Source: a virus
Lineage: Duplodnaviria; Caudoviricetes
IMG/VR virus record: IMGVR_UViG_3300037047_000246
DNA: 64,000 bases
Reading direction: 5' to 3' (one strand)
Below, piece after piece: positions 1-64,000 of this stretch. How positions within the stretch are numbered: position 1 is the stretch's first letter; the number at the start of each line of letters is the position of its first letter. The notes under the pieces were generated by a model that saw only the letters and a program-made list of their open reading frames with translations, was not told the DNA's origin and searched no databases. The translations under genes were made by a program, and so were the position numbers.

Positions 1-1153
1 CACAGAGAAGCCGATTCAGAATGTTGTTGTCGGCGACATGGTCATCTCCCACACGGGACACGCTCGCAAAGTGACGCAGGTCTTTGTCCATCCTCACAAG
101 GGATTCGTTTACTCGGTAAGGCGCCGCGGCGACTCCCGTCGACTCGTGGTGACCGGTGAGCATCCTGTGCATACGAATAGGCCGACGCGTGTCGGGGCGA
201 GAACATGCTTCAATCCTGCTGCCCCTTTCGAATTCGTATCTGCGGGGCTGCTCAAAAAATTCGACCTGCTGCATACGCCGAAGCTTCAGTCCTCTTCAGG
301 ATTTGAAGTGTCTCCAGGAAAGGCCAAACTCATCGGGTACTTCTTGGCTGAAGGATATTTTTACAAGCAGTCTCCGAATCGAGTCAGCAGTCTCTTTCGA
401 GACGCGTTTCCTGGCCTGGCCAGCATTCCGTGCAGCTTGGAATTTTCTCTGTGCAAGGACGAATCTGATACAATCGCTGCAACGATTGTCAGGCTCCTTA
501 GAGATGAATTCGGTCTCGATGCGGTGGTGAAGCCTTCGCGCACAACTCCGAACGGGATCGTTGTTTCAAGTTCTCGTTCTCTAGAAGCGGTGCAGTTTTT
601 TCTACATCATTGCGGAGAGGGTGCTGCCACCAAGCGCGTTTCCTTGGACGTGATGGGTATGGATCCAACACTGCAGCTTCTAGTGCTGCAGGGTTGGCTG
701 GAAGGTGACGGCACAGTCAAAAAGACTCTCACCGGTTGGCTTTCTGCTTCCAGCTCTTCAAAAGATCTGGCCTCACAATTGATCCACATTGCTCATCGAT
801 GCGGCATCGTGGCTTCACGTTTTTCAATTGTGAGATCTGGCAGAAGGCGCGTGAAGCTAGCTAACGGTTTCTACTCCACTGTTCAAGATGCTTCGAAAGT
901 TTGTTATTCGAACGTCATCACGATCAATTCTTTGGACGCTGAAGCAGCTGTCCGCGGATCGTGGTTGGAAGAAGCCCACCGCACAGCCGCTTCCAATTTG
1001 AAGAAGCATTCGTTCCTGCAGTTTAGAGTTCAACCCGACAAGATCATCACTCAGATCTTGGACGTTCGCCGCGAAGATTACGTGGGGACGGTGTACAACT
1101 TTGAAACTGAGGTGGACCACAGTTACGTCGCCAATGGTGTCGCTGTGCACAAC
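1..1153 (+). mobile_element. Intein 1 with LAGLIDADG endonuclease (N-terminus lies upstream of the window)
   Basis: Hint-domain motifs (KPIQNVVVGD, VTGEHPV), LAGLIDADG blocks IGYFLAEG and QGWLEGDG, C-terminal TVYNFETEVDHSYVANGVAVHN followed by Ser (+1) at 1154. Confidence 0.9.
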
Positions 1154-3688
1154 TCTGACGCGTGGGAGAGGTCGTTGCTACTCTCCACCTACAGAACGTT
1201 CATCGGCGCGCCAAATTACCTCGAGCACATTCAGCTGCCTGAATTGTCCAAGGGCTTCATCATTGACGCCATCTCGCGGGATCTTGGTCAGACCTGCTAC
1301 ATCGACATCCTAGTTGGCACCGATCGCAAACATGGCAAGCTCGTGTCCGACATCCTGTCCGGCGAGCTGGCAGCCCTCAGCATGGGCTGCCATTTGCCTG
1401 GAACGCGAGTCACGCTCGCTGATGGCACTATCATCCCGATCGAGGACATTCGTCCAAATATGTACGTGGTGTCCCAGAAGGGCAATCCTTGCCGCGTTGA
1501 TAACTTGCAAGTCAGGCAAAACCGGTGGTCGATCCGGCGCATTAAGGCGTCGGGGTTGCCCGCGTTGCTGTCGACAGACAACCACAAATACTATGTGGTG
1601 CCCCGCCAAGATCTGAAAACCGAGAAACGGTACGGCCGCAATATTCTTTTGCCTGCGCCATATCGATTGGAGCACATGGAAGCTGGCGACATCCGAAAAG
1701 GAGACGTCGTCGCCACGCCAATCCCCACTGCTGTTGCCGCGCCGACAGTGTCTTTGCAAGAGGCCCGACTGCTTGGTCTGTGGATAGGCGATGGATGGAA
1801 ATGGGAAAACAAGCACGATTCGACTGTTGGCATTGGTGTTTGCTGCGACGCTGCAGACATTGAACTGTCGAGCGAGATCGAGCAAACGATCAACCAAATC
1901 TCCTGGAGCGCAGGAGAAATGCGGCTCGCAGTTGGCGGGCAAACGCCCAAGCGTGTGTCCGTGTCCACGCGTCGCAACGCGCGCTATTTGGTGTCATCCA
2001 GCCGCGCCGCGCGGCGCATTATTGATGCGCACACCACTGGCAGGAAAGCTCTAGACAAATCCATCGGACAAGATGTCATGTCGTGGCCGCAGGCGCATCA
2101 ATTGGCATTTCTGTCGGGAGTTGTCGACTCTGACGGCTGTGTCAGCACGACCCGTCGCGGCACCAAGCAAGTATTCATATCGACCCGCAATGAAAACCTG
2201 GCCAACCAGTATTTTTTGATGCTCGCCCGATGTGGAATTGTTTCCACGGTGTCGGCTATCAAGCGGGGCGGCACGCGAATGCTGCCCGGGGCTTCCGGCA
2301 CAGACTACCAGATACGGATTCGCAATGATCAGGTGACGCAGATTCCGGCGCTCAAGATCCGCCGCCACGCTGCCGACATCCGGTACATACCTGGCAACTC
2401 CGATCGATGGATTGCAGGCGAATATCTGTTCTCGCGTGTGAAGCAAGTGGATAAGCTTGAGCATTCTGGATTTGTCTACGACATGGAAGTGGACGACGAC
2501 CACTCCTATGTGGCAAATGGCGTGGGGGTGTCCAACTGCATCTCTCTGTTCACTATCTGCACCAAGTGCGGCAACATTGCAGCCGACGACGCGCAACTTT
2601 GCCCGTGCGTGCAATATGAGGGCAAAGGCACTCCGTACGCGGACGAAGACGGCGTTCAGCACCCGATTTCAGAGTTGATCGGGCATGTGACTGTGCCAAA
2701 TTCCAATCAGTTCATCGAGGCCTCGTGGGTGAAAAACCCGGCATTTAAGGGTGCCGTGCGGCGGAACTTCTTGAATGCCGATACCGTGGCCATTGCTTCA
2801 AAGCTCGGCGAAGCTGCGCGAGTTTACGAACTCAAGCAAACGGAGTCACATCCTGACGAGCTCAAGCGCGCAGCATCCACGCTGAGGCGAGCTCAGGGAC
2901 AAGACGAAGAGATTCCTGTAGACGACTCCGCTGCTGGTCAGGGGCAAAGCACCGATCAGGGGCAAAGCACTGACGGCGGACAGAGCGATTTGGACGACCT
3001 CAGTCAGAGCGGAGATCTTGGCGGCGACCAAGGCGGAGATCTTAGCGATCTTGGCGGCATGCCTGGGCCGAGCGGCGGACCCGGTGGACCCGGTGGCGGA
3101 TCCGGTGGCGGATCCGGTTTAGGTGGCCAAAGCCAAAGCGGACAAGGTCAGGGTCAAGGTCAGGCAGACAGCAAAGGTGGCATAGAAGAGATGCTTGAAC
3201 AAGCTCAACGCATGCTTGTTGAGAATCTTGTCAAAGCTCTCGGAGAAAAGCTCGCCCCCAAGCCTGAAGACGTGGAGAGCGTTGTGTCGTCTCCTGACTG
3301 GGAAGTTGCTGGAGGCAACGACAATTTGGTGCATGCGTCCACGGATTTTTCGGCTAAGCTTCGCAAAAAGTTTAGCAACAAGAAGCTGATCCGTTGGGCT
3401 GAAAACGTCCACCGCATTGTGCATGAAGGCGGACAAAAGGCAATTGCAGCGCACAGGATCAGTACTCGCGATCTAATAGTCCTTTCATGGATTGAAGATC
3501 GCATGAACGGTCGCAGTTATTCGTCAAATCTTTACAAGATAGCGATGAATGTTGGCGCACCGTCTTCGTACCCCAGCATGAAGTCTTTTGTGGCTGCATG
3601 CGACATGAAGCTTGGAAGAGCTTCTACGGACTCAGAGCGAGAGTTTTTCATTCGGAAAGGCAAGATTGCCTCTCTGGTTGAGTTTTAA
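2..3688 (+). CDS. Prohead (capsid maturation) serine protease, HK97/herpes assemblin-like, interrupted by two inteins; 5'-partial
   Basis: Frame is open from nt 2 (TEKPIQNVVVGDM). The spliced extein reads SDAWERSLLLSTYRTFIGAPNYLEH...LSMG|CISLFT...FIEASWVKNPAFKGA, giving His, SMG and E-x-S-x-V-x-x-PA-x-x-GA motifs typical of prohead proteases. It has a G/Q-rich linker and lies upstream of the scaffold and capsid genes. Confidence 0.7.
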   Translation, partial: TEKPIQNVVVGDMVISHTGHARKVTQVFVHPHKGFVYSVRRRGDSRRLVVTGEHPVHTNRPTRVGARTCFNPAAPFEFVSAGLLKKFDLLHTPKLQSSSGFEVSPGKAKLIGYFLAEGYFYKQSPNRVSSLFRDAFPGLASIPCSLEFSLCKDESDTIAATIVRLLRDEFGLDAVVKPSRTTPNGIVVSSSRSLEAVQFFLHHCGEGAATKRVSLDVMGMDPTLQLLVLQGWLEGDGTVKKTLTGWLSASSSSKDLASQLIHIAHRCGIVASRFSIVRSGRRRVKLANGFYSTVQDASKVCYSNVITINSLDAEAAVRGSWLEEAHRTAASNLKKHSFLQFRVQPDKIITQILDVRREDYVGTVYNFETEVDHSYVANGVAVHNSDAWERSLLLSTYRTFIGAPNYLEHIQLPELSKGFIIDAISRDLGQTCYIDILVGTDRKHGKLVSDILSGELAALSMGCHLPGTRVTLADGTIIPIEDIRPNMYVVSQKGNPCRVDNLQVRQNRWSIRRIKASGLPALLSTDNHKYYVVPRQDLKTEKRYGRNILLPAPYRLEHMEAGDIRKGDVVATPIPTAVAAPTVSLQEARLLGLWIGDGWKWENKHDSTVGIGVCCDAADIELSSEIEQTINQISWSAGEMRLAVGGQTPKRVSVSTRRNARYLVSSSRAARRIIDAHTTGRKALDKSIGQDVMSWPQAHQLAFLSGVVDSDGCVSTTRRGTKQVFISTRNENLANQYFLMLARCGIVSTVSAIKRGGTRMLPGASGTDYQIRIRNDQVTQIPALKIRRHAADIRYIPGNSDRWIAGEYLFSRVKQVDKLEHSGFVYDMEVDDDHSYVANGVGVSNCISLFTICTKCGNIAADDAQLCPCVQYEGKGTPYADEDGVQHPISELIGHVTVPNSNQFIEASWVKNPAFKGAVRRNFLNADTVAIASKLGEAARVYELKQTESHPDELKRAASTLRRAQGQDEEIPVDDSAAGQGQSTDQGQSTDGGQSDLDDLSQSGDLGGDQGGDLSDLGGMPGPSGGPGGPGGGSGGGSGLGGQSQSGQGQGQGQADSKGGIEEMLEQAQRMLVENLVKALGEKLAPKPEDVESVVSSPDWEVAGGNDNLVHASTDFSAKLRKKFSNKKLIRWAENVHRIVHEGGQKAIAAHRISTRDLIVLSWIEDRMNGRSYSSNLYKIAMNVGAPSSYPSMKSFVAACDMKLGRASTDSEREFFIRKGKIASLVEF
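1388..2536 (+). mobile_element. Intein 2 (383 aa) with LAGLIDADG endonuclease
   Basis: Starts CHLPGTRVTLADG, contains STDNHKY, LGLWIGDG and SGVVDSDG, ends FVYDMEVDDDHSYVANGVGVSN followed by Cys (+1). Confidence 0.9.
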
Positions 3689-3730
3689 AGCATTGATGAG
3701 GAAAGTCCCCAATAGGAGGCATTTCAGGCC

Positions 3731-4900
<1,170 letters not shown>

Positions 4901-4910
4901 TGCAAGGTTT

Positions 4911-4942
4911 GAGGAGCCCAGTACTGCTGGGCTGGGCTCCTC
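4911..4942. terminator. 11-bp stem-loop after the scaffold gene (terminator or processing hairpin)
   Basis: GAGGAGCCCAG (4911-4921) pairs with CTGGGCTCCTC (4932-4942); no U-tract, so the function is uncertain. Confidence 0.4.
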
Positions 4943-5117
4943 GGAGACATACGCAAACAGGATACGCAGACGAGTTAACAGTTACTGAGGTTTGGTCAAA
5001 AAGCTGATTGACGACAATCTAATGGGGCAACGGTTTCGCGGCAACGGACTGAAACCACTCCAGAAGTGAAGCGTCGGACATGACCCGTAGACCAGGCTGA
5101 AGGAAGCTGGAGGAACA

Positions 5118-5786
5118 ATGGGAAGCATCGGTGGTCTCGCATCAGGCGACTTTCGCCTCAGCCAAGGGGCTCTGCGGATCCTGTATCACATTGCGAAGGA
5201 CAACATTCCGGTCCTGGCAAGTGACGGGTTCACTCAGAACAACCCCAACGTGGTGGTCAACCCGCTCGCAGTGTCTACTACTCTTCCAACGAACGTGAAG
5301 AGGGGCGCTCTTGGCGGATCGGTCGCCTTCACTCGACCCGACGTCGGGTCCAATACCGTAGGCGGCGCCGTTCTCGTGAACGCGGCTTACGTGGTCAACA
5401 CTCGGCCTCTCGGTCTCTTCATCAACGATGCGCTCGGCAATTCGTTCGAGAACACGCCCGGCGTGGCCTCGGGCAAGGGCCCGTTCGTCCGCGGCGGCGC
5501 GGCTGGCATCAAGATCTACGAGACCCAGCAGCAGACTCTCGTCGGCGGCGGCGCTGTTGGCGACCCGCTGGCAGCGTACGGCAATGGACAGAAGCTGTAT
5601 GCGTCGGTGAATGGCTACCTGACCAATCGTTGGCAGGACTCGTACGAGGCGCAGTGGCTTACCGCGGCTGTTCTCGGATCTGGCGGCGGCGGCGTTGCCA
5701 TCGAGCCGGACGTGACCTGTATGGGCATCGTCCTTTCACCCCCTGACGCAACGAGCGCCGAGCTCTTCGCCGAGCTCAAGTACTGA
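5118..5786 (+). CDS. Putative capsid decoration/stabilising protein
   Basis: GGAGG SD, highly biased codon use, Gly/Val-rich beta composition, immediately upstream of the major capsid gene. Confidence 0.45.
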   Translation: MGSIGGLASGDFRLSQGALRILYHIAKDNIPVLASDGFTQNNPNVVVNPLAVSTTLPTNVKRGALGGSVAFTRPDVGSNTVGGAVLVNAAYVVNTRPLGLFINDALGNSFENTPGVASGKGPFVRGGAAGIKIYETQQQTLVGGGAVGDPLAAYGNGQKLYASVNGYLTNRWQDSYEAQWLTAAVLGSGGGGVAIEPDVTCMGIVLSPPDATSAELFAELKY

Positions 5787-5800
5787 GAGGAGAAGAAGCC

Positions 5801-6688
5801 ATGGCATTCGGCGTACAGGTAGTTGACAACACCATCAAAGAGCAAGTGATCGACAGGTACATCGGTACCTCTCAGGGTCGCAAGCGCATCGCTTCGTCGA
5901 TGATTCAGTCGCTGCGCGAGCGCCGCGACTATAGCTCCGTCGGCCGCAAGACGTTCCTCGTCGAGCAGCTTCCCGACGGCGCTCTTCCGATCTACGACAA
6001 GGACCCTGATGTGGTCGCGTACGTGATCGGCGAGGAAGGCGAGAGTATCACCGCCGTGGCCAAGCCGCGCCGCGTGATCTTCCCGCTGTTCGAGATCGCG
6101 GCTCTGCCCAAGTCCCCGCTGACGCAGGTCAAGGAGCGTCGGTACGACCTCCTGAAGCGCATGCAGGACCTCGGCAAGGCCCAGATCCAGGCCGCTGAAG
6201 ACGACCGCGTCTTCTCGATCATGGACGCCATCGCGATCAACGGTTTCGACTCGCTTCCGGGCGGGACGAACCCCGACATCCCCGTGGTTGCCCCGATTTC
6301 CCCGGCCGTTCTCGCGGACGCCTTCTCGGAGATCGAGCGTCACGACCTGCGCGTCGCTCGCGTTTACATGAACGCGACTGACTACGCTGACATCCGCAAG
6401 TTCGGCCGCGACGTGCTCGACATCGAGTCGCAGGCGACCCTGTGGAAGACCGGCATGATGGCCACGGGCTGGAACGCCCAGTTTGTCGTGTCGCGTCTCG
6501 TGCCGGCCGGCGTTGTGTACATCTGCTGCGAGCCCGAGCAGTTCGGCCGCATCCCGGTGCGCACTGAGCTGACCGTGCTGTCGGCGGACAACCCGGAAGA
6601 GCGCACGATTGGCTTCAGCATGTTCGAGAACATTGGCATTGGCGCATATAACCCGCGCGGCCTTGTTCGTCTCATCGTTCAGCGCTGA
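5801..6688 (+). CDS. Major capsid protein (HK97 fold)
   Basis: GAGGAG SD and strong codon bias; motifs VEQLPDGALPIYDKD, FPLFEIAALP, QAAEDDRVF, YMNATDYADI and the C-terminal beta strand match HK97-type capsid proteins; follows protease and scaffold. Confidence 0.8.
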   Translation: MAFGVQVVDNTIKEQVIDRYIGTSQGRKRIASSMIQSLRERRDYSSVGRKTFLVEQLPDGALPIYDKDPDVVAYVIGEEGESITAVAKPRRVIFPLFEIAALPKSPLTQVKERRYDLLKRMQDLGKAQIQAAEDDRVFSIMDAIAINGFDSLPGGTNPDIPVVAPISPAVLADAFSEIERHDLRVARVYMNATDYADIRKFGRDVLDIESQATLWKTGMMATGWNAQFVVSRLVPAGVVYICCEPEQFGRIPVRTELTVLSADNPEERTIGFSMFENIGIGAYNPRGLVRLIVQR

Positions 6689-6706
6689 GAATCGGTTCTG
6701 AGGCTT

Positions 6707-6745
6707 TCTTGAGGCCATCCACATAATATGTGGATGGCCTCAAGA
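6707..6745. terminator. Perfect 18-bp inverted repeat hairpin after the capsid gene
   Basis: TCTTGAGGCCATCCACAT-AAT-ATGTGGATGGCCTCAAGA. Confidence 0.6.
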
Positions 6746-6794
6746 CTATTTGCCATTCTCGAACAAACTTATTTCTTTTATTGTAAGTTCGAGA

Positions 6795-8414
6795 ATGGAC
6801 TCTTGCTCCATATGTGGCAAATCAGAACCTGAGGTGGCTTTTTATTTCCGGAAAGCCAAAAACGACAAATCCTACGCGTCTCCATACTGCAAGGAATGCG
6901 AGCGGAAGAAAGCCCGTGAGGCTAAAAAGCTCAGATATCACGACCCAGTTAAGGGTCAAAATATGAAAGCACGGGCAGCTGAGAGAGCGTCGCAGCCTGA
7001 ATATCGGGAGGCAGTCAATTCTGCATTTAGGATCAAGTATTCAACTGACCCACAGTATAGGCAATCGGTGCTTGACCGTATGCGGGACAACAGGGCAGAC
7101 GACGTCAAAAACCGGGTAATCAGGAGTAGGGCCGCTGCTTATTACCAGCGCAACCGCAAGCGCATAGTGGCGCAGAATACTAAGAGGGCGGCGGAAAATC
7201 CAAGGATCAGAATTCGCGGCTTCATGCGCGGGAGAATAAGCGAGGCGCTATCCAGTCATGGGAAATTGAAAGGTGGAGTTGCATCTTTGCAGTATTTGAA
7301 TTATTCTTGGGAGGATCTATATCGCCACCTGGAGTCTCAATTTGCGGACTGGATGAATTTTTCGAATTATGGGTCTGGGCCCGGCACGTGGCAAGTTGAC
7401 CACATAATCCCGCAGGTTTTCTTTCCGTATGATGACATGGACTCGGAGTTATTTAGGTGGTGCTGGGACCTGAAGAATTTGCGCCCACACCCATCAGATC
7501 TCAACGCTCAAGAAGACGATAGACGGCATTTACTGGGTGATCCAAGGGACATCCGACTCTTGTTTCAAGAGTTGCGGTTACCTCGAGTGGAGTTGAAGGA
7601 AAATCAGCAGGATGTGCTATGTGCTGCTGCTAGAATCCAGCCAGTGGCTGGAGCCTGCTCAATGTCTATGGTTGGTCTGAACTTCCTTGATTCAATATTC
7701 ACTACCCGATTCGGGTCCAGTACTGCACGATTCCCATCTCTGGAGAAAGCGCTGCTCAACGACCAGATGCTGTACGAGGCTGTCATATGTCTAATCAAAC
7801 GAGAGGAAAGAGTGACCCCAGGGGCAGTCCACTCGGCCATCAGGTACAGAGTTAGGACTCCTGGTCATTTCTTTCCGATGGCTGCAGTGTCCGTGCTCAA
7901 ACGATACGGGATGGGCATGCACGTGTTCGACCCGTTTCTCGGATGGGGCGGTCGATGTATGGCTGCCCTATGTACGGATGTCTCGAGTTATACCGGGTGT
8001 GATTTACAGTCAGAGGTCGTAAACGGGTGTTCGACTCTCGCTCACGCTTTCGGTTCACCACGGCCTGTAACTGTGCTGCATGTCGATGCGCTGGAGTTTC
8101 TGAAATCTACGAGTCAAAAATTTGGGTTGATATTCACAAGTCCCCCGTACATGGACACTGAGGACTACGGGATAGAGTCGGATGCTATGCGTGCCGGGTG
8201 GTTAGACTCATTTGTTTTCCCGCTAGTGGAACAGTTTAGTACTCACTTGGAACACGGAGGTCGGGTTGCGCTACACTTGAAAGATGTTAAGGGTGCACCA
8301 ACTTTTACTGCATATCACGCAGCGATGAAGGCTTATGGGTTTGTCCAAACAGGCAGACACAAGTACGGCAGAACATGGACGCAATCCGTGTATGTTTATG
8401 AACGTCCTTCATGA
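6795..8414 (+). CDS. HNH endonuclease fused to a SAM-dependent DNA amino-methyltransferase domain
   Basis: N-terminal CxxC...CxxC, basic helix, WQVDHIIP...WDLKNLRP (HNH), then VFDPFLGWGGR (motif I) and IFTSPPY (motif IV). Confidence 0.75.
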   Translation: MDSCSICGKSEPEVAFYFRKAKNDKSYASPYCKECERKKAREAKKLRYHDPVKGQNMKARAAERASQPEYREAVNSAFRIKYSTDPQYRQSVLDRMRDNRADDVKNRVIRSRAAAYYQRNRKRIVAQNTKRAAENPRIRIRGFMRGRISEALSSHGKLKGGVASLQYLNYSWEDLYRHLESQFADWMNFSNYGSGPGTWQVDHIIPQVFFPYDDMDSELFRWCWDLKNLRPHPSDLNAQEDDRRHLLGDPRDIRLLFQELRLPRVELKENQQDVLCAAARIQPVAGACSMSMVGLNFLDSIFTTRFGSSTARFPSLEKALLNDQMLYEAVICLIKREERVTPGAVHSAIRYRVRTPGHFFPMAAVSVLKRYGMGMHVFDPFLGWGGRCMAALCTDVSSYTGCDLQSEVVNGCSTLAHAFGSPRPVTVLHVDALEFLKSTSQKFGLIFTSPPYMDTEDYGIESDAMRAGWLDSFVFPLVEQFSTHLEHGGRVALHLKDVKGAPTFTAYHAAMKAYGFVQTGRHKYGRTWTQSVYVYERPS

Positions 8415-8460
8415 TATTTGTTCTGTAATTGGCGGACACCTCGCCTTGTAAAGTGACTAC

Positions 8461-8760
8461 ATGAGTCGCCGCCAGTCTCCTTTTCCCAAGTGTGGCCCTG
8501 GCAGACCCGAGTTGAGCGCGGCCGAGAAACGGCATCGAGACAAATGCAAGCGCTTGGCGGACAAGCTCAGACGCACGGGCGTTGACGCCGCATACTACGT
8601 GGTTAGCGAATCCGGAAAGCTTTGGGGAGCGTTCGCGGAATTTTCCGGATGGAGCGGCGCAAAGCGGGCGCTTGACCTGTCCAGTCTGCCGGTCGGTTCT
8701 GTGGTCCTTCGGTCAGACGGCGTGGAGCTGGCGAGGCGCCACGCAAAAATTCCCTGCTGA
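8461..8760 (+). CDS. Hypothetical protein
   Basis: ATG ORF filling the gap; no recognised motif. Confidence 0.5.
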   Translation: MSRRQSPFPKCGPGRPELSAAEKRHRDKCKRLADKLRRTGVDAAYYVVSESGKLWGAFAEFSGWSGAKRALDLSSLPVGSVVLRSDGVELARRHAKIPC

Positions 8761-9074
8761 CCCGCTGGCATGCCATCGACGTTTTGTCGGCAGGCTGTGC
8801 GATGCCTGCAAATCGCAAGTCTTCCGTGGCCAAGCGGAGCCCCGGCCCCATCGGGCGCTACCTTGACTTGATCAGGCGCCGCAAGGTGCGCTCCTTGCTG
8901 GTGCTGTGCAGGTTGAGAAAACACATCTCCGCAGCAGAGTTCAGCTCCGCGTGCAAGGAGGAGCTGGAGTGCGCGTTCGCCCTGGCTGCCACCTTCTTTG
9001 CTCTCGGATTGGTTGCGGGAGCAGCGGCTGCGCTGCTCGCCTGGCGGTGAACGTCCTGGAAAGTCCTGCCCGGA

Positions 9075-9674
9075 TCAGTCGCTTATTGTGACCCTCAGCA
9101 GCTGGCCGCCTACAAGCGGCACTTGGATTCCGTCTTTGATCTGCATGAACGTCTTCTTGACGTCCATCTTGACGTCCAGGGCGTCCAGCACGCCTTTCAC
9201 CTGCGTCCAGCTGATGGACGCCGTGCGGCTCGCTCCACCCGCGGATGCGATCCGGTCAGAGCTCTTCTTTATAGCTCTCAGCACATCTGCCGGAGACTCG
9301 AACAACCCCATGTCCCTGTCCATCGAGCCGCCAAGTTGGGTGACGTCGTACCCCTCCTTGTACCGGCTTATGCCGAACATGGCATGTGCGCCGCTCGGTG
9401 TGACTCTGAGAATGTTGAACACCCCGTGGTTCAAATTCGGCAGATATACGCTCAGAAGCTCCTTCTCAGGCACTTCAGTCGCCTTTTCCGGGCTCCAGAT
9501 GTCGCTGACCAATTTCCAGCTGCCGGCGGCAGGTGCGCTGGGGTCTTTGCCGGTGCCGTTGCAGCGCAGGCAGTCCTCCAGCGTTCTTGCATCAAACCCG
9601 CTGCCTCTGCACTGACTGCACTGCTCCGGACCGCGCACGGCGGCTACTCTTGCGGCGATGGCGAAGACGTTCAT
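9075..9674 (-). CDS. Hypothetical protein with N-terminal IAARVA helix and DnaJ-type CxxCxGxG zinc finger
   Basis: MNVFAIAARVAA...CSQCRGSG...CLRCNGTG. Confidence 0.7.
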   Translation of the reverse strand: MNVFAIAARVAAVRGPEQCSQCRGSGFDARTLEDCLRCNGTGKDPSAPAAGSWKLVSDIWSPEKATEVPEKELLSVYLPNLNHGVFNILRVTPSGAHAMFGISRYKEGYDVTQLGGSMDRDMGLFESPADVLRAIKKSSDRIASAGGASRTASISWTQVKGVLDALDVKMDVKKTFMQIKDGIQVPLVGGQLLRVTISD

Positions 9675-9680
9675 GACCGA

Positions 9681-9706
9681 GTCTGCCGATTAAAAATTCG
9701 GCAGAC
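9681..9706. promoter_or_regulatory. Palindrome between divergent genes (operator or hairpin candidate)
   Basis: GTCTGCCGA-TTAAAAAT-TCGGCAGAC: 9-bp perfect arms around an AT-rich spacer. Confidence 0.45.
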
Positions 9707-9776
9707 GAATTGGCGCTAAGTTTTGCCGGGGCTACGTTCGGTATGGTTCGTACTGAAACCCATACTGGAGACCCAC

Positions 9777-12131
9777 ATGGCGCCCATAAGTTACAAAATC
9801 GCAGAAAATCTGTACCTCGTCGAGCAGGTAGTTTGCAACAAAGCCCCTCAGGCAAAGCCAGCAGACGTTCCGACCAATCACATCGTCGTCATCGACTGCT
9901 CCGGGAGCATGTCCGGGGACTTGCCCAAGATCAGGGAGCAGCTCAAGCGCAAGATGCCCAAGCTGCTTGGCGAAAAGGACACACTGTCTGTGGTCTGGTT
10001 CTCCGGCCGAGGTCAGTTCGGCACTCTGCTGGAGGCCGAGCCAGTTTCGACTCTTGCCGACCTGCAGCAGGTCAATCAAGCAATCGACAGGTGGCTGAGG
10101 CCTGTGTGTCTCACCGGCTTCAAAGAGCCCTTGGAAGAGGTATCCCGGCTTGTCGAGAGGATCGCTAAGAAGCACCCTGGCGCTTTCTCCATGTTCTTTA
10201 TGTCCGATGGGTGCGACAACTGCTGGTCGCGCCAAGACATCATGCAAGCGGCGCAGCAGGCCGCCGGCGGTCTGGCTGCTGCCACCTTTGTCGAGTACGG
10301 ATATTATGCGGACCGGCCGCTGCTGGCTGCCATGGCGGAGAAGTCTTCCGGCGCGCTGATATTTTCGGAGGATTTTGACCGGTACGCGCCGCAGTTCGAG
10401 TCGGCCATGCAGAAGCGCCCGATTGGTGCCAAGCGCATCGAGGTGGCGGTGGCCGGAAATCCTGTCGGAGGGTTTGCGTTCGCTTTGTCTGGCGCAGACC
10501 TTCTCACTTTCGCAGTCGAAGACGGCAAAGCGTCGGTGCCCGAGGGCACGAGCACTGTCGCGTACCTGTCCTCCTCCGGTGTCGGAGTGGTGGCCAAGGA
10601 CCAGCTGACCATGTCGGCGAAGGATGCCGCCCGTGGCGACAAAGGCGACGGCACGCTGGCACTAGCTTACGCGGCCGCGTCGCTTTATGCTGTGCGCATG
10701 CGTGCCGACGTGGTGCTCCCAGTGCTCAAGAGCTTGGGCGACGTCGCATTCATCGAGCAGTTCGCCAACTGCTTCGGTCGCCAAAAGTATTCGGAGTTCA
10801 CGGATGCGACCAAAGCGGCGGCGGCGGAAAAAGATCGGCGCTGGACTCTGGGTTACGATCCGGACCGCGTGCCGCCGGAAAATGCCTTCACGGTGCTTGA
10901 TCTGCTGCAGATGCTGCAGTCGGACGAGGGCAACCGGGTGCTGATGGAGCATCCGAGCTTCAAGTACAGCGCCATCGGCCGAGGCCGCATCGACGCCTCC
11001 GAGCAGCTGACGCCTGAAGAGCAAGCCGAGGTGGAGCGGCTCACCGCGCAAATCGCTGCAGCTGGCAAGAACACCAAAAAGGTGGCGGAGCTCACAGCCA
11101 GGATAGCATCTATTGCTGCCAACAAGCCGAAGGCTTTGGAGTTTGAGGCCGATCCGGCTCCGGACGGTTACCCTATTTCGAGTCTGACGTTCAACGAGGA
11201 CCGACCCAACGTCTCCATTCTGGTTAGAAAGCCTGGGACTGTGGATTTGTCGAGTCGCGTGGCTGAAGAGCTGGACGGGCAGTTCCCGGGCCATTTCCCA
11301 ACGTTTATCTGGCGCAACTACGCCATCATCAAAGACGGCTTGGTGAACGTCGACGAGCTGCCAGTGCGCGTGACGTACAGCACCGAAAAAATTTTGCAAC
11401 AGTACGAGTCCGATGGCACTCTGCCGCGCGCCGCTTTCGACGACATCGGTTGCGGCGTAGTTGTGTTCCACCTGCGCAAGCTGCCGGTCGTCAACCGCCA
11501 GATGGTGCGATCGGTGTCGGCGGCAAAGTTTTTTGCCACAAAGTACGAGCTCGTCCAGGCCCAGGCTGCCCAAAAGGTGTTCAACGGCTTCACCAAGGAG
11601 CTGCTGCTTGCCAAGAAGGCAGAAGGCATCGCAGCGCAGTACGGAGACGAGGCCGCCGCTTGGCTCAAGGAGCAGGGCATCAGCGACGGCGGATTCTCGC
11701 CCAAGACGGTGCAGGCAGAAGCGACTGACTTTTATATGGGCAAATGCCTGAAGGTGTCTCTCAAAGGCTTGTCTAGCTTGCCTTCGCTCAAGGACCTGCG
11801 CGAGCAAATCAAGAAGGGCAAACTCAACGCGGCCGGCAAGCTCATGAAGCCGCATTTCGACCGGGTTGAGGCTTTCTTGGCCAGCGACATCTCCCAGTCA
11901 GCAAACAGGGACGCGGTGCTCGAAACGTGGCTTGAAGTGCAGGCCAACGCAGCCCGGGACAGGGCCCGGGGTCTGATCTACCAGATCGCGCAGACCACGT
12001 TCTGCTTGGTGGTGGGGCAAGTCTGGTTTTCAGAATTCTCGTCGCTCGACGAGAACTCCATGGCCATCGACACCGATGAAGGGCGCGTCGAATGCAAGGC
12101 GGAGCTTTTGGAAACGCGCATCAAGTTGTGA
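9777..12131 (+). CDS. von Willebrand factor A (vWA) domain protein
   Basis: MIDAS DCSGS (HIVVIDCSGSM), T and FMSDG motifs; GGAG SD before ATG 9777. Confidence 0.8.
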   Translation: MAPISYKIAENLYLVEQVVCNKAPQAKPADVPTNHIVVIDCSGSMSGDLPKIREQLKRKMPKLLGEKDTLSVVWFSGRGQFGTLLEAEPVSTLADLQQVNQAIDRWLRPVCLTGFKEPLEEVSRLVERIAKKHPGAFSMFFMSDGCDNCWSRQDIMQAAQQAAGGLAAATFVEYGYYADRPLLAAMAEKSSGALIFSEDFDRYAPQFESAMQKRPIGAKRIEVAVAGNPVGGFAFALSGADLLTFAVEDGKASVPEGTSTVAYLSSSGVGVVAKDQLTMSAKDAARGDKGDGTLALAYAAASLYAVRMRADVVLPVLKSLGDVAFIEQFANCFGRQKYSEFTDATKAAAAEKDRRWTLGYDPDRVPPENAFTVLDLLQMLQSDEGNRVLMEHPSFKYSAIGRGRIDASEQLTPEEQAEVERLTAQIAAAGKNTKKVAELTARIASIAANKPKALEFEADPAPDGYPISSLTFNEDRPNVSILVRKPGTVDLSSRVAEELDGQFPGHFPTFIWRNYAIIKDGLVNVDELPVRVTYSTEKILQQYESDGTLPRAAFDDIGCGVVVFHLRKLPVVNRQMVRSVSAAKFFATKYELVQAQAAQKVFNGFTKELLLAKKAEGIAAQYGDEAAAWLKEQGISDGGFSPKTVQAEATDFYMGKCLKVSLKGLSSLPSLKDLREQIKKGKLNAAGKLMKPHFDRVEAFLASDISQSANRDAVLETWLEVQANAARDRARGLIYQIAQTTFCLVVGQVWFSEFSSLDENSMAIDTDEGRVECKAELLETRIKL

Positions 12132-12391
12132 TGCAACTTGTAGTGCCTCACCACATAGAGTTTCAACAGCATCCGGACGTGCTTGACATTCGCGTAATCA
12201 GGTACAGAGTTTTGTGCCGCAGGTGCGGATGCTGTTGTGAAGCTTCCCTGGACACATATTCGTACCTCAGCACTGGTGCGGGCGACAACAGGATACTGAG
12301 GCAGCTCATGCAGGAGTGGGAGATCGCGTTCCCCGCAGATTGCGACGAAGCTGCCTCTCTGAACCTAATCAGGTCTGTGCAAGAAACCTAA
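12131..12391 (+). CDS. Small CxxC protein, paralog A
   Basis: TGATG overlap with vWA gene; CRRCG...CDEA...RSVQET. Confidence 0.7.
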   Translation: MQLVVPHHIEFQQHPDVLDIRVIRYRVLCRRCGCCCEASLDTYSYLSTGAGDNRILRQLMQEWEIAFPADCDEAASLNLIRSVQET

Positions 12392-12405
12392 GGGTCCGGC
12401 CAAGC

Positions 12406-12666
12406 ATGACTGCTCACCAAGTCCAGTTCCACGCCTCGTCGGATGTTGCGACGAGCTTGCGGATGGGATATGCTCTGCGGTGCCGCAGATGCGGCTCCAA
12501 CGTCGCGGCATGGCTCGACATGAGGCATTTCAGGAACGTTCTCGGCACCAAAAGTCTCGAAGAGCGGATGCACGTCAAGCTCGAGCTGGAGTGGACGCAC
12601 CAAGTGCCTCATGACTGCGACGAAGCCATGGCGATCAACACGGTGCGCATGGTGCAAGAGTCGTGA
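12406..12666 (+). CDS. Small CxxC protein, paralog B
   Basis: CRRCG...CDEA...RMVQES; colinear with paralog A. Confidence 0.7.
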   Translation: MTAHQVQFHASSDVATSLRMGYALRCRRCGSNVAAWLDMRHFRNVLGTKSLEERMHVKLELEWTHQVPHDCDEAMAINTVRMVQES

Positions 12667-12709
12667 GTCTCGCGCATTTTGTGGTTCGAATTCCGGCGCT
12701 TGGGCTACC

Positions 12710-12738
12710 TTGACTCGACCCGGACGAAGTGTTATTTT
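12710..12738 (+). promoter_or_regulatory. Sigma-70-type (early) promoter
   Basis: TTGACT-17 nt-TATTTT with a TG extended -10, upstream of a run of small genes. Confidence 0.55.
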
Positions 12739-12855
12739 TGAATTATGCACTCGCTTAGATCTGACTGGAACTGCCACTTGTAACTACCTCGCGGTCCCCC
12801 GTCGCCGTCGCTGCTACCAACACCAGAGCAAGTGACGATTGAGACGGAGGACATC

Positions 12856-13221
12856 ATGAAGCAGTCAGTTGTAAGCATCAAGCATTGGATTAAGGCCAGC
12901 ATGGCCGAATCGCTCGAGATCCGCAAGCAGATACGCGCATCTGAGGGCGACGAACGCTCCCGCCTCTGGGGATGTAAGCGCAGCCTTGGTGACGACACTC
13001 GCCATATGCTGCTTGCCTACGCGTTTCTGCGCGGCAGGCTGTACTCGGCGACAGAGTGGAAGTGCGCCCCCAATAACAAACCCCGCCCCTCCTTCGTGCA
13101 GCATTTCCTTGAGGTCTCTTTGCCCAAGGGAGAGCCTTTGCCGGCCGAGTGGGATAAAGATAGCATCAAGGCGTGGCTGGCCCGCCCGATGGCCTCCGAG
13201 GCCAAGGAGCAGGCAGCATGA
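12856..13221 (+). CDS. Hypothetical phage protein
   Basis: GGAGG SD; ATG 12856; RHMLLAYAFLRGR segment. Confidence 0.7.
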   Translation: MKQSVVSIKHWIKASMAESLEIRKQIRASEGDERSRLWGCKRSLGDDTRHMLLAYAFLRGRLYSATEWKCAPNNKPRPSFVQHFLEVSLPKGEPLPAEWDKDSIKAWLARPMASEAKEQAA

Positions 13222-13664
13222 GGACGATTGTCAAGACCGAGCTTGTGCCAGCCGAGGAGGTCACTTACACGACGTACGGCTGCGACCTGTGCGACTTCAC
13301 GTCGGACGATGAAGACAACATCAAGCTGCACCACGGCAAGGAGCATGCGTGCAAGCGCAAGATGGAAGTGGACGGTGTCGAACTGTATTGGTTCGACACG
13401 GAGGAGGATGCCCAGACCTGGATCGAGCAGGATGAGTACGGCGCCGATGAGCGCAAGGTGCGTTGGTCTGACCCCGGATGGTACACCGCCTCGTGGTCGA
13501 CCGGGCCGTGCAGGCGCGGCTGCTGTACGCGAAGCTGCCGATCGCTCGAATCTGTGGGCTCCTACCTGTCTGAACTGGAGTACGCGGCCGAGCAGGCCGA
13601 ACAGCAGGCTGACAAGAAGCGCCGCCTGGCTCAGGCGATTCGCCAGGAGGTTGGCGATGGCTGA
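13218..13664 (+). CDS. Hypothetical protein with CxxC-x-H-x-H zinc finger
   Basis: ATGA overlap; YGCDLCDF...LHHGKEH. Confidence 0.7.
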   Translation: MRTIVKTELVPAEEVTYTTYGCDLCDFTSDDEDNIKLHHGKEHACKRKMEVDGVELYWFDTEEDAQTWIEQDEYGADERKVRWSDPGWYTASWSTGPCRRGCCTRSCRSLESVGSYLSELEYAAEQAEQQADKKRRLAQAIRQEVGDG

Positions 13665-13983
13665 GAAGCTCTTTCTGGTCACTCGCGCAGATCTGCGGCC
13701 GGGTCAGCAGGCGGTTCAGGCTGCCCACGCAGCACACCAGTTTTGTGTCGATTTCCCAACTGAGTTCGCGGCCTGGTTTGAACGTTCCAACACTTTGGCA
13801 ATGCTCACTGTGCCCGACGAACAGGCGCTGCGGCAGTTGGCTGACCTGGCAGATGACTGGGACTTGAAGTTGTCGATGTTTCGCGAGCCTGACCTTGGCA
13901 ACGCTTTGACTGCTTTGGCGCTCGAGCCAGGTTCAGGCACCAGAAGGCTGTGCCGCAATCTGCCGCTAGCTCTCGGCGGCTGA
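13657..13983 (+). CDS. Peptidyl-tRNA hydrolase, Pth2-like
   Basis: AGGAGG SD; KLFLVTRADLRPGQQAVQAAHA...FREPDLGNALTALALEP...LPLAL matches the PTH2 fold pattern. Confidence 0.75.
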   Translation: MAEKLFLVTRADLRPGQQAVQAAHAAHQFCVDFPTEFAAWFERSNTLAMLTVPDEQALRQLADLADDWDLKLSMFREPDLGNALTALALEPGSGTRRLCRNLPLALGG

Positions 13984-14056
13984 CTACCTCGGAAATTTAG
14001 CTGCCTGGAGCGTAGCGGCGGCCAGTGGAAGCCATCCGCGCGAAAGGTATCAAGAA

Positions 14057-14290
14057 GTGACATTCCCGGTGACCGAATCAGACCTGTGGAGCGTATACCC
14101 ACGGGCGACCCACTGCTGGAGGCTCGTATCCACTGACGCGGACCGGGTCGAAGTGTACGAATGCGATCGGTGCTCGGCCAGGAAGTTCATCTACAACGAC
14201 GTGAACGTTCAAGTGTATGACGCGGCTGGCCGAGAAGCGTCCATGGTCGAGTGCGAATACTACGGGATAGCGAACGTTATGGAAGAGTGA
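14057..14290 (+). CDS. Small hypothetical protein
   Basis: GTG start; HCW...YECDRC; ends ECEYYGIANVMEE. Confidence 0.6.
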   Translation: MTFPVTESDLWSVYPRATHCWRLVSTDADRVEVYECDRCSARKFIYNDVNVQVYDAAGREASMVECEYYGIANVMEE

Positions 14291-14337
14291 CTCTCGGCGC
14301 ATTTGTCGCGCAGTTTGCGAACAAGGATAGCACACAA

Positions 14338-14427
14338 GCCCTCGTAGCCCAGCGGTCGAAGGCAGGCGGCTTTAAACCGTCCACGAGCGAGAGCTCGTCA
14401 CCGGGGGTTCGACTCCCTCCGAGGGCA
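14338..14427 (+). tRNA. Class II tRNA with UUA anticodon (ochre suppressor; probably Tyr-derived, Ser/Leu not excluded)
   Basis: Acceptor GCCCTCG/CGAGGGC plus A73; D-arm GCCC-AGCGGTCGA-AGGC; anticodon stem GGCGG/CCGTC with loop CT-TTA-AA (anticodon 14372-14374); 6-bp variable arm with GAGA loop; T-arm GGGGG-TTCGACT-CCCTC; CCA not encoded. Confidence 0.85.
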
Positions 14428-14428
14428 C

Positions 14429-14989
14429 TTACTGCGATCGTGACAGCTTGGCAGCTATTTTTTCGAGCTGAAGCTGGAAATTTTGCAAAACAAACGGCAG
14501 CGCTATGGAAACCCTGCCGTCTCCACGGTCCGCGCCGTATATTGTCAGATCGAACGCTCCCCAAGACACTGGCGCAGGCAGCGGTCCTGCCGTTTTGGCA
14601 CCAGGCATGTACGACAGCGTCACGTGCGGCTTGAACTCAGGCCATTTGGCGCTGTACGACACTCCTGAGAGGTCGAGCTCCTCTTTCAGGTCTCGCTCCA
14701 ACTGCATGAGCTCAGGGGACTGCACCGGCAGGATAACTGGGGTGCCGTGGTGGCCCGGGTCGAACGAAGCCACTTCGCTGCATGTTAGCGTGAACGGCGA
14801 CGTTCGGCGCGTGACCTTGTGGCAAGCCACCATTGCAGCCGCAAGCTGCTCCATCGATGCTCCGTCGCCGAGGTACACCACAGTCACGTGCATTTCAGAC
14901 GCTGCTTGAACGTCGCCCGGCAGCGCGCCTGACATTTGCGCCAGAAGTCTGCCGACTTCCTGCGGGACTCGCAGAGCTATCATGGCCAT
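14429..14989 (-). CDS. 2H phosphoesterase (LigT/Acb1-like)
   Basis: Two HxT motifs, MHVTVVYLG and FKPHVTLSY, with typical spacing. Confidence 0.85.
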   Translation of the reverse strand: MAMIALRVPQEVGRLLAQMSGALPGDVQAASEMHVTVVYLGDGASMEQLAAAMVACHKVTRRTSPFTLTCSEVASFDPGHHGTPVILPVQSPELMQLERDLKEELDLSGVSYSAKWPEFKPHVTLSYMPGAKTAGPLPAPVSWGAFDLTIYGADRGDGRVSIALPFVLQNFQLQLEKIAAKLSRSQ

Positions 14990-15021
14990 AAGGCCTGCAA
15001 TCGACAAAACGTTTATCGAGC

Positions 15022-15918
15022 ATGCAGCGTGTGAACGATTTGTATTTGGGCCGCAACGCGCTTGGGCACGCCGCATATGCCGGGCGCAATTTCGCTGTCG
15101 GAGACCTCGTGGCGCAGTTCTCTGGCGACATCTGCTCAGCTGAGGATCTGCCGGAAATATCGTCCCCGGAGGACGACAGGTACATGCAGGTGGGCAGAAG
15201 CGTCTACATGGGCCCTTCTGGCTGGTTCGACGATTACTGCAACCACTCGTGCGATCCGAACGCCGGCGTGGCGGACGTCGACGGGTCCATGTGGCTGATT
15301 GCCATTCGGCCGATTGAGGCCGGAGATGAAATCGTGTGGGACTACTCCACCACGATGGACGAAGACGACTGGGAGATGGATTGCCGGTGCGGCAGCCCTG
15401 CGTGCAGAGGCCGAATCCGAGACTTCAAGCACCTGGAGCTCGGCTTGCAGCTCAAGTACGTCAGCCTAGGCATAGTGCCGGACTTTGTCCTGCAATCAGT
15501 GTCGCCTGACCTGCTGTCCTCGGCTCTCCGGTTCATGTCCGGGCAAGAGCCGGACGCGCCTTTGCTGGAGAAGCTTGCGCTGTCCATAGACGGCCCAAGC
15601 AAAAAGAAAAGCAAGGGCAAAGGGGGCAAGTCGCCTCCGACTGTGACTCTGCTCGACGTTGAAATGACCGAGGACGGCGGCGTCAAACAGAGCTGGGGCG
15701 TGTACGCTGAGGGGCAGAAAGTTGGCGTACACTCGGTGACCGACGCCGAGGGGGACACGAAGATACTGGGCAACGATCTGGACCTTGGCGAAGGCGGATT
15801 GACCGCGCAGCAAGCAGTTGCCCACATCCTGCAGGGTGCCCATCCGAGGTACTATCCGAAGCCTGGGAAAACTGTGGTGCTGGACAGCGCATTCGTGCAC
15901 AGCGCCTCTCGGAGCTGA
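15022..15918 (+). CDS. SET-domain protein lysine methyltransferase with post-SET motif and C-terminal extension
   Basis: YCNHSCDPNA, AIRPIEAGDEIVWDY, CRCGSPACRG. Confidence 0.9.
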   Translation: MQRVNDLYLGRNALGHAAYAGRNFAVGDLVAQFSGDICSAEDLPEISSPEDDRYMQVGRSVYMGPSGWFDDYCNHSCDPNAGVADVDGSMWLIAIRPIEAGDEIVWDYSTTMDEDDWEMDCRCGSPACRGRIRDFKHLELGLQLKYVSLGIVPDFVLQSVSPDLLSSALRFMSGQEPDAPLLEKLALSIDGPSKKKSKGKGGKSPPTVTLLDVEMTEDGGVKQSWGVYAEGQKVGVHSVTDAEGDTKILGNDLDLGEGGLTAQQAVAHILQGAHPRYYPKPGKTVVLDSAFVHSASRS

Positions 15919-15967
15919 GCCGGCGCGTGCGCTTCGCTGGACCTGGAGAACGTTTGAGAGGGGGGTT

Positions 15968-16195
15968 TTACTGCTTGGCCCAGCGGCCGCCGGCTGCCTT
16001 CTTGTAGACCCACCTGCCGCTGCATGCGCCGTCGACGTTGATGGAGTAGAACGCAACCTTGGTGTTGCCGGGCGACGAATCGTAGTTCTGGAGGCAGATG
16101 CGGCGGCCCGCGTTGTCCATATGGCCGGGGATCACTTGCGGTTCGCTCTTGCCGGCCACGATCACGGTGATCTTCTGCATGCTTTTCTTATTCAT
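15968..16195 (-). CDS. Hypothetical protein
   Basis: Short ORF (MNKKSMQK...) filling the gap. Confidence 0.45.
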   Translation of the reverse strand: MNKKSMQKITVIVAGKSEPQVIPGHMDNAGRRICLQNYDSSPGNTKVAFYSINVDGACSGRWVYKKAAGGRWAKQ

Positions 16196-16260
16196 GATTT
16201 GCCTTCTTTGCCGTTGTGCCCCCATGCAGAACATTACAACTTGCATGGTCCGTCCGTGAC

Positions 16261-16677
16261 ATGGACAACATGACTCGGCGACAGCGGTCCAGGCACATGT
16301 CTCAGATCAAGGTGTCTGGCACCAGACCTGAACGGGTGCTCAGGCAAATGCTGAAGCAGCTCACCGAGTCCAGGATGCTGTACAACGTGCGCGGCATGCC
16401 CGGCAAGCCAGACGTCGTGGTACCTGCCCTCAAGCTTGCCGTGTTTGTCGACGGATGCTTTTGGCACGGATGTCCGGAGCACGGCAAAATGCCTAAAAGC
16501 CACAAAGAGTACTGGGTGCCTAAAATAGTCGGCAACATGATAAGAGACGAGGACAACGTTGTGGAGTTGGAAGGCCTTGGATGGACCGTATGGAGGGTAT
16601 GGGAGCACGACTTGCAGCCCGGCTCTGCATTCAACACCAAGCGCAGGTTGGCTCGCAGGTTGGCTCGACTGATTTGA
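16261..16677 (+). CDS. vsr: Very-short-patch repair endonuclease
   Basis: RSRHMSQIKVSGTRPE, GKPDVV, FVDGCFWHGCP, W-x-P-K-I-x-x-N-x-x-RD, GWTVWRVWEH. Confidence 0.9.
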   Translation: MDNMTRRQRSRHMSQIKVSGTRPERVLRQMLKQLTESRMLYNVRGMPGKPDVVVPALKLAVFVDGCFWHGCPEHGKMPKSHKEYWVPKIVGNMIRDEDNVVELEGLGWTVWRVWEHDLQPGSAFNTKRRLARRLARLI

Positions 16678-16700
16678 ATTTTGATGCTGCTCGCTCGAAT

Positions 16701-17729
16701 ATGGATCTTGCTCAAAGAGTAGCTGCGCTGTACTGGGAGCTGAACAAAAAGACGTCGTGCGGAGACAGTTCTCTGGCCGAGTGCCCACAAGGCGCCGAGC
16801 CGGCCGACGTCGACCCCAGCAGCGCAGCCCAGCAGCTCAGAGACATTGCGGACCGGATCGACAACTCATCGGCGCCATCGCTGATGCTAGTGACCGGGTC
16901 TTTGGCCAGGCTTGCTCGCCGCATCAGGCAAGCCGACGCCAACTCGCTCGCCAAGAGCATTCAAGAGCGCATCTGGCAGGAGCTGATCTCATTGATGCCT
17001 GACGGCACTTGGGACTTTTCGGTGGGCCGCGGCTCTTCGGGCGGCTTGTACGACACCAGCTGGTCCGGCAAGGGATGGAGAGACGGGTACGTGTCTTTTG
17101 GGGCCAAGCCCGCCGCATGGTCCAATGCAGCGCTCATAGGCGGCATTCTGTTCAGGTTCAGGTACCAGTCAGAAGGGGTCATTCCGGCGAAGGGCACTCC
17201 GGAGCACAGCCAGTGGCTGCAGAACCGGGATCTCGGCTTCGAGGGGAATGTGGCCGAGAACGGCGTGCTCAGCGGCGGATACTACAACCACCAGCCCGGC
17301 GGCACGGTCGACACGTTTTCTGCCGGGTCCTCTCCCTCCGGCAGCACAGGGCTGCCGAAGTTGCAAGACACTTGGTTCGGCGACGCCGTGTTCGAAGTAG
17401 CCAGAGACGAGTCAGTTCTGAGCTGGAACTGGAGCGACCCCTCAGGCACCAGGCGAAGCATCCAAGAAGTGATAGACAGCATTGCTGCCCACCCTCCTGT
17501 CGGGGCGATGTCCAAGAATAAGCAGACTCTGCTGAAGATGAACCCCTACACCAGCGTGCGCAAGTTCGTCAACCAGTTGGTGAAAGAGCGCAGGAATCAG
17601 TTCTACACTGACGAGGCCGCGATGGTGGCTCAAGCCGAGGGCACGGTCGTCAATTCTGTCGTGGAGTCTCTGAAGAAGAAGGGCTTCGAGTACGTGGTCG
17701 GCAAGTCGCCACATCTCGCCAAAGTCTAG
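16701..17729 (+). CDS. Hypothetical, possibly virion-associated protein
   Basis: Starts MDLAQRVA; contains the QLRDIADRIDNS module shared with the 44647 gene. Confidence 0.7.
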   Translation: MDLAQRVAALYWELNKKTSCGDSSLAECPQGAEPADVDPSSAAQQLRDIADRIDNSSAPSLMLVTGSLARLARRIRQADANSLAKSIQERIWQELISLMPDGTWDFSVGRGSSGGLYDTSWSGKGWRDGYVSFGAKPAAWSNAALIGGILFRFRYQSEGVIPAKGTPEHSQWLQNRDLGFEGNVAENGVLSGGYYNHQPGGTVDTFSAGSSPSGSTGLPKLQDTWFGDAVFEVARDESVLSWNWSDPSGTRRSIQEVIDSIAAHPPVGAMSKNKQTLLKMNPYTSVRKFVNQLVKERRNQFYTDEAAMVAQAEGTVVNSVVESLKKKGFEYVVGKSPHLAKV

Positions 17730-17781
17730 CCCGGCGTGCGTGCGACTGGCAGGTCTTTGCCCGCAATGCTCGCGCCGCGCG

Positions 17782-18210
17782 CTAGACGTCCATCACCTGC
17801 CTGACCGCCACCCATTTGCGAAGCTCCGACACGGCGCACCCAAATCTCCCTTTAACTCGCCGACTCCGGCCGTAGTCGGTCAAGAAAACGAACACTCCGG
17901 TATCCGACATATGTCCGAAAAGTCGCGTATGGAATCCTGCGCGCACAGCCACAGCGTACGTCCTTCTCGGTCTGCCCGAATACGGTTCCATGACGGCCAA
18001 GACAATCAGGTCTGCGCCGGCGCCTACCGGGTGGGACCACATGACGGGCGGAATTTGTATCGGCGCTTTGGCCAGCTTCATTTTTCCATCATTTCCTGCA
18101 GCAGATGCTGATCGCACCCGAGCGCTAGCGCACGCGATTGAGTGCGCATCCCGCACACGTGCGTCGCGACCTCGCCGCAGACGGCAGCAGTTTCCCGGAC
18201 AAACGTCCAC
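17782..18210 (-). CDS. Hypothetical protein
   Basis: ORF fills the gap; start uncertain. Confidence 0.4.
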   Translation of the reverse strand: MDVCPGNCCRLRRGRDARVRDAHSIACASARVRSASAAGNDGKMKLAKAPIQIPPVMWSHPVGAGADLIVLAVMEPYSGRPRRTYAVAVRAGFHTRLFGHMSDTGVFVFLTDYGRSRRVKGRFGCAVSELRKWVAVRQVMDV

Positions 18211-18247
18211 TGGTGCATAGCCCCGGATACGTCTGCCGAGTCCGAAT

Positions 18248-20092
18248 TTACTCGGTCGTCCATTCAGAAGCGTCCAGTTCGCCCACGCCAGACTCTGGGC
18301 TGCCCAGCACCAGGTCTTCCTCTTTCGCCATTCTGCATTCCTCGTCTGTGATGGACCCGCGCCGAAGCATCAGGTCCAGGATCAGGTTGACGTGGTTGCG
18401 CTTGGCTTCATGCATTTTGCCTGATGCGCCAAAGTAGGAGGCTCTCGGCCTGGGCAGAATAGACGCCAGGAACACTGACTGGGCAAGAGACAGTCGAGAA
18501 GGGTCTGTGCCGAAGTAGTGATTGGCCGCTTGCCCGATGCCCCAGATATCTGGGCCGAACTCCACGGCGCTCAGGTACGCTTCCAGTATCCTGTCCTTGG
18601 TCATGCGCTGCTCTATCGCCATGACCAGAAAGAACTCTTGGACTTTGCGAGACGCTGTTTTGTCCCTGCTCAAGAACATGTTTTTGGCCAGCTGCATGGT
18701 GATCGTGCTGGCCCCACGAACGAACTTTCTGTCTTTGACATTATCCCGGATGGAGTTTCGCACAGCTTCCACGTCGATGCCTTTGTGGCCCCAGAATCCG
18801 GGGTCTTCTGTGGTCACCACGGCTTTCGCCATGTACGGGGAGACGTCGGCCAAAGACACTTTGGCTGGCCATCCGGCAGCGGCTGACTTGCCTGTGCGGC
18901 GGCCTGTGGAGGAGTAGATCGTGCGCGCAAAAGGTTTGCCGGACAGGGCTGCAGACACTTTGTCCGGCAGCTCCAGCACCTTGCATTTGTTGACGAGCTC
19001 GAAGAAAGCCTCAGGCGTTTTTCCGCTTTGCTCGCTCACTTTCGCCGCGCTTCGCATCTCCCCTCCCAGGCGCATGCCTACAAGCTCTTGCTTCATCGAG
19101 TCCGGCACAGCTTGCAGCACGTCTGAACACGGCGTCCAGCCCATGCTGGCTTCCAGCTTCCAGCTCTCTGCGTCTCTCGACGCCAGCATTTTCAGCGGCA
19201 CCTGCCCCGCAGTCACGTCTGCCGACCACGACCAGCGGCGGGCAGACTGCACCAGCATCTCTCCGCTCACGCAGGTCTCAGGCAGCGTCACAGAGTCTTC
19301 TGCCACGGCCCCGTGCTGGCCTGTGGCAGACTTGAACTGGGCCTGGACCGAGATTCGGGCGCCGCCTTCGCCGGGCGCCGCCGTCACCGCTGCCTGCGCG
19401 CCGGCTACGGACAGACCCCAAGGCAAGTCTGCTCTGGCCGCCGCAGCCGAGAACGACACCGAGCCGCCTTGAGACTGCACGTCCATCACCTCGAGTTCGT
19501 GCAGCCGGATGCTGTGGCCCCGGGCAAACAAAATGACTTCTGGCGACTTGGCTTCAGTCTTCCCTGAGCCTTTGATCACGCGCATGGAGTGGCTCTTTGC
19601 CTGACCCCATTTGGACTGCACGATCAGACCCTCCAGCAGCACTTCGACCGAGGTGTCCAGGTTCGCGGTCACGCAGTCCGCTTCCACCTTTGTGCCGCTG
19701 CCGTCGATATCCTCCCACAGCAGCGGCACATTCTTTATTCGAATGCGCATTGATCGGCCAGACGCCCCAGCCTCGCTCTTGGCTTTCGGCCACCGGCCGC
19801 TCATGGTGATTTTGCCGCCTTCAGCGGTCACCTGCTTCGGGGAGAGCTTGTAGTCGAGTTCGATCAAAGCGAAGCTCAGCACAACGTGCCGAGCCTTGTC
19901 TTTGGACGTCATGTCGAGACCGCTCAGCCGAACCCCGCTTCTGGTCAAGGACACCTGTTGCACGGCGGCGTCCCATCCCCTGGCCTCGAGCTCGCCAATC
20001 AGCGCTCTCTTCGCCAAGACAGGAGCGGACAGGTATGCTGCCGCCCCGAGTGCAAAGACAGACAGGGCGGCCGCTTTTGCGCGTTTTCGCAT
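18248..20092 (-). CDS. Peptidoglycan glycosyltransferase (GT51, MtgA-like) with N-terminal membrane anchor and long central region
   Basis: GT51 motifs EDPGFWGHKG, GASTITMQLAKN, RKVQE, KDRILEAYL, AANHYF; hydrophobic N-terminal AAALSVFALGAAAYL. Confidence 0.9.
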   Translation of the reverse strand: MRKRAKAAALSVFALGAAAYLSAPVLAKRALIGELEARGWDAAVQQVSLTRSGVRLSGLDMTSKDKARHVVLSFALIELDYKLSPKQVTAEGGKITMSGRWPKAKSEAGASGRSMRIRIKNVPLLWEDIDGSGTKVEADCVTANLDTSVEVLLEGLIVQSKWGQAKSHSMRVIKGSGKTEAKSPEVILFARGHSIRLHELEVMDVQSQGGSVSFSAAAARADLPWGLSVAGAQAAVTAAPGEGGARISVQAQFKSATGQHGAVAEDSVTLPETCVSGEMLVQSARRWSWSADVTAGQVPLKMLASRDAESWKLEASMGWTPCSDVLQAVPDSMKQELVGMRLGGEMRSAAKVSEQSGKTPEAFFELVNKCKVLELPDKVSAALSGKPFARTIYSSTGRRTGKSAAAGWPAKVSLADVSPYMAKAVVTTEDPGFWGHKGIDVEAVRNSIRDNVKDRKFVRGASTITMQLAKNMFLSRDKTASRKVQEFFLVMAIEQRMTKDRILEAYLSAVEFGPDIWGIGQAANHYFGTDPSRLSLAQSVFLASILPRPRASYFGASGKMHEAKRNHVNLILDLMLRRGSITDEECRMAKEEDLVLGSPESGVGELDASEWTTE

Positions 20093-20132
20093 CACAGATC
20101 TGACATTTGAGTTTTGATTACTTTCGTGCTGC

Positions 20133-20342
20133 ATGGCAATTAAATTCTTCAACATAGCTGCCCGCGTGGCGTGCTTGGCGCAGCCGCTGTCCGATCGTCC
20201 GGACTACGGTTCAAACACCAACCCGGCTCTGCCCCGCGGCGGCGAATGCGGATGCGGCGGGGAGTGCAAATGCGGGGGCGGAGAGTGCGAAGGCGGGTGC
20301 AAATGCTGCGCCAGCAAGACTTCGAAACCGCTGCCTACTTAA
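20133..20342 (+). CDS. Small Cys/Gly-rich (metallothionein-like) protein with IAARVA helix
   Basis: MAIKFFNIAARVAC...GGECGCGGECKCGGGECEGGCKCC. Confidence 0.6.
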   Translation: MAIKFFNIAARVACLAQPLSDRPDYGSNTNPALPRGGECGCGGECKCGGGECEGGCKCCASKTSKPLPT

Positions 20343-20934
20343 TCGTGGCTCTGGCTCTGGCTTTGGCTCTGGCTCTGGCTCTGGCTGGAATTTCTTCTCG
20401 CCATTTCCCGAATAATCCGAGCTTGCTGGCATGATATACCGCCGGTGCTAGGTACACCCATGCATCCCATGGCATATCTGATTTGAGAGTGTTGCACCTC
20501 CAGCAGCATGGAACTACATTACTTTTCAAGTATCCGATGCTGCTATCCTTTCGATCCAAAGTAATTTCCGAATCTCTACTTCTACAATAGTAGCACGGGC
20601 ATCCTAGCAGCATTCGTATATCTGATAATTTCAGGTTGCTTTTTTGCCCCTTGTTTCGTACTTTGTTCCAGTATCCGCACGCTCTTCTATATGCATCGTC
20701 GTGTGCCTTTGCCGTGGCTACATTCTTGACATTCTTCTGACTATCGCATTTTTTACAGGTTGTCCTGAAAGACACGAAAAGATATTCCATGTGTTTTATG
20801 ACATGACCACTGAACATGGTTAAGAGTTTTTCAGTTTTGCAAACCACACAAACTCTCTTTTCTGTCTGCTGTCGCTTTTCTAGATGGACAATGGCCTCAC
20901 CCATCTTGTTTGACTCAAATTTATTGTTAGTCAT
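20335..20934 (-). CDS. HNH homing endonuclease
   Basis: CYYC...TLDRKDSSIGY...NVVPCCWRCNTLKSD; AT-rich compared with the flanks. Confidence 0.8.
   Translation of the reverse strand: MTNNKFESNKMGEAIVHLEKRQQTEKRVCVVCKTEKLLTMFSGHVIKHMEYLFVSFRTTCKKCDSQKNVKNVATAKAHDDAYRRACGYWNKVRNKGQKSNLKLSDIRMLLGCPCYYCRSRDSEITLDRKDSSIGYLKSNVVPCCWRCNTLKSDMPWDAWVYLAPAVYHASKLGLFGKWREEIPARARARAKARARATIK
20347..20386. repeat. Hexamer tandem repeat (GGCTCT)x~6.5
   Basis: Read directly; encodes the ARARARAKARARA tail of the HNH gene. Confidence 0.9.
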
Positions 20935-21037
20935 GTGCTGGTAACGTCATAAACGTTTTATGGGAAGTATTAGCACAATGACCTTGTCACCATTTGTGCA
21001 GGTAAAGTCTCATGTGTCAACTGCACAGGAGACTTTC

Positions 21038-22063
21038 ATGGAAATCAAGTGGCAGCGCGGCAAGTTCCATACTTTCTTCGCAAAGATGAAGATTCGGATC
21101 GGCGGCAAAGACAACACCGTCGATGTGATCCACCAGAACGACGAATTCGAGTACGACGGGTCGATCCTGAAGTACGCTGGCGCTGAAGTGCCGTCCACAC
21201 ACCTGCGCGGAGCTATCGAGAGCGGATGGGCCAGCCAGGTGCAGTACGACGAGACGCCGGTGGACAGGTTTGTTGCGGACAGGGACGTGGCTAAGGCCAC
21301 GACCGTCAACCGGGACCTGAGCCGCGTGCAGCGCGGCGGCATCAAAATGGATACGGACAGCCTTGACGAGGAGACCGTGCTGGAAGTCAATGACCGCGGC
21401 AAGATTGAAAAGGCCAGCGCCGGCGTTCGGCCAAAGGTATTGACCAAGCAGGACAATCGCCGCGGCATGTCGATGTCCACCAGCGACGCGGATTCTCAGG
21501 AAGGCGTTGTCGTGGGCAGGGTCAGGTCTGCCGCCAAGATCAAGGTGGAGGACGTGACCAAGGAGCACGGCCTGGCTAGGCAAATCGAAAACCGCGGCCT
21601 CGGCAAACCCATACTGGACAAGAGCAAGATCAGGCAGGTGGAAGGCATCACCATCAAGACCAGCGTGTCCAACATCGATCGGTCGGCAGCGGTGTCCGAC
21701 GTCAGCGACGGCGAAGGCGTGGTTGTTGGCAAGGTGCGCCGGTCGGAAAAGGTGTCCACGGGAGGCATCGAAGTCAAGGACACCAGCAACGTGCGGGCCG
21801 GATCCGTGGCCGCAGAAGCGTTCCAGCCTCGCAAGGGCGCGATTGCTATCGACACCAAGCTGCCGCCCAAGATCCGGATGGCCAGGCGCATCGATCCTGC
21901 GTTCCCCGCTGATTGGTCTTTTACCGGCAAGCTTGCCGAGCGCCTCGCCGCGGCCAAAGCCCACGGCATCACCCCGCAGTTCCTGGAAGCTCTGTACGCG
22001 GCCGAAGGCGACCAGTTCAGGAAACTCTTGGAAAAGACCTTCCCCAAGCAGTTCAGCGGCTGA
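21038..22063 (+). CDS. Hypothetical protein (probably virion-associated)
   Basis: AGGAG SD; repeated GVVVG(R/K)VR segments. Confidence 0.75.
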   Translation: MEIKWQRGKFHTFFAKMKIRIGGKDNTVDVIHQNDEFEYDGSILKYAGAEVPSTHLRGAIESGWASQVQYDETPVDRFVADRDVAKATTVNRDLSRVQRGGIKMDTDSLDEETVLEVNDRGKIEKASAGVRPKVLTKQDNRRGMSMSTSDADSQEGVVVGRVRSAAKIKVEDVTKEHGLARQIENRGLGKPILDKSKIRQVEGITIKTSVSNIDRSAAVSDVSDGEGVVVGKVRRSEKVSTGGIEVKDTSNVRAGSVAAEAFQPRKGAIAIDTKLPPKIRMARRIDPAFPADWSFTGKLAERLAAAKAHGITPQFLEALYAAEGDQFRKLLEKTFPKQFSG

Positions 22064-22110
22064 AGCCTCCGCCGCTCCCCATCGCCCTTTGATGCTCCGT
22101 GTGTGCCAAC

Positions 22111-22452
22111 ATGAGCACCACTCGCTTGGCAGGCCCGATAGTCTACATCCAAGAAGAGCTGTCCGATGCGCGCCTGCGGTGCGACGAGCTCAAGCACATG
22201 ATGGTGCGGGCAGTGGAGCTCATCAACGCGAGCAAAAAGTCTGACCACTTCTACGCCGTGGCCGGCGACATCATTTACAACGCGCCCCAAACTCTGGTCA
22301 AGCTCGAGAAGGCGCTGGACGCGGCTGCAATGGCCGTCAACCACATGGACTCGGAAGAGATCCGAGCGCTGATACGTCCTGAGAAAGTGGACGCGCTCGA
22401 AAGAATCCTGGACGAAGTCAGGATGAAGCTGCCGCGCCGAACTGGCGGATGA
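22111..22452 (+). CDS. Hypothetical helical protein
   Basis: Coding-like ORF in the operon. Confidence 0.7.
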   Translation: MSTTRLAGPIVYIQEELSDARLRCDELKHMMVRAVELINASKKSDHFYAVAGDIIYNAPQTLVKLEKALDAAAMAVNHMDSEEIRALIRPEKVDALERILDEVRMKLPRRTGG

Positions 22453-22462
22453 GGACACACAA

Positions 22463-23665
22463 GTGAACAAAGACGACTCCGATCCCAGCGGGTTCGTGCT
22501 GAGCGACGCGGCGATGTACGCGTTTCAGTGCCAAGAGGTGTACCCGGACTTGCTCAGTTTTGCTGTGGCGATCCCGGATCACCTCAAGCCGCTGTTTCTA
22601 ATTCCTGTGATGGTGCAGACAGCTTCCGAGCCCTCGGACGAGCTTGTGCATATCGCCGCCCGGGTGGCCAGGCAGCACCTGCCTCCAGTGCAGAGCTTGC
22701 CCACTGGAGGCCCAGGACTGACCCCTTCTGGCAGCAGCGACGCCACGGACATGTTCGGCGGATACTCGACGTTCGACAACAGGGACACCGAGCCGAACGT
22801 GCCTCCGGTCGCAGAGGGGTCTGTCAACGACGCATACCTGGATCCCGGGTCTTTGCCCGCAGCGCAGCCGCAAGACCAGTTCGTGGACGGCGAGCCCCGG
22901 TACGACGCCAGAGTGTGGAATCCTGACAGCACCAGCTACATGACAGACGGAGACTCCGCCGACATTTTCGACGAGGGATATCCGTACAGGTCAGATCACC
23001 AGGTGCGTCACTCGAGCCAGCTGCGCCCGGTGAAGGTGCGCATCGCGATCAAGCCAGAGATCCTGCAGGAGCACGCCCCGGGCAACATCCAGGACAACGC
23101 GGAGAGCTGCTCTTGCAGCTTCGTGTCGTACATGAAGCGCACCCGGATGTACACGTTCTCTGTGCACTGCGGCAACGTTCCTCACATGGTGCGCGCCGTG
23201 CTGTCGGCGATCGACGAAATCACCATGACCTGCGACTGCCCGTTCTGGCGCTGGGGCGGCCCCGAGTACCACGCGAAGCAGAACGAGTATATGCTCGGCC
23301 GGCCCCGCGGCACTGCAGGGCCGCCTGACATCAGGGATCCGGACCGCAAGAACTGGCTGTGCAAGCACGCGTACGCCGTGCTGCGCCATTTGGAGCGGCA
23401 CGTGCAGCGCATCGTGGACGAGAATTGGGCCCTGGACGACGATGACCTGCTGCTTGAAATCGACGCGGAGTGGGACAGGTTGAGCGAAGAGGCTGCGACT
23501 CCCATGCAGAAGGTGGAAGAGCAAGACCCGGACGTCATCGAACCTGCGGAAGAGCCTGTCGAAGCGCAAGAAGAGCCGGAGCCTGAAGAAACCGAGCCAG
23601 AGCTCGAGCAAGACCCCGGCGCAGAGCCTCCGGAAGCCACAGTCAAGCTCCACATCCGCAGGTAG
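22463..23665 (+). CDS. SWIM zinc-finger protein with acidic C-terminus
   Basis: TCDCPFW...WLCKHAYAVL; GAGGA SD before GTG. Confidence 0.75.
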   Translation: MNKDDSDPSGFVLSDAAMYAFQCQEVYPDLLSFAVAIPDHLKPLFLIPVMVQTASEPSDELVHIAARVARQHLPPVQSLPTGGPGLTPSGSSDATDMFGGYSTFDNRDTEPNVPPVAEGSVNDAYLDPGSLPAAQPQDQFVDGEPRYDARVWNPDSTSYMTDGDSADIFDEGYPYRSDHQVRHSSQLRPVKVRIAIKPEILQEHAPGNIQDNAESCSCSFVSYMKRTRMYTFSVHCGNVPHMVRAVLSAIDEITMTCDCPFWRWGGPEYHAKQNEYMLGRPRGTAGPPDIRDPDRKNWLCKHAYAVLRHLERHVQRIVDENWALDDDDLLLEIDAEWDRLSEEAATPMQKVEEQDPDVIEPAEEPVEAQEEPEPEETEPELEQDPGAEPPEATVKLHIRR

Positions 23666-23666
23666 A

Positions 23667-25358
23667 CTATAGCTTTTTGAACCACAACACCTTCTCTGAT
23701 TCCATCACTTTAGTCAAGCCTGCAAATTTGACCAATTCTTGCTCTGTCAAACCCATGTTGCTGGCTTGGGCATATACGGTCTTCTTATGTATGGCCTTGA
23801 TCGTCACTGGATCAAGATAGTGATATGATTTGTCTGTGTTGCCTAGTTTAACCCAACCAGCTGCCGCGTATATTGTGCCTGAGTGTCCTACAGTCGGGTC
23901 ACTGAAACTAGTGATGGCAATGGTTTCACGTTTTTCTTTCTTGAATGCCTTAACAAACCTGTTGATCAAATTAGAGCCAGCGTTACTGGTTTTGAATGAT
24001 GGGGATATACAAAATCGTTTGAGCTCTCTCAGACTCTTGTTCGTGAGTGTGGTTCCGGATAGCCTGCTTACTTTGGCACACGTGCACTGTCTGATCGGAG
24101 AACCGAATGAGCATGCCGCCACTAGTATTCCTGACTGAGTGAATGCTCCATAGTGACAGGCATTTTTGGTGAAACCTATGTAATGGTATTGGCTGAAGAA
24201 TGCGCAAGCCGCGTCGGCAGATATCGAGCTGATTGTTAGACTGTTCAGGTCGTCTGTGATTGGATCCACTGTGATGGACAGATGTCTGCTTAGGATCGCA
24301 AAGACTCTTCCAAGGTTTATTTCATGTTCCCAAATTGATATGAGCTTGTAGTTTGTGTGCCTCTGAACATAAGTGGCTTTGCCTCTATCTCGTGACGTTC
24401 CAACATATCCATTGTGCTTGAAATCATGCCAAAAGTCCCCCTGACATTCTACAAGTAAATTCGCTTTGGGAATATAGAAATCGAACGAATATGGGCCCAC
24501 TTCATACTGGCGTTCATATTTCGTTCCGATTCTTTCTAATGTTGATTTGACCAGTCGCTCTGTCAGTGGATCAGATAATTTGGCTTTCACTGCCGGAATG
24601 TTTACGATTGATGATACGCCATACTTTGTCCGTATCGTGTTTTTTAGTTTTATGCTTTCACATTTTTTACATGTTACCTGTCCAGCTTGACTAACGAAAT
24701 ATGCTATCGTTGTTGGTTTGCGAGTCGAGCAGTGTGGACAGATATGGATTATCTTTTTGCTTGAGTGAAGAGTTAACGTTGCGGGATCGTATCCGAATTT
24801 GATCTTGGTAGCTTCTGTGTCGATCAGATGGACTAACCCACAGATCATATTTCGGTTTTTGGCGCCGTAATCTGACGCAAAGGATTTTTTGTTCACATCC
24901 GATTTTGTTGTCGCATGCAGCGAGGCAAGTCCGATGCAGTCTTGGCATGCGGCTGACTTACGCTTACTGAGCGTGTTTAAGCATGACTCATACCTTTCGT
25001 CGCAAAATTCACATATTGCAACTACTCTTTTAGCAGAGAACGGGCCTAATGAATTCGGCAGGTATCCGAATTTAGTTAGTGTTGCCTCTGAATCTATTAA
25101 TTCGCTTTTGGCACGTGAGCTAGTGACCTTCAGAAAAAACTCGTGCCTATCTTCATCGGTGTTTTTCATAGAGTACGAAGTAGATATCGAGTTGCATTTC
25201 TTGCAAGCTATTGGCACTCTCCTACGTTGCGTAGCGAATCTGTTCATGCAAAATTGGCAGACCGCAATTACCTTTCTGTGAGATGACTGACTAAGACTGC
25301 TCGGCAAATAGCCGAACTGCAGTAACGTTGATTCAGAGTCAATCACTGAGGTTAGCAT
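23667..25358 (-). CDS. Zn-ribbon repeats + DUF559/PD-(D/E)XK nuclease + Mom-like GNAT domain
   Basis: CxxC pairs; FDFYIPKANLLVECQGDFWH; C-terminal FSQYHY...RELKRFC...SFSDPTVGHSGTIYAAAGW; markedly AT-rich insert. Confidence 0.7.
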   Translation of the reverse strand: MLTSVIDSESTLLQFGYLPSSLSQSSHRKVIAVCQFCMNRFATQRRRVPIACKKCNSISTSYSMKNTDEDRHEFFLKVTSSRAKSELIDSEATLTKFGYLPNSLGPFSAKRVVAICEFCDERYESCLNTLSKRKSAACQDCIGLASLHATTKSDVNKKSFASDYGAKNRNMICGLVHLIDTEATKIKFGYDPATLTLHSSKKIIHICPHCSTRKPTTIAYFVSQAGQVTCKKCESIKLKNTIRTKYGVSSIVNIPAVKAKLSDPLTERLVKSTLERIGTKYERQYEVGPYSFDFYIPKANLLVECQGDFWHDFKHNGYVGTSRDRGKATYVQRHTNYKLISIWEHEINLGRVFAILSRHLSITVDPITDDLNSLTISSISADAACAFFSQYHYIGFTKNACHYGAFTQSGILVAACSFGSPIRQCTCAKVSRLSGTTLTNKSLRELKRFCISPSFKTSNAGSNLINRFVKAFKKEKRETIAITSFSDPTVGHSGTIYAAAGWVKLGNTDKSYHYLDPVTIKAIHKKTVYAQASNMGLTEQELVKFAGLTKVMESEKVLWFKKL

Positions 25359-25746
25359 GATTTATGAATACCATTGTGTGGCATGCGGTAAATCCCAGGA
25401 TGAAGAGTGTTCGGTGGACACTTTCAAATCTTACAGGCCGGTCTGCCAAGACTGTGGGGGCTTGTGCGAATATGTGTTCAATCCATCCGGGGTGCAGTTT
25501 GTGCTGAAAGATGGTCCTAGTGGGTCATGGCCATCTAAAGGCGAACGCATAAAGAAACAGCGCGCGGCTTCCTCCGCAGCAGCCGGCAAAAGGCAAAAAG
25601 AGCGGTACAAGAATCCGTCGCTTGTTCCCAACTATCTAGGCCGAGAGACGGGAACCTGGGCCGAAGCTCAACAAGAAGCTGCAAAAGACAAGGGTCAGGA
25701 AAGCGCCGCGACGTACTCTGCACTGATCAACAAGACAAAGAGCTGA
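25357..25746 (+). CDS. FmdB-family zinc-ribbon protein
   Basis: MIYEYHCVACG...CQDCGG...VQFVLKDGPSGSW. Confidence 0.75.
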   Translation: MIYEYHCVACGKSQDEECSVDTFKSYRPVCQDCGGLCEYVFNPSGVQFVLKDGPSGSWPSKGERIKKQRAASSAAAGKRQKERYKNPSLVPNYLGRETGTWAEAQQEAAKDKGQESAATYSALINKTKS

Positions 25747-25883
25747 GAAGGTCCCTCCGGGGCTGCGCAGTGGCGGAGTCCGCATTCAGGACGTCCCATG
25801 GCTGCAGCCGGCTGCGGGACCTGTCGGTTTTTTATCAATCGCGTACTTGAGCTCGCCCGTGGCGCAGCTGGAAGGAATTGCCG

Positions 25884-26510
25884 ATGCGACAGTTGTCGAT
25901 TCAGCGCCGCAAACCGGGGCTCGTGGACTTGCTGATCATCAGGACGGCCAACGCTGTGGCCTACAAGCTCCGGTGGTCCAACAATTTCGACGCCGCGGTC
26001 CCGGTGAATTTTCTCGAAGTGCCCCAATCCGGCTACAGGGACCCCGCGGTGTCTGATGCCGGCGACACGACTTTGTACGGAAACAGGGTGCGCGCGGTGT
26101 TCAACCCTGCGACGTTCGGCATCCCGGACGACTCTCCGTGGTGGCTTCGGGTCTCTCCGCTCAACGCCGCAGGTGCGGAAATTCACACCACGCCGCCGCT
26201 CATGGTGGTGGCGCCCGACCCTAGCGGCTCGTATTTGCCTCAGCTCTCCGTCACCGGAGTCGCCCCGAACGTGGTGGACCTCGCCCACGCGCTCGAGTTT
26301 CATCTGCCTCGGCAGATGAAGCATTTCAGAGTGCAAAACCTGGCCTCCATGTTCGTGGCGTTTCACCCCGGCGGGCCAGAGATGCAAGTGCCGGCGTCGC
26401 CCACGCCAAAGGACCTGAGCTGGGGATCCACGAGCTCCTCCATTTTCGTTCGAGGAGACGGCGCCGCTGTACCATTCTCCATGATGTTCGCGCCGGCATA
26501 CACGATCTGA
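25884..26510 (+). CDS. Hypothetical beta-rich structural protein
   Basis: Coding-like ORF among structural genes. Confidence 0.6.
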   Translation: MRQLSIQRRKPGLVDLLIIRTANAVAYKLRWSNNFDAAVPVNFLEVPQSGYRDPAVSDAGDTTLYGNRVRAVFNPATFGIPDDSPWWLRVSPLNAAGAEIHTTPPLMVVAPDPSGSYLPQLSVTGVAPNVVDLAHALEFHLPRQMKHFRVQNLASMFVAFHPGGPEMQVPASPTPKDLSWGSTSSSIFVRGDGAAVPFSMMFAPAYTI

Positions 26511-26531
26511 AGCTGAGCGCGGGAGACCAAC

Positions 26532-27038
26532 GTGCCGAACGACAGCACAGAATCTCAGCAGGCGCCCTCGACGAGGACCCGGTCCAGGGCTGTGGAGCTG
26601 CAAATTGCGGAGATTGAGCTGGAGACAGCCAAAGTGGAGAAGCTGCACGCGCAGCGGCAGGCCGAGCTTCAGATAGAGCAGCAGCGCATGCAGCTCAGGC
26701 AGCAGCGAGTGCAGTTGGCCATCACGTTCGTCGGCCTTTTGGCAGCTGCCGCCGCCTTGTACAGCAGCTGGTCCACTAGCCGCAAAAGCGACGAGAGGTA
26801 CGAAAAGACCAGCCGCGCTGTTGTCGCCATTGGCTCGGCGCAAGTCGAGCAGTACAAGGCGGTGGAAGACCTGAGAGGCTACACGGCCGAGGTGGCGAGC
26901 GCTGCCCCGGTCTTGATTATTGTCCCGGCTTCGGCGTCTGCTGCGCAGCCCAGAGTCGCCGCGTCCGTGTCGAGAACGCCCGTTCGCAGACCTCCTCCGG
27001 CGGCACCAGCTCCGCCGCCAGATGTGCCGACCTTTTAG
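26532..27038 (+). CDS. Single-pass membrane protein (coiled coil, TM, Pro-rich tail)
   Basis: GGGAG SD; Q/E-rich coil then LAITFVGLLAAAAALYSSW. Confidence 0.6.
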   Translation: MPNDSTESQQAPSTRTRSRAVELQIAEIELETAKVEKLHAQRQAELQIEQQRMQLRQQRVQLAITFVGLLAAAAALYSSWSTSRKSDERYEKTSRAVVAIGSAQVEQYKAVEDLRGYTAEVASAAPVLIIVPASASAAQPRVAASVSRTPVRRPPPAAPAPPPDVPTF

Positions 27039-27331
27039 GGCGCTGTGGCAAGTTTGCCCACAATCTGCAGCAGTCCGTACCAGGTCTCGGTCTGGACAAA
27101 CTCCGGTGCGTGCGTGACTGCCGCCCCGACCTCGCACACGGTGCATTTTCCGTGCAGGCCGGTCGGCGACCCTCTGCGCCTCGTCTTGTGGCAAGCCAGA
27201 TACGAAGCTGCAGGCTTGTCCAGGAGCTTGTCCAAGGCGCCTATGGCAGAGCGCAGCCCTGCAGACTTCGTCCGGAGCTCCAAACCCGCGTGGTGGGCGC
27301 ACCGGCAAAGGTGCCCCGACAGGCGCCCCAA
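27035..27331 (-). CDS. Hypothetical protein with Cys/His motif
   Basis: Short ORF with CHK...CTVCEV. Confidence 0.35.
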   Translation of the reverse strand: MGRLSGHLCRCAHHAGLELRTKSAGLRSAIGALDKLLDKPAASYLACHKTRRRGSPTGLHGKCTVCEVGAAVTHAPEFVQTETWYGLLQIVGKLATAP

Positions 27332-27435
27332 GCTCAGTTTGGCGGACAGGGTCCGCGCGCAGTGACCGGTCTGCAGTCTGCAGCCTAGACAATGATGCGT
27401 TTTTTATTCGGCGTGCTACGTCAGGAGAACTGCAC

Positions 27436-28563
27436 ATGTCCATCAATCTCATCCGAGTTATCAACCAGCAGACGACTCATCGTTCAATTCTGTTGGACAA
27501 ATTGGACGACGGCCAAGCGAACACCGAAGGGTACGCGCACAAGAATGTGAAGCAGAAGGTGTACGTGCCTTTTGCCAATCCGCTCAATCCGGCCGTGCGC
27601 GGCTACACTGACCTCGTGCTGACCGACCGCGTTCTTCTGTCGTCTGACGTCGGCGGCACGATCAGCGGCCTCGTGGCTGCCGGGCGCGTCCTCGCCTTCG
27701 CTTTCAGCTCCGCTCTGAAGGCGACGCCCACGATTTCTTCGGTGGCCCACGTCGCTGGCGAAACAACCATCACGGGCACGACGTACCTGTCGGTTGTGCC
27801 GGACATCACCTACGTGGTGTTCAGGACTCCGGGCGGAGTGACGCAGAAGGTGCCGTCTGCGGCGTTCGCGTTCTTCAACGCCACACAGATCAGGGTGCAA
27901 GACGCGGCTGTCACCATCGGCGTCCCGACCGAAGGCTGGACTGTGACTGTGGAAGCGAACTGCGCGCTCAGCAACGTGCACCCGATCGGCAATGTGGCGA
28001 CGATCACCACGGCGATCCTTGAAGTCAACGGAGACGTCACGATTTCCGGCGCGAACTTCACCTCCACTCCGCCGCTCACTTCGTCTGTCGAAGTCATCGG
28101 ACTCGGCCCCGTGCCTCCTCTGACTCAGGCGGCAATTCTGGCTGGCGGCGGCGTCTTCACCGACGTGTCCATCGTCATCCCGGCTGCCATGATTGCCGGC
28201 GCCGCGGAAACCACCACCATGGTGCAGATTGTGGCAGAAGGCTTCACCTCTGTGGCCACCGCCTTGATCATGACTCCTGTGCTGACTTCGGCGCAGAAGG
28301 ACGTGCCTATGGCCGGAGACTTGACCATCACCGGATCGAGCTTCCTGTCGACTGCGCCCGAGGTGTCCAGCGTGGTCATCACTGGCACTGGAGCGATCAC
28401 GCTCACGTCCGCGGAAATCATTGGCGGCGGCGGCACGTTCCTCGACGCTTCGATCGTCATCCCGGCCGCTCTGTTCACCAACGGTCCAATCGCTGCGGCC
28501 ACTTCGTCGGCCCAAGTCTTGGCAGACGGCCTGTCGTCGGCAGTGGTTGCCGTCATCCCGTAG
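27436..28563 (+). CDS. Structural protein with three Ig-like (IPT/TIG-type) repeats
   Basis: AGGAG SD; repeated TI(T/S)G(T/A/S)xF/Y...GGGxFxDxSIVIPAA units. Confidence 0.65.
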   Translation: MSINLIRVINQQTTHRSILLDKLDDGQANTEGYAHKNVKQKVYVPFANPLNPAVRGYTDLVLTDRVLLSSDVGGTISGLVAAGRVLAFAFSSALKATPTISSVAHVAGETTITGTTYLSVVPDITYVVFRTPGGVTQKVPSAAFAFFNATQIRVQDAAVTIGVPTEGWTVTVEANCALSNVHPIGNVATITTAILEVNGDVTISGANFTSTPPLTSSVEVIGLGPVPPLTQAAILAGGGVFTDVSIVIPAAMIAGAAETTTMVQIVAEGFTSVATALIMTPVLTSAQKDVPMAGDLTITGSSFLSTAPEVSSVVITGTGAITLTSAEIIGGGGTFLDASIVIPAALFTNGPIAAATSSAQVLADGLSSAVVAVIP

Positions 28564-28942
28564 CGCACTCTTCGCACAGCGCCAAGCATCCCGCCGGAAA
28601 CCCATCTCGCCTGAGCTGGGCGCACCGGCGCGCTCCCAGCTTGCGGCCTGACTCGTCGGCCGGGACTGCGGCCGGGCGAACGCCGCACAGACAGCATATT
28701 TTTCCAGCGCAGTATGCAGCGGCCGCTTCGCTCGCAGCGCGCCGCCTGTACGCGGCCTGGCGCCCTGCCGACGACGCTTTCTGCCGCTGCATGATCCGAG
28801 CGGAGTTGCGCTCGTAGTACTGCCTCTTGCACACAGCGCACCGGTACTGCATAAGCTTCATCCCGGCGCAGTCTGCAGTTTCAATTTCGTAGAAAATTTG
28901 CATTCCGTGCCAGCGACAGCTTCTGACTACGATGTTTTTCAC
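28553..28942 (-). CDS. Hypothetical zinc-finger protein
   Basis: CAVCK, CCLCG and CEEC motifs; start uncertain. Confidence 0.4.
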   Translation of the reverse strand: MKNIVVRSCRWHGMQIFYEIETADCAGMKLMQYRCAVCKRQYYERNSARIMQRQKASSAGRQAAYRRRAASEAAAAYCAGKICCLCGVRPAAVPADESGRKLGARRCAQLRRDGFPAGCLALCEECATG

Positions 28943-29041
28943 GCATGCACCTCCCCATTAACGCGTTATTTTCCTTGATTGAGTCTGTTATGCATATTTA
29001 CATATGAACCACTGAATACTCATCGATAAGGCAGGTACACA

Positions 29042-29851
29042 ATGCGCGTTGGAATCGTTCGCTCGGACATCAGCAAGATTTTTCTAAACGACGTGGAGAG
29101 CCGATCCCAGCGCTGCTTCTCGATGGAGCCGCCCGGCCAGACCAGGTACCTGCACAAGCCCAGCTCGGTGGAGCTCCTTGCGGTGCTCAATCAGCATGCG
29201 TGCTTGACTTTTCAGGGCGCGGACCAGAACGCGGCAGTCGCAACCAACGGCCTGGACGGCGACAAGCTCAACATCCGCACCAGCCCGACTGCCAACTTCG
29301 TTCAGGTGACTGTGACGGCCGGCGCAGCAGTGACCAAGGTCCAGATTGCGGCTGAGCTCAACGCGGCTTTCCGCGCGGCCGGGCTTCCGCTCGTCGCTCG
29401 CATTTCGGGCTTGAACCAGCTGACGATCGACACCACGACCAAGGGTCCCGGCGCGTACGTCGAAATCAGCGCAGTGCTGCCTGCTGCTGGCGCTTTGCAC
29501 GTCGTGCTCGGTCTGGCCGCGGCGTCTGCCACCGGCCTGTCCGTTGCGGCCTTGCAGGCAGTGACTTACCCGACTCCCGTCACTGTGGACGTGTCGATTC
29601 TTTCGCTCACTGCGCTTAGCACTTTCGCGCTCATGGCGCTTCCGGCCCAGCTTGCTATGTACGAAGCCATTGCTGACGTCGTTGCGCCCAGGTTTGTGGA
29701 AACCGGCATGGCGCTGCTGTCGTTCGCATACGGCAACCTGTCCAAGATGCGCTCTGCCTCGTTCCAGCCTGGCGGCGCCCACGGCGGACTGCCAGCCGGT
29801 ATCTGCGCAGCCATTGTGGACGACGACGGCGTCACTCCTATGGTTGTTTAG
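29042..29851 (+). CDS. Hypothetical structural protein
   Basis: Ala/Val/Thr-rich, biased codons; contains the QLTIDT strand pattern seen in sheath-like domains. Confidence 0.65.
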   Translation: MRVGIVRSDISKIFLNDVESRSQRCFSMEPPGQTRYLHKPSSVELLAVLNQHACLTFQGADQNAAVATNGLDGDKLNIRTSPTANFVQVTVTAGAAVTKVQIAAELNAAFRAAGLPLVARISGLNQLTIDTTTKGPGAYVEISAVLPAAGALHVVLGLAAASATGLSVAALQAVTYPTPVTVDVSILSLTALSTFALMALPAQLAMYEAIADVVAPRFVETGMALLSFAYGNLSKMRSASFQPGGAHGGLPAGICAAIVDDDGVTPMVV

Positions 29852-29958
29852 TTCCGCGAAGATTGTTACTGGTAGAGTTCGTTCATGAGCTCTGCTAAAA
29901 CTATCCGCTTCATCATCTGACATAAGCTCGTGCTGAGCTTCCAATGTAATTTCCTTGC

Positions 29959-30619
29959 ATGATCATCGAAATACGCGCAGCAGAAGGTGGACAGGACGCC
30001 AAACTTCTCGTGCTGGAACAGCTGAGCGTGTACGCAAAGCGCGCCGCTCGCCACTGTCTTTGACCTCGAAATCTTGGACCAGCGCCCAGGGTCGGTGACC
30101 CTGCGGTCCACAAGCCCCAAAGCAGAAGAGTTTTTCCGGAACGAATCAGGAGGTATGCGCTGGCAGCGGGTGCCGCCCACCGAGAAGCGCGGGCGTGTGC
30201 AGACCAGCACAGTTACTGTGGCAGTCTTGCCGGAGCCCGATTTCGAGCAGATGCGCATCAGAGACAGCGACCTGTCTTTTCGCACCTGCAGAGGGTCCGG
30301 GCCTGGCGGACAGAATCGCAACAAGCTCGAGACTGCTGTGCAGGTCACGCATGTGCCGACTGGGCTCTGCGTCCGGTGCGAGACTGAGCGGTCGCAGCTG
30401 CAAAACAAGCAGGGAGCGTTGGCGCTGCTCCGAGCTCGGTTGTGGCAAATTCAGCTGCAGGGGCGCATCGACGCGCGTGCTGCTGACCGGAGGCAGCAGA
30501 TAGGTTCCGGAGAGCGCGGAGACAAGCGCCGGACCATAGCTTTGCAGCGAGACCAAGTTGTCGATCACGTGACTGGCCAGACCTGGAAAGCGAAAGCGTA
30601 TTTGCGAGGTGAGTGGTAA
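29959..30619 (+). CDS. Class I release-factor homolog lacking domain 1, RF1-type (PxT), expressed through a +1 frameshift at 30058-30064
   Basis: Frame 0: MIIEIRAAEGGQDA...AARHCL-TGA. +1 frame continues DLEILD...ESGGMRWQRVPPTEKRGRVQTSTVTVAVLPE...GSGPGGQNRNK...QQIGSGERGDKRRT. The joined product (~219 aa) is colinear with RF1 domains 2-4. Confidence 0.85.
30058..30064 (+). promoter_or_regulatory. prfB-type +1 programmed ribosomal frameshift site CTT TGA C
   Basis: In-frame CTT then TGA then C, the heptamer known from bacterial RF2 genes; no upstream internal SD seen. Confidence 0.7.
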
Positions 30620-30668
30620 TGCCTTTATGGGACCATTCCAGCATGAGCTGGGGGTGTGGAATCCTCGG

Positions 30669-32414
30669 CTAAGGGTTCCACACCCAGCGCTTCTTTCCCA
30701 AATCCCAGATTTTGCTGTAGCCCTGGCTTTCGCGCAGTTCAGTTTCGGTGTGCGTGCTTTCGCGTTCTTGTCCGCGTTTGCGCAACCCCGATTTGTTGTA
30801 CCTTTTGCCAGCTTTTGTCCAGTAATAGCTTTGCGGCACGCAACCGTCGTTTTTGAACCCTAGCCGGTCGTACACTCGTCCGGTAAACAGCCTGTTGTCA
30901 GAGAACGAGACTATGGACGCCGGACGAGCGTCCGCCACAAACCGGCGCAGCAGTCTCGACCACACTCCATGGACTTTGTAGTCAGGGTCCGATGCCATTC
31001 GAATGAGTTCCCACGGGTGAGCTGACTGCCTAGTCGGTTTTGCAAACGAGCAGCAAGCAACCATTTTCCCGTTTGCAAAGGCTCCGTAGCTGGCGGCAGA
31101 CCTACATCGGCCAAGATAGTGGAAAGACTCGTAGAACGCATTGGCGCTGGAGTTGGGTACTCGCTCTATCTTTGCTTCGGAAGCTCTCCACGCGTGCGCC
31201 GGACGGCTCTTCATCAGCCTATTTCGGACGATTTGCTTGATTTGCTGCTGGCGCAGCAGCCATTCGTCTTCGTACACTGCCATTACGCCGAGCCCGCGTT
31301 GCACGGCGTTCTGGTACTTGGTCCAATCGCGCTGTTTGGATCCAGGAAGGGAATGCCACTTCGTGCCCTGGAACTCCAGCACGATTGCATGCGTCTCGAC
31401 GAACATGTCGTACGACAGCTTTCCTATTTTATGCTCCAGACGCACGTCCAATCCCAAGCTTCGCACGAATTCGGCCAGTTCTAGTTGGCCGCTGGACGTG
31501 CGATTGGTGCTACATCCGCATGTCAGCGCTGCACCTGCTCTTATGTGGTCCCAGCGAGGCGCATACTCTTTGCCGCACGCGCCGCATAAAGCCAAAACAG
31601 GACTGGACGTTCGCGTAACTTTGTCCAGGATGGCGAAAGGGCCCGCCGGCAAGTCGCTTGGGCTGATCGGGGGCTTCATGGCCCGAAGTTGTTCCCTGTG
31701 TTTGGCGAACCAGCTGTCCACGCCGCTTCGGCATTTGCCGCAACACACTGTGCGACCTCGCGTCACATTTTGCACGACAGCCTGAAAGACGCCTCCGCAA
31801 TCGCACTGCCACTCCAGTTTTTTGTTCGATCGCAACGCCAGCTCCGTTGCAAAACGCAGTCGCAATCGTCCAAACTTTGTGTTTGCCCAAAACTCGGCAG
31901 GCATCGTGTTGCATTTGCCGCACGAAGTGCGGTGGCCTCGCGTCACCTCAACCATGGTCGCCTGCGTGTCTTTGCCGCAGTCGCACACCCACCAAACGCG
32001 TTTGCTGGACGCCCGAAGCACGCTCTCCGGGAATTTCATTCGGAGCTTGCCGAATTTGGACTGCTCCATGGTGCTGGAGTCCACTTCGTTGCATCTGCCG
32101 CAAGACTTGGCGCGTCCGTTGGCTACCCGAACGATGGGAAGCATGGCGGTTTTGCCGCAGTCGCACAGCCATTCGACCACCTTGTTGGATCCATTCTTGT
32201 GGTCCTGAGGGTGCGCCATGGATAGGTGGCCGTATCGGGTAGTCTCCCAATGCGACTGCGGCAGCAGGTTGCACTGGCCGCACGACTTGATTTTTCCATT
32301 GAACACGCTTGACCACGGACGTAGTACGCCTTTGCGTCCGCAAGAGCAGTCGTACCTGGTGAGCTGCCCTGACCATCTGGTCTTTACGGTTTCGCCTGCA
32401 GACAGCGTTAGCAT
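30669..32414 (-). CDS. Four tandem Zn modules + PD-(D/E)XK nuclease + GNAT/Mom-like domain
   Basis: Repeats (Y/F)GxLxM...WxCDCG...SCGxC; YDMFVETHAIVLEFQGTKWH; FHYLG...WELIRMAS...SFSDNRLFTGRVYDRLGF. Confidence 0.75.
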   Translation of the reverse strand: MLTLSAGETVKTRWSGQLTRYDCSCGRKGVLRPWSSVFNGKIKSCGQCNLLPQSHWETTRYGHLSMAHPQDHKNGSNKVVEWLCDCGKTAMLPIVRVANGRAKSCGRCNEVDSSTMEQSKFGKLRMKFPESVLRASSKRVWWVCDCGKDTQATMVEVTRGHRTSCGKCNTMPAEFWANTKFGRLRLRFATELALRSNKKLEWQCDCGGVFQAVVQNVTRGRTVCCGKCRSGVDSWFAKHREQLRAMKPPISPSDLPAGPFAILDKVTRTSSPVLALCGACGKEYAPRWDHIRAGAALTCGCSTNRTSSGQLELAEFVRSLGLDVRLEHKIGKLSYDMFVETHAIVLEFQGTKWHSLPGSKQRDWTKYQNAVQRGLGVMAVYEDEWLLRQQQIKQIVRNRLMKSRPAHAWRASEAKIERVPNSSANAFYESFHYLGRCRSAASYGAFANGKMVACCSFAKPTRQSAHPWELIRMASDPDYKVHGVWSRLLRRFVADARPASIVSFSDNRLFTGRVYDRLGFKNDGCVPQSYYWTKAGKRYNKSGLRKRGQERESTHTETELRESQGYSKIWDLGKKRWVWNP

Positions 32415-32486
32415 GCTCGATCTTTGGTAGTGTTTTCTTGCAGCCACGTCCGGGAAACAAAGAGCTGAGGCATACGCGGAAAATAC

Positions 32487-32729
32487 ATGAACACTAATAC
32501 AGAAAACGAGTTTGAGACGCACGACATTTACCTGGCTGCCTTTCTGGCTGTGTCGTCATGCACCCTGCTGCGCCGGCGCAAGCAAGCCAACCGCGTCTAC
32601 TTCATCTTCACCAACCCTGCCGGTCCAGTCCAAGACCTCCGGGAAGCCTTCTTTTCGGGGCAAGCTAAAGTGTCCGCTCATGAGTACGCACAGCGCATCG
32701 TGGCGTTTAAGCAGTTGTGTTACGAGTGA
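32487..32729 (+). CDS. DUF5659-like small protein
   Basis: FETHDIYLAAFL...RVYFIF pattern. Confidence 0.55.
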   Translation: MNTNTENEFETHDIYLAAFLAVSSCTLLRRRKQANRVYFIFTNPAGPVQDLREAFFSGQAKVSAHEYAQRIVAFKQLCYE

Positions 32730-32795
32730 TCGAAGGCAAGACGCTTGCGCGAGTCAGAGGCGTAGTTGCGTCCCCTCTGAGCGCCAGGCGCTCGG

Positions 32796-33038
32796 CTACG
32801 GTTCCACGGCTTGTTGGACGACTAGCTCGTCGAAGCTCATTTCCCGCACTTTCACGCTTTTGACGTTCTTGTCCTTTGCATGGGAAAGAACGTGCTGCAT
32901 GAGTTTATCAACAGCCTCGTCCTCGCTCAGGCCGTCAGCTCGCAGCTGCGGATTGCTGGCGGCGTAGGCCAAGAAGGGTTTGTGGAAGGCCACAGGGTAA
33001 ATCGGGTCCTGCTCGGTTTCCACCACGATGATTTCCAT
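32796..33038 (-). CDS. Small hypothetical protein
   Basis: GGA SD; ends FDELVVQQAVEP. Confidence 0.6.
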   Translation of the reverse strand: MEIIVVETEQDPIYPVAFHKPFLAYAASNPQLRADGLSEDEAVDKLMQHVLSHAKDKNVKSVKVREMSFDELVVQQAVEP

Positions 33039-33073
33039 GAGAGAGTTTACACTTTCGATTGGCCGTCTGGAGC

Positions 33074-33439
33074 ATGGCAAGGGTAATCGTAGCCGGTCGG
33101 TGCTCGTTCTTTCAGCCAGACTTCTTTGAAGCCGGCCAGCGCAAAACAGGAGTCACCTGGGCTGAACTGACTTTGCGAGCTTTTTCCAACGGCGCTCTGC
33201 TCGCTTGGCCCCTTGCAAACGGCGCCGGCGTGCCGGACTCTTCCGTGTCTTCAGGCGCTGTGTACTTCGACGAGGTGGTCGGATGCGCCGGATTTTACCG
33301 CCTCAGGTTCTTTCCGGACAGGGTTGGATACTGGCGCCTGGTTCTGCAGCACCCGACAGCCGGCGAATGCTCGCTGGAGTTTGACTCTGTGCCTGCTCAA
33401 CCGTCTTCATCCGGGCTGACGGCCCAGTTTGGACCATGA
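33074..33439 (+). CDS. Hypothetical beta-rich structural protein
   Basis: GGAG SD; EV..GFYRLRFFP..GYWRL beta-sandwich pattern. Confidence 0.6.
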   Translation: MARVIVAGRCSFFQPDFFEAGQRKTGVTWAELTLRAFSNGALLAWPLANGAGVPDSSVSSGAVYFDEVVGCAGFYRLRFFPDRVGYWRLVLQHPTAGECSLEFDSVPAQPSSSGLTAQFGP

Positions 33440-34656
33440 CTGCTTTTTTGCGACGCACTGTCCCCTCAGAGCTGCTGCTGACGCTCCGAAATGACCTCGG
33501 CCAAGCGCAGGACGCGGACGAAGTCGTATGGACTGTGCTTTCGTCCAGCGATGGCCATCCGGCGTCAGGCGTCCGAATGCGGGCCGTCCGCACCGGAGTG
33601 GGGTCTTATGCGGCAACTTGGTATGCAGACTGCCCAACAGGCCCTTACGAAATCGCTTGGGAGTACAAGCAAGACCCGGGCGACGCATGGTCCAAGGCTA
33701 CAGATCATTTTTTCGTGATAGATCCGGACCAGATCGCTCGTGCGGGTCGCGTCGTCGGCCTTCCCGCTCCGGGCACGCTGGCGTTCGAGTCGGGTTCGCT
33801 TGTCGAAGGGCAAGACGGCCTTGTTTTGCGCTTGTTGCAAGACGGTGTGCCTGTGGACGCGTTCGACGTGTCCTGGACCATCCTTGACTCGGCTGGACGC
33901 CAGGTCACCGCCAAAACCGCGGCCGCCAGGGCAGCCGTCGGCGTCTACTGCGTCGTTTGGCATGCGGCCGGAGCCACGAGCTACATGGTGTTGTGGGAAT
34001 TCAGGCAGTCTGCAAACTCCCCGCTGCAATCGACCAAACAGGACTTTTGCGTCGTCAGCCGGTCGTTGCCGTACGCAGTGGTGGTGAAGCAGTATTACCC
34101 GACGTTCGCCAGAAGCTCTGGACCTAGCAGAGCCTTCGCACATGTGGCCTGCCCCGCCAGCTGCTCTACGCACACGTCCTCGTGCGGCTCGTGGACGTCG
34201 TTTGGCCCGTGCGTCTCTTGGCAGCCTAGCTGCGCCGTTTCCAGCGACTGCGTGTGCAGGTGCGACGCCGCGCAACCAGTTGCGAGGTCTGTACACCTGC
34301 CCCGCACTGTGCTGCCCAGCGGCGGAGAGTATACGGACCAGGCAAAGTTTATCATTCCCGCTGGCATCAGTCGAGTCGTCTTTTGGGTAGAATATGAGCG
34401 GGGGTCTGAAGATGGGCAAGCCATAGTCAGGCTCATGTGGAGCAACGGCGTAGACGAGGTTCACGACACCAGATGTCAAGACGGGACTTTGCTTGCAGAA
34501 GACATGCTTGTGCCGTTTCCTGAATCTGGCGGCGTTGCGTCTTTCTCGGTGTCTGCTGACGTCATAGGTGGTATGACAGGAGTTAGACTGCTGGTTGCTG
34601 AGTGCGGAGATGCTAGCAACCCTGGTATAGCGGAGATTTATGTGACAGCTAGTTAG
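33436..34656 (+). CDS. Structural protein with duplicated Ig-like domains and a Cys-rich linker
   Basis: Two repeats of WT(V/I)L...GxYxxxW...Y...WE(Y/F)xQ. Confidence 0.6.
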   Translation: MTAFLRRTVPSELLLTLRNDLGQAQDADEVVWTVLSSSDGHPASGVRMRAVRTGVGSYAATWYADCPTGPYEIAWEYKQDPGDAWSKATDHFFVIDPDQIARAGRVVGLPAPGTLAFESGSLVEGQDGLVLRLLQDGVPVDAFDVSWTILDSAGRQVTAKTAAARAAVGVYCVVWHAAGATSYMVLWEFRQSANSPLQSTKQDFCVVSRSLPYAVVVKQYYPTFARSSGPSRAFAHVACPASCSTHTSSCGSWTSFGPCVSWQPSCAVSSDCVCRCDAAQPVARSVHLPRTVLPSGGEYTDQAKFIIPAGISRVVFWVEYERGSEDGQAIVRLMWSNGVDEVHDTRCQDGTLLAEDMLVPFPESGGVASFSVSADVIGGMTGVRLLVAECGDASNPGIAEIYVTAS

Positions 34657-34663
34657 GTCGCCA

Positions 34664-35125
34664 ATGTCAACCAGATCAGTTGAAAAGTCAGAGTCCGCAG
34701 TTTACCACGTTTATTTGTCGTGGCCTGAGTTTCGCAAACTGATTGACGGGTCTATTGCTAGCTTGGCTTATGTGCACATCAATCAAGCCAGGAATGGCTT
34801 GAAGGTGTTGACGCAAGAAGCAAGTGGCATACGTTATTGCTGTACGCTCCTAGGCAGTGATCAGGTTGCGCTCGAGGATTGGCGTCAGAATTTCGAAAAC
34901 AACACCGTGGTGGCAGGGGTTCTCAGTCGACTGCTTATGATAAAGTTGTTTGACATGTCTAGCTCTGATGCCAGCTACGTCGGCACGGCACCAAGGGGTT
35001 CCAGCGCAGAGGATCCAGTGTGGATGGTGAACAGAATTAGTTTCGACGAAAGCGGTACTCCGGTCGACAGTTTGTGGGCCGGACCGGCGAAGTGGTCCGA
35101 TAGAACTGCGCTGACCTATAGTTGA
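34664..35125 (+). CDS. Small tail-associated phage protein
   Basis: C-terminal YVGTAPRGS...VWMVNRI...WAG...WSDRTALTY motif typical of tail-accessory ORFs. Confidence 0.5.
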   Translation: MSTRSVEKSESAVYHVYLSWPEFRKLIDGSIASLAYVHINQARNGLKVLTQEASGIRYCCTLLGSDQVALEDWRQNFENNTVVAGVLSRLLMIKLFDMSSSDASYVGTAPRGSSAEDPVWMVNRISFDESGTPVDSLWAGPAKWSDRTALTYS

Positions 35126-35195
35126 AACAGACCTGACTCTGTTGCTGAATTGAATCATTATTTGGTAGGATGTCTCACGAGTTTTTATTGAAGCC

Positions 35196-36764
35196 ATGGC
35201 TGCTCCTGTCTACAGCACCGACCTTCAGGATATCGCGACTGCGGACAACGTGCCCGCAGAGACGTGGAACGAGCCTACAGGGTCTGTGGCCGGCGCCGTG
35301 CCCGCCCCTGGCGACACTGAAAACCTGATCCAGGGCGTAGGTGGCGTCAGCAAGGCGTGCGCTGTTGCAGGCGGCGGACTTTGCGGTATGGGCTTCGCTG
35401 CTGCGGCACCCAAGACCATCGCAAGTCCGAACGCGATCTTCTCGTGGATCTTCTTCGCGTCTCCTGGCGCGCTGCAGACTGAAGCAAACGGCGGGCTCCA
35501 GATCATCGCTGGCAACACGGCAGCGAACTACAAGCGGTTCTACATCCGGGGCAAGGACACGTACGCGTACTCCGGGTGGATTTGTGTGCCGGTGGATCCG
35601 AACACGACTGCGCAGGCTACGTACGGATCTCCCAGCGGGGTCTGGCAGTACTTCGGCGGCGTTGCGTCGACGACCGTGACGATCTCCAAGGGCAGCCCGT
35701 TCGCAATGGACGTGATTCGGTTCGGCCGCACCCTGCAGTGCGTCGGTGGTGATCTCGCCAACGGCTACGCGACCTTCGTGGGAGCTGCCGAGAAGAACGA
35801 CATGAATGTCGTCGGCAACTACAACCGCTGGGGCCTGCTCCAGGACATCGGCGGCAGCTACCTGCAGCAAGGTCTGTTCTTGATGGGAACGGCTACCACA
35901 GCCGTGGACTTCAGGGATGCGAACAGGACAATCAGCATCGCGGACACCAAGCGGGTGACGGCAGCGTTCAACGCTTTCGAGGTTCGCAACGCAAGCAGCC
36001 GCGTCGACTGGGCGAACTGCAACTTCACGGCGCTCGGCACCACGTCTCGTGGCAACCTGATCGTGACTGACAACGCCACGGTGAACCTAACCACATGCGT
36101 GTTCACCGGCATGGGGACGTTCGCGTTCCAGTCGAACAGCACGATCCTGACATCGACGTTCCGCCGCTGCGACATGGTAACGACGGGCGGGGCGACCTTC
36201 ACCGGTTGTACGTTCGACGGCAGCTACGGTGTAGCCGCAGTCAGGACCACCAGCATCAGCGTGGTGACGGGCTGCGAGTTCGTTTCGGCTGGCACCGGCC
36301 ACGCGGTAGAGGCCACCGTTGCTGGGTCGTACAACTCGAACAACACGTACACCGGGTACGCGACGAACAGCGGTACCGCTGAGAACCGCGCGTTCCACAA
36401 TTCGTCTGGCGGGCACATCGACCTGACGATCACGGGTGGGGACACGCCGTCAGTGCGGAACAGCGGCGGCAGCACGACGAACGTGATCGTGCCGGAAGTG
36501 ACGCTGACCGTTAGCAGCCAGGTCAGCTTGGCGGGCGCCGAGATCCGCGTCTACGACATGGACGGCGCTCTGCCCAGTCTGGGGACAGAGCTTGCGGGGG
36601 TGGAGTCGAACGTGGGGGCGAGCTTCAGCTTCTCGACCTCGGCGGGCAACCAGGTCTGGCTGCAGATCATGCTCGACGGGTACAAAGAGTTTGGTCAGCA
36701 GCTTACGATGCCAGCCACGAACGGCAGTTTTATTGCGTTGCTCCGAGTTGAGACGAACGCGTAG
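35196..36764 (+). CDS. Tail fibre/spike-like protein with beta-helix region
   Basis: G/T/A/N-rich, periodic CxF/FTGCTF repeats. Confidence 0.55.
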   Translation: MAAPVYSTDLQDIATADNVPAETWNEPTGSVAGAVPAPGDTENLIQGVGGVSKACAVAGGGLCGMGFAAAAPKTIASPNAIFSWIFFASPGALQTEANGGLQIIAGNTAANYKRFYIRGKDTYAYSGWICVPVDPNTTAQATYGSPSGVWQYFGGVASTTVTISKGSPFAMDVIRFGRTLQCVGGDLANGYATFVGAAEKNDMNVVGNYNRWGLLQDIGGSYLQQGLFLMGTATTAVDFRDANRTISIADTKRVTAAFNAFEVRNASSRVDWANCNFTALGTTSRGNLIVTDNATVNLTTCVFTGMGTFAFQSNSTILTSTFRRCDMVTTGGATFTGCTFDGSYGVAAVRTTSISVVTGCEFVSAGTGHAVEATVAGSYNSNNTYTGYATNSGTAENRAFHNSSGGHIDLTITGGDTPSVRNSGGSTTNVIVPEVTLTVSSQVSLAGAEIRVYDMDGALPSLGTELAGVESNVGASFSFSTSAGNQVWLQIMLDGYKEFGQQLTMPATNGSFIALLRVETNA

Positions 36765-36775
36765 GAGAAGTAGTC

Positions 36776-38275
36776 ATGCCTCTGATCGACCACACGAATT
36801 TCGACACGATGCTCAAGCAGTCGAGCAGCCCCCGAAACGGGACGCCCGATGGCAATGTGTACTTCGACATGGTGAACAATGAGATCCAGCTCATTGGCGC
36901 CAATGAGCTGGCCCAGGTCAACTTTGGGGCGGGGATGGTCGACAACCCGCTGAACAACTTCGACGGGATCACGCTCCGAGCGCTGTACAACTTCGAGAAC
37001 GCGCGCCGCAGGGTTGACGAGACGCTGCGGTCCTTCCTGCGTGCCACGGACGGCGTGTTTCGGTTCGCAGGCGCGTTCGCGTTCATCAACGGCGTGAAGC
37101 TCGATGGGACCGACCGCAACAAGATCCGCAGCTCTGGCTGGATCGAGTACGCCGACACTCCCGGCGGAACAGATGTGGACCGCATCTATCACGGGGTACT
37201 TTCACTGGTCGACATCCAGAACACGACGGTGCCGCTCTACGCGCTTGTGGAGACAACGGACGAAGCGTCGCTCCAGGCAGCCACCTGGTCTGCGTTCGTG
37301 CGCGAGGGCGACATCAACGAAGCCGTACAGGTGTACGGCGACACAGCCTACGGAGACATGGGGGCAGGCGACTTCGACTACACGTCTCGCACCTTGGTCG
37401 TGCGCGTCCGGTCCTGGGGCTACAACCCCGGTGAGACGACCAGCATCCTGACTGGTATCTCGGAGTTCAGCGGGTTCTCGGCAGGCTACGGCGTTGGCGA
37501 AACCGTCAACCCGGCCAACATCTACCAGCTCGCGGACGTGTTCGGTGGTGCTCAGATCGCTCCGTGGACCGGCATGAAGGTGGAGAAGCTCGCGTCTCCG
37601 CAGACCGAGACTGGCTTCAACGAGGCGGACGGCAGTTTTACTTGGGTGCTGCACAACACGGGCGGCGGCACGGTGCAGGAGTGCGCGGCCTACCTGGACG
37701 CGCTTACGCTCCAGAACGCCGATGTTGATGATGGTGACGGCAGCTACAACGGCCAGAAGGGCCGCGTGTGGTACAGCCGCAACGCGTCCGGTAAGGTCGT
37801 CACCGCCTCGATTGGTGGGGACGGCCTGTTCATCGAAGGCCTGTCGACTGCTGAAAAGCAGAACGTCATCATGACGGACGACAGCGGGGCGACGAAGACC
37901 TACCCGTACTTCCCGGAGATCCAGATCACGGTCGGCGCCGCTGCCGTCGCGGATCCACTGGCCTGGTGGCACGTGTTTTACGCGAACGGCGCAGGCGATC
38001 TCGACTTCGACAAGGCGGGTGCCGTCACGGTCAACGACGCCGACGGCGATCCGATGAAGGGGATCGTGTCGGTGGACCACGTGGCGGGCAAGATCTCAGT
38101 CCCCTACGCGTTCGACACCAACACGCAGGCGGGCCTTCCTGCCGGGCAGCCCAAGGACATGGTCGTCCAGGTGGAAGGCGACGGCGGCTGTGCACAGGCA
38201 ATCTCGTACTTCACCGTGACCCGCACCGCTGTGGTGCCCGTCATTTGCGCACCGCCCGCTGACTCCAACGCGTAA
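36776..38275 (+). CDS. Tail-associated structural protein
   Basis: AGGAG SD; beta-rich, acidic; high GC3. Confidence 0.55.
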   Translation: MPLIDHTNFDTMLKQSSSPRNGTPDGNVYFDMVNNEIQLIGANELAQVNFGAGMVDNPLNNFDGITLRALYNFENARRRVDETLRSFLRATDGVFRFAGAFAFINGVKLDGTDRNKIRSSGWIEYADTPGGTDVDRIYHGVLSLVDIQNTTVPLYALVETTDEASLQAATWSAFVREGDINEAVQVYGDTAYGDMGAGDFDYTSRTLVVRVRSWGYNPGETTSILTGISEFSGFSAGYGVGETVNPANIYQLADVFGGAQIAPWTGMKVEKLASPQTETGFNEADGSFTWVLHNTGGGTVQECAAYLDALTLQNADVDDGDGSYNGQKGRVWYSRNASGKVVTASIGGDGLFIEGLSTAEKQNVIMTDDSGATKTYPYFPEIQITVGAAAVADPLAWWHVFYANGAGDLDFDKAGAVTVNDADGDPMKGIVSVDHVAGKISVPYAFDTNTQAGLPAGQPKDMVVQVEGDGGCAQAISYFTVTRTAVVPVICAPPADSNA

Positions 38276-38285
38276 GGTAGGGCAC

Positions 38286-40457
38286 ATGAGTGTCCTCGCC
38301 CCGGTCATCGATCACCTAAACCCCGTCACGAGGTACGTGCACCTCCGGGCGGGGTGCAGGGCGTATCACCCGGTGGACGACATCTACGCCGAGATCAGAA
38401 ACCTGCGCCGCACCGACGAAACGCTGCGCAGGTACCCGGTGCAGTGCGTGGCGGCAGGCAACGTGCCCAAGGGCGGCGGCAAGTTCACGCCGCGGTACAT
38501 CGTGCTTCAGCACGGCTGGCGGATCGTGCCCGAAGACGTGTCGCACGTCCTGTCGGTCACGGGCGAGCAGCTCACGGCCGAGGGCGGGGCGGGACCCGAC
38601 TGCTTCGACCTGTCCACTATCTCAGCCAGCTCGAAGGTGATCATCCAGTACGAGCCCCCGGCGGCCGAGGTGATCGTGATCAGCAGCACCCCTGGCGGCG
38701 ACGCTCCCACCGTGCAGGAGATCGACGCCCAGCTCAGCGCAACCCACGGAGCGGGCGCCTGGGGCGGGACGGCTAACGTCGACTACCCGGCCGTGGCCGA
38801 TGCGGTCCGCACCAACTTGACCACCGAGCTGGGGCGCATCGACGCGGCCGTCAGCTCACGTGCCGCCCCTGGCGCCGCCATGGCGCTCACCGTAGCGGAG
38901 CGGGCGGCAATCGACACGGCGCTGTCCGCCGTTCACGGGTCTGGCGTCTGGGTGGACAGCGGTGCCGCGCCAGATGCCGGCCAGGTTGCTTCTGCGGTAC
39001 GAGCCGAGCTGGCCACAGAACTTGGGCGCGTGGACGCAGCCGTGTCCACCAGAAGCTCCCACAGCGCTGCGGACGTCAACGTGGCCGTGACCAACGCGCA
39101 CGGGGCCGGGTCGTGGGTGGACACGGGAGCCGCCCCCACTGCCAGCCAGGTGGCGACGGCCGTCCGTTCGGAGCTCACCACGGAGCTGGGGCGGGTGGAC
39201 GCCGCCGTCTCCTCCCGCAGCAGCCACAGCGCGTCCGATGCAGCTGCTGCCGTGCGGTCCAACCTGTCGACCGAGCTGGGGCGGATGGATGCGGCCGTCT
39301 CGACGCGCAGCGCGCACAGCCCAGCTGACGCTGCGTCTGCCGTCAGAATAAATCTCGCTGCAGAGCTGGGGCGCATCGACGCTGCCGTTAGCACTAGAAG
39401 CTCGCATGCGCCCGCGGATGTGGACGCCGCGCTGGTTGTGTCGCACGGAGCAGGGTCATGGGTGGACAGCGGCGCTGCGCCTGCAGCTGACCAAGTTGCG
39501 CAAGCAGTGCGGTCCAATTTGGTCACAGAGCTTGCGCGACTGGACGCTGCTGTGAGCACCAGAAGTTCGCACACGGCAGCAGGCGGGGCATCTGCCGTGC
39601 GGTCCGAACTGGCGGCGGAGCTTGCGCGACTGGACGCTGCTGTGAGCACCAGAAGTTCGCACACAGCTCTGGATGTGGACGCTGCACTAGCAGCGACCCA
39701 TGGCGCCGGCTCTTGGGTCGACAGCGGCGCACCCCCGTCAGTCGCTCAGACGGCGGCTGGGGTCAGGTCTGAGCTTGCGTTAGAGCTCGGCAGGGTGGAC
39801 GCAGCCGTGAGCACCAGAAGTTCGCACACTGCGGCGGACGCTGCGCTCGCAGTCAGAACAAATCTCGCTGCAGAGCTAAGCAGAATGGACGCAGCTGTCA
39901 GTTCGCGCGCCGCTCCCGGAGACGCCATGGCGCTCACCGCGAACGAGAGGACTGCCCTGGACGCTGCCCTGTCCGCGTCCCACGGGTCGGACTCGTGGGA
40001 GGGAGCGGACGCTCTGAGCGCGCAAGACGTGGCGCAAGCGGTGCGGGCGGAAATTGCGGCTGAGTTGGGGCGCGTGGACGTTGCTGTATCTACCCGGAGC
40101 TCGCATATGCCGGCGGATGTGGACGCAGCCTTGTCGGTTTCTCACGGCGCAGGGGCTTGGGGCGACGCTTCTTCAGATCCGGCAGCCCTGGCTGCAGAGC
40201 TCGACAGCGTGCTCAGCGCGTCTCACGGAGCCGGTGCTTGGGGCGCGTCAGTAGACGCGCCCACCCCGGAGCAAGTGTCGGCTGCCGTATGGAGCGAGCC
40301 TGATTCGAATGCTGGGGCGGGCACGATGGGGGCTCGCATGCAGCGATTGGATGCGCTTGTGAGTTCAAGAGCAACGGCCGGGCAGGGCTTGACTCCTGAG
40401 CAGGCGGCGGCTCTGGACGCGGCCAAGAAACTAATCATGCTTGTGTTTGCCAAGTAG
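38286..40457 (+). CDS. Fibre-like protein with modular helical repeats
   Basis: N-terminal globular part followed by ten AVRx(E/N)LxxELxRxDAAVS(T/S)R units. Confidence 0.65.
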   Translation: MSVLAPVIDHLNPVTRYVHLRAGCRAYHPVDDIYAEIRNLRRTDETLRRYPVQCVAAGNVPKGGGKFTPRYIVLQHGWRIVPEDVSHVLSVTGEQLTAEGGAGPDCFDLSTISASSKVIIQYEPPAAEVIVISSTPGGDAPTVQEIDAQLSATHGAGAWGGTANVDYPAVADAVRTNLTTELGRIDAAVSSRAAPGAAMALTVAERAAIDTALSAVHGSGVWVDSGAAPDAGQVASAVRAELATELGRVDAAVSTRSSHSAADVNVAVTNAHGAGSWVDTGAAPTASQVATAVRSELTTELGRVDAAVSSRSSHSASDAAAAVRSNLSTELGRMDAAVSTRSAHSPADAASAVRINLAAELGRIDAAVSTRSSHAPADVDAALVVSHGAGSWVDSGAAPAADQVAQAVRSNLVTELARLDAAVSTRSSHTAAGGASAVRSELAAELARLDAAVSTRSSHTALDVDAALAATHGAGSWVDSGAPPSVAQTAAGVRSELALELGRVDAAVSTRSSHTAADAALAVRTNLAAELSRMDAAVSSRAAPGDAMALTANERTALDAALSASHGSDSWEGADALSAQDVAQAVRAEIAAELGRVDVAVSTRSSHMPADVDAALSVSHGAGAWGDASSDPAALAAELDSVLSASHGAGAWGASVDAPTPEQVSAAVWSEPDSNAGAGTMGARMQRLDALVSSRATAGQGLTPEQAAALDAAKKLIMLVFAK
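38800..40110 (+). repeat. Ten coding repeats; two contain an identical 47-bp block (39528-39574 and 39618-39664)
   Basis: Read from DNA and protein. Confidence 0.85.
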
Positions 40458-40471
40458 GAGCGCATCCCGGG

Positions 40472-40714
40472 TCACGATAGCATCACAGCCTGCACTACCC
40501 ACTCGTCGAGGCCATCGCGCACCGGGACGTAGTTGTCTGCGCAAAATCCACGTGGATTGTGGTCTATCAGCCACTCGACGCCCTGCTGAAGATGCTTCGG
40601 GCATAGCGGCTTGAGCACCCCGTCGTATTTGCGTCGGAACATGTACGCAGCATCGCCGCAGTGGGCGCATTTCGTTTCGCCGGCCGACTTGAATGAGCCG
40701 GAGGCAGGATTCAT
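40472..40714 (-). CDS. Small zinc-finger protein
   Basis: CAHCG...LCPKH; ATGA overlap with the ligase gene. Confidence 0.6.
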   Translation of the reverse strand: MNPASGSFKSAGETKCAHCGDAAYMFRRKYDGVLKPLCPKHLQQGVEWLIDHNPRGFCADNYVPVRDGLDEWVVQAVMLS

Positions 40715-41343
40715 CGGATCTGCCCGGACTCCATGCCGTCGAACACAATCTTCACCCAGTCCGGGTGCTCAGTGCTGCGGGTCGGGTGGTCTCTGCGCGG
40801 AGACCCCAGCCGCTTGAGCACTACGCCGTGAATGAAGCCGGACTTCGAATCGGTCGTGTCGCGATGCGCCTTGGCCACCCGAAGCGCTTCTTCGAGGTTC
40901 TCGGGGGTCGCCGCTTGCTGCTCCACTGCGCGGACGTTCTCTGTTCCTTCGCCAAGGAGCTCCACTAGCCTGTCGTGGCGTTTCTCTAGCCTCTCCTGGC
41001 TCACGTCTTCGGACCCGGCCCGAATGACGTCCCAGAACGTCAGGTTGCAGACGACCCCCTTGTCGTGTCGCCACGACCCCCTCTTGGTGGGGGTCCAAAT
41101 CTCGCCATCCAGCACAGTCCCAGCCGGCAGGTTCAGAGCGGCAACCTGGTCTTGCAGGTTGTCTGGCATGGCAATGGGTTTGCGCTCGCGCGTCCACAGG
41201 GCGGCCGAGCCCTTGGTGTCGACGATCAGCAGGCACCGGAAACCATCAAATTTGTGCTCGAGGACGTAGCCTTCGAACCCGCCTTTCATGAAGAGGGCCA
41301 TGCTGATTCGGATTGGCTTGAACGGATAAAGCCACCATTTCAT
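40711..41343 (-). CDS. Minimal ATP-dependent ligase (adenylation domain only)
   Basis: EHKFDGFR (motif I), VLDGEI (III), FWDVI (IIIa), IHGVVLK (IV, atypical), WVKI (V); no OB domain. Confidence 0.8.
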   Translation of the reverse strand: MKWWLYPFKPIRISMALFMKGGFEGYVLEHKFDGFRCLLIVDTKGSAALWTRERKPIAMPDNLQDQVAALNLPAGTVLDGEIWTPTKRGSWRHDKGVVCNLTFWDVIRAGSEDVSQERLEKRHDRLVELLGEGTENVRAVEQQAATPENLEEALRVAKAHRDTTDSKSGFIHGVVLKRLGSPRRDHPTRSTEHPDWVKIVFDGMESGQIR

Positions 41344-41390
41344 GGCGCTTGGTACTTGGTTGGGTTCTTGATTTACGTTAGACACTCCGC

Positions 41391-41867
41391 CTATGTCTGC
41401 CTATGGGGCGTGGCTGTGAACTTGTGCTTCTCCGGCACAGCGACTCGCTTCATGACTTCGTACAGCATTTGCCGCGCTTCTTGCCGCCTGCGCGAAATCT
41501 CTTCGCGATGTGTTTTTCTGCTAAGTATGGTTTTTTGTCGGCCGCTCGTACGCTTCCGCTCCAGGTATGCGGTCATCTTGGCGGATTTGTAGTATTCTGC
41601 CATACATGACTTGCACTTTTGATCTCGTCCATCGGACGACGTCGGGTGCTTGCGGAATTGTGAAACAGGCAGGCGTTTGCCGCACCCTCGACAGTCTTTG
41701 GTGGCGAGAGTTTGTTTCGGCTTCAATTTGCGTGCTTCATACCGGTTTTTTGCAATCTGTTTCGCACAATCTGGGCACTCTGTGCGTCTGCGGCCAACAC
41801 CTCGGCTCGCGAACTGTGTTTCTGGGAAAGATTCCTTGCATACTATGCAAGTTTTGTGAACTATCAT
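41391..41867 (-). CDS. Basic protein with two CxxC/CxxC zinc modules (endonuclease N-terminal type)
   Basis: KTCIVCK...ECPDC and KDCRGCG...KCKSC. Confidence 0.6.
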   Translation of the reverse strand: MIVHKTCIVCKESFPETQFASRGVGRRRTECPDCAKQIAKNRYEARKLKPKQTLATKDCRGCGKRLPVSQFRKHPTSSDGRDQKCKSCMAEYYKSAKMTAYLERKRTSGRQKTILSRKTHREEISRRRQEARQMLYEVMKRVAVPEKHKFTATPHRQT

Positions 41868-41909
41868 TTGTTCCCAAAATACAATAAACTTACTGTAGAG
41901 AAGATCTGC

Positions 41910-42809
41910 ATGAGCGTCGTTTTCAAACGTGGTCAGGAAATGACCCGCGCCGAGGGATTGAATGTCTTCCTGAAGAAGCGGGACGGCACCCCGAAGAACG
42001 CGGCTGAAATCGCGTACGACATTTACGATTTCACCACAGGCGCCGAGATTCTTCTTCCTCCCTCTAGCCGCGTGCCGCAAAATCCGGCTGTGGGCGAGTA
42101 CTTCGCGGCTTTTCGCATTCCGCCAGACGCCAACATCGGCAAATATCGCATTCGTTGGCGCTTCCGCGAATACCTGAATTCGAAGCAGGCCGAGATCATG
42201 CAAGAGTTCGCCATCGTCGGCGACTCGACTCAGGTCATCACCGCCCCTGGTGTGACGCCGACCGAATATGACCTCATCCGCGGTCTTCGCATCATGCTGC
42301 GTGACGCGAATCCAGACAGAAATTATCATTTTGTCCCACCGGCGGGCGAGGAGTCCACAGATCAGTTCACCAGGGTGTTCGGATATCTGTGGCTTGACGA
42401 TGAGCTCAAAGAGTTTTTGCGCGTCTCCTTGGACTCTGTGAACATGTACGCTCCGCAGACGTTCTACGACACTCTGGACCAGCTCATGCAGCAGCACCGC
42501 AATTGGCGGACCTTGCTGTTCACCGGGGCGATGGTGCACTCCATCAACGCCCTGGCGCTGAACTGGGTGGCAGATGAGTTTGACTACTCAATCGGTGGTG
42601 TTTCGCTCAATCTAGAAAAGTCGTCAAAGTATCAGTCGATGGCGAACGATGCGCAGACCAGATTCACCGACATGGTCACAGCAGCTAAAGAAACGGTCAA
42701 AGTGATTAGGGGCCTCAAGCAGTCTCGCTACGGCATGGGTATTCGCTCATCGTTCGGCCCGAGTGTAGGACGCGGTGCTCTGACGCCAAGACGGTTCCTT
42801 GGTATATGA
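41910..42809 (+). CDS. Putative neck/head-tail adaptor protein
   Basis: Ig-like N-terminus plus helical DDELKEFL...FDYSIGGVSLN...KYQSM region typical of adaptor proteins; structural context. Confidence 0.5.
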   Translation: MSVVFKRGQEMTRAEGLNVFLKKRDGTPKNAAEIAYDIYDFTTGAEILLPPSSRVPQNPAVGEYFAAFRIPPDANIGKYRIRWRFREYLNSKQAEIMQEFAIVGDSTQVITAPGVTPTEYDLIRGLRIMLRDANPDRNYHFVPPAGEESTDQFTRVFGYLWLDDELKEFLRVSLDSVNMYAPQTFYDTLDQLMQQHRNWRTLLFTGAMVHSINALALNWVADEFDYSIGGVSLNLEKSSKYQSMANDAQTRFTDMVTAAKETVKVIRGLKQSRYGMGIRSSFGPSVGRGALTPRRFLGI

Positions 42810-42862
42810 TTTTCTCCACGACCCAGTTGTGCCCCAACTAAGAACATACTAGACTTCTTTGC

Positions 42863-44488
42863 ATGACCCAGCAGATCTGCAAAGCATGCGGGCAATCGAA
42901 GGAGCTAGAGGGCGGGTTCTTTAGGAACTCAGTGAAGCTTAGCGGCTACGATGCTAAATGCAAAGAATGCCGCGGCGCCAAAGCCAAGGCATATAGAGCA
43001 GCGCATGCAGAAGAGATCGCCAAACATCGACAAGAATACTACACTGATAACAGGGAAGTTATCCTGGCCAACAAGTGTTCATACTATCGGGATCACGTGG
43101 GAGAACTTGCGCGCCGTAAGTCAGAATACTGGCAAAGCAACAAGGATGAGATCAAAAAGCGTACATCTGAGTGGAGAGGGCGCAACAAAGAACTGCTGGC
43201 TCTGCGAGCAAAGCAATATAGGGACGCCATACTGAAATCGGCCATCGCCGTCTTGGGAGGAAAGTGTGCTGTGTGCGGCGAGGTAGAGCCTGAATTTCTG
43301 ACTGTGGACCACATAAACAACGACGGCGCCTCTGAGAGGCGTTTGGGCGCCGTCAGTTGGAAGCGGCTGATTCTGGACGGGACTGCTGACCCTTCCAGAT
43401 ACCAGGTGTTGTGTCACAATTGCAACCTCGGGAAATATCGCCTAGACCCCGTCCATCACTTCAAGGATGGAGCTGCTGTAGGTAAAGTACGCTCCTGTCC
43501 TACATGCGGCGTTGACAAAGATGAGTCTGAGTTCCGGGTTGGTCATACGCGACGGTGCCTGGAATGTGCCAGGCCATACCAGATTGAGCGCCGCAAAGCC
43601 ATGATCCACGCACTCGGCGGGGCGTGCGTGTGCTGCGGGCTGGATGAATGGCACAAGCTCGTCGTGGATCATGTCAATAATGACGGATTTGCAGCCAGAG
43701 CTTTGGGGGCGCGCAGCGGCGTGGACCTCTTGGCTGCCATAACGTGCGGCAAACTGAAGCGAGCTGATCACCAGTTGATGTGTTGGAACTGCAACCACAG
43801 CAAGCATCGTGGTGGCGGATTGTGCGTACATCAGCGCAACGGTGTGTCGCTGCTTGGGGGAGTCACGCCGACCATCAGGAACACGCAAAACACGACGCCT
43901 ATCGATGCGACCGATTTTCTGTTGTGGAGTGTACGCACAGGTAAGGCCGATCTCGGCGTCGCAAAGCCATTTTTGGACGCTCACCACTATGCCGGGTTCG
44001 GTCGCGCCTCCAGCATTGTTTACGGTGCATGGGCGGATGAACTGCTGATAGGCATTGCGAAATTCGCTTCGCCGGTGCGCCAGGGCGTTGCCAAGTCTAT
44101 TGGCCTGAGCGATTCGCAGGTGCTTGAGCTCGATCGATTCTGCATACACCCTGCATACCATGCCAAGAATTTCGCGTCATACTTCATGGCAAAAGCTATC
44201 AAGCTGGTTGCTGCCAACAAGCCAGGCGTTCTGAAGCTGGTGTCGTTTGCCGATCCTCGATTCGGGCATGTCGGCACTGTTTATGAGGCTTCCAACTGGC
44301 AAAAGCTGGGCGAGACGGCACGCAGCTATTACTACGAGGACGCGCAAGGTCAAGAAATCAACAAGAAAACCCTGTATGATTTCGCGAAGCGCCGCAAGCT
44401 AACAGAGCGCCAATGTGCCGAAGCGCTAGGATATGAGAAGGTACGTACCCCTCCTAAGATCAAGTTCGTTTATATCATCAAGAAATAG
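42863..44488 (+). CDS. Double HNH endonuclease + Mom-like GNAT domain
   Basis: LTVDHINNDG...LCHNCN and VVDHVNNDG...MCWNCNHSK; C-terminal FLDAHHY...LELDRFC...SFADPRFGHVGTVYEASNW. Confidence 0.75.
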   Translation: MTQQICKACGQSKELEGGFFRNSVKLSGYDAKCKECRGAKAKAYRAAHAEEIAKHRQEYYTDNREVILANKCSYYRDHVGELARRKSEYWQSNKDEIKKRTSEWRGRNKELLALRAKQYRDAILKSAIAVLGGKCAVCGEVEPEFLTVDHINNDGASERRLGAVSWKRLILDGTADPSRYQVLCHNCNLGKYRLDPVHHFKDGAAVGKVRSCPTCGVDKDESEFRVGHTRRCLECARPYQIERRKAMIHALGGACVCCGLDEWHKLVVDHVNNDGFAARALGARSGVDLLAAITCGKLKRADHQLMCWNCNHSKHRGGGLCVHQRNGVSLLGGVTPTIRNTQNTTPIDATDFLLWSVRTGKADLGVAKPFLDAHHYAGFGRASSIVYGAWADELLIGIAKFASPVRQGVAKSIGLSDSQVLELDRFCIHPAYHAKNFASYFMAKAIKLVAANKPGVLKLVSFADPRFGHVGTVYEASNWQKLGETARSYYYEDAQGQEINKKTLYDFAKRRKLTERQCAEALGYEKVRTPPKIKFVYIIKK

Positions 44489-44646
44489 AGCGGCTTTGTG
44501 CTCACTTGCCAGAGCGGCTTCGCGGCCGAGGAGCCGTCGAACGCATGATCTAACCCTGGTGCTGCACTTCGCAGAGCCGACATCCGCACTTTGCAGCTTT
44601 AATCAATAAGCTCTTTGTGTTGTGTTTGGGCAAATTGGAGGATCCC

Positions 44647-45123
44647 ATGACACCTGTCCAGGCAGCACAAAGACTTAGGCATATTGCAGCGATGATCGAC
44701 AATTCGAGCAGGCCCCACCGGGAGCTTGTGGCTGCCGAAATCCGCCGTGTGCTGGCCGCGATGGATAGCACCAAGTTCTTCATCTACGCGCAGACCTCCA
44801 GCGAAGGCAAGGATGTGGCGGGCAAGTCCTTCAATGTCGAGCAGTTCGGCGACGAGAGCGGACAGGACGCTGCGAAGCGCACTGAGCTGGAGAAGGGCAA
44901 GGAGCAGGAAGTTGCTGCCGTCAAAACTTTGTACGTCGTGATGAAGAATGCGCCCGGAGTCCAGGCTGTCAAGAGGGCGGACGACAAGAACGCAGTATTT
45001 GTCCAGTTTGACAAGTCGATGTCCGAAGAGGCCGTTCTTGATATTGCCAAGAAGGCGATCCAGGGCGACATGGTTGCGAAGAAGTCGATCGACGTGGGTA
45101 GTCTCAAGGTCGAAGCTGCTTGA
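44647..45123 (+). CDS. Hypothetical protein with AAQRLRHIAAMIDNS module
   Basis: GGAGG SD before ATG 44647. Confidence 0.7.
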   Translation: MTPVQAAQRLRHIAAMIDNSSRPHRELVAAEIRRVLAAMDSTKFFIYAQTSSEGKDVAGKSFNVEQFGDESGQDAAKRTELEKGKEQEVAAVKTLYVVMKNAPGVQAVKRADDKNAVFVQFDKSMSEEAVLDIAKKAIQGDMVAKKSIDVGSLKVEAA

Positions 45124-45153
45124 CATCCAGATGCGCCGGCGCACATGTAATGT

Positions 45154-45525
45154 GTGTGCGTGAATTACTGCGTCAAATGCTGGCAAAAGAGTGAGCTGAA
45201 AGTTCACCCTGACGGTCGCCTAGACTGCCCTTCATGCGGCAGCGTCGAAATTCCAAGGCACATGCACTGCGCCCGTTGCGGATTCGCATGCTTGCATGTG
45301 GAGGCAGGCGGAATTTACGGCTGTCCCAACTGCGGGGATCCTACGGACGTCGGTAGGCACAAAGTCAGGTACGAGTTCAATCAAGGGTGCGGCATTTGCG
45401 GCTTGCCTGGCCATATGCCAAAACCCGGGTTTATGGAGCCTGTTCCGTGCGGACACCCGAGGGTATTGTTCGGCTTGGCTCCAGGATTTTGCGAGCAAGA
45501 CGTCGAAGAAATCATGAATGAATAG
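45154..45525 (+). CDS. Small Cys-rich zinc-finger protein
   Basis: Five CxxC pairs. Confidence 0.55.
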   Translation: MCVNYCVKCWQKSELKVHPDGRLDCPSCGSVEIPRHMHCARCGFACLHVEAGGIYGCPNCGDPTDVGRHKVRYEFNQGCGICGLPGHMPKPGFMEPVPCGHPRVLFGLAPGFCEQDVEEIMNE

Positions 45526-45754
45526 ATTGCCTAAATGTCTGTGCGAGTGGTGCCTGACGTACCAACTCACCGAGTTTGGCCTGGATGCGCAAAACCGCGT
45601 GCCCGACGCAGCCGGAGTTGCCTTGCTGAGCGAAGGATTCTCGCTTCTGTGCAACGGGTGCGGCGCATACTTCAAGCAGCAAGGCAACTTTATCGACTTG
45701 GACTCGCCAGAGGGCGCGGCCATGCTCGCGGCTTCGGAAGTGCACAACAGCTGA
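45518..45754 (+). CDS. Small hypothetical protein
   Basis: CLCEWC, LLCNGC; overlaps the previous stop. Confidence 0.5.
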   Translation: MNRLPKCLCEWCLTYQLTEFGLDAQNRVPDAAGVALLSEGFSLLCNGCGAYFKQQGNFIDLDSPEGAAMLAASEVHNS

Positions 45755-45829
45755 ATGTAAGCACAGTGTTGACTCAGCTGTTGTGCGCGCCAGCACTTCC
45801 CCGTAAGACTAGGTTTTGGAGGCGGTTCA

Positions 45830-46210
45830 GTGGTTGAATTGAATGACAGAGAAAGCGCCGTGCTGCGCATTTTGATGGAAGTGCTGTGTCTTCTGCCCCC
45901 GAGCTCCAGAAGCAACGTGATCAAATCGTTTTGCGAGATCGCCCCAGACATGGCGGAGGAGCCGGAGGAAGCCGGAGACGTTTCTGACAAAGCTACGGCA
46001 AGCCCAAAAGAACGATCGGGCTCTCTCGTGGAGAGAGCCGTGGACATCCTCAGAAAGCACCCACAAGGAATGCCGGCCGCGCAGCTGATGCGACAGCTTG
46101 GGGTGCCGCGGCGAGCAACCTTCGCCGCGGCAATGGCTCGGGGAAAGCAAGCCGGTTTGATAGTGTCCGAGGGGCACACCCGTTGGACTCGCTACAGAGC
46201 GGCGAACTGA
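45830..46210 (+). CDS. Putative winged-helix DNA-binding protein
   Basis: GGAGG SD; C-terminal AVDILRKHPQGMPAAQL...GHTRWTRY pattern. Confidence 0.5.
   Translation: MVELNDRESAVLRILMEVLCLLPPSSRSNVIKSFCEIAPDMAEEPEEAGDVSDKATASPKERSGSLVERAVDILRKHPQGMPAAQLMRQLGVPRRATFAAAMARGKQAGLIVSEGHTRWTRYRAAN

Positions 46211-64000: not shown

What the first reader, a model, noticed from the sequence alone, without database searches (positions are those of the whole stretch)
14338..14427. Intact ochre-suppressor tRNA (anticodon UUA) in a genome that still uses TAA/TAG as stops
Seen: a complete cloverleaf with a 7-nt loop C-U-UUA-A-A, long variable arm, G1-C72 and A73. UUA decodes UAA and, by wobble, UAG. It is one change from Tyr GUA (as in E. 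coli supC-type ochre suppressors). Phage suppressor tRNAs are mostly described as CUA or UCA in recoded (code 15/4) phages. Here ORFs are intact under code 11 and TGA is the most common stop, which suggests regulated partial read-through or interference with host termination rather than full recoding.
Basis: partly seen in the sequence, partly recalled or inferred. Interest (0 to 1): 0.8.

Follow-up and report, generated by a model that had tools for sequence, protein, structure and literature searches.

The report
Phage tRNA that unlocks UAA switch
A 362-kb uncultured phage that uses the normal genetic code keeps a well-formed tRNA that reads the stop codon UAA; its only conserved target is a UAA in the tiny leader of its own operon, so it most likely acts as the key of a translational switch and not as a tool for rewriting the code.

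Summary
ARAGORN and Rfam both call a 90-nt long-variable-arm tRNA with anticodon UUA at 14338-14427. The genome is a complete 362.5-kb phage, 93% coding under code 11, with stops TGA>TAG>TAA.

The gene is under selection. A 377-kb relative keeps it at the same site, with compensatory changes in its stems and an unchanged anticodon loop.

Its one detectable client lies 1.6 kb upstream in the same operon. This is a leaderless 12-codon uORF ending in UAA, followed in frame by Leu-Pro-Arg-Gly-Pro-Pro. The Gly-Pro-Pro codons pair with the ribosome-binding site of the next gene. The operon continues with an unknown gene, a Pth2 peptidyl-tRNA hydrolase and then the tRNA.

[quoted passage not shown] I found no conserved UAA read-through in long genes and no avoidance of TAA.

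Best reading: the tRNA is the key of a stop-gated arrest-peptide switch. The inserted amino acid is unresolved.

The scan reached this module before, from the leader on this genome and from Pth2 loci in other phages. I found no paper describing it.

The parts
12710..12738 (+). Sigma-70-like promoter (TTGACT, 17 nt, TG-TATTTT). It is the only such site between 12500 and 15200. It places the transcript start at about the A of the uORF ATG, giving a leaderless mRNA.
   Evidence: sequence. A similar TTGACA-17-TACCAT lies upstream of the L001 leader.
12745..12783 (+). Leader uORF MHSLRSDWNCHL ending in the gating stop TAA (12781-12783).
   Evidence: conserved as MTHFL-TAA in L001/L034 and L044.
12784..12801 (+). 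In-frame continuation Leu-Pro-Arg-Gly-Pro-Pro. RGPP is an arrest-type motif. Its codons GGU CCC CCG also act as an anti-Shine-Dalgarno sequence.
   Evidence: the RAPP/RGPP arrest motif is described in PMC10951233 and PMC12992588.
12845..12858 (+). Shine-Dalgarno CGGAGGAC plus the ATG of the first operon gene. In the MFE fold it pairs with the Gly-Pro-Pro codons.
   Evidence: 7 of 9 bases paired in the window; SD-like partner in 16 of 20 related loci.
12856..13221 (+). geneA, 121 aa, a helical-hairpin protein of unknown function. It is the conserved first gene of the module.
   Evidence: tblastn hits in 21 other module loci; alignment A4; AlphaFold pLDDT 92 with no significant fold match; no Pfam hit.
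13218..13664 (+). geneB, 148 aa, lineage-specific, unknown function. Its start overlaps the geneA stop (ATGA).
   Evidence: no homologue in the other module loci.
13657..13983 (+). Pth2-type peptidyl-tRNA hydrolase, 108 aa.
   Evidence: Pfam PF01981 E 1.8e-06. The profile of 10 homologues hits archaeal Pth2 structures 2zv3, 1rzw and 1wn2 and human Bit1 1q7s.
14057..14290 (+). Small gene (77 aa) ending in ...GIANVMEE, last protein gene before the tRNA.
   Evidence: homologues at the same place in L034 and L044.
14338..14427 (+). The tRNA: class II (long variable arm), 7/5 cloverleaf, anticodon UUA at 14372-14374, A73, no encoded CCA.
14429..14989 (-). Convergent 2H phosphoesterase (LigT/Acb1-like) abutting the tRNA 3' end. 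It is a neighbour in the closest relatives only and is not a core part of the module.
   Evidence: Pfam PF13563, PF02834, PF23474; adjacent in WIN, L034 and L044, 4-5 kb away in L039 and L116, absent from the other loci.
29959..30619 (+). Context: a phage RF1-type release factor (RVPPTE...GGQ). RF1-type factors read UAA and UAG. It is split by CUU-UGA-C, so it would compete with this tRNA at UAA.

Best explanation
The tRNA is a working, host-charged suppressor that decodes UAA. Its selected job is to read the single UAA that closes the 12-codon leader of its own operon. Without the tRNA, ribosomes terminate at codon 13 and the Gly-Pro-Pro codons downstream (GGU-CCC-CCG, an anti-Shine-Dalgarno sequence) stay paired with the ribosome-binding site of geneA. 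With charged tRNA, some ribosomes read through, translate Leu-Pro-Arg-Gly-Pro-Pro and stall on the RGPP arrest motif. A stalled ribosome sits on the anti-SD, frees the SD, and switches on translation of geneA and the genes that follow it (geneB's start overlaps geneA's stop, and Pth2's start overlaps geneB's end). The tRNA gene sits at the 3' end of the same transcription unit. The stop codon therefore acts as a private codon that no host tRNA reads, and the phage tRNA is its key. Shown: the tRNA gene, its conservation, the leader, the stop-anticodon covariation and the predicted SD pairing. Inferred: charging, read-through, stalling and the direction of regulation. The inserted amino acid is unresolved. 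For a regulatory read-through its identity may not matter, which would explain why related modules use unrelated tRNA bodies.
For: (1) It is a real tRNA. (2) It is under selection. The 377-kb relative G001 (VWA neighbour 68% identical) keeps a tRNA(UUA) at the same site, far from its 38-gene tRNA array. Four of five stems carry compensatory changes and the loop CTTTAAA is invariant. With two class II CUA homologues, 96% of cells pair, 16 of 26 pairs change on both sides, and 0 of 500 shuffles reach this. G000 has lost nearly all tRNAs (4 against 39) but kept this one. (3) Client: uORF-TAA-LPRGPP in the window and uORF-TAA-MPRGPP in G001. It is the only such leader in either genome. (4) Covariation: among Pth2-anchored loci from IMG/VR and metagenomes, 20 non-redundant loci have both a strict leader and a suppressor tRNA. 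All 20 match (13 TAG/CUA, 5 TAA/UUA, 2 TGA/UCA; permutation p <= 1e-5). In L040/L041 the gating codon is the sense codon TTA and the tRNA anticodon is UAA. (5) L044, the closest Pth2 relative (72%), has the same leader and the same slot but a 74-nt class I tRNA(UUA). The anticodon is kept while the body differs. (6) The Gly-Pro-Pro codons pair with an SD-like run just upstream of the next start codon in 16 of 20 MFE folds; L001 z = -4.1. (7) RGPP is a documented arrest motif (PMC12992588, PMC10951233). (8) The anticodon loop has U33 and A36-A37-A38, the context of efficient UNN-reading tRNAs (established knowledge; sequence).
Against: There is no direct evidence that the tRNA is transcribed, processed, CCA-tailed or aminoacylated. 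The one RNA run holds contigs that do not cover it. No aaRS of the Ser or Tyr type is encoded, so charging depends on an unknown host enzyme. The identity signals are mixed: A73 here and G73 in the sister copy, C2-G71, and three unpaired bases between the variable stem and C48. The window's own leader fold is not exceptional (z = -1.5), and 4 of 20 loci show no SD pairing in the MFE fold. L104/L114 have a TAA leader but no UUA tRNA within about 4.5 kb. The purpose of gating Pth2 by a tRNA from the same operon is not explained. Covariation counts are partly inflated by shared ancestry. However, the TAA/UUA class alone includes at least two tRNA architectures.
Confidence: 0.7

Rival explanations
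1. The tRNA's main purpose is low-level suppression everywhere. It would extend host proteins that end in UAA or UAG (host takeover), extend phage proteins, or buffer phage nonsense mutations. The leader would then be only a gauge that reports suppressor activity and adjusts Pth2 to handle the resulting stalled ribosomes and dropped peptidyl-tRNAs. This is compatible with the leader mechanism and differs only in which effect is selected.
For: Pth2 recycles peptidyl-tRNA, a plausible need when ribosomes run past stops (family assignment; the rest is inference). The phage also carries an RF1-type factor that acts on the same codons. 161 of 408 phage genes end in TAA or TAG and would be exposed.
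Against: There is no genomic footprint. TAA is not avoided in G000, in G001 or in loci with UUA tRNAs, and TAG is not avoided in loci with CUA tRNAs. In-frame extensions after TAA are no shorter than after TGA (median 20.5 against 22.5 codons, p = 0.30) and there is no excess of back-up stops. None of 11 same-frame gene pairs separated by TAA is kept as a fusion in G001. The anticodon tracks the leader's stop across relatives, which a purely global role would not require.
Confidence: 0.2
2. The tRNA is a decoy or spare part in a tRNA-directed arms race. With the adjacent 2H phosphoesterase (RNA-end healing, or Acb1-like) and Pth2, it would counter host anticodon nucleases or tRNA-modifying toxins, and its stop anticodon would be incidental.
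For: The tRNA is flanked by Pth2 and a 2H phosphoesterase whose stop lies 1 nt from the tRNA 3' end. Phage tRNAs that evade anticodon nucleases are known (own knowledge, not checked here).
Against: The 2H gene is adjacent only in the three closest relatives. The feature conserved across about 60 module tRNAs is a stop-reading anticodon that matches the leader, which a decoy role does not predict. No known anticodon nuclease targets a UUA anticodon (own knowledge).
Confidence: 0.06
3. The tRNA is an accident: a recently mutated or decaying tRNA gene, or an assembly error, with no function.
For: UUA is one substitution away from several sense anticodons. No expression data exist.
Against: The same anticodon occurs at the same site in a relative whose neighbouring proteins are only 47-71% identical, with compensatory stem changes. 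The sequence is identical in a contig of another run. There is a 20/20 match with leader stops.
Confidence: 0.02
4. TAA is reassigned to an amino acid in part of the genome, as in block-wise recoding of late genes in some phages.
For: Phages with partial TAG or TGA recoding carry matching suppressor tRNAs (PMC13037316, PMC12386605).
Against: Coding density is 93.1% under code 11 and 93.3% with TAA read as sense, with the same picture in G001. No conserved in-frame TAA in long genes was found.
Confidence: 0.02

Closest known systems
Orphan suppressor tRNAs of standard-code jumbo phages: XacN1 (two CUA), Atu_ph07 (UCA), phiKp24 (tRNA-Sup-TTA)
   Same: A phage-encoded tRNA with a stop-reading anticodon in a genome that still uses that stop. 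XacN1 and Atu_ph07 also encode peptidyl-tRNA hydrolases (PMC5852040, PMC6102473, PMC8386662).
   Different: Those papers found no target. The XacN1 authors read through all 18 amber stops in silico and found nothing. Here a conserved target is identified in a leader, not at the end of a gene. My Pth2 query did not retrieve those three phages, so I did not test whether they carry the same module.
Suppressor tRNAs of stop-codon-recoded phages (TAG or TGA read as sense; crAss-like, Lak and other jumbo phages)
   Same: The phage supplies the tRNA that reads a stop codon. Release factors are also phage-encoded in some of them (PMC13037316, PMC12386605).
   Different: In those phages many genes carry in-frame stops and coding density collapses under code 11. 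Here density is 93%, only one short leader carries the stop, and the codon is UAA.
RAPP/RGPP regulatory arrest peptides (ApdA, ApdP, ApcA) upstream of Sec/YidC genes
   Same: A short upstream ORF with Arg-Gly/Ala-Pro-Pro whose stalled ribosome is thought to expose the next gene's ribosome-binding site (PMC7897499, PMC10951233, PMC12992588).
   Different: Here the motif lies beyond a stop codon, so it is reached only after suppression. The sensed input is a tRNA (or the tRNA/release-factor balance), not protein export. The regulated genes are Pth2 and an unknown protein, and the setting is a phage.
bldA of Streptomyces: tRNA-Leu(UAA) and the rare UUA codon (own knowledge, not checked here)
   Same: A dedicated tRNA gates translation of genes that carry a codon the cell otherwise reads poorly. 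The L040/L041 variant of this module uses exactly TTA with a UAA-anticodon tRNA.
   Different: In the window the gating codon is a stop, not a rare sense codon, and the target is a leader that controls downstream genes through ribosome stalling.
Laboratory ochre suppressors of E. coli (supC/supM tRNA-Tyr, supG/supL tRNA-Lys, supB tRNA-Gln) and T4 psu tRNAs (own knowledge)
   Same: Anticodon UUA with A37 and A38, which decodes UAA.
   Different: Those arose by mutation under laboratory selection. This one is natural, conserved between phages and tied to a cis target. Its body does not match tRNA-Tyr rules in the sister phage (G73).
allo-tRNAs (Mukai et al., PMC5389517)
   Same: Long-variable-arm tRNAs with unexpected anticodons, including one that matches UAA. 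They are probably charged by SerRS, which ignores the anticodon.
   Different: allo-tRNAs are defined by an 8/4 or 9/3 acceptor/T branch and a tRNA-Sec-like D arm. This tRNA is a regular 7/5 cloverleaf with a 3-bp D stem.

Membership tests
tRNA (Rfam RF00005), canonical cloverleaf | Score above the curated threshold over the whole model; 7-bp acceptor, 5-bp T stem, 7-nt anticodon loop with U33 and a purine at 37; GG in the D loop; TTCRA in the T loop. | tested here: met
   50.6 bits against 29, model positions 1-71; ARAGORN; sequence; 96% of cells paired across four homologues.
Nonsense (ochre) suppressor tRNA | Anticodon complementary to UAA. | tested here: met
   TTA at 14372-14374; identical in G001.
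Nonsense (ochre) suppressor tRNA | An in-frame UAA whose reading is needed and that co-varies with the tRNA. | tested here: met
   Leader TAA followed by RGPP; 20 of 20 stop-anticodon matches in related loci.
Nonsense (ochre) suppressor tRNA | The tRNA is aminoacylated and inserts an amino acid at UAA in vivo. | not testable with these tools
   This needs a reporter assay, mass spectrometry or acid-gel northern blots. No phage aaRS of the Ser or Tyr type was found.
Stop-codon-recoded phage (alternative genetic code) | Many genes interrupted by the reassigned stop; coding density rises sharply when it is read as sense. | tested here: not met
   Density is 93.1% under code 11 and 93.3% with TAA as sense. 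No conserved in-frame TAA in long genes.
Bacterial tRNA-Tyr derivative (supC type) | A73 and U35 as major determinants (PMC9976931), a long variable arm, and descent from a GUA tRNA. | tested here: inconclusive
   The window copy has A73 and U35. The sister copy and the class II CUA homologues have G73. The variable stem is 6 bp, against 3 bp in the E. coli and T. thermophilus tRNA-Tyr that I recalled from memory.
Bacterial tRNA-Ser type | A long variable arm as the main determinant; G1-C72 and G2-C71 conserved; G73 of moderate weight; anticodon not read (PMC9976931). | tested here: inconclusive
   The long 6-bp variable stem and G1-C72 are met. C2-G71 and A73 in the window are not. G73 is present in L034, L083 and L105.
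allo-tRNA | 8/4 or 9/3 acceptor/T-stem composition. | tested here: not met
   7/5 composition. An eighth acceptor pair would be T8 opposite C, which does not pair. Definition from PMC5389517.
RAPP/RGPP arrest-peptide leader (for the tRNA's target) | An R-[A/G]-P-P motif in a short ORF upstream of the regulated gene, with the downstream RBS sequestered in a structure that a stalled ribosome would open. | tested here: met
   Motif at 12790-12801. Pairing with the SD appears in the window, in L001 and in 16 of 20 loci.
RAPP/RGPP arrest-peptide leader (for the tRNA's target) | Ribosome stalling shown at the motif. | not testable with these tools
   This needs toeprinting or ribosome profiling.
Pth2 peptidyl-tRNA hydrolase (gene gated by the tRNA) | Sequence membership in PF01981 and similarity to solved Pth2 enzymes. 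| tested here: met
   Pfam 28.6 bits against 23. The profile hits 2zv3 (1.3e-08), 1rzw, 1wn2 and 1q7s. Catalytic residues were not checked.

The most novel reading that the evidence does not exclude
Orphan suppressor tRNAs of standard-code large phages are, in general, keys of a private-codon switch. A leaderless mini-ORF ends in a codon that no host tRNA reads (any of the three stops, or a rare sense codon such as UUA). The phage's own tRNA reads it, the ribosome then stalls on RGPP, and the stall opens the ribosome-binding site of a Pth2 operon. The module would measure the balance between charged phage tRNA and release factors (this phage also carries an RF1-type factor gated by a UGA frameshift). 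It would let the phage sense or time the state of the translation apparatus. Codon and anticodon switch together during evolution, and tRNA bodies are swapped freely because the inserted residue is irrelevant.
Probability: 0.45. Interest if true: 0.85.

Novelty: new variant of a known kind. Interest (0 to 1): 0.72.

Why it matters
Suppressor tRNAs keep turning up in large phages that do not use an alternative code, and published genome papers state that no target could be found (XacN1, Atu_ph07, phiKp24). This tRNA comes with a concrete, conserved, testable target. The same pairing of stop codon and anticodon recurs in about 20 independent loci with all three stops.

If the mechanism holds, it is a natural example of amber/ochre-suppression gating, which synthetic biologists build by hand. 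It would join three well-studied devices (a suppressor tRNA, an arrest peptide and SD sequestration) in one circuit. It would also point to an unexplained need of large phages to control a peptidyl-tRNA hydrolase.

There are practical consequences. Annotation pipelines that take a suppressor tRNA as a sign of recoding would mis-call such genomes. The many unrelated tRNA bodies that read stops in these modules are a natural library of suppressor tRNAs.

Tried and rejected
- **Nucleotide searches.** I searched the 3-kb region and the tRNA against the phage collection and E. coli genomes. I found no match or only chance 38-nt matches.
- **IMG/VR searches.** An exact-pattern scan with the anticodon arm gave nothing. 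A single-sequence Pth2 scan of IMG/VR also gave nothing. The VWA neighbour and Pth2 alignments were needed to reach relatives.
- **'Relatives' mode.** The genome search does not offer this mode for a virus record.
- **RNA evidence.** Contigs from the one metatranscriptome run (X7) cover 13941-14166 and 14811-14964 but not the tRNA, so nothing can be said about expression.
- **Genome-wide read-through screen.** I joined ORFs across TAA and TAG and ran tblastn against G001. The result was swamped by conserved off-frame translations and I abandoned it. The restricted test on predicted gene pairs found more same-frame pairs at TAA (11 of 68) than at TGA (21 of 258). None is kept as a fusion in G001.
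- **Amino-acid identity.** The D-arm pattern GTAGCCNAGNGGTCGAAGGCA in 185,579 species genomes hit mostly tRNA-Cys(GCA), some tRNA-Thr and truncated tRNA remnants. This does not help, because the Cys determinants U73 and GCA are absent here. Comparison with the Ser and Leu tRNAs of G001 and other loci showed no close body match.
- **geneA function.** There was no Pfam hit and no PDB profile hit. The confident model (pLDDT 92) gave no significant Foldseek match in PDB or AFDB clusters; the best named AFDB-cluster row (rank 2; the top row is uncharacterized) is a 126-aa protein labelled 'Transposase', E 0.02. The ESM Atlas gave no usable hit.
- **Stop-codon avoidance near modules.** I found none.
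- **Single-linkage clustering of 58 module suppressor tRNAs.** At 72% identity the clusters mix CUA, UUA and UCA anticodons. Identity at that level is close to the tRNA background, so I draw no conclusion from it.

Full report
**1. The observation**

ARAGORN reports a single tRNA in the window, at 14338-14428 (+), typed 'tRNA-Stop' with anticodon tta at position 35. Rfam's tRNA model matches 14338-14427 end to end at 50.6 bits, against a gathering score of 29.

Read from the sequence, the cloverleaf is regular:
- a 7-bp acceptor stem (G1-C72, C2-G71), discriminator A73 and no encoded CCA;
- a 3-bp D stem;
- an anticodon loop C-U-UUA-A-A on a 5-bp stem;
- a 21-nt variable region with a 6-bp stem, a GAGA tetraloop and four unpaired 3' bases;
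- a standard T arm.

The window belongs to a 362,524-bp single-contig virus record with terminal repeats, rated complete. That genome holds only four tRNAs: Leu-CAG, Gln-UUG, Met-CAU and this one. A greedy ORF cover gives 93.1% coding under code 11, with 247 TGA, 95 TAG and 66 TAA stops. Reading TAA as sense changes density by 0.2 points. A contig from another public run covers 13519-14518 without a difference.

**2. The gene is kept by selection**

The VWA-domain protein 2 kb upstream led to a 376,674-bp IMG/VR phage (G001; 68% identity). That phage has the same gene order and a tRNA(UUA) at the same place.

The two tRNAs differ at 18 of 90 positions (about 80% identical). Acceptor pairs 4-69, 5-68 and 6-67, anticodon-stem pairs 29-41 and 31-39, variable-stem pairs and T-stem pair 50-64 have changed on both sides. 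The anticodon loop is identical.

Adding two class II CUA tRNAs of the same architecture from other loci gives 96% of cells paired. Sixteen of 26 pairs change on both sides, and none of 500 shuffles reaches that.

G001 has 39 tRNAs. Thirty-seven lie in an array at 109-154 kb and one more tRNA-Lys lies at 247 kb. The suppressor sits alone at 336 kb beside the Pth2 gene. G001 is also a code-11 genome (93.2% coding).

**3. Surroundings**

The tRNA is the last gene of a + strand unit. In order, the unit holds:
- a sigma-70-like promoter at 12710-12738, the only one in 2.7 kb;
- a leaderless uORF, ATG at 12745, MHSLRSDWNCHL, ending in TAA at 12781;
- geneA (12856-13221);
- geneB (13218-13664);
- a 108-aa Pth2 peptidyl-tRNA hydrolase (13657-13983);
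- a small gene (14057-14290);
- the tRNA.

A 2H phosphoesterase converges on the tRNA's 3' end. After the TAA, the same frame reads Leu-Pro-Arg-Gly-Pro-Pro. G001 has MTHFL-TAA-MPRGPP at the same place. An earlier follow-up in this scan (e1-5411531) had flagged this leader. I used that note as a lead and rebuilt the evidence independently.

**4. The stop codon in the leader follows the tRNA's anticodon**

A Pth2 alignment retrieved 10 IMG/VR loci and 80 metagenome loci. Most carry a stop-reading tRNA within about 1 kb downstream of Pth2.

I then applied a strict leader definition:
- an ATG-started uORF of at most 30 codons, ending in a stop;
- then L, I, V or M;
- then Arg-Gly/Ala-Pro-Pro, with 1-12 residues in all between the stop and the Arg (the L/I/V/M included).

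Twenty non-redundant loci have both a leader and a suppressor tRNA. In all 20 the stop equals the codon read by the tRNA: 13 TAG/CUA, 5 TAA/UUA and 2 TGA/UCA (permutation p <= 1e-5).

Two near-identical loci (L040, L041) have no stop. They carry the sense codon TTA four codons before Pro-Arg-Gly-Pro-Pro, and their tRNA has anticodon UAA.

The closest Pth2 relative (L044, 72%) has the same leader and the same slot between the small gene and the 2H gene. Its UUA tRNA, however, is a 74-nt class I molecule. So the anticodon is what is conserved, not the tRNA body.

**5. How the leader could work**

In the MFE fold of the window, the Gly-Pro-Pro codons GGUCCCCCG pair with CGGAGGAC, the Shine-Dalgarno sequence 4 nt before the geneA ATG. 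In G001 the equivalent helix is stronger (z = -4.1). In 16 of 20 loci the Gly-Pro-Pro codons pair with an SD-like run just upstream of the next start codon.

RAPP and RGPP are documented ribosome-arrest motifs (PMC7897499, PMC10951233, PMC12992588). The simplest model is that a ribosome reaching RGPP stalls on the anti-SD and frees the SD. It can reach RGPP only if the UAA is read by the tRNA. A fusion of leader and geneA is not the point. In the window and in G001 the frames are continuous, but in several relatives a stop follows RGPP at once.

**6. No sign of a genome-wide role**

- Only one stop-RGPP leader exists in each of G000 and G001.
- Same-frame neighbouring genes separated by a single stop are somewhat more frequent at TAA (11 of 68) than at TGA (21 of 258). 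In G001 the orthologous pairs lie in different frames or do not align through the junction.
- In-frame extensions beyond TAA are as long as those beyond TGA (median 20.5 against 22.5 codons, p = 0.30), and back-up stops are not enriched.
- The suppressed stop is not avoided in G000, in G001 or around modules of any type.

Either suppression is weak or brief, or short extensions are tolerated.

**7. Which amino acid?**

This is unresolved. A long variable arm points to Ser, Leu or Tyr.

According to the review PMC9976931:
- SerRS relies on the variable arm, ignores the anticodon, and most bacterial tRNA-Ser keep G1-C72 and G2-C71, with G73 of moderate weight.
- TyrRS needs A73 and U35.

From my own recollection, not checked here, LeuRS needs A73 plus D-loop and tertiary features.

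The window tRNA has A73, U35, C2-G71, a Ser/Tyr-type D loop (AGCGG) and a Ser-like 6-bp variable stem followed by three unpaired bases before C48. The G001 copy and the class II CUA homologues have G73.

The genome encodes no Ser-type or Tyr-type synthetase core. The D arm alone resembles tRNA-Cys of many bacteria, but the Cys determinants are absent.

Since the residue falls between the uORF and the arrest motif, its nature may be unconstrained. That would fit the variety of tRNA bodies.

**8. Related context**

The same window encodes an RF1-type release factor (RVPPTE, GGQ) interrupted by CUU-UGA-C (lead from e1-5411548). It would compete with the tRNA at UAA.

Cluster C mycobacteriophages carry a Pth2 homologue (42% identity) followed 250 nt later by a tRNA(CUA) annotated 'tRNA-OTHER'. 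No RGPP leader is present there. A mini-ORF ATG-TTT-TAG precedes the upstream gene and an ATG-TAG abuts the annotated Pth start. The meaning of these is open.

**9. Comparison with the literature**

Papers on XacN1, Atu_ph07 and phiKp24 report suppressor tRNAs in standard-code jumbo phages and state that targets or roles are unknown. Large surveys tie suppressor tRNAs to recoding.

Seven full-text searches found no paper that links a suppressor tRNA to a stop-gated leader or to Pth2. The library is incomplete, so this is absence of evidence only.

Within this scan the module had already been reached from the leader of this genome (e1-5411531) and from Pth2 loci of other phages (e1-5364104, e1-5364107).

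**10. Verdict**

This is a real, selected, natural ochre-type suppressor tRNA in a non-recoded 362-kb phage. Its best-supported role is as the trans-acting key of a stop-gated arrest-peptide switch that controls a Pth2 operon (confidence about 0.7). Three steps remain untested: charging, read-through and stalling. The biological purpose of the switch is also not known.

Noticed in passing
L040:5594-5650 and L041 (same sequence); tRNA at L040:6796-6869: This variant of the module has no stop in the leader. The leader MSTLTPML-L(TTA)-IHLPRGPPL carries the sense codon TTA, and the tRNA downstream of Pth2 is a 74-nt class I tRNA with anticodon UAA. It is a bldA-like rare-codon version of the same switch.
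   Followed up: partly
window 29959-30619 (+): An RF1-type release factor (PCRF end plus RF-1 domain, RVPPTE and GGQ motifs) is readable in full only by a +1 shift at CUU-UGA-C (30058-30064). It would act on the same codons as the tRNA.
   Followed up: partly
L124 (Mycobacterium phage NoodleTree MK359346.1) 2590-3680: Cluster C mycobacteriophages have a Pth2 homologue followed by a tRNA(CUA) annotated 'tRNA-OTHER'. A mini-ORF ATG-TTT-TAG precedes gene 163, and ATG-TAG directly abuts the annotated GTG start of the hydrolase. No RGPP motif is present. This is a possible cultured model for the tRNA-Pth2 link.
   Followed up: partly
L104:4196 and L114:171 (leader); tRNA about 2 kb downstream of Pth2: This leader, MNHFW-TAA-VRRARGPP, has no UUA tRNA in the 4.5 kb held. 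The nearest tRNA has a D arm like the window's tRNA, but ARAGORN reads its anticodon as UUU (loop ATTTTAA).
   Followed up: no
L147, L150, L152, L162, L167, L168, L171, L173, L181, L182, L190, L192 and others (genome contigs): Many Burkholderiales MAGs and isolates carry 84-88-nt tRNA-Cys(GCA) genes with a long variable arm, U73 and an encoded CCA. Eremiobacterota (Cybelea) genomes carry 85-88-nt tRNA-Thr(UGU) with a long arm. These class-II-like forms belong to isotypes that are normally class I.
   Followed up: no
G000 whole genome against G001: G000 has 4 tRNA genes and its 377-kb relative has 39. The tRNA array has been almost wholly lost in G000, while the suppressor was kept.
   Followed up: partly
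window 38-3688 (+): This 1216-aa protein carries an intein with a LAGLIDADG homing endonuclease (Intein_splicing, LAGLIDADG_3, Hom_end).
   Followed up: no
window 23667-25358 (-), 30669-32522 (-), 42863-44488 (+), 54590-56503 (+), 6750-8414 (+): The window holds five large HNH or endonuclease VII-type homing endonuclease genes. Four of them also match a Mom-like DNA-modification family (phrog_1384); the fifth (6750-8414) matches methyltransferase-type families instead. This is an unusual load of selfish nucleases.
   Followed up: no
window 18248-20155 (-) and 15022-15918 (+): A GT51 peptidoglycan transglycosylase domain (Transgly, E 3.5e-50) and a SET-domain protein are encoded near the tRNA operon. 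Both are uncommon in phages.
   Followed up: no
window 12092-12391, 12316-12666, 14057-14290: Small proteins ending in ...SVQET, ...MVQES and ...NVMEE, all closed by TGA. These are the shared C-terminal tail that other notes of this scan describe across the genome.
   Followed up: no

Follow-up and report, generated by a model that had tools for sequence, protein, structure and literature searches.

Introduction

Programmed +1 frameshifting at a Shine-Dalgarno (SD)-CUU-UGA-C site is the textbook autoregulatory device of release factor 2 (RF2). In the established division of labour, UGA is the job of RF2, which also reads UAA, and not of a factor carrying the PxT tripeptide, and termination at UGA is slow when C follows. 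RF1, which is about 350–360 aa at full length, is restricted to UAA and UAG by Gln181, Pro184, Thr186 and Thr194. Gly116 to Glu119 of RF1 read U1 of the stop codon, and Glu119 and His193 are universal in RF1 and RF2. Contacts with RF3 and the L7/L12 stalk region are made through domain 1 of both factors.

Prince et al. (2025; PMC12421855) described programmed frameshifting as known for prfB and not for prfA, and reported no conserved elements in 34 prfA pseudogenes. In the 2025 survey of >12,000 bacterial genomes, nothing comparable was seen in prfA, which shows no programmed frameshift in bacteria, and among 8,164 prfB genes the motif carried TGA in 98.6% and TAG in none (PMC12421855). Phage versions and frameshifting are both absent from the RF superfamily survey of Burroughs and Aravind, RF2 is the only factor named in a 2026 jumbo-phage survey, and Borges et al. 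reported RF1 and RF2 genes in recoded phages with no mention of a frameshift (bioRxiv 10.1101/2021.08.26.457843). In our full-text literature searches, neither frameshifting in a phage gene for a release factor nor a short RF1-type family was found described.

The window analysed here, a stretch of 64,000 nucleotides, is the minus strand of bases 126616–190615 of an IMG/VR virus record that is complete at 362,524 bp, has direct terminal repeats and represents the genome of a jumbo phage. A sequence-only reading of the window had proposed that it contains an RF1-type release factor gene split by a prfB-style CUU-UGA-C site. In this study, the gene was compared with its phage relatives and with the described bacterial factors.

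Results

Structure of the split gene

All features below lie on the plus strand of the window. The ATG at 29959 opens 34 sense codons, and this ORF cannot extend upstream because an in-frame TAA is located 12 nt before the start (29947–29949). The frame-0 ORF (29959–30063), corresponding to the first strand and helix alpha5 of RF domain 2, is closed by TGA and matches the Pfam PCRF and the RF1 models. It contains GGQD at the tip of helix alpha5 (29986–29997), which in the alignment to the RF1 chain of 4v4r is equivalent to Gly116...Glu119 of T. thermophilus RF1; Gly116 corresponds to G10, and Glu119 is changed to Asp (D13). The shift heptamer CTT TGA C occupies 30058–30064 (CTT 30058–30060, TGA 30061–30063, C 30064). 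The +1 frame (30062–30619) is open from the GAC at 30062, the codon of Asp35, to the TAA at 30617–30619, and comprises 185 codons for the rest of domain 2, domain 3 with GGQ, and domain 4, followed by the TAA. When CTTT is read as one step, the joined product is 219 residues long and ends at this TAA, which is followed by T (30617–30620) and thus lies in a strong termination context.

Downstream of the junction, the decoding loop Q69-R-V-P72-P-T74 (30164–30181, with PPT at 30173–30181) is equivalent to Gln181 and Pro184-x-Thr186 of T. thermophilus RF1, and Q81-T82 (30200–30205) to His193 and Thr194, with Gln in place of His in the window copy. The catalytic GGQ motif (G116-G117-Q118, 30305–30313) follows, Gln118 being the counterpart of Gln230. 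The positions of the ATG, the 34 codons, the CTT TGA C, the PPT and the GGQ given by the sequence-only reading were exact, as was its statement that the gene ends in TAA. The gap-free junction with RF1 that it had given was recovered by phmmer against PDB chains, with T. maritima and T. thermophilus RF1.

Similarity of the joined product to RF1

Against the NCBIfam RF1 equivalog (NF001859), residues 2–209 of the joined product aligned continuously to model positions 107–320 of 347 (E = 1.2e-58, 198.8 bits). The scores for RF2, PrfH and ArfB were 128.7, 95.1 and 39.7 bits, respectively, and the joined product also matched Pfam PCRF and RF-1 (RF-1 domain, E = 6e-29). The RF1 scores were below the equivalog cut-offs (198.8 vs 400 bits in NF001859; 191.2 vs 423 in TIGR00019) because domain 1 is missing. 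The assignment to an RF1-type factor with PxT and GGQ and without domain 1 therefore held, the best model being RF1 and the match beginning at model position 107.

Residues that read the stop codon were surveyed in 74 family members. Gly116 is nearly invariant, Gln181 is kept in 72 of the 74, Pro184 in 64 and Thr194 in 70, and GGQ is present in 73, the 74th being gapped at that column. Asp replaces Glu119 in 70/74, and position 193 is divided between His (37) and Gln (36). The Thr186 position is Thr in 51/74 and Asn in 12/74; among the 68 members with a residue there, 17 carry a residue other than Thr (Asn, Ser, His, Gly or Leu), and in 6/74 the tripeptide is SPT or SPL.

An AlphaFold2 model was made for the natural unsplit member P0032, which is 62% identical to the window protein, from a 65-sequence alignment (pLDDT 88, pTM 0.70). 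It superposed on ribosome-bound RF1 with TM 0.93–0.94 and rmsd 1.5–1.7 Å, on RF2 with TM 0.80–0.90, and on PrfH with TM 0.66. The 'open' conformation predicted by the model was not taken as evidence on the free protein. These comparisons indicate that the window gene encodes a putative factor consisting of RF1 domains 2–4 without domain 1, whose codon-reading elements are under purifying selection. An RF1-like codon specificity is assumed rather than certain, given the changes at Glu119 and His193 and the Asn in place of Thr186 in 12/74 members.

Compared with bacterial RF1 (PrfA; TIGR00019 / NF001859), the window protein shares GGQ, PxT, Gln181, Thr194, Gly116 and the fold of domains 2–4, and differs in the absence of ~106 N-terminal residues (domain 1) and ~25–30 C-terminal residues and in the replacements Glu119 to Asp and His193 to Gln. 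PrfH (RF-H), the RtcB-linked rescue factor, is likewise a short RF paralogue in which domain 1 is missing and GGQ is retained, and a resemblance to PrfH and rescue factors had been suggested on account of the missing domain. That absence is real, but the scores are far closer to RF1 and the stop-codon-reading residues are retained. The phage protein reached 95.1 bits against the PrfH model (TIGR03072) with a cut-off of 166.65, its fold matched PrfH at a TM of only 0.66, no RtcB neighbour was found, and the family keeps the RF1 residues that read stop codons. The window protein is not a PrfH- or ArfB-like rescue factor, and the phage family looks codon-dependent.

The additional T in DNA and RNA assemblies

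A single extra T in a run of T is a common type of sequencing error, and a misread CTTGAC would produce CTTTGAC. The TTT at 30059–30061 was checked in assembled contigs. Positions 29800–30700 were covered with 0 differences and 0 gaps by Logan contigs from two DNA runs, on groundwater and coal metagenomes, that belong to separate studies (depth 39 and 22); either run may be the source sample of the window. In a groundwater metatranscriptome library, a contig of 1,135 nt spans 29800–30132, shift site included, and likewise shows 0 differences. The consensus of the RNA library thus contains no correcting indel; as it is a contig, it would not reveal a minority of slipped transcripts or DNA carry-over. 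Because the DNA and RNA-library contigs are identical at the site, homopolymer error as the origin of the TTT is excluded as far as sequence data can refute it.

Conservation of the split among phage relatives

The first relative found in IMG/VR (52% identity) is split at the same codon, with AGG AGG TCC CTT TGA C. A word-indexed protein search returned 2,679 proteins at E <= 1e-5, most of them 190–230 aa long and, if they bear a name, listed as RF1. The N-termini assigned to them are unrelated read-ins ending in F-D, F-E, F-S or F-N, endings that correspond to +1-frame reading of C-TTT-GAx, -AGC or -AAC, the signature of CTTT. About a tenth of these proteins are unsplit, 222 aa long, and align without a gap across the junction (...RHGL-TLELVE...).

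With the family alignment as the query, 80 loci (47–61% identity, contigs up to 436 kb) were taken out of at least 500 matches in IMG/VR and parsed with an HMM built from the joined product of the window and 12 unsplit family members. Among the resulting 81 genes, window included, 76 carry CTT and a stop at HMM positions 37–38, and the remainder of the gene is always in the +1 frame, a recurrence much too frequent to be accidental. Four genes are unsplit (L029, L065, L073 and L082). The remaining one, L083, has CTT TAG C at the usual place in a regex parse, and the HMM splits it over three frames. The heptamers of the 76 split genes were CTTTGAC (38), CTTTGAG (17), CTTTGAA (4), CTTTAGC (12), CTTTAGT (1) and CTTTAAC (4). 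The expected conservation of CTTTGAC in homologues was thus found for CTT and the following stop, whereas the identity of the stop and the next base vary.

Across the 70 distinct split genes, the entropy of CTTT was zero. Upstream of the site, variation at the three codon positions of frame 0 was 0.86, 0.72 and 1.55 bits; downstream, it was 1.44, 1.01 and 1.80 bits in the +1 frame and out of phase if read in frame 0. The peak of variation at codon position 3 moves from frame 0 to +1 exactly at the shift site, and this three-base pattern indicates that both parts are under protein-level selection with the frame change exactly there. The same 36-aa N-terminal segment was detected in frame 0 of more than 70 relatives by profile matches (E = 1e-8 to 1e-13). 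Maximum-likelihood phylogeny of the joined proteins places four separate origins of the unsplit state inside split clades. A prfB-style +1 shift site, as originally proposed, thus divides this gene at the same codon in 76/81 cases, with invariant CTTT and a flip of the variation phase; on this comparative evidence, CTT TGA C in the window gene is judged to be a programmed +1 frameshift and not an error.

The SD element upstream of the shift site

GGAGG, GGGGG or a close variant ends ~3 nt before CTT in 56/76 split genes (~74%), and the family consensus at the site is CGG AGG GGT CTT TGA C. The element is not a by-product of the protein sequence, since it is enforced by synonymous Arg codon choice. 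For Arg two codons before CTT, AGG is used in 39/41 cases, compared with 11.5% of the 1,505 Arg codons located elsewhere in the genes (p = 6e-33), and Arg three codons before CTT is encoded by CGG in 51/62, against 16% elsewhere (p = 3e-28). The 12 nt before CTT in the window copy (GCT CGC CAC TGT, 30046–30057) contain no SD-like element, while most relatives have CGG AGG xxx there; other genes without the element include L024, L035, L051, L053, L058, L060 and L081. The sequence-only reading had noted that the internal SD is absent, which is true of the window copy and not of the device, as 56/76 relatives carry GGAGG or GGGGG ~3 nt upstream. On the maximum-likelihood tree, the SD state changes at least 13 times.

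SD-like 5-mers were found upstream of 18% of this phage's starts against a background of 3% (crude start calls), an enrichment suggesting that the host probably uses SD pairing. No downstream RNA structure compensating for the missing SD was found: the mean z was ~0 in both the SD and no-SD classes (Mann-Whitney p = 0.65), and the window had z = -1.2, with a 7-bp hairpin at 30087–30103, 23 nt after the stop, that was not significant. Downstream structure as a substitute for the SD was therefore rejected. As the stimulator of most relatives is missing, the window copy probably has a lower shift efficiency than its SD-bearing relatives, and its basal efficiency is probably low.

Stop codons at the shift site

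The shift-site stops of the 70 distinct split genes were TGA in 54, TAG in 12 and TAA in 4, while the same genes terminate with TAA in 40, TGA in 20 and TAG in 10 (chi-square 45.3, p = 1.5e-10). The next base was C in 50, G in 15, A in 4 and T in 1 at the shift site, and T in 33, G in 17, A in 13 and C in 7 after the genes' own terminators. TAA is thus strongly avoided at the shift site (4/70 vs 40/70 at terminators), and TAG, the codon specific to RF1, is repeatedly tolerated. Stop identity changes at least 14 times on the maximum-likelihood tree, mostly at the tips, and TGA-C is the preferred state and probably the ancestral one.

No convincing covariation of the tripeptide or of position 193 with the shift-site stop was seen in the family alignment and tree; SPx occurs in 4/16 TAG/TAA genes against 2/54 TGA genes, a difference that is not phylogenetically robust. 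The idea that the shift-site stop tracks the phage's code or stop usage was dropped: in 5.5-kb flanks around the 80 loci, neighbouring genes end in all three stops whatever the class, and no correlation was seen in this comparison of low power. The window copy itself stands out in its family in having no SD stimulator and in pairing a PxT factor with UGA.

Phage context and distribution

This is the only RF gene in the phage genome. Besides Leu-CAG, Gln-UUG and Met-CAU, the four tRNAs of the genome include one of 91 nt (14338–14428 of the window) whose anticodon is UUA and whose variable arm is long; an Rfam search matched only the tRNA. In a crude gene call, the genome is 88% coding, and its genes end in TGA (196), TAG (78) or TAA (52). 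ORF statistics under TGA, TAG and TAA recoding gave no sign of stop recoding, and no Pfam domain spanned any of five same-frame single-stop junctions, every domain lying wholly in the downstream ORF. From the gene call and the lack of domains across stop junctions, TGA is a real and frequent stop in this phage. An alternative genetic code behind the internal stop was rejected on these grounds; read-through of the in-frame TGA would in any case miss the frame containing GGQ.

Among the neighbours of the family's genes, no conserved partner was found beyond antisense shadow ORFs, no neighbour cluster being common to more than 9/75 loci, and no RtcB domain was present among the neighbours of the window gene. 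INPHARED phages gave no blastn match. In 185,579 species genomes, the best 80 matches were 37–48% identical, and 77 of these 80 have >=80 codons open upstream, as in full-length RF1. Among 151 sampled genomes of the phylum to which a Nannocystales MAG belongs, only one (G112) has a short split copy (CTTTGAC, no SD) in addition to a normal RF1; this copy may come from a prophage or from a wrongly binned contig. With 1/151 genomes positive in that phylum, the notion that myxobacterial chromosomes also harbour the device was rejected, and the short split RF family looks phage-specific.

Discussion

The phage family and bacterial prfB share the CUU slippery codon, an in-frame stop with C next, the +1 direction, a class-I release factor gene and, in 74% of the phage family but not in the window copy, an SD-like element ~3 nt upstream. 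They differ in that the phage gene is RF1-type without domain 1 and that its carriers are phages. The prfB site is close to the ORF start (near codon 26 of the RF2 gene), whereas the phage site, at codon 35, falls within domain 2, near the equivalent of residue 140 in T. thermophilus RF1. This difference in position, pointed out in the sequence-only reading and borne out here, argues for a convergent and likely independent origin of the phage cassette. Stop usage is also different, phage sites having TAG in 17% and TAA in 6% while prfB has TGA in 98.6% and never TAG (PMC12421855). Judged by motif, the shift-site stop of the phage genes is mostly not cognate to the encoded factor, as in the window, where a PxT factor is paired with UGA. 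Taken together, these comparisons indicate that the prfB cassette appears to have evolved convergently, at another position, in a phage RF1-type gene family that tolerates all three stops. The RF1 and RF2 genes of stop-codon-recoded phages (bioRxiv 10.1101/2021.08.26.457843) resemble the present case in being RF genes on large phages with a suppressor tRNA in the genome; there they belong to a code-change module in TAG- or TGA-recoded phages, whereas no evidence of recoding was found here.

Two explanations would dispense with a programmed frameshift. A pseudogene or a homopolymer error could explain a single extra T in a T run, yet the two DNA assemblies, which come from separate studies (depth 39 and 22), and the RNA-library contig agree at the site, and the same extra base occurs at the same codon in 76/81 diverged relatives with an SD selected beside it, so that this explanation has a negligible probability. 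The downstream part could instead be made alone from the TTG at 30074 or a later start, the first 34 codons being a separate small ORF or a relic. A TTG-start ORF does exist (30074–30619, 181 aa), and gene callers annotate such fragments in most relatives. Against this, the N-terminal part is conserved as a frame-0 protein (position-3 variation; HMM E = 1e-8 to 1e-13) and contributes the tip of helix alpha5, by which the first base of the stop codon is read, the N-termini of the called fragments are unrelated read-ins from the +1 frame with F-D/E/S/N at the end in every case, and TTG 30074 has no SD and is not conserved; we regard independent synthesis of the downstream part as highly improbable. 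Both explanations are effectively excluded, and it is very likely that a real programmed frameshift makes a working RF here.

At the window gene, ribosomes would start at ATG 29959 and, after 34 codons, carry peptidyl-tRNA-Leu on CUU in the P site with UGA-C in the A site. In a fraction of them, tRNA-Leu would re-pair one base downstream on UUU, read GAC and finish the factor in the +1 frame, and the remaining ribosomes would terminate and release a 34-residue peptide. The yield would then be set by kinetic competition between slippage and termination at UGA. Since UGA termination would be performed by host RF2 and not by a PxT-type factor, the output of phage factor would rise as RF2 activity per ribosome falls. 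If the factor reads only UAA and UAG, this link to RF2 would be cross-regulatory and not autoregulation. As a whole, a functional RF1-type factor of 219 residues, produced by a programmed +1 shift with a yield set against host RF2 termination at UGA, is the interpretation we favour as probable. For the role of host RF2 as the effective regulator of the window copy taken by itself, we see an approximately even chance. A sensor of RF2 scarcity, as the sequence-only reading envisaged, would fit the window copy and is not a rule of the family: RF2 dependence is not a conserved requirement because TAG or TAA stands at the site in 16/70 distinct relatives, with at least 14 switches made independently, and these copies would respond to RF1-type activity, including that of their own product. 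The UGA-C preference may only reflect the weakest stop.

The remaining alternatives accept the frameshift and concern what controls it. In true autoregulation of the prfB type, a factor of broadened or altered specificity would itself read its shift-site stop, UGA included. All three stops occur at the site and switch often, as expected if the factor read all three, Glu119 is changed to Asp, His193 is Gln in half of the members, Thr186 is replaced in 17/68, and SPT or SPL tripeptides occur in 6/74. However, Gln181, Pro184, Thr186 and Thr194 are kept in the window copy and most members, neither the tripeptide nor position 193 shows clean covariation with the shift-site stop, and the overall similarity is clearly to RF1 rather than RF2, making such a loop unlikely. 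The specific proposal that a pocket of Asp119, Gln193 and frequent Asn186 lets the factor read UGA too, the gate being a one-factor autoregulatory loop independent of domain 1 and RF3 and valid for all stops, is doubtful and less likely again; if true, it would provide huge phages with a means to take over termination. Alternatively, the shift may act as a fixed throttle that sets a low, roughly constant yield of a protein harmful in excess, with changes in host RFs irrelevant. The loosely constrained stop (54 TGA, 12 TAG, 4 TAA), the weak context that is kept all the same (C or G next in 65/70), the unsplit state having arisen at least 4 times, by which the device is dispensable, and the reduction of fitness by RF over-expression (PMC12421855) are in its favour. 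A weak promoter or a weak start would throttle more cheaply, though, and the full SD-N3-CUU-stop cassette is kept across a diverged family, which, with the avoidance of TAA (4/70 vs 40/70), argues for a property tied to termination kinetics; a mere throttle has, in our estimate, the same small chance as true autoregulation.

A benefit to the phage is plausible, if speculative: as about 40% of its genes end in TAG or TAA, the factor might add UAA/UAG termination capacity and free RF2 for the 60% of genes with TGA as their stop.

IMG/VR contains at least 500 members of the family, with contigs reaching 436 kb. Gene callers truncate the genes: 76/81 are split, and most database entries are 190–210-aa fragments with spurious N-termini. 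The diversity of the family amounts to a natural experiment on what the cassette needs, in which CUU-U and a weak stop context are kept while the SD and the identity of the stop are free to vary. It also raises the testable question of whether a phage may tie the synthesis of its own termination factor to the RF2 activity of its host.

Possible transcription of the release factor region and unusual relatives of the gene

Window 29800-30132, which takes in the end of the upstream gene and the opening 174 nt of the RF1-type release factor gene (window 29959-30619, plus strand), is matched with no differences by a contig of 1,135 nt in a metatranscriptome library made from groundwater. This match hints that window 29800-30132 is transcribed in situ, DNA carry-over being a possible alternative source of the contig.

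Two relatives of the release factor gene were unusual in arrangement or carrier. In L083, a locus of the IMG/VR record IMGVR_UViG_3300010151_000059, HMM matches at about 2300-2560 placed the gene in three frames (2, 0, 1). The site at the usual position reads CTT TAG C, and the gene apparently contains a second shift beyond it. The other, L167 (G112:C61:23369-26917), is a short split copy with 58% identity that carries CTT TGA C without the Shine-Dalgarno-like element. It was found in a genome assembly (G112) belonging to the phylum of a Nannocystales MAG; the assembly possesses a canonical RF1 besides this copy. The short split copy may belong to a prophage or to a phage contig binned with this assembly in error, or it may be a chromosomal gene.

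Other coding sequences in the window

Three large, paralogous-looking ORFs contain treble-clef zinc fingers (DUF4379) and a nuclease-like domain (REase_MTES_1575), located at window 23667-25358 (minus strand), 30669-32522 (minus strand) and 54590-56503 (plus strand). At the C-terminus, the first two have in addition a domain of the GNAT or Mom family (E = 8e-21 to Mom for 23667-25358), and the second adjoins the release factor gene downstream on the opposite strand. The ORF at window 51393-52415 (plus strand) matched Pfam Volactin (PF25216) across almost the whole model (E = 8.9e-71), indicating a phage-encoded actin-family protein. The ORFs at window 56625-61736 (1,703 aa) and 61758-63059 (433 aa), both on the plus strand, share one frame and are parted by a single TAG. 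Because the second opens with a GIY-YIG nuclease domain, the pair is most simply taken as separate genes rather than as read-through.

A tRNA with anticodon UUA

A 91-nt tRNA with the anticodon UUA, of the ochre suppressor type, is located at window 14338-14428 (plus strand; Rfam tRNA, 50.6 bits), and is the only suppressor among the four tRNAs of the phage. Its long variable arm, containing a 6-bp stem, and its discriminator A indicate a tRNA of Leu or Tyr type. No evidence for recoding of TAA or TAG was found in this phage. The UUA-anticodon tRNA would be a competitor of an RF1-type factor at UAA and UAG.
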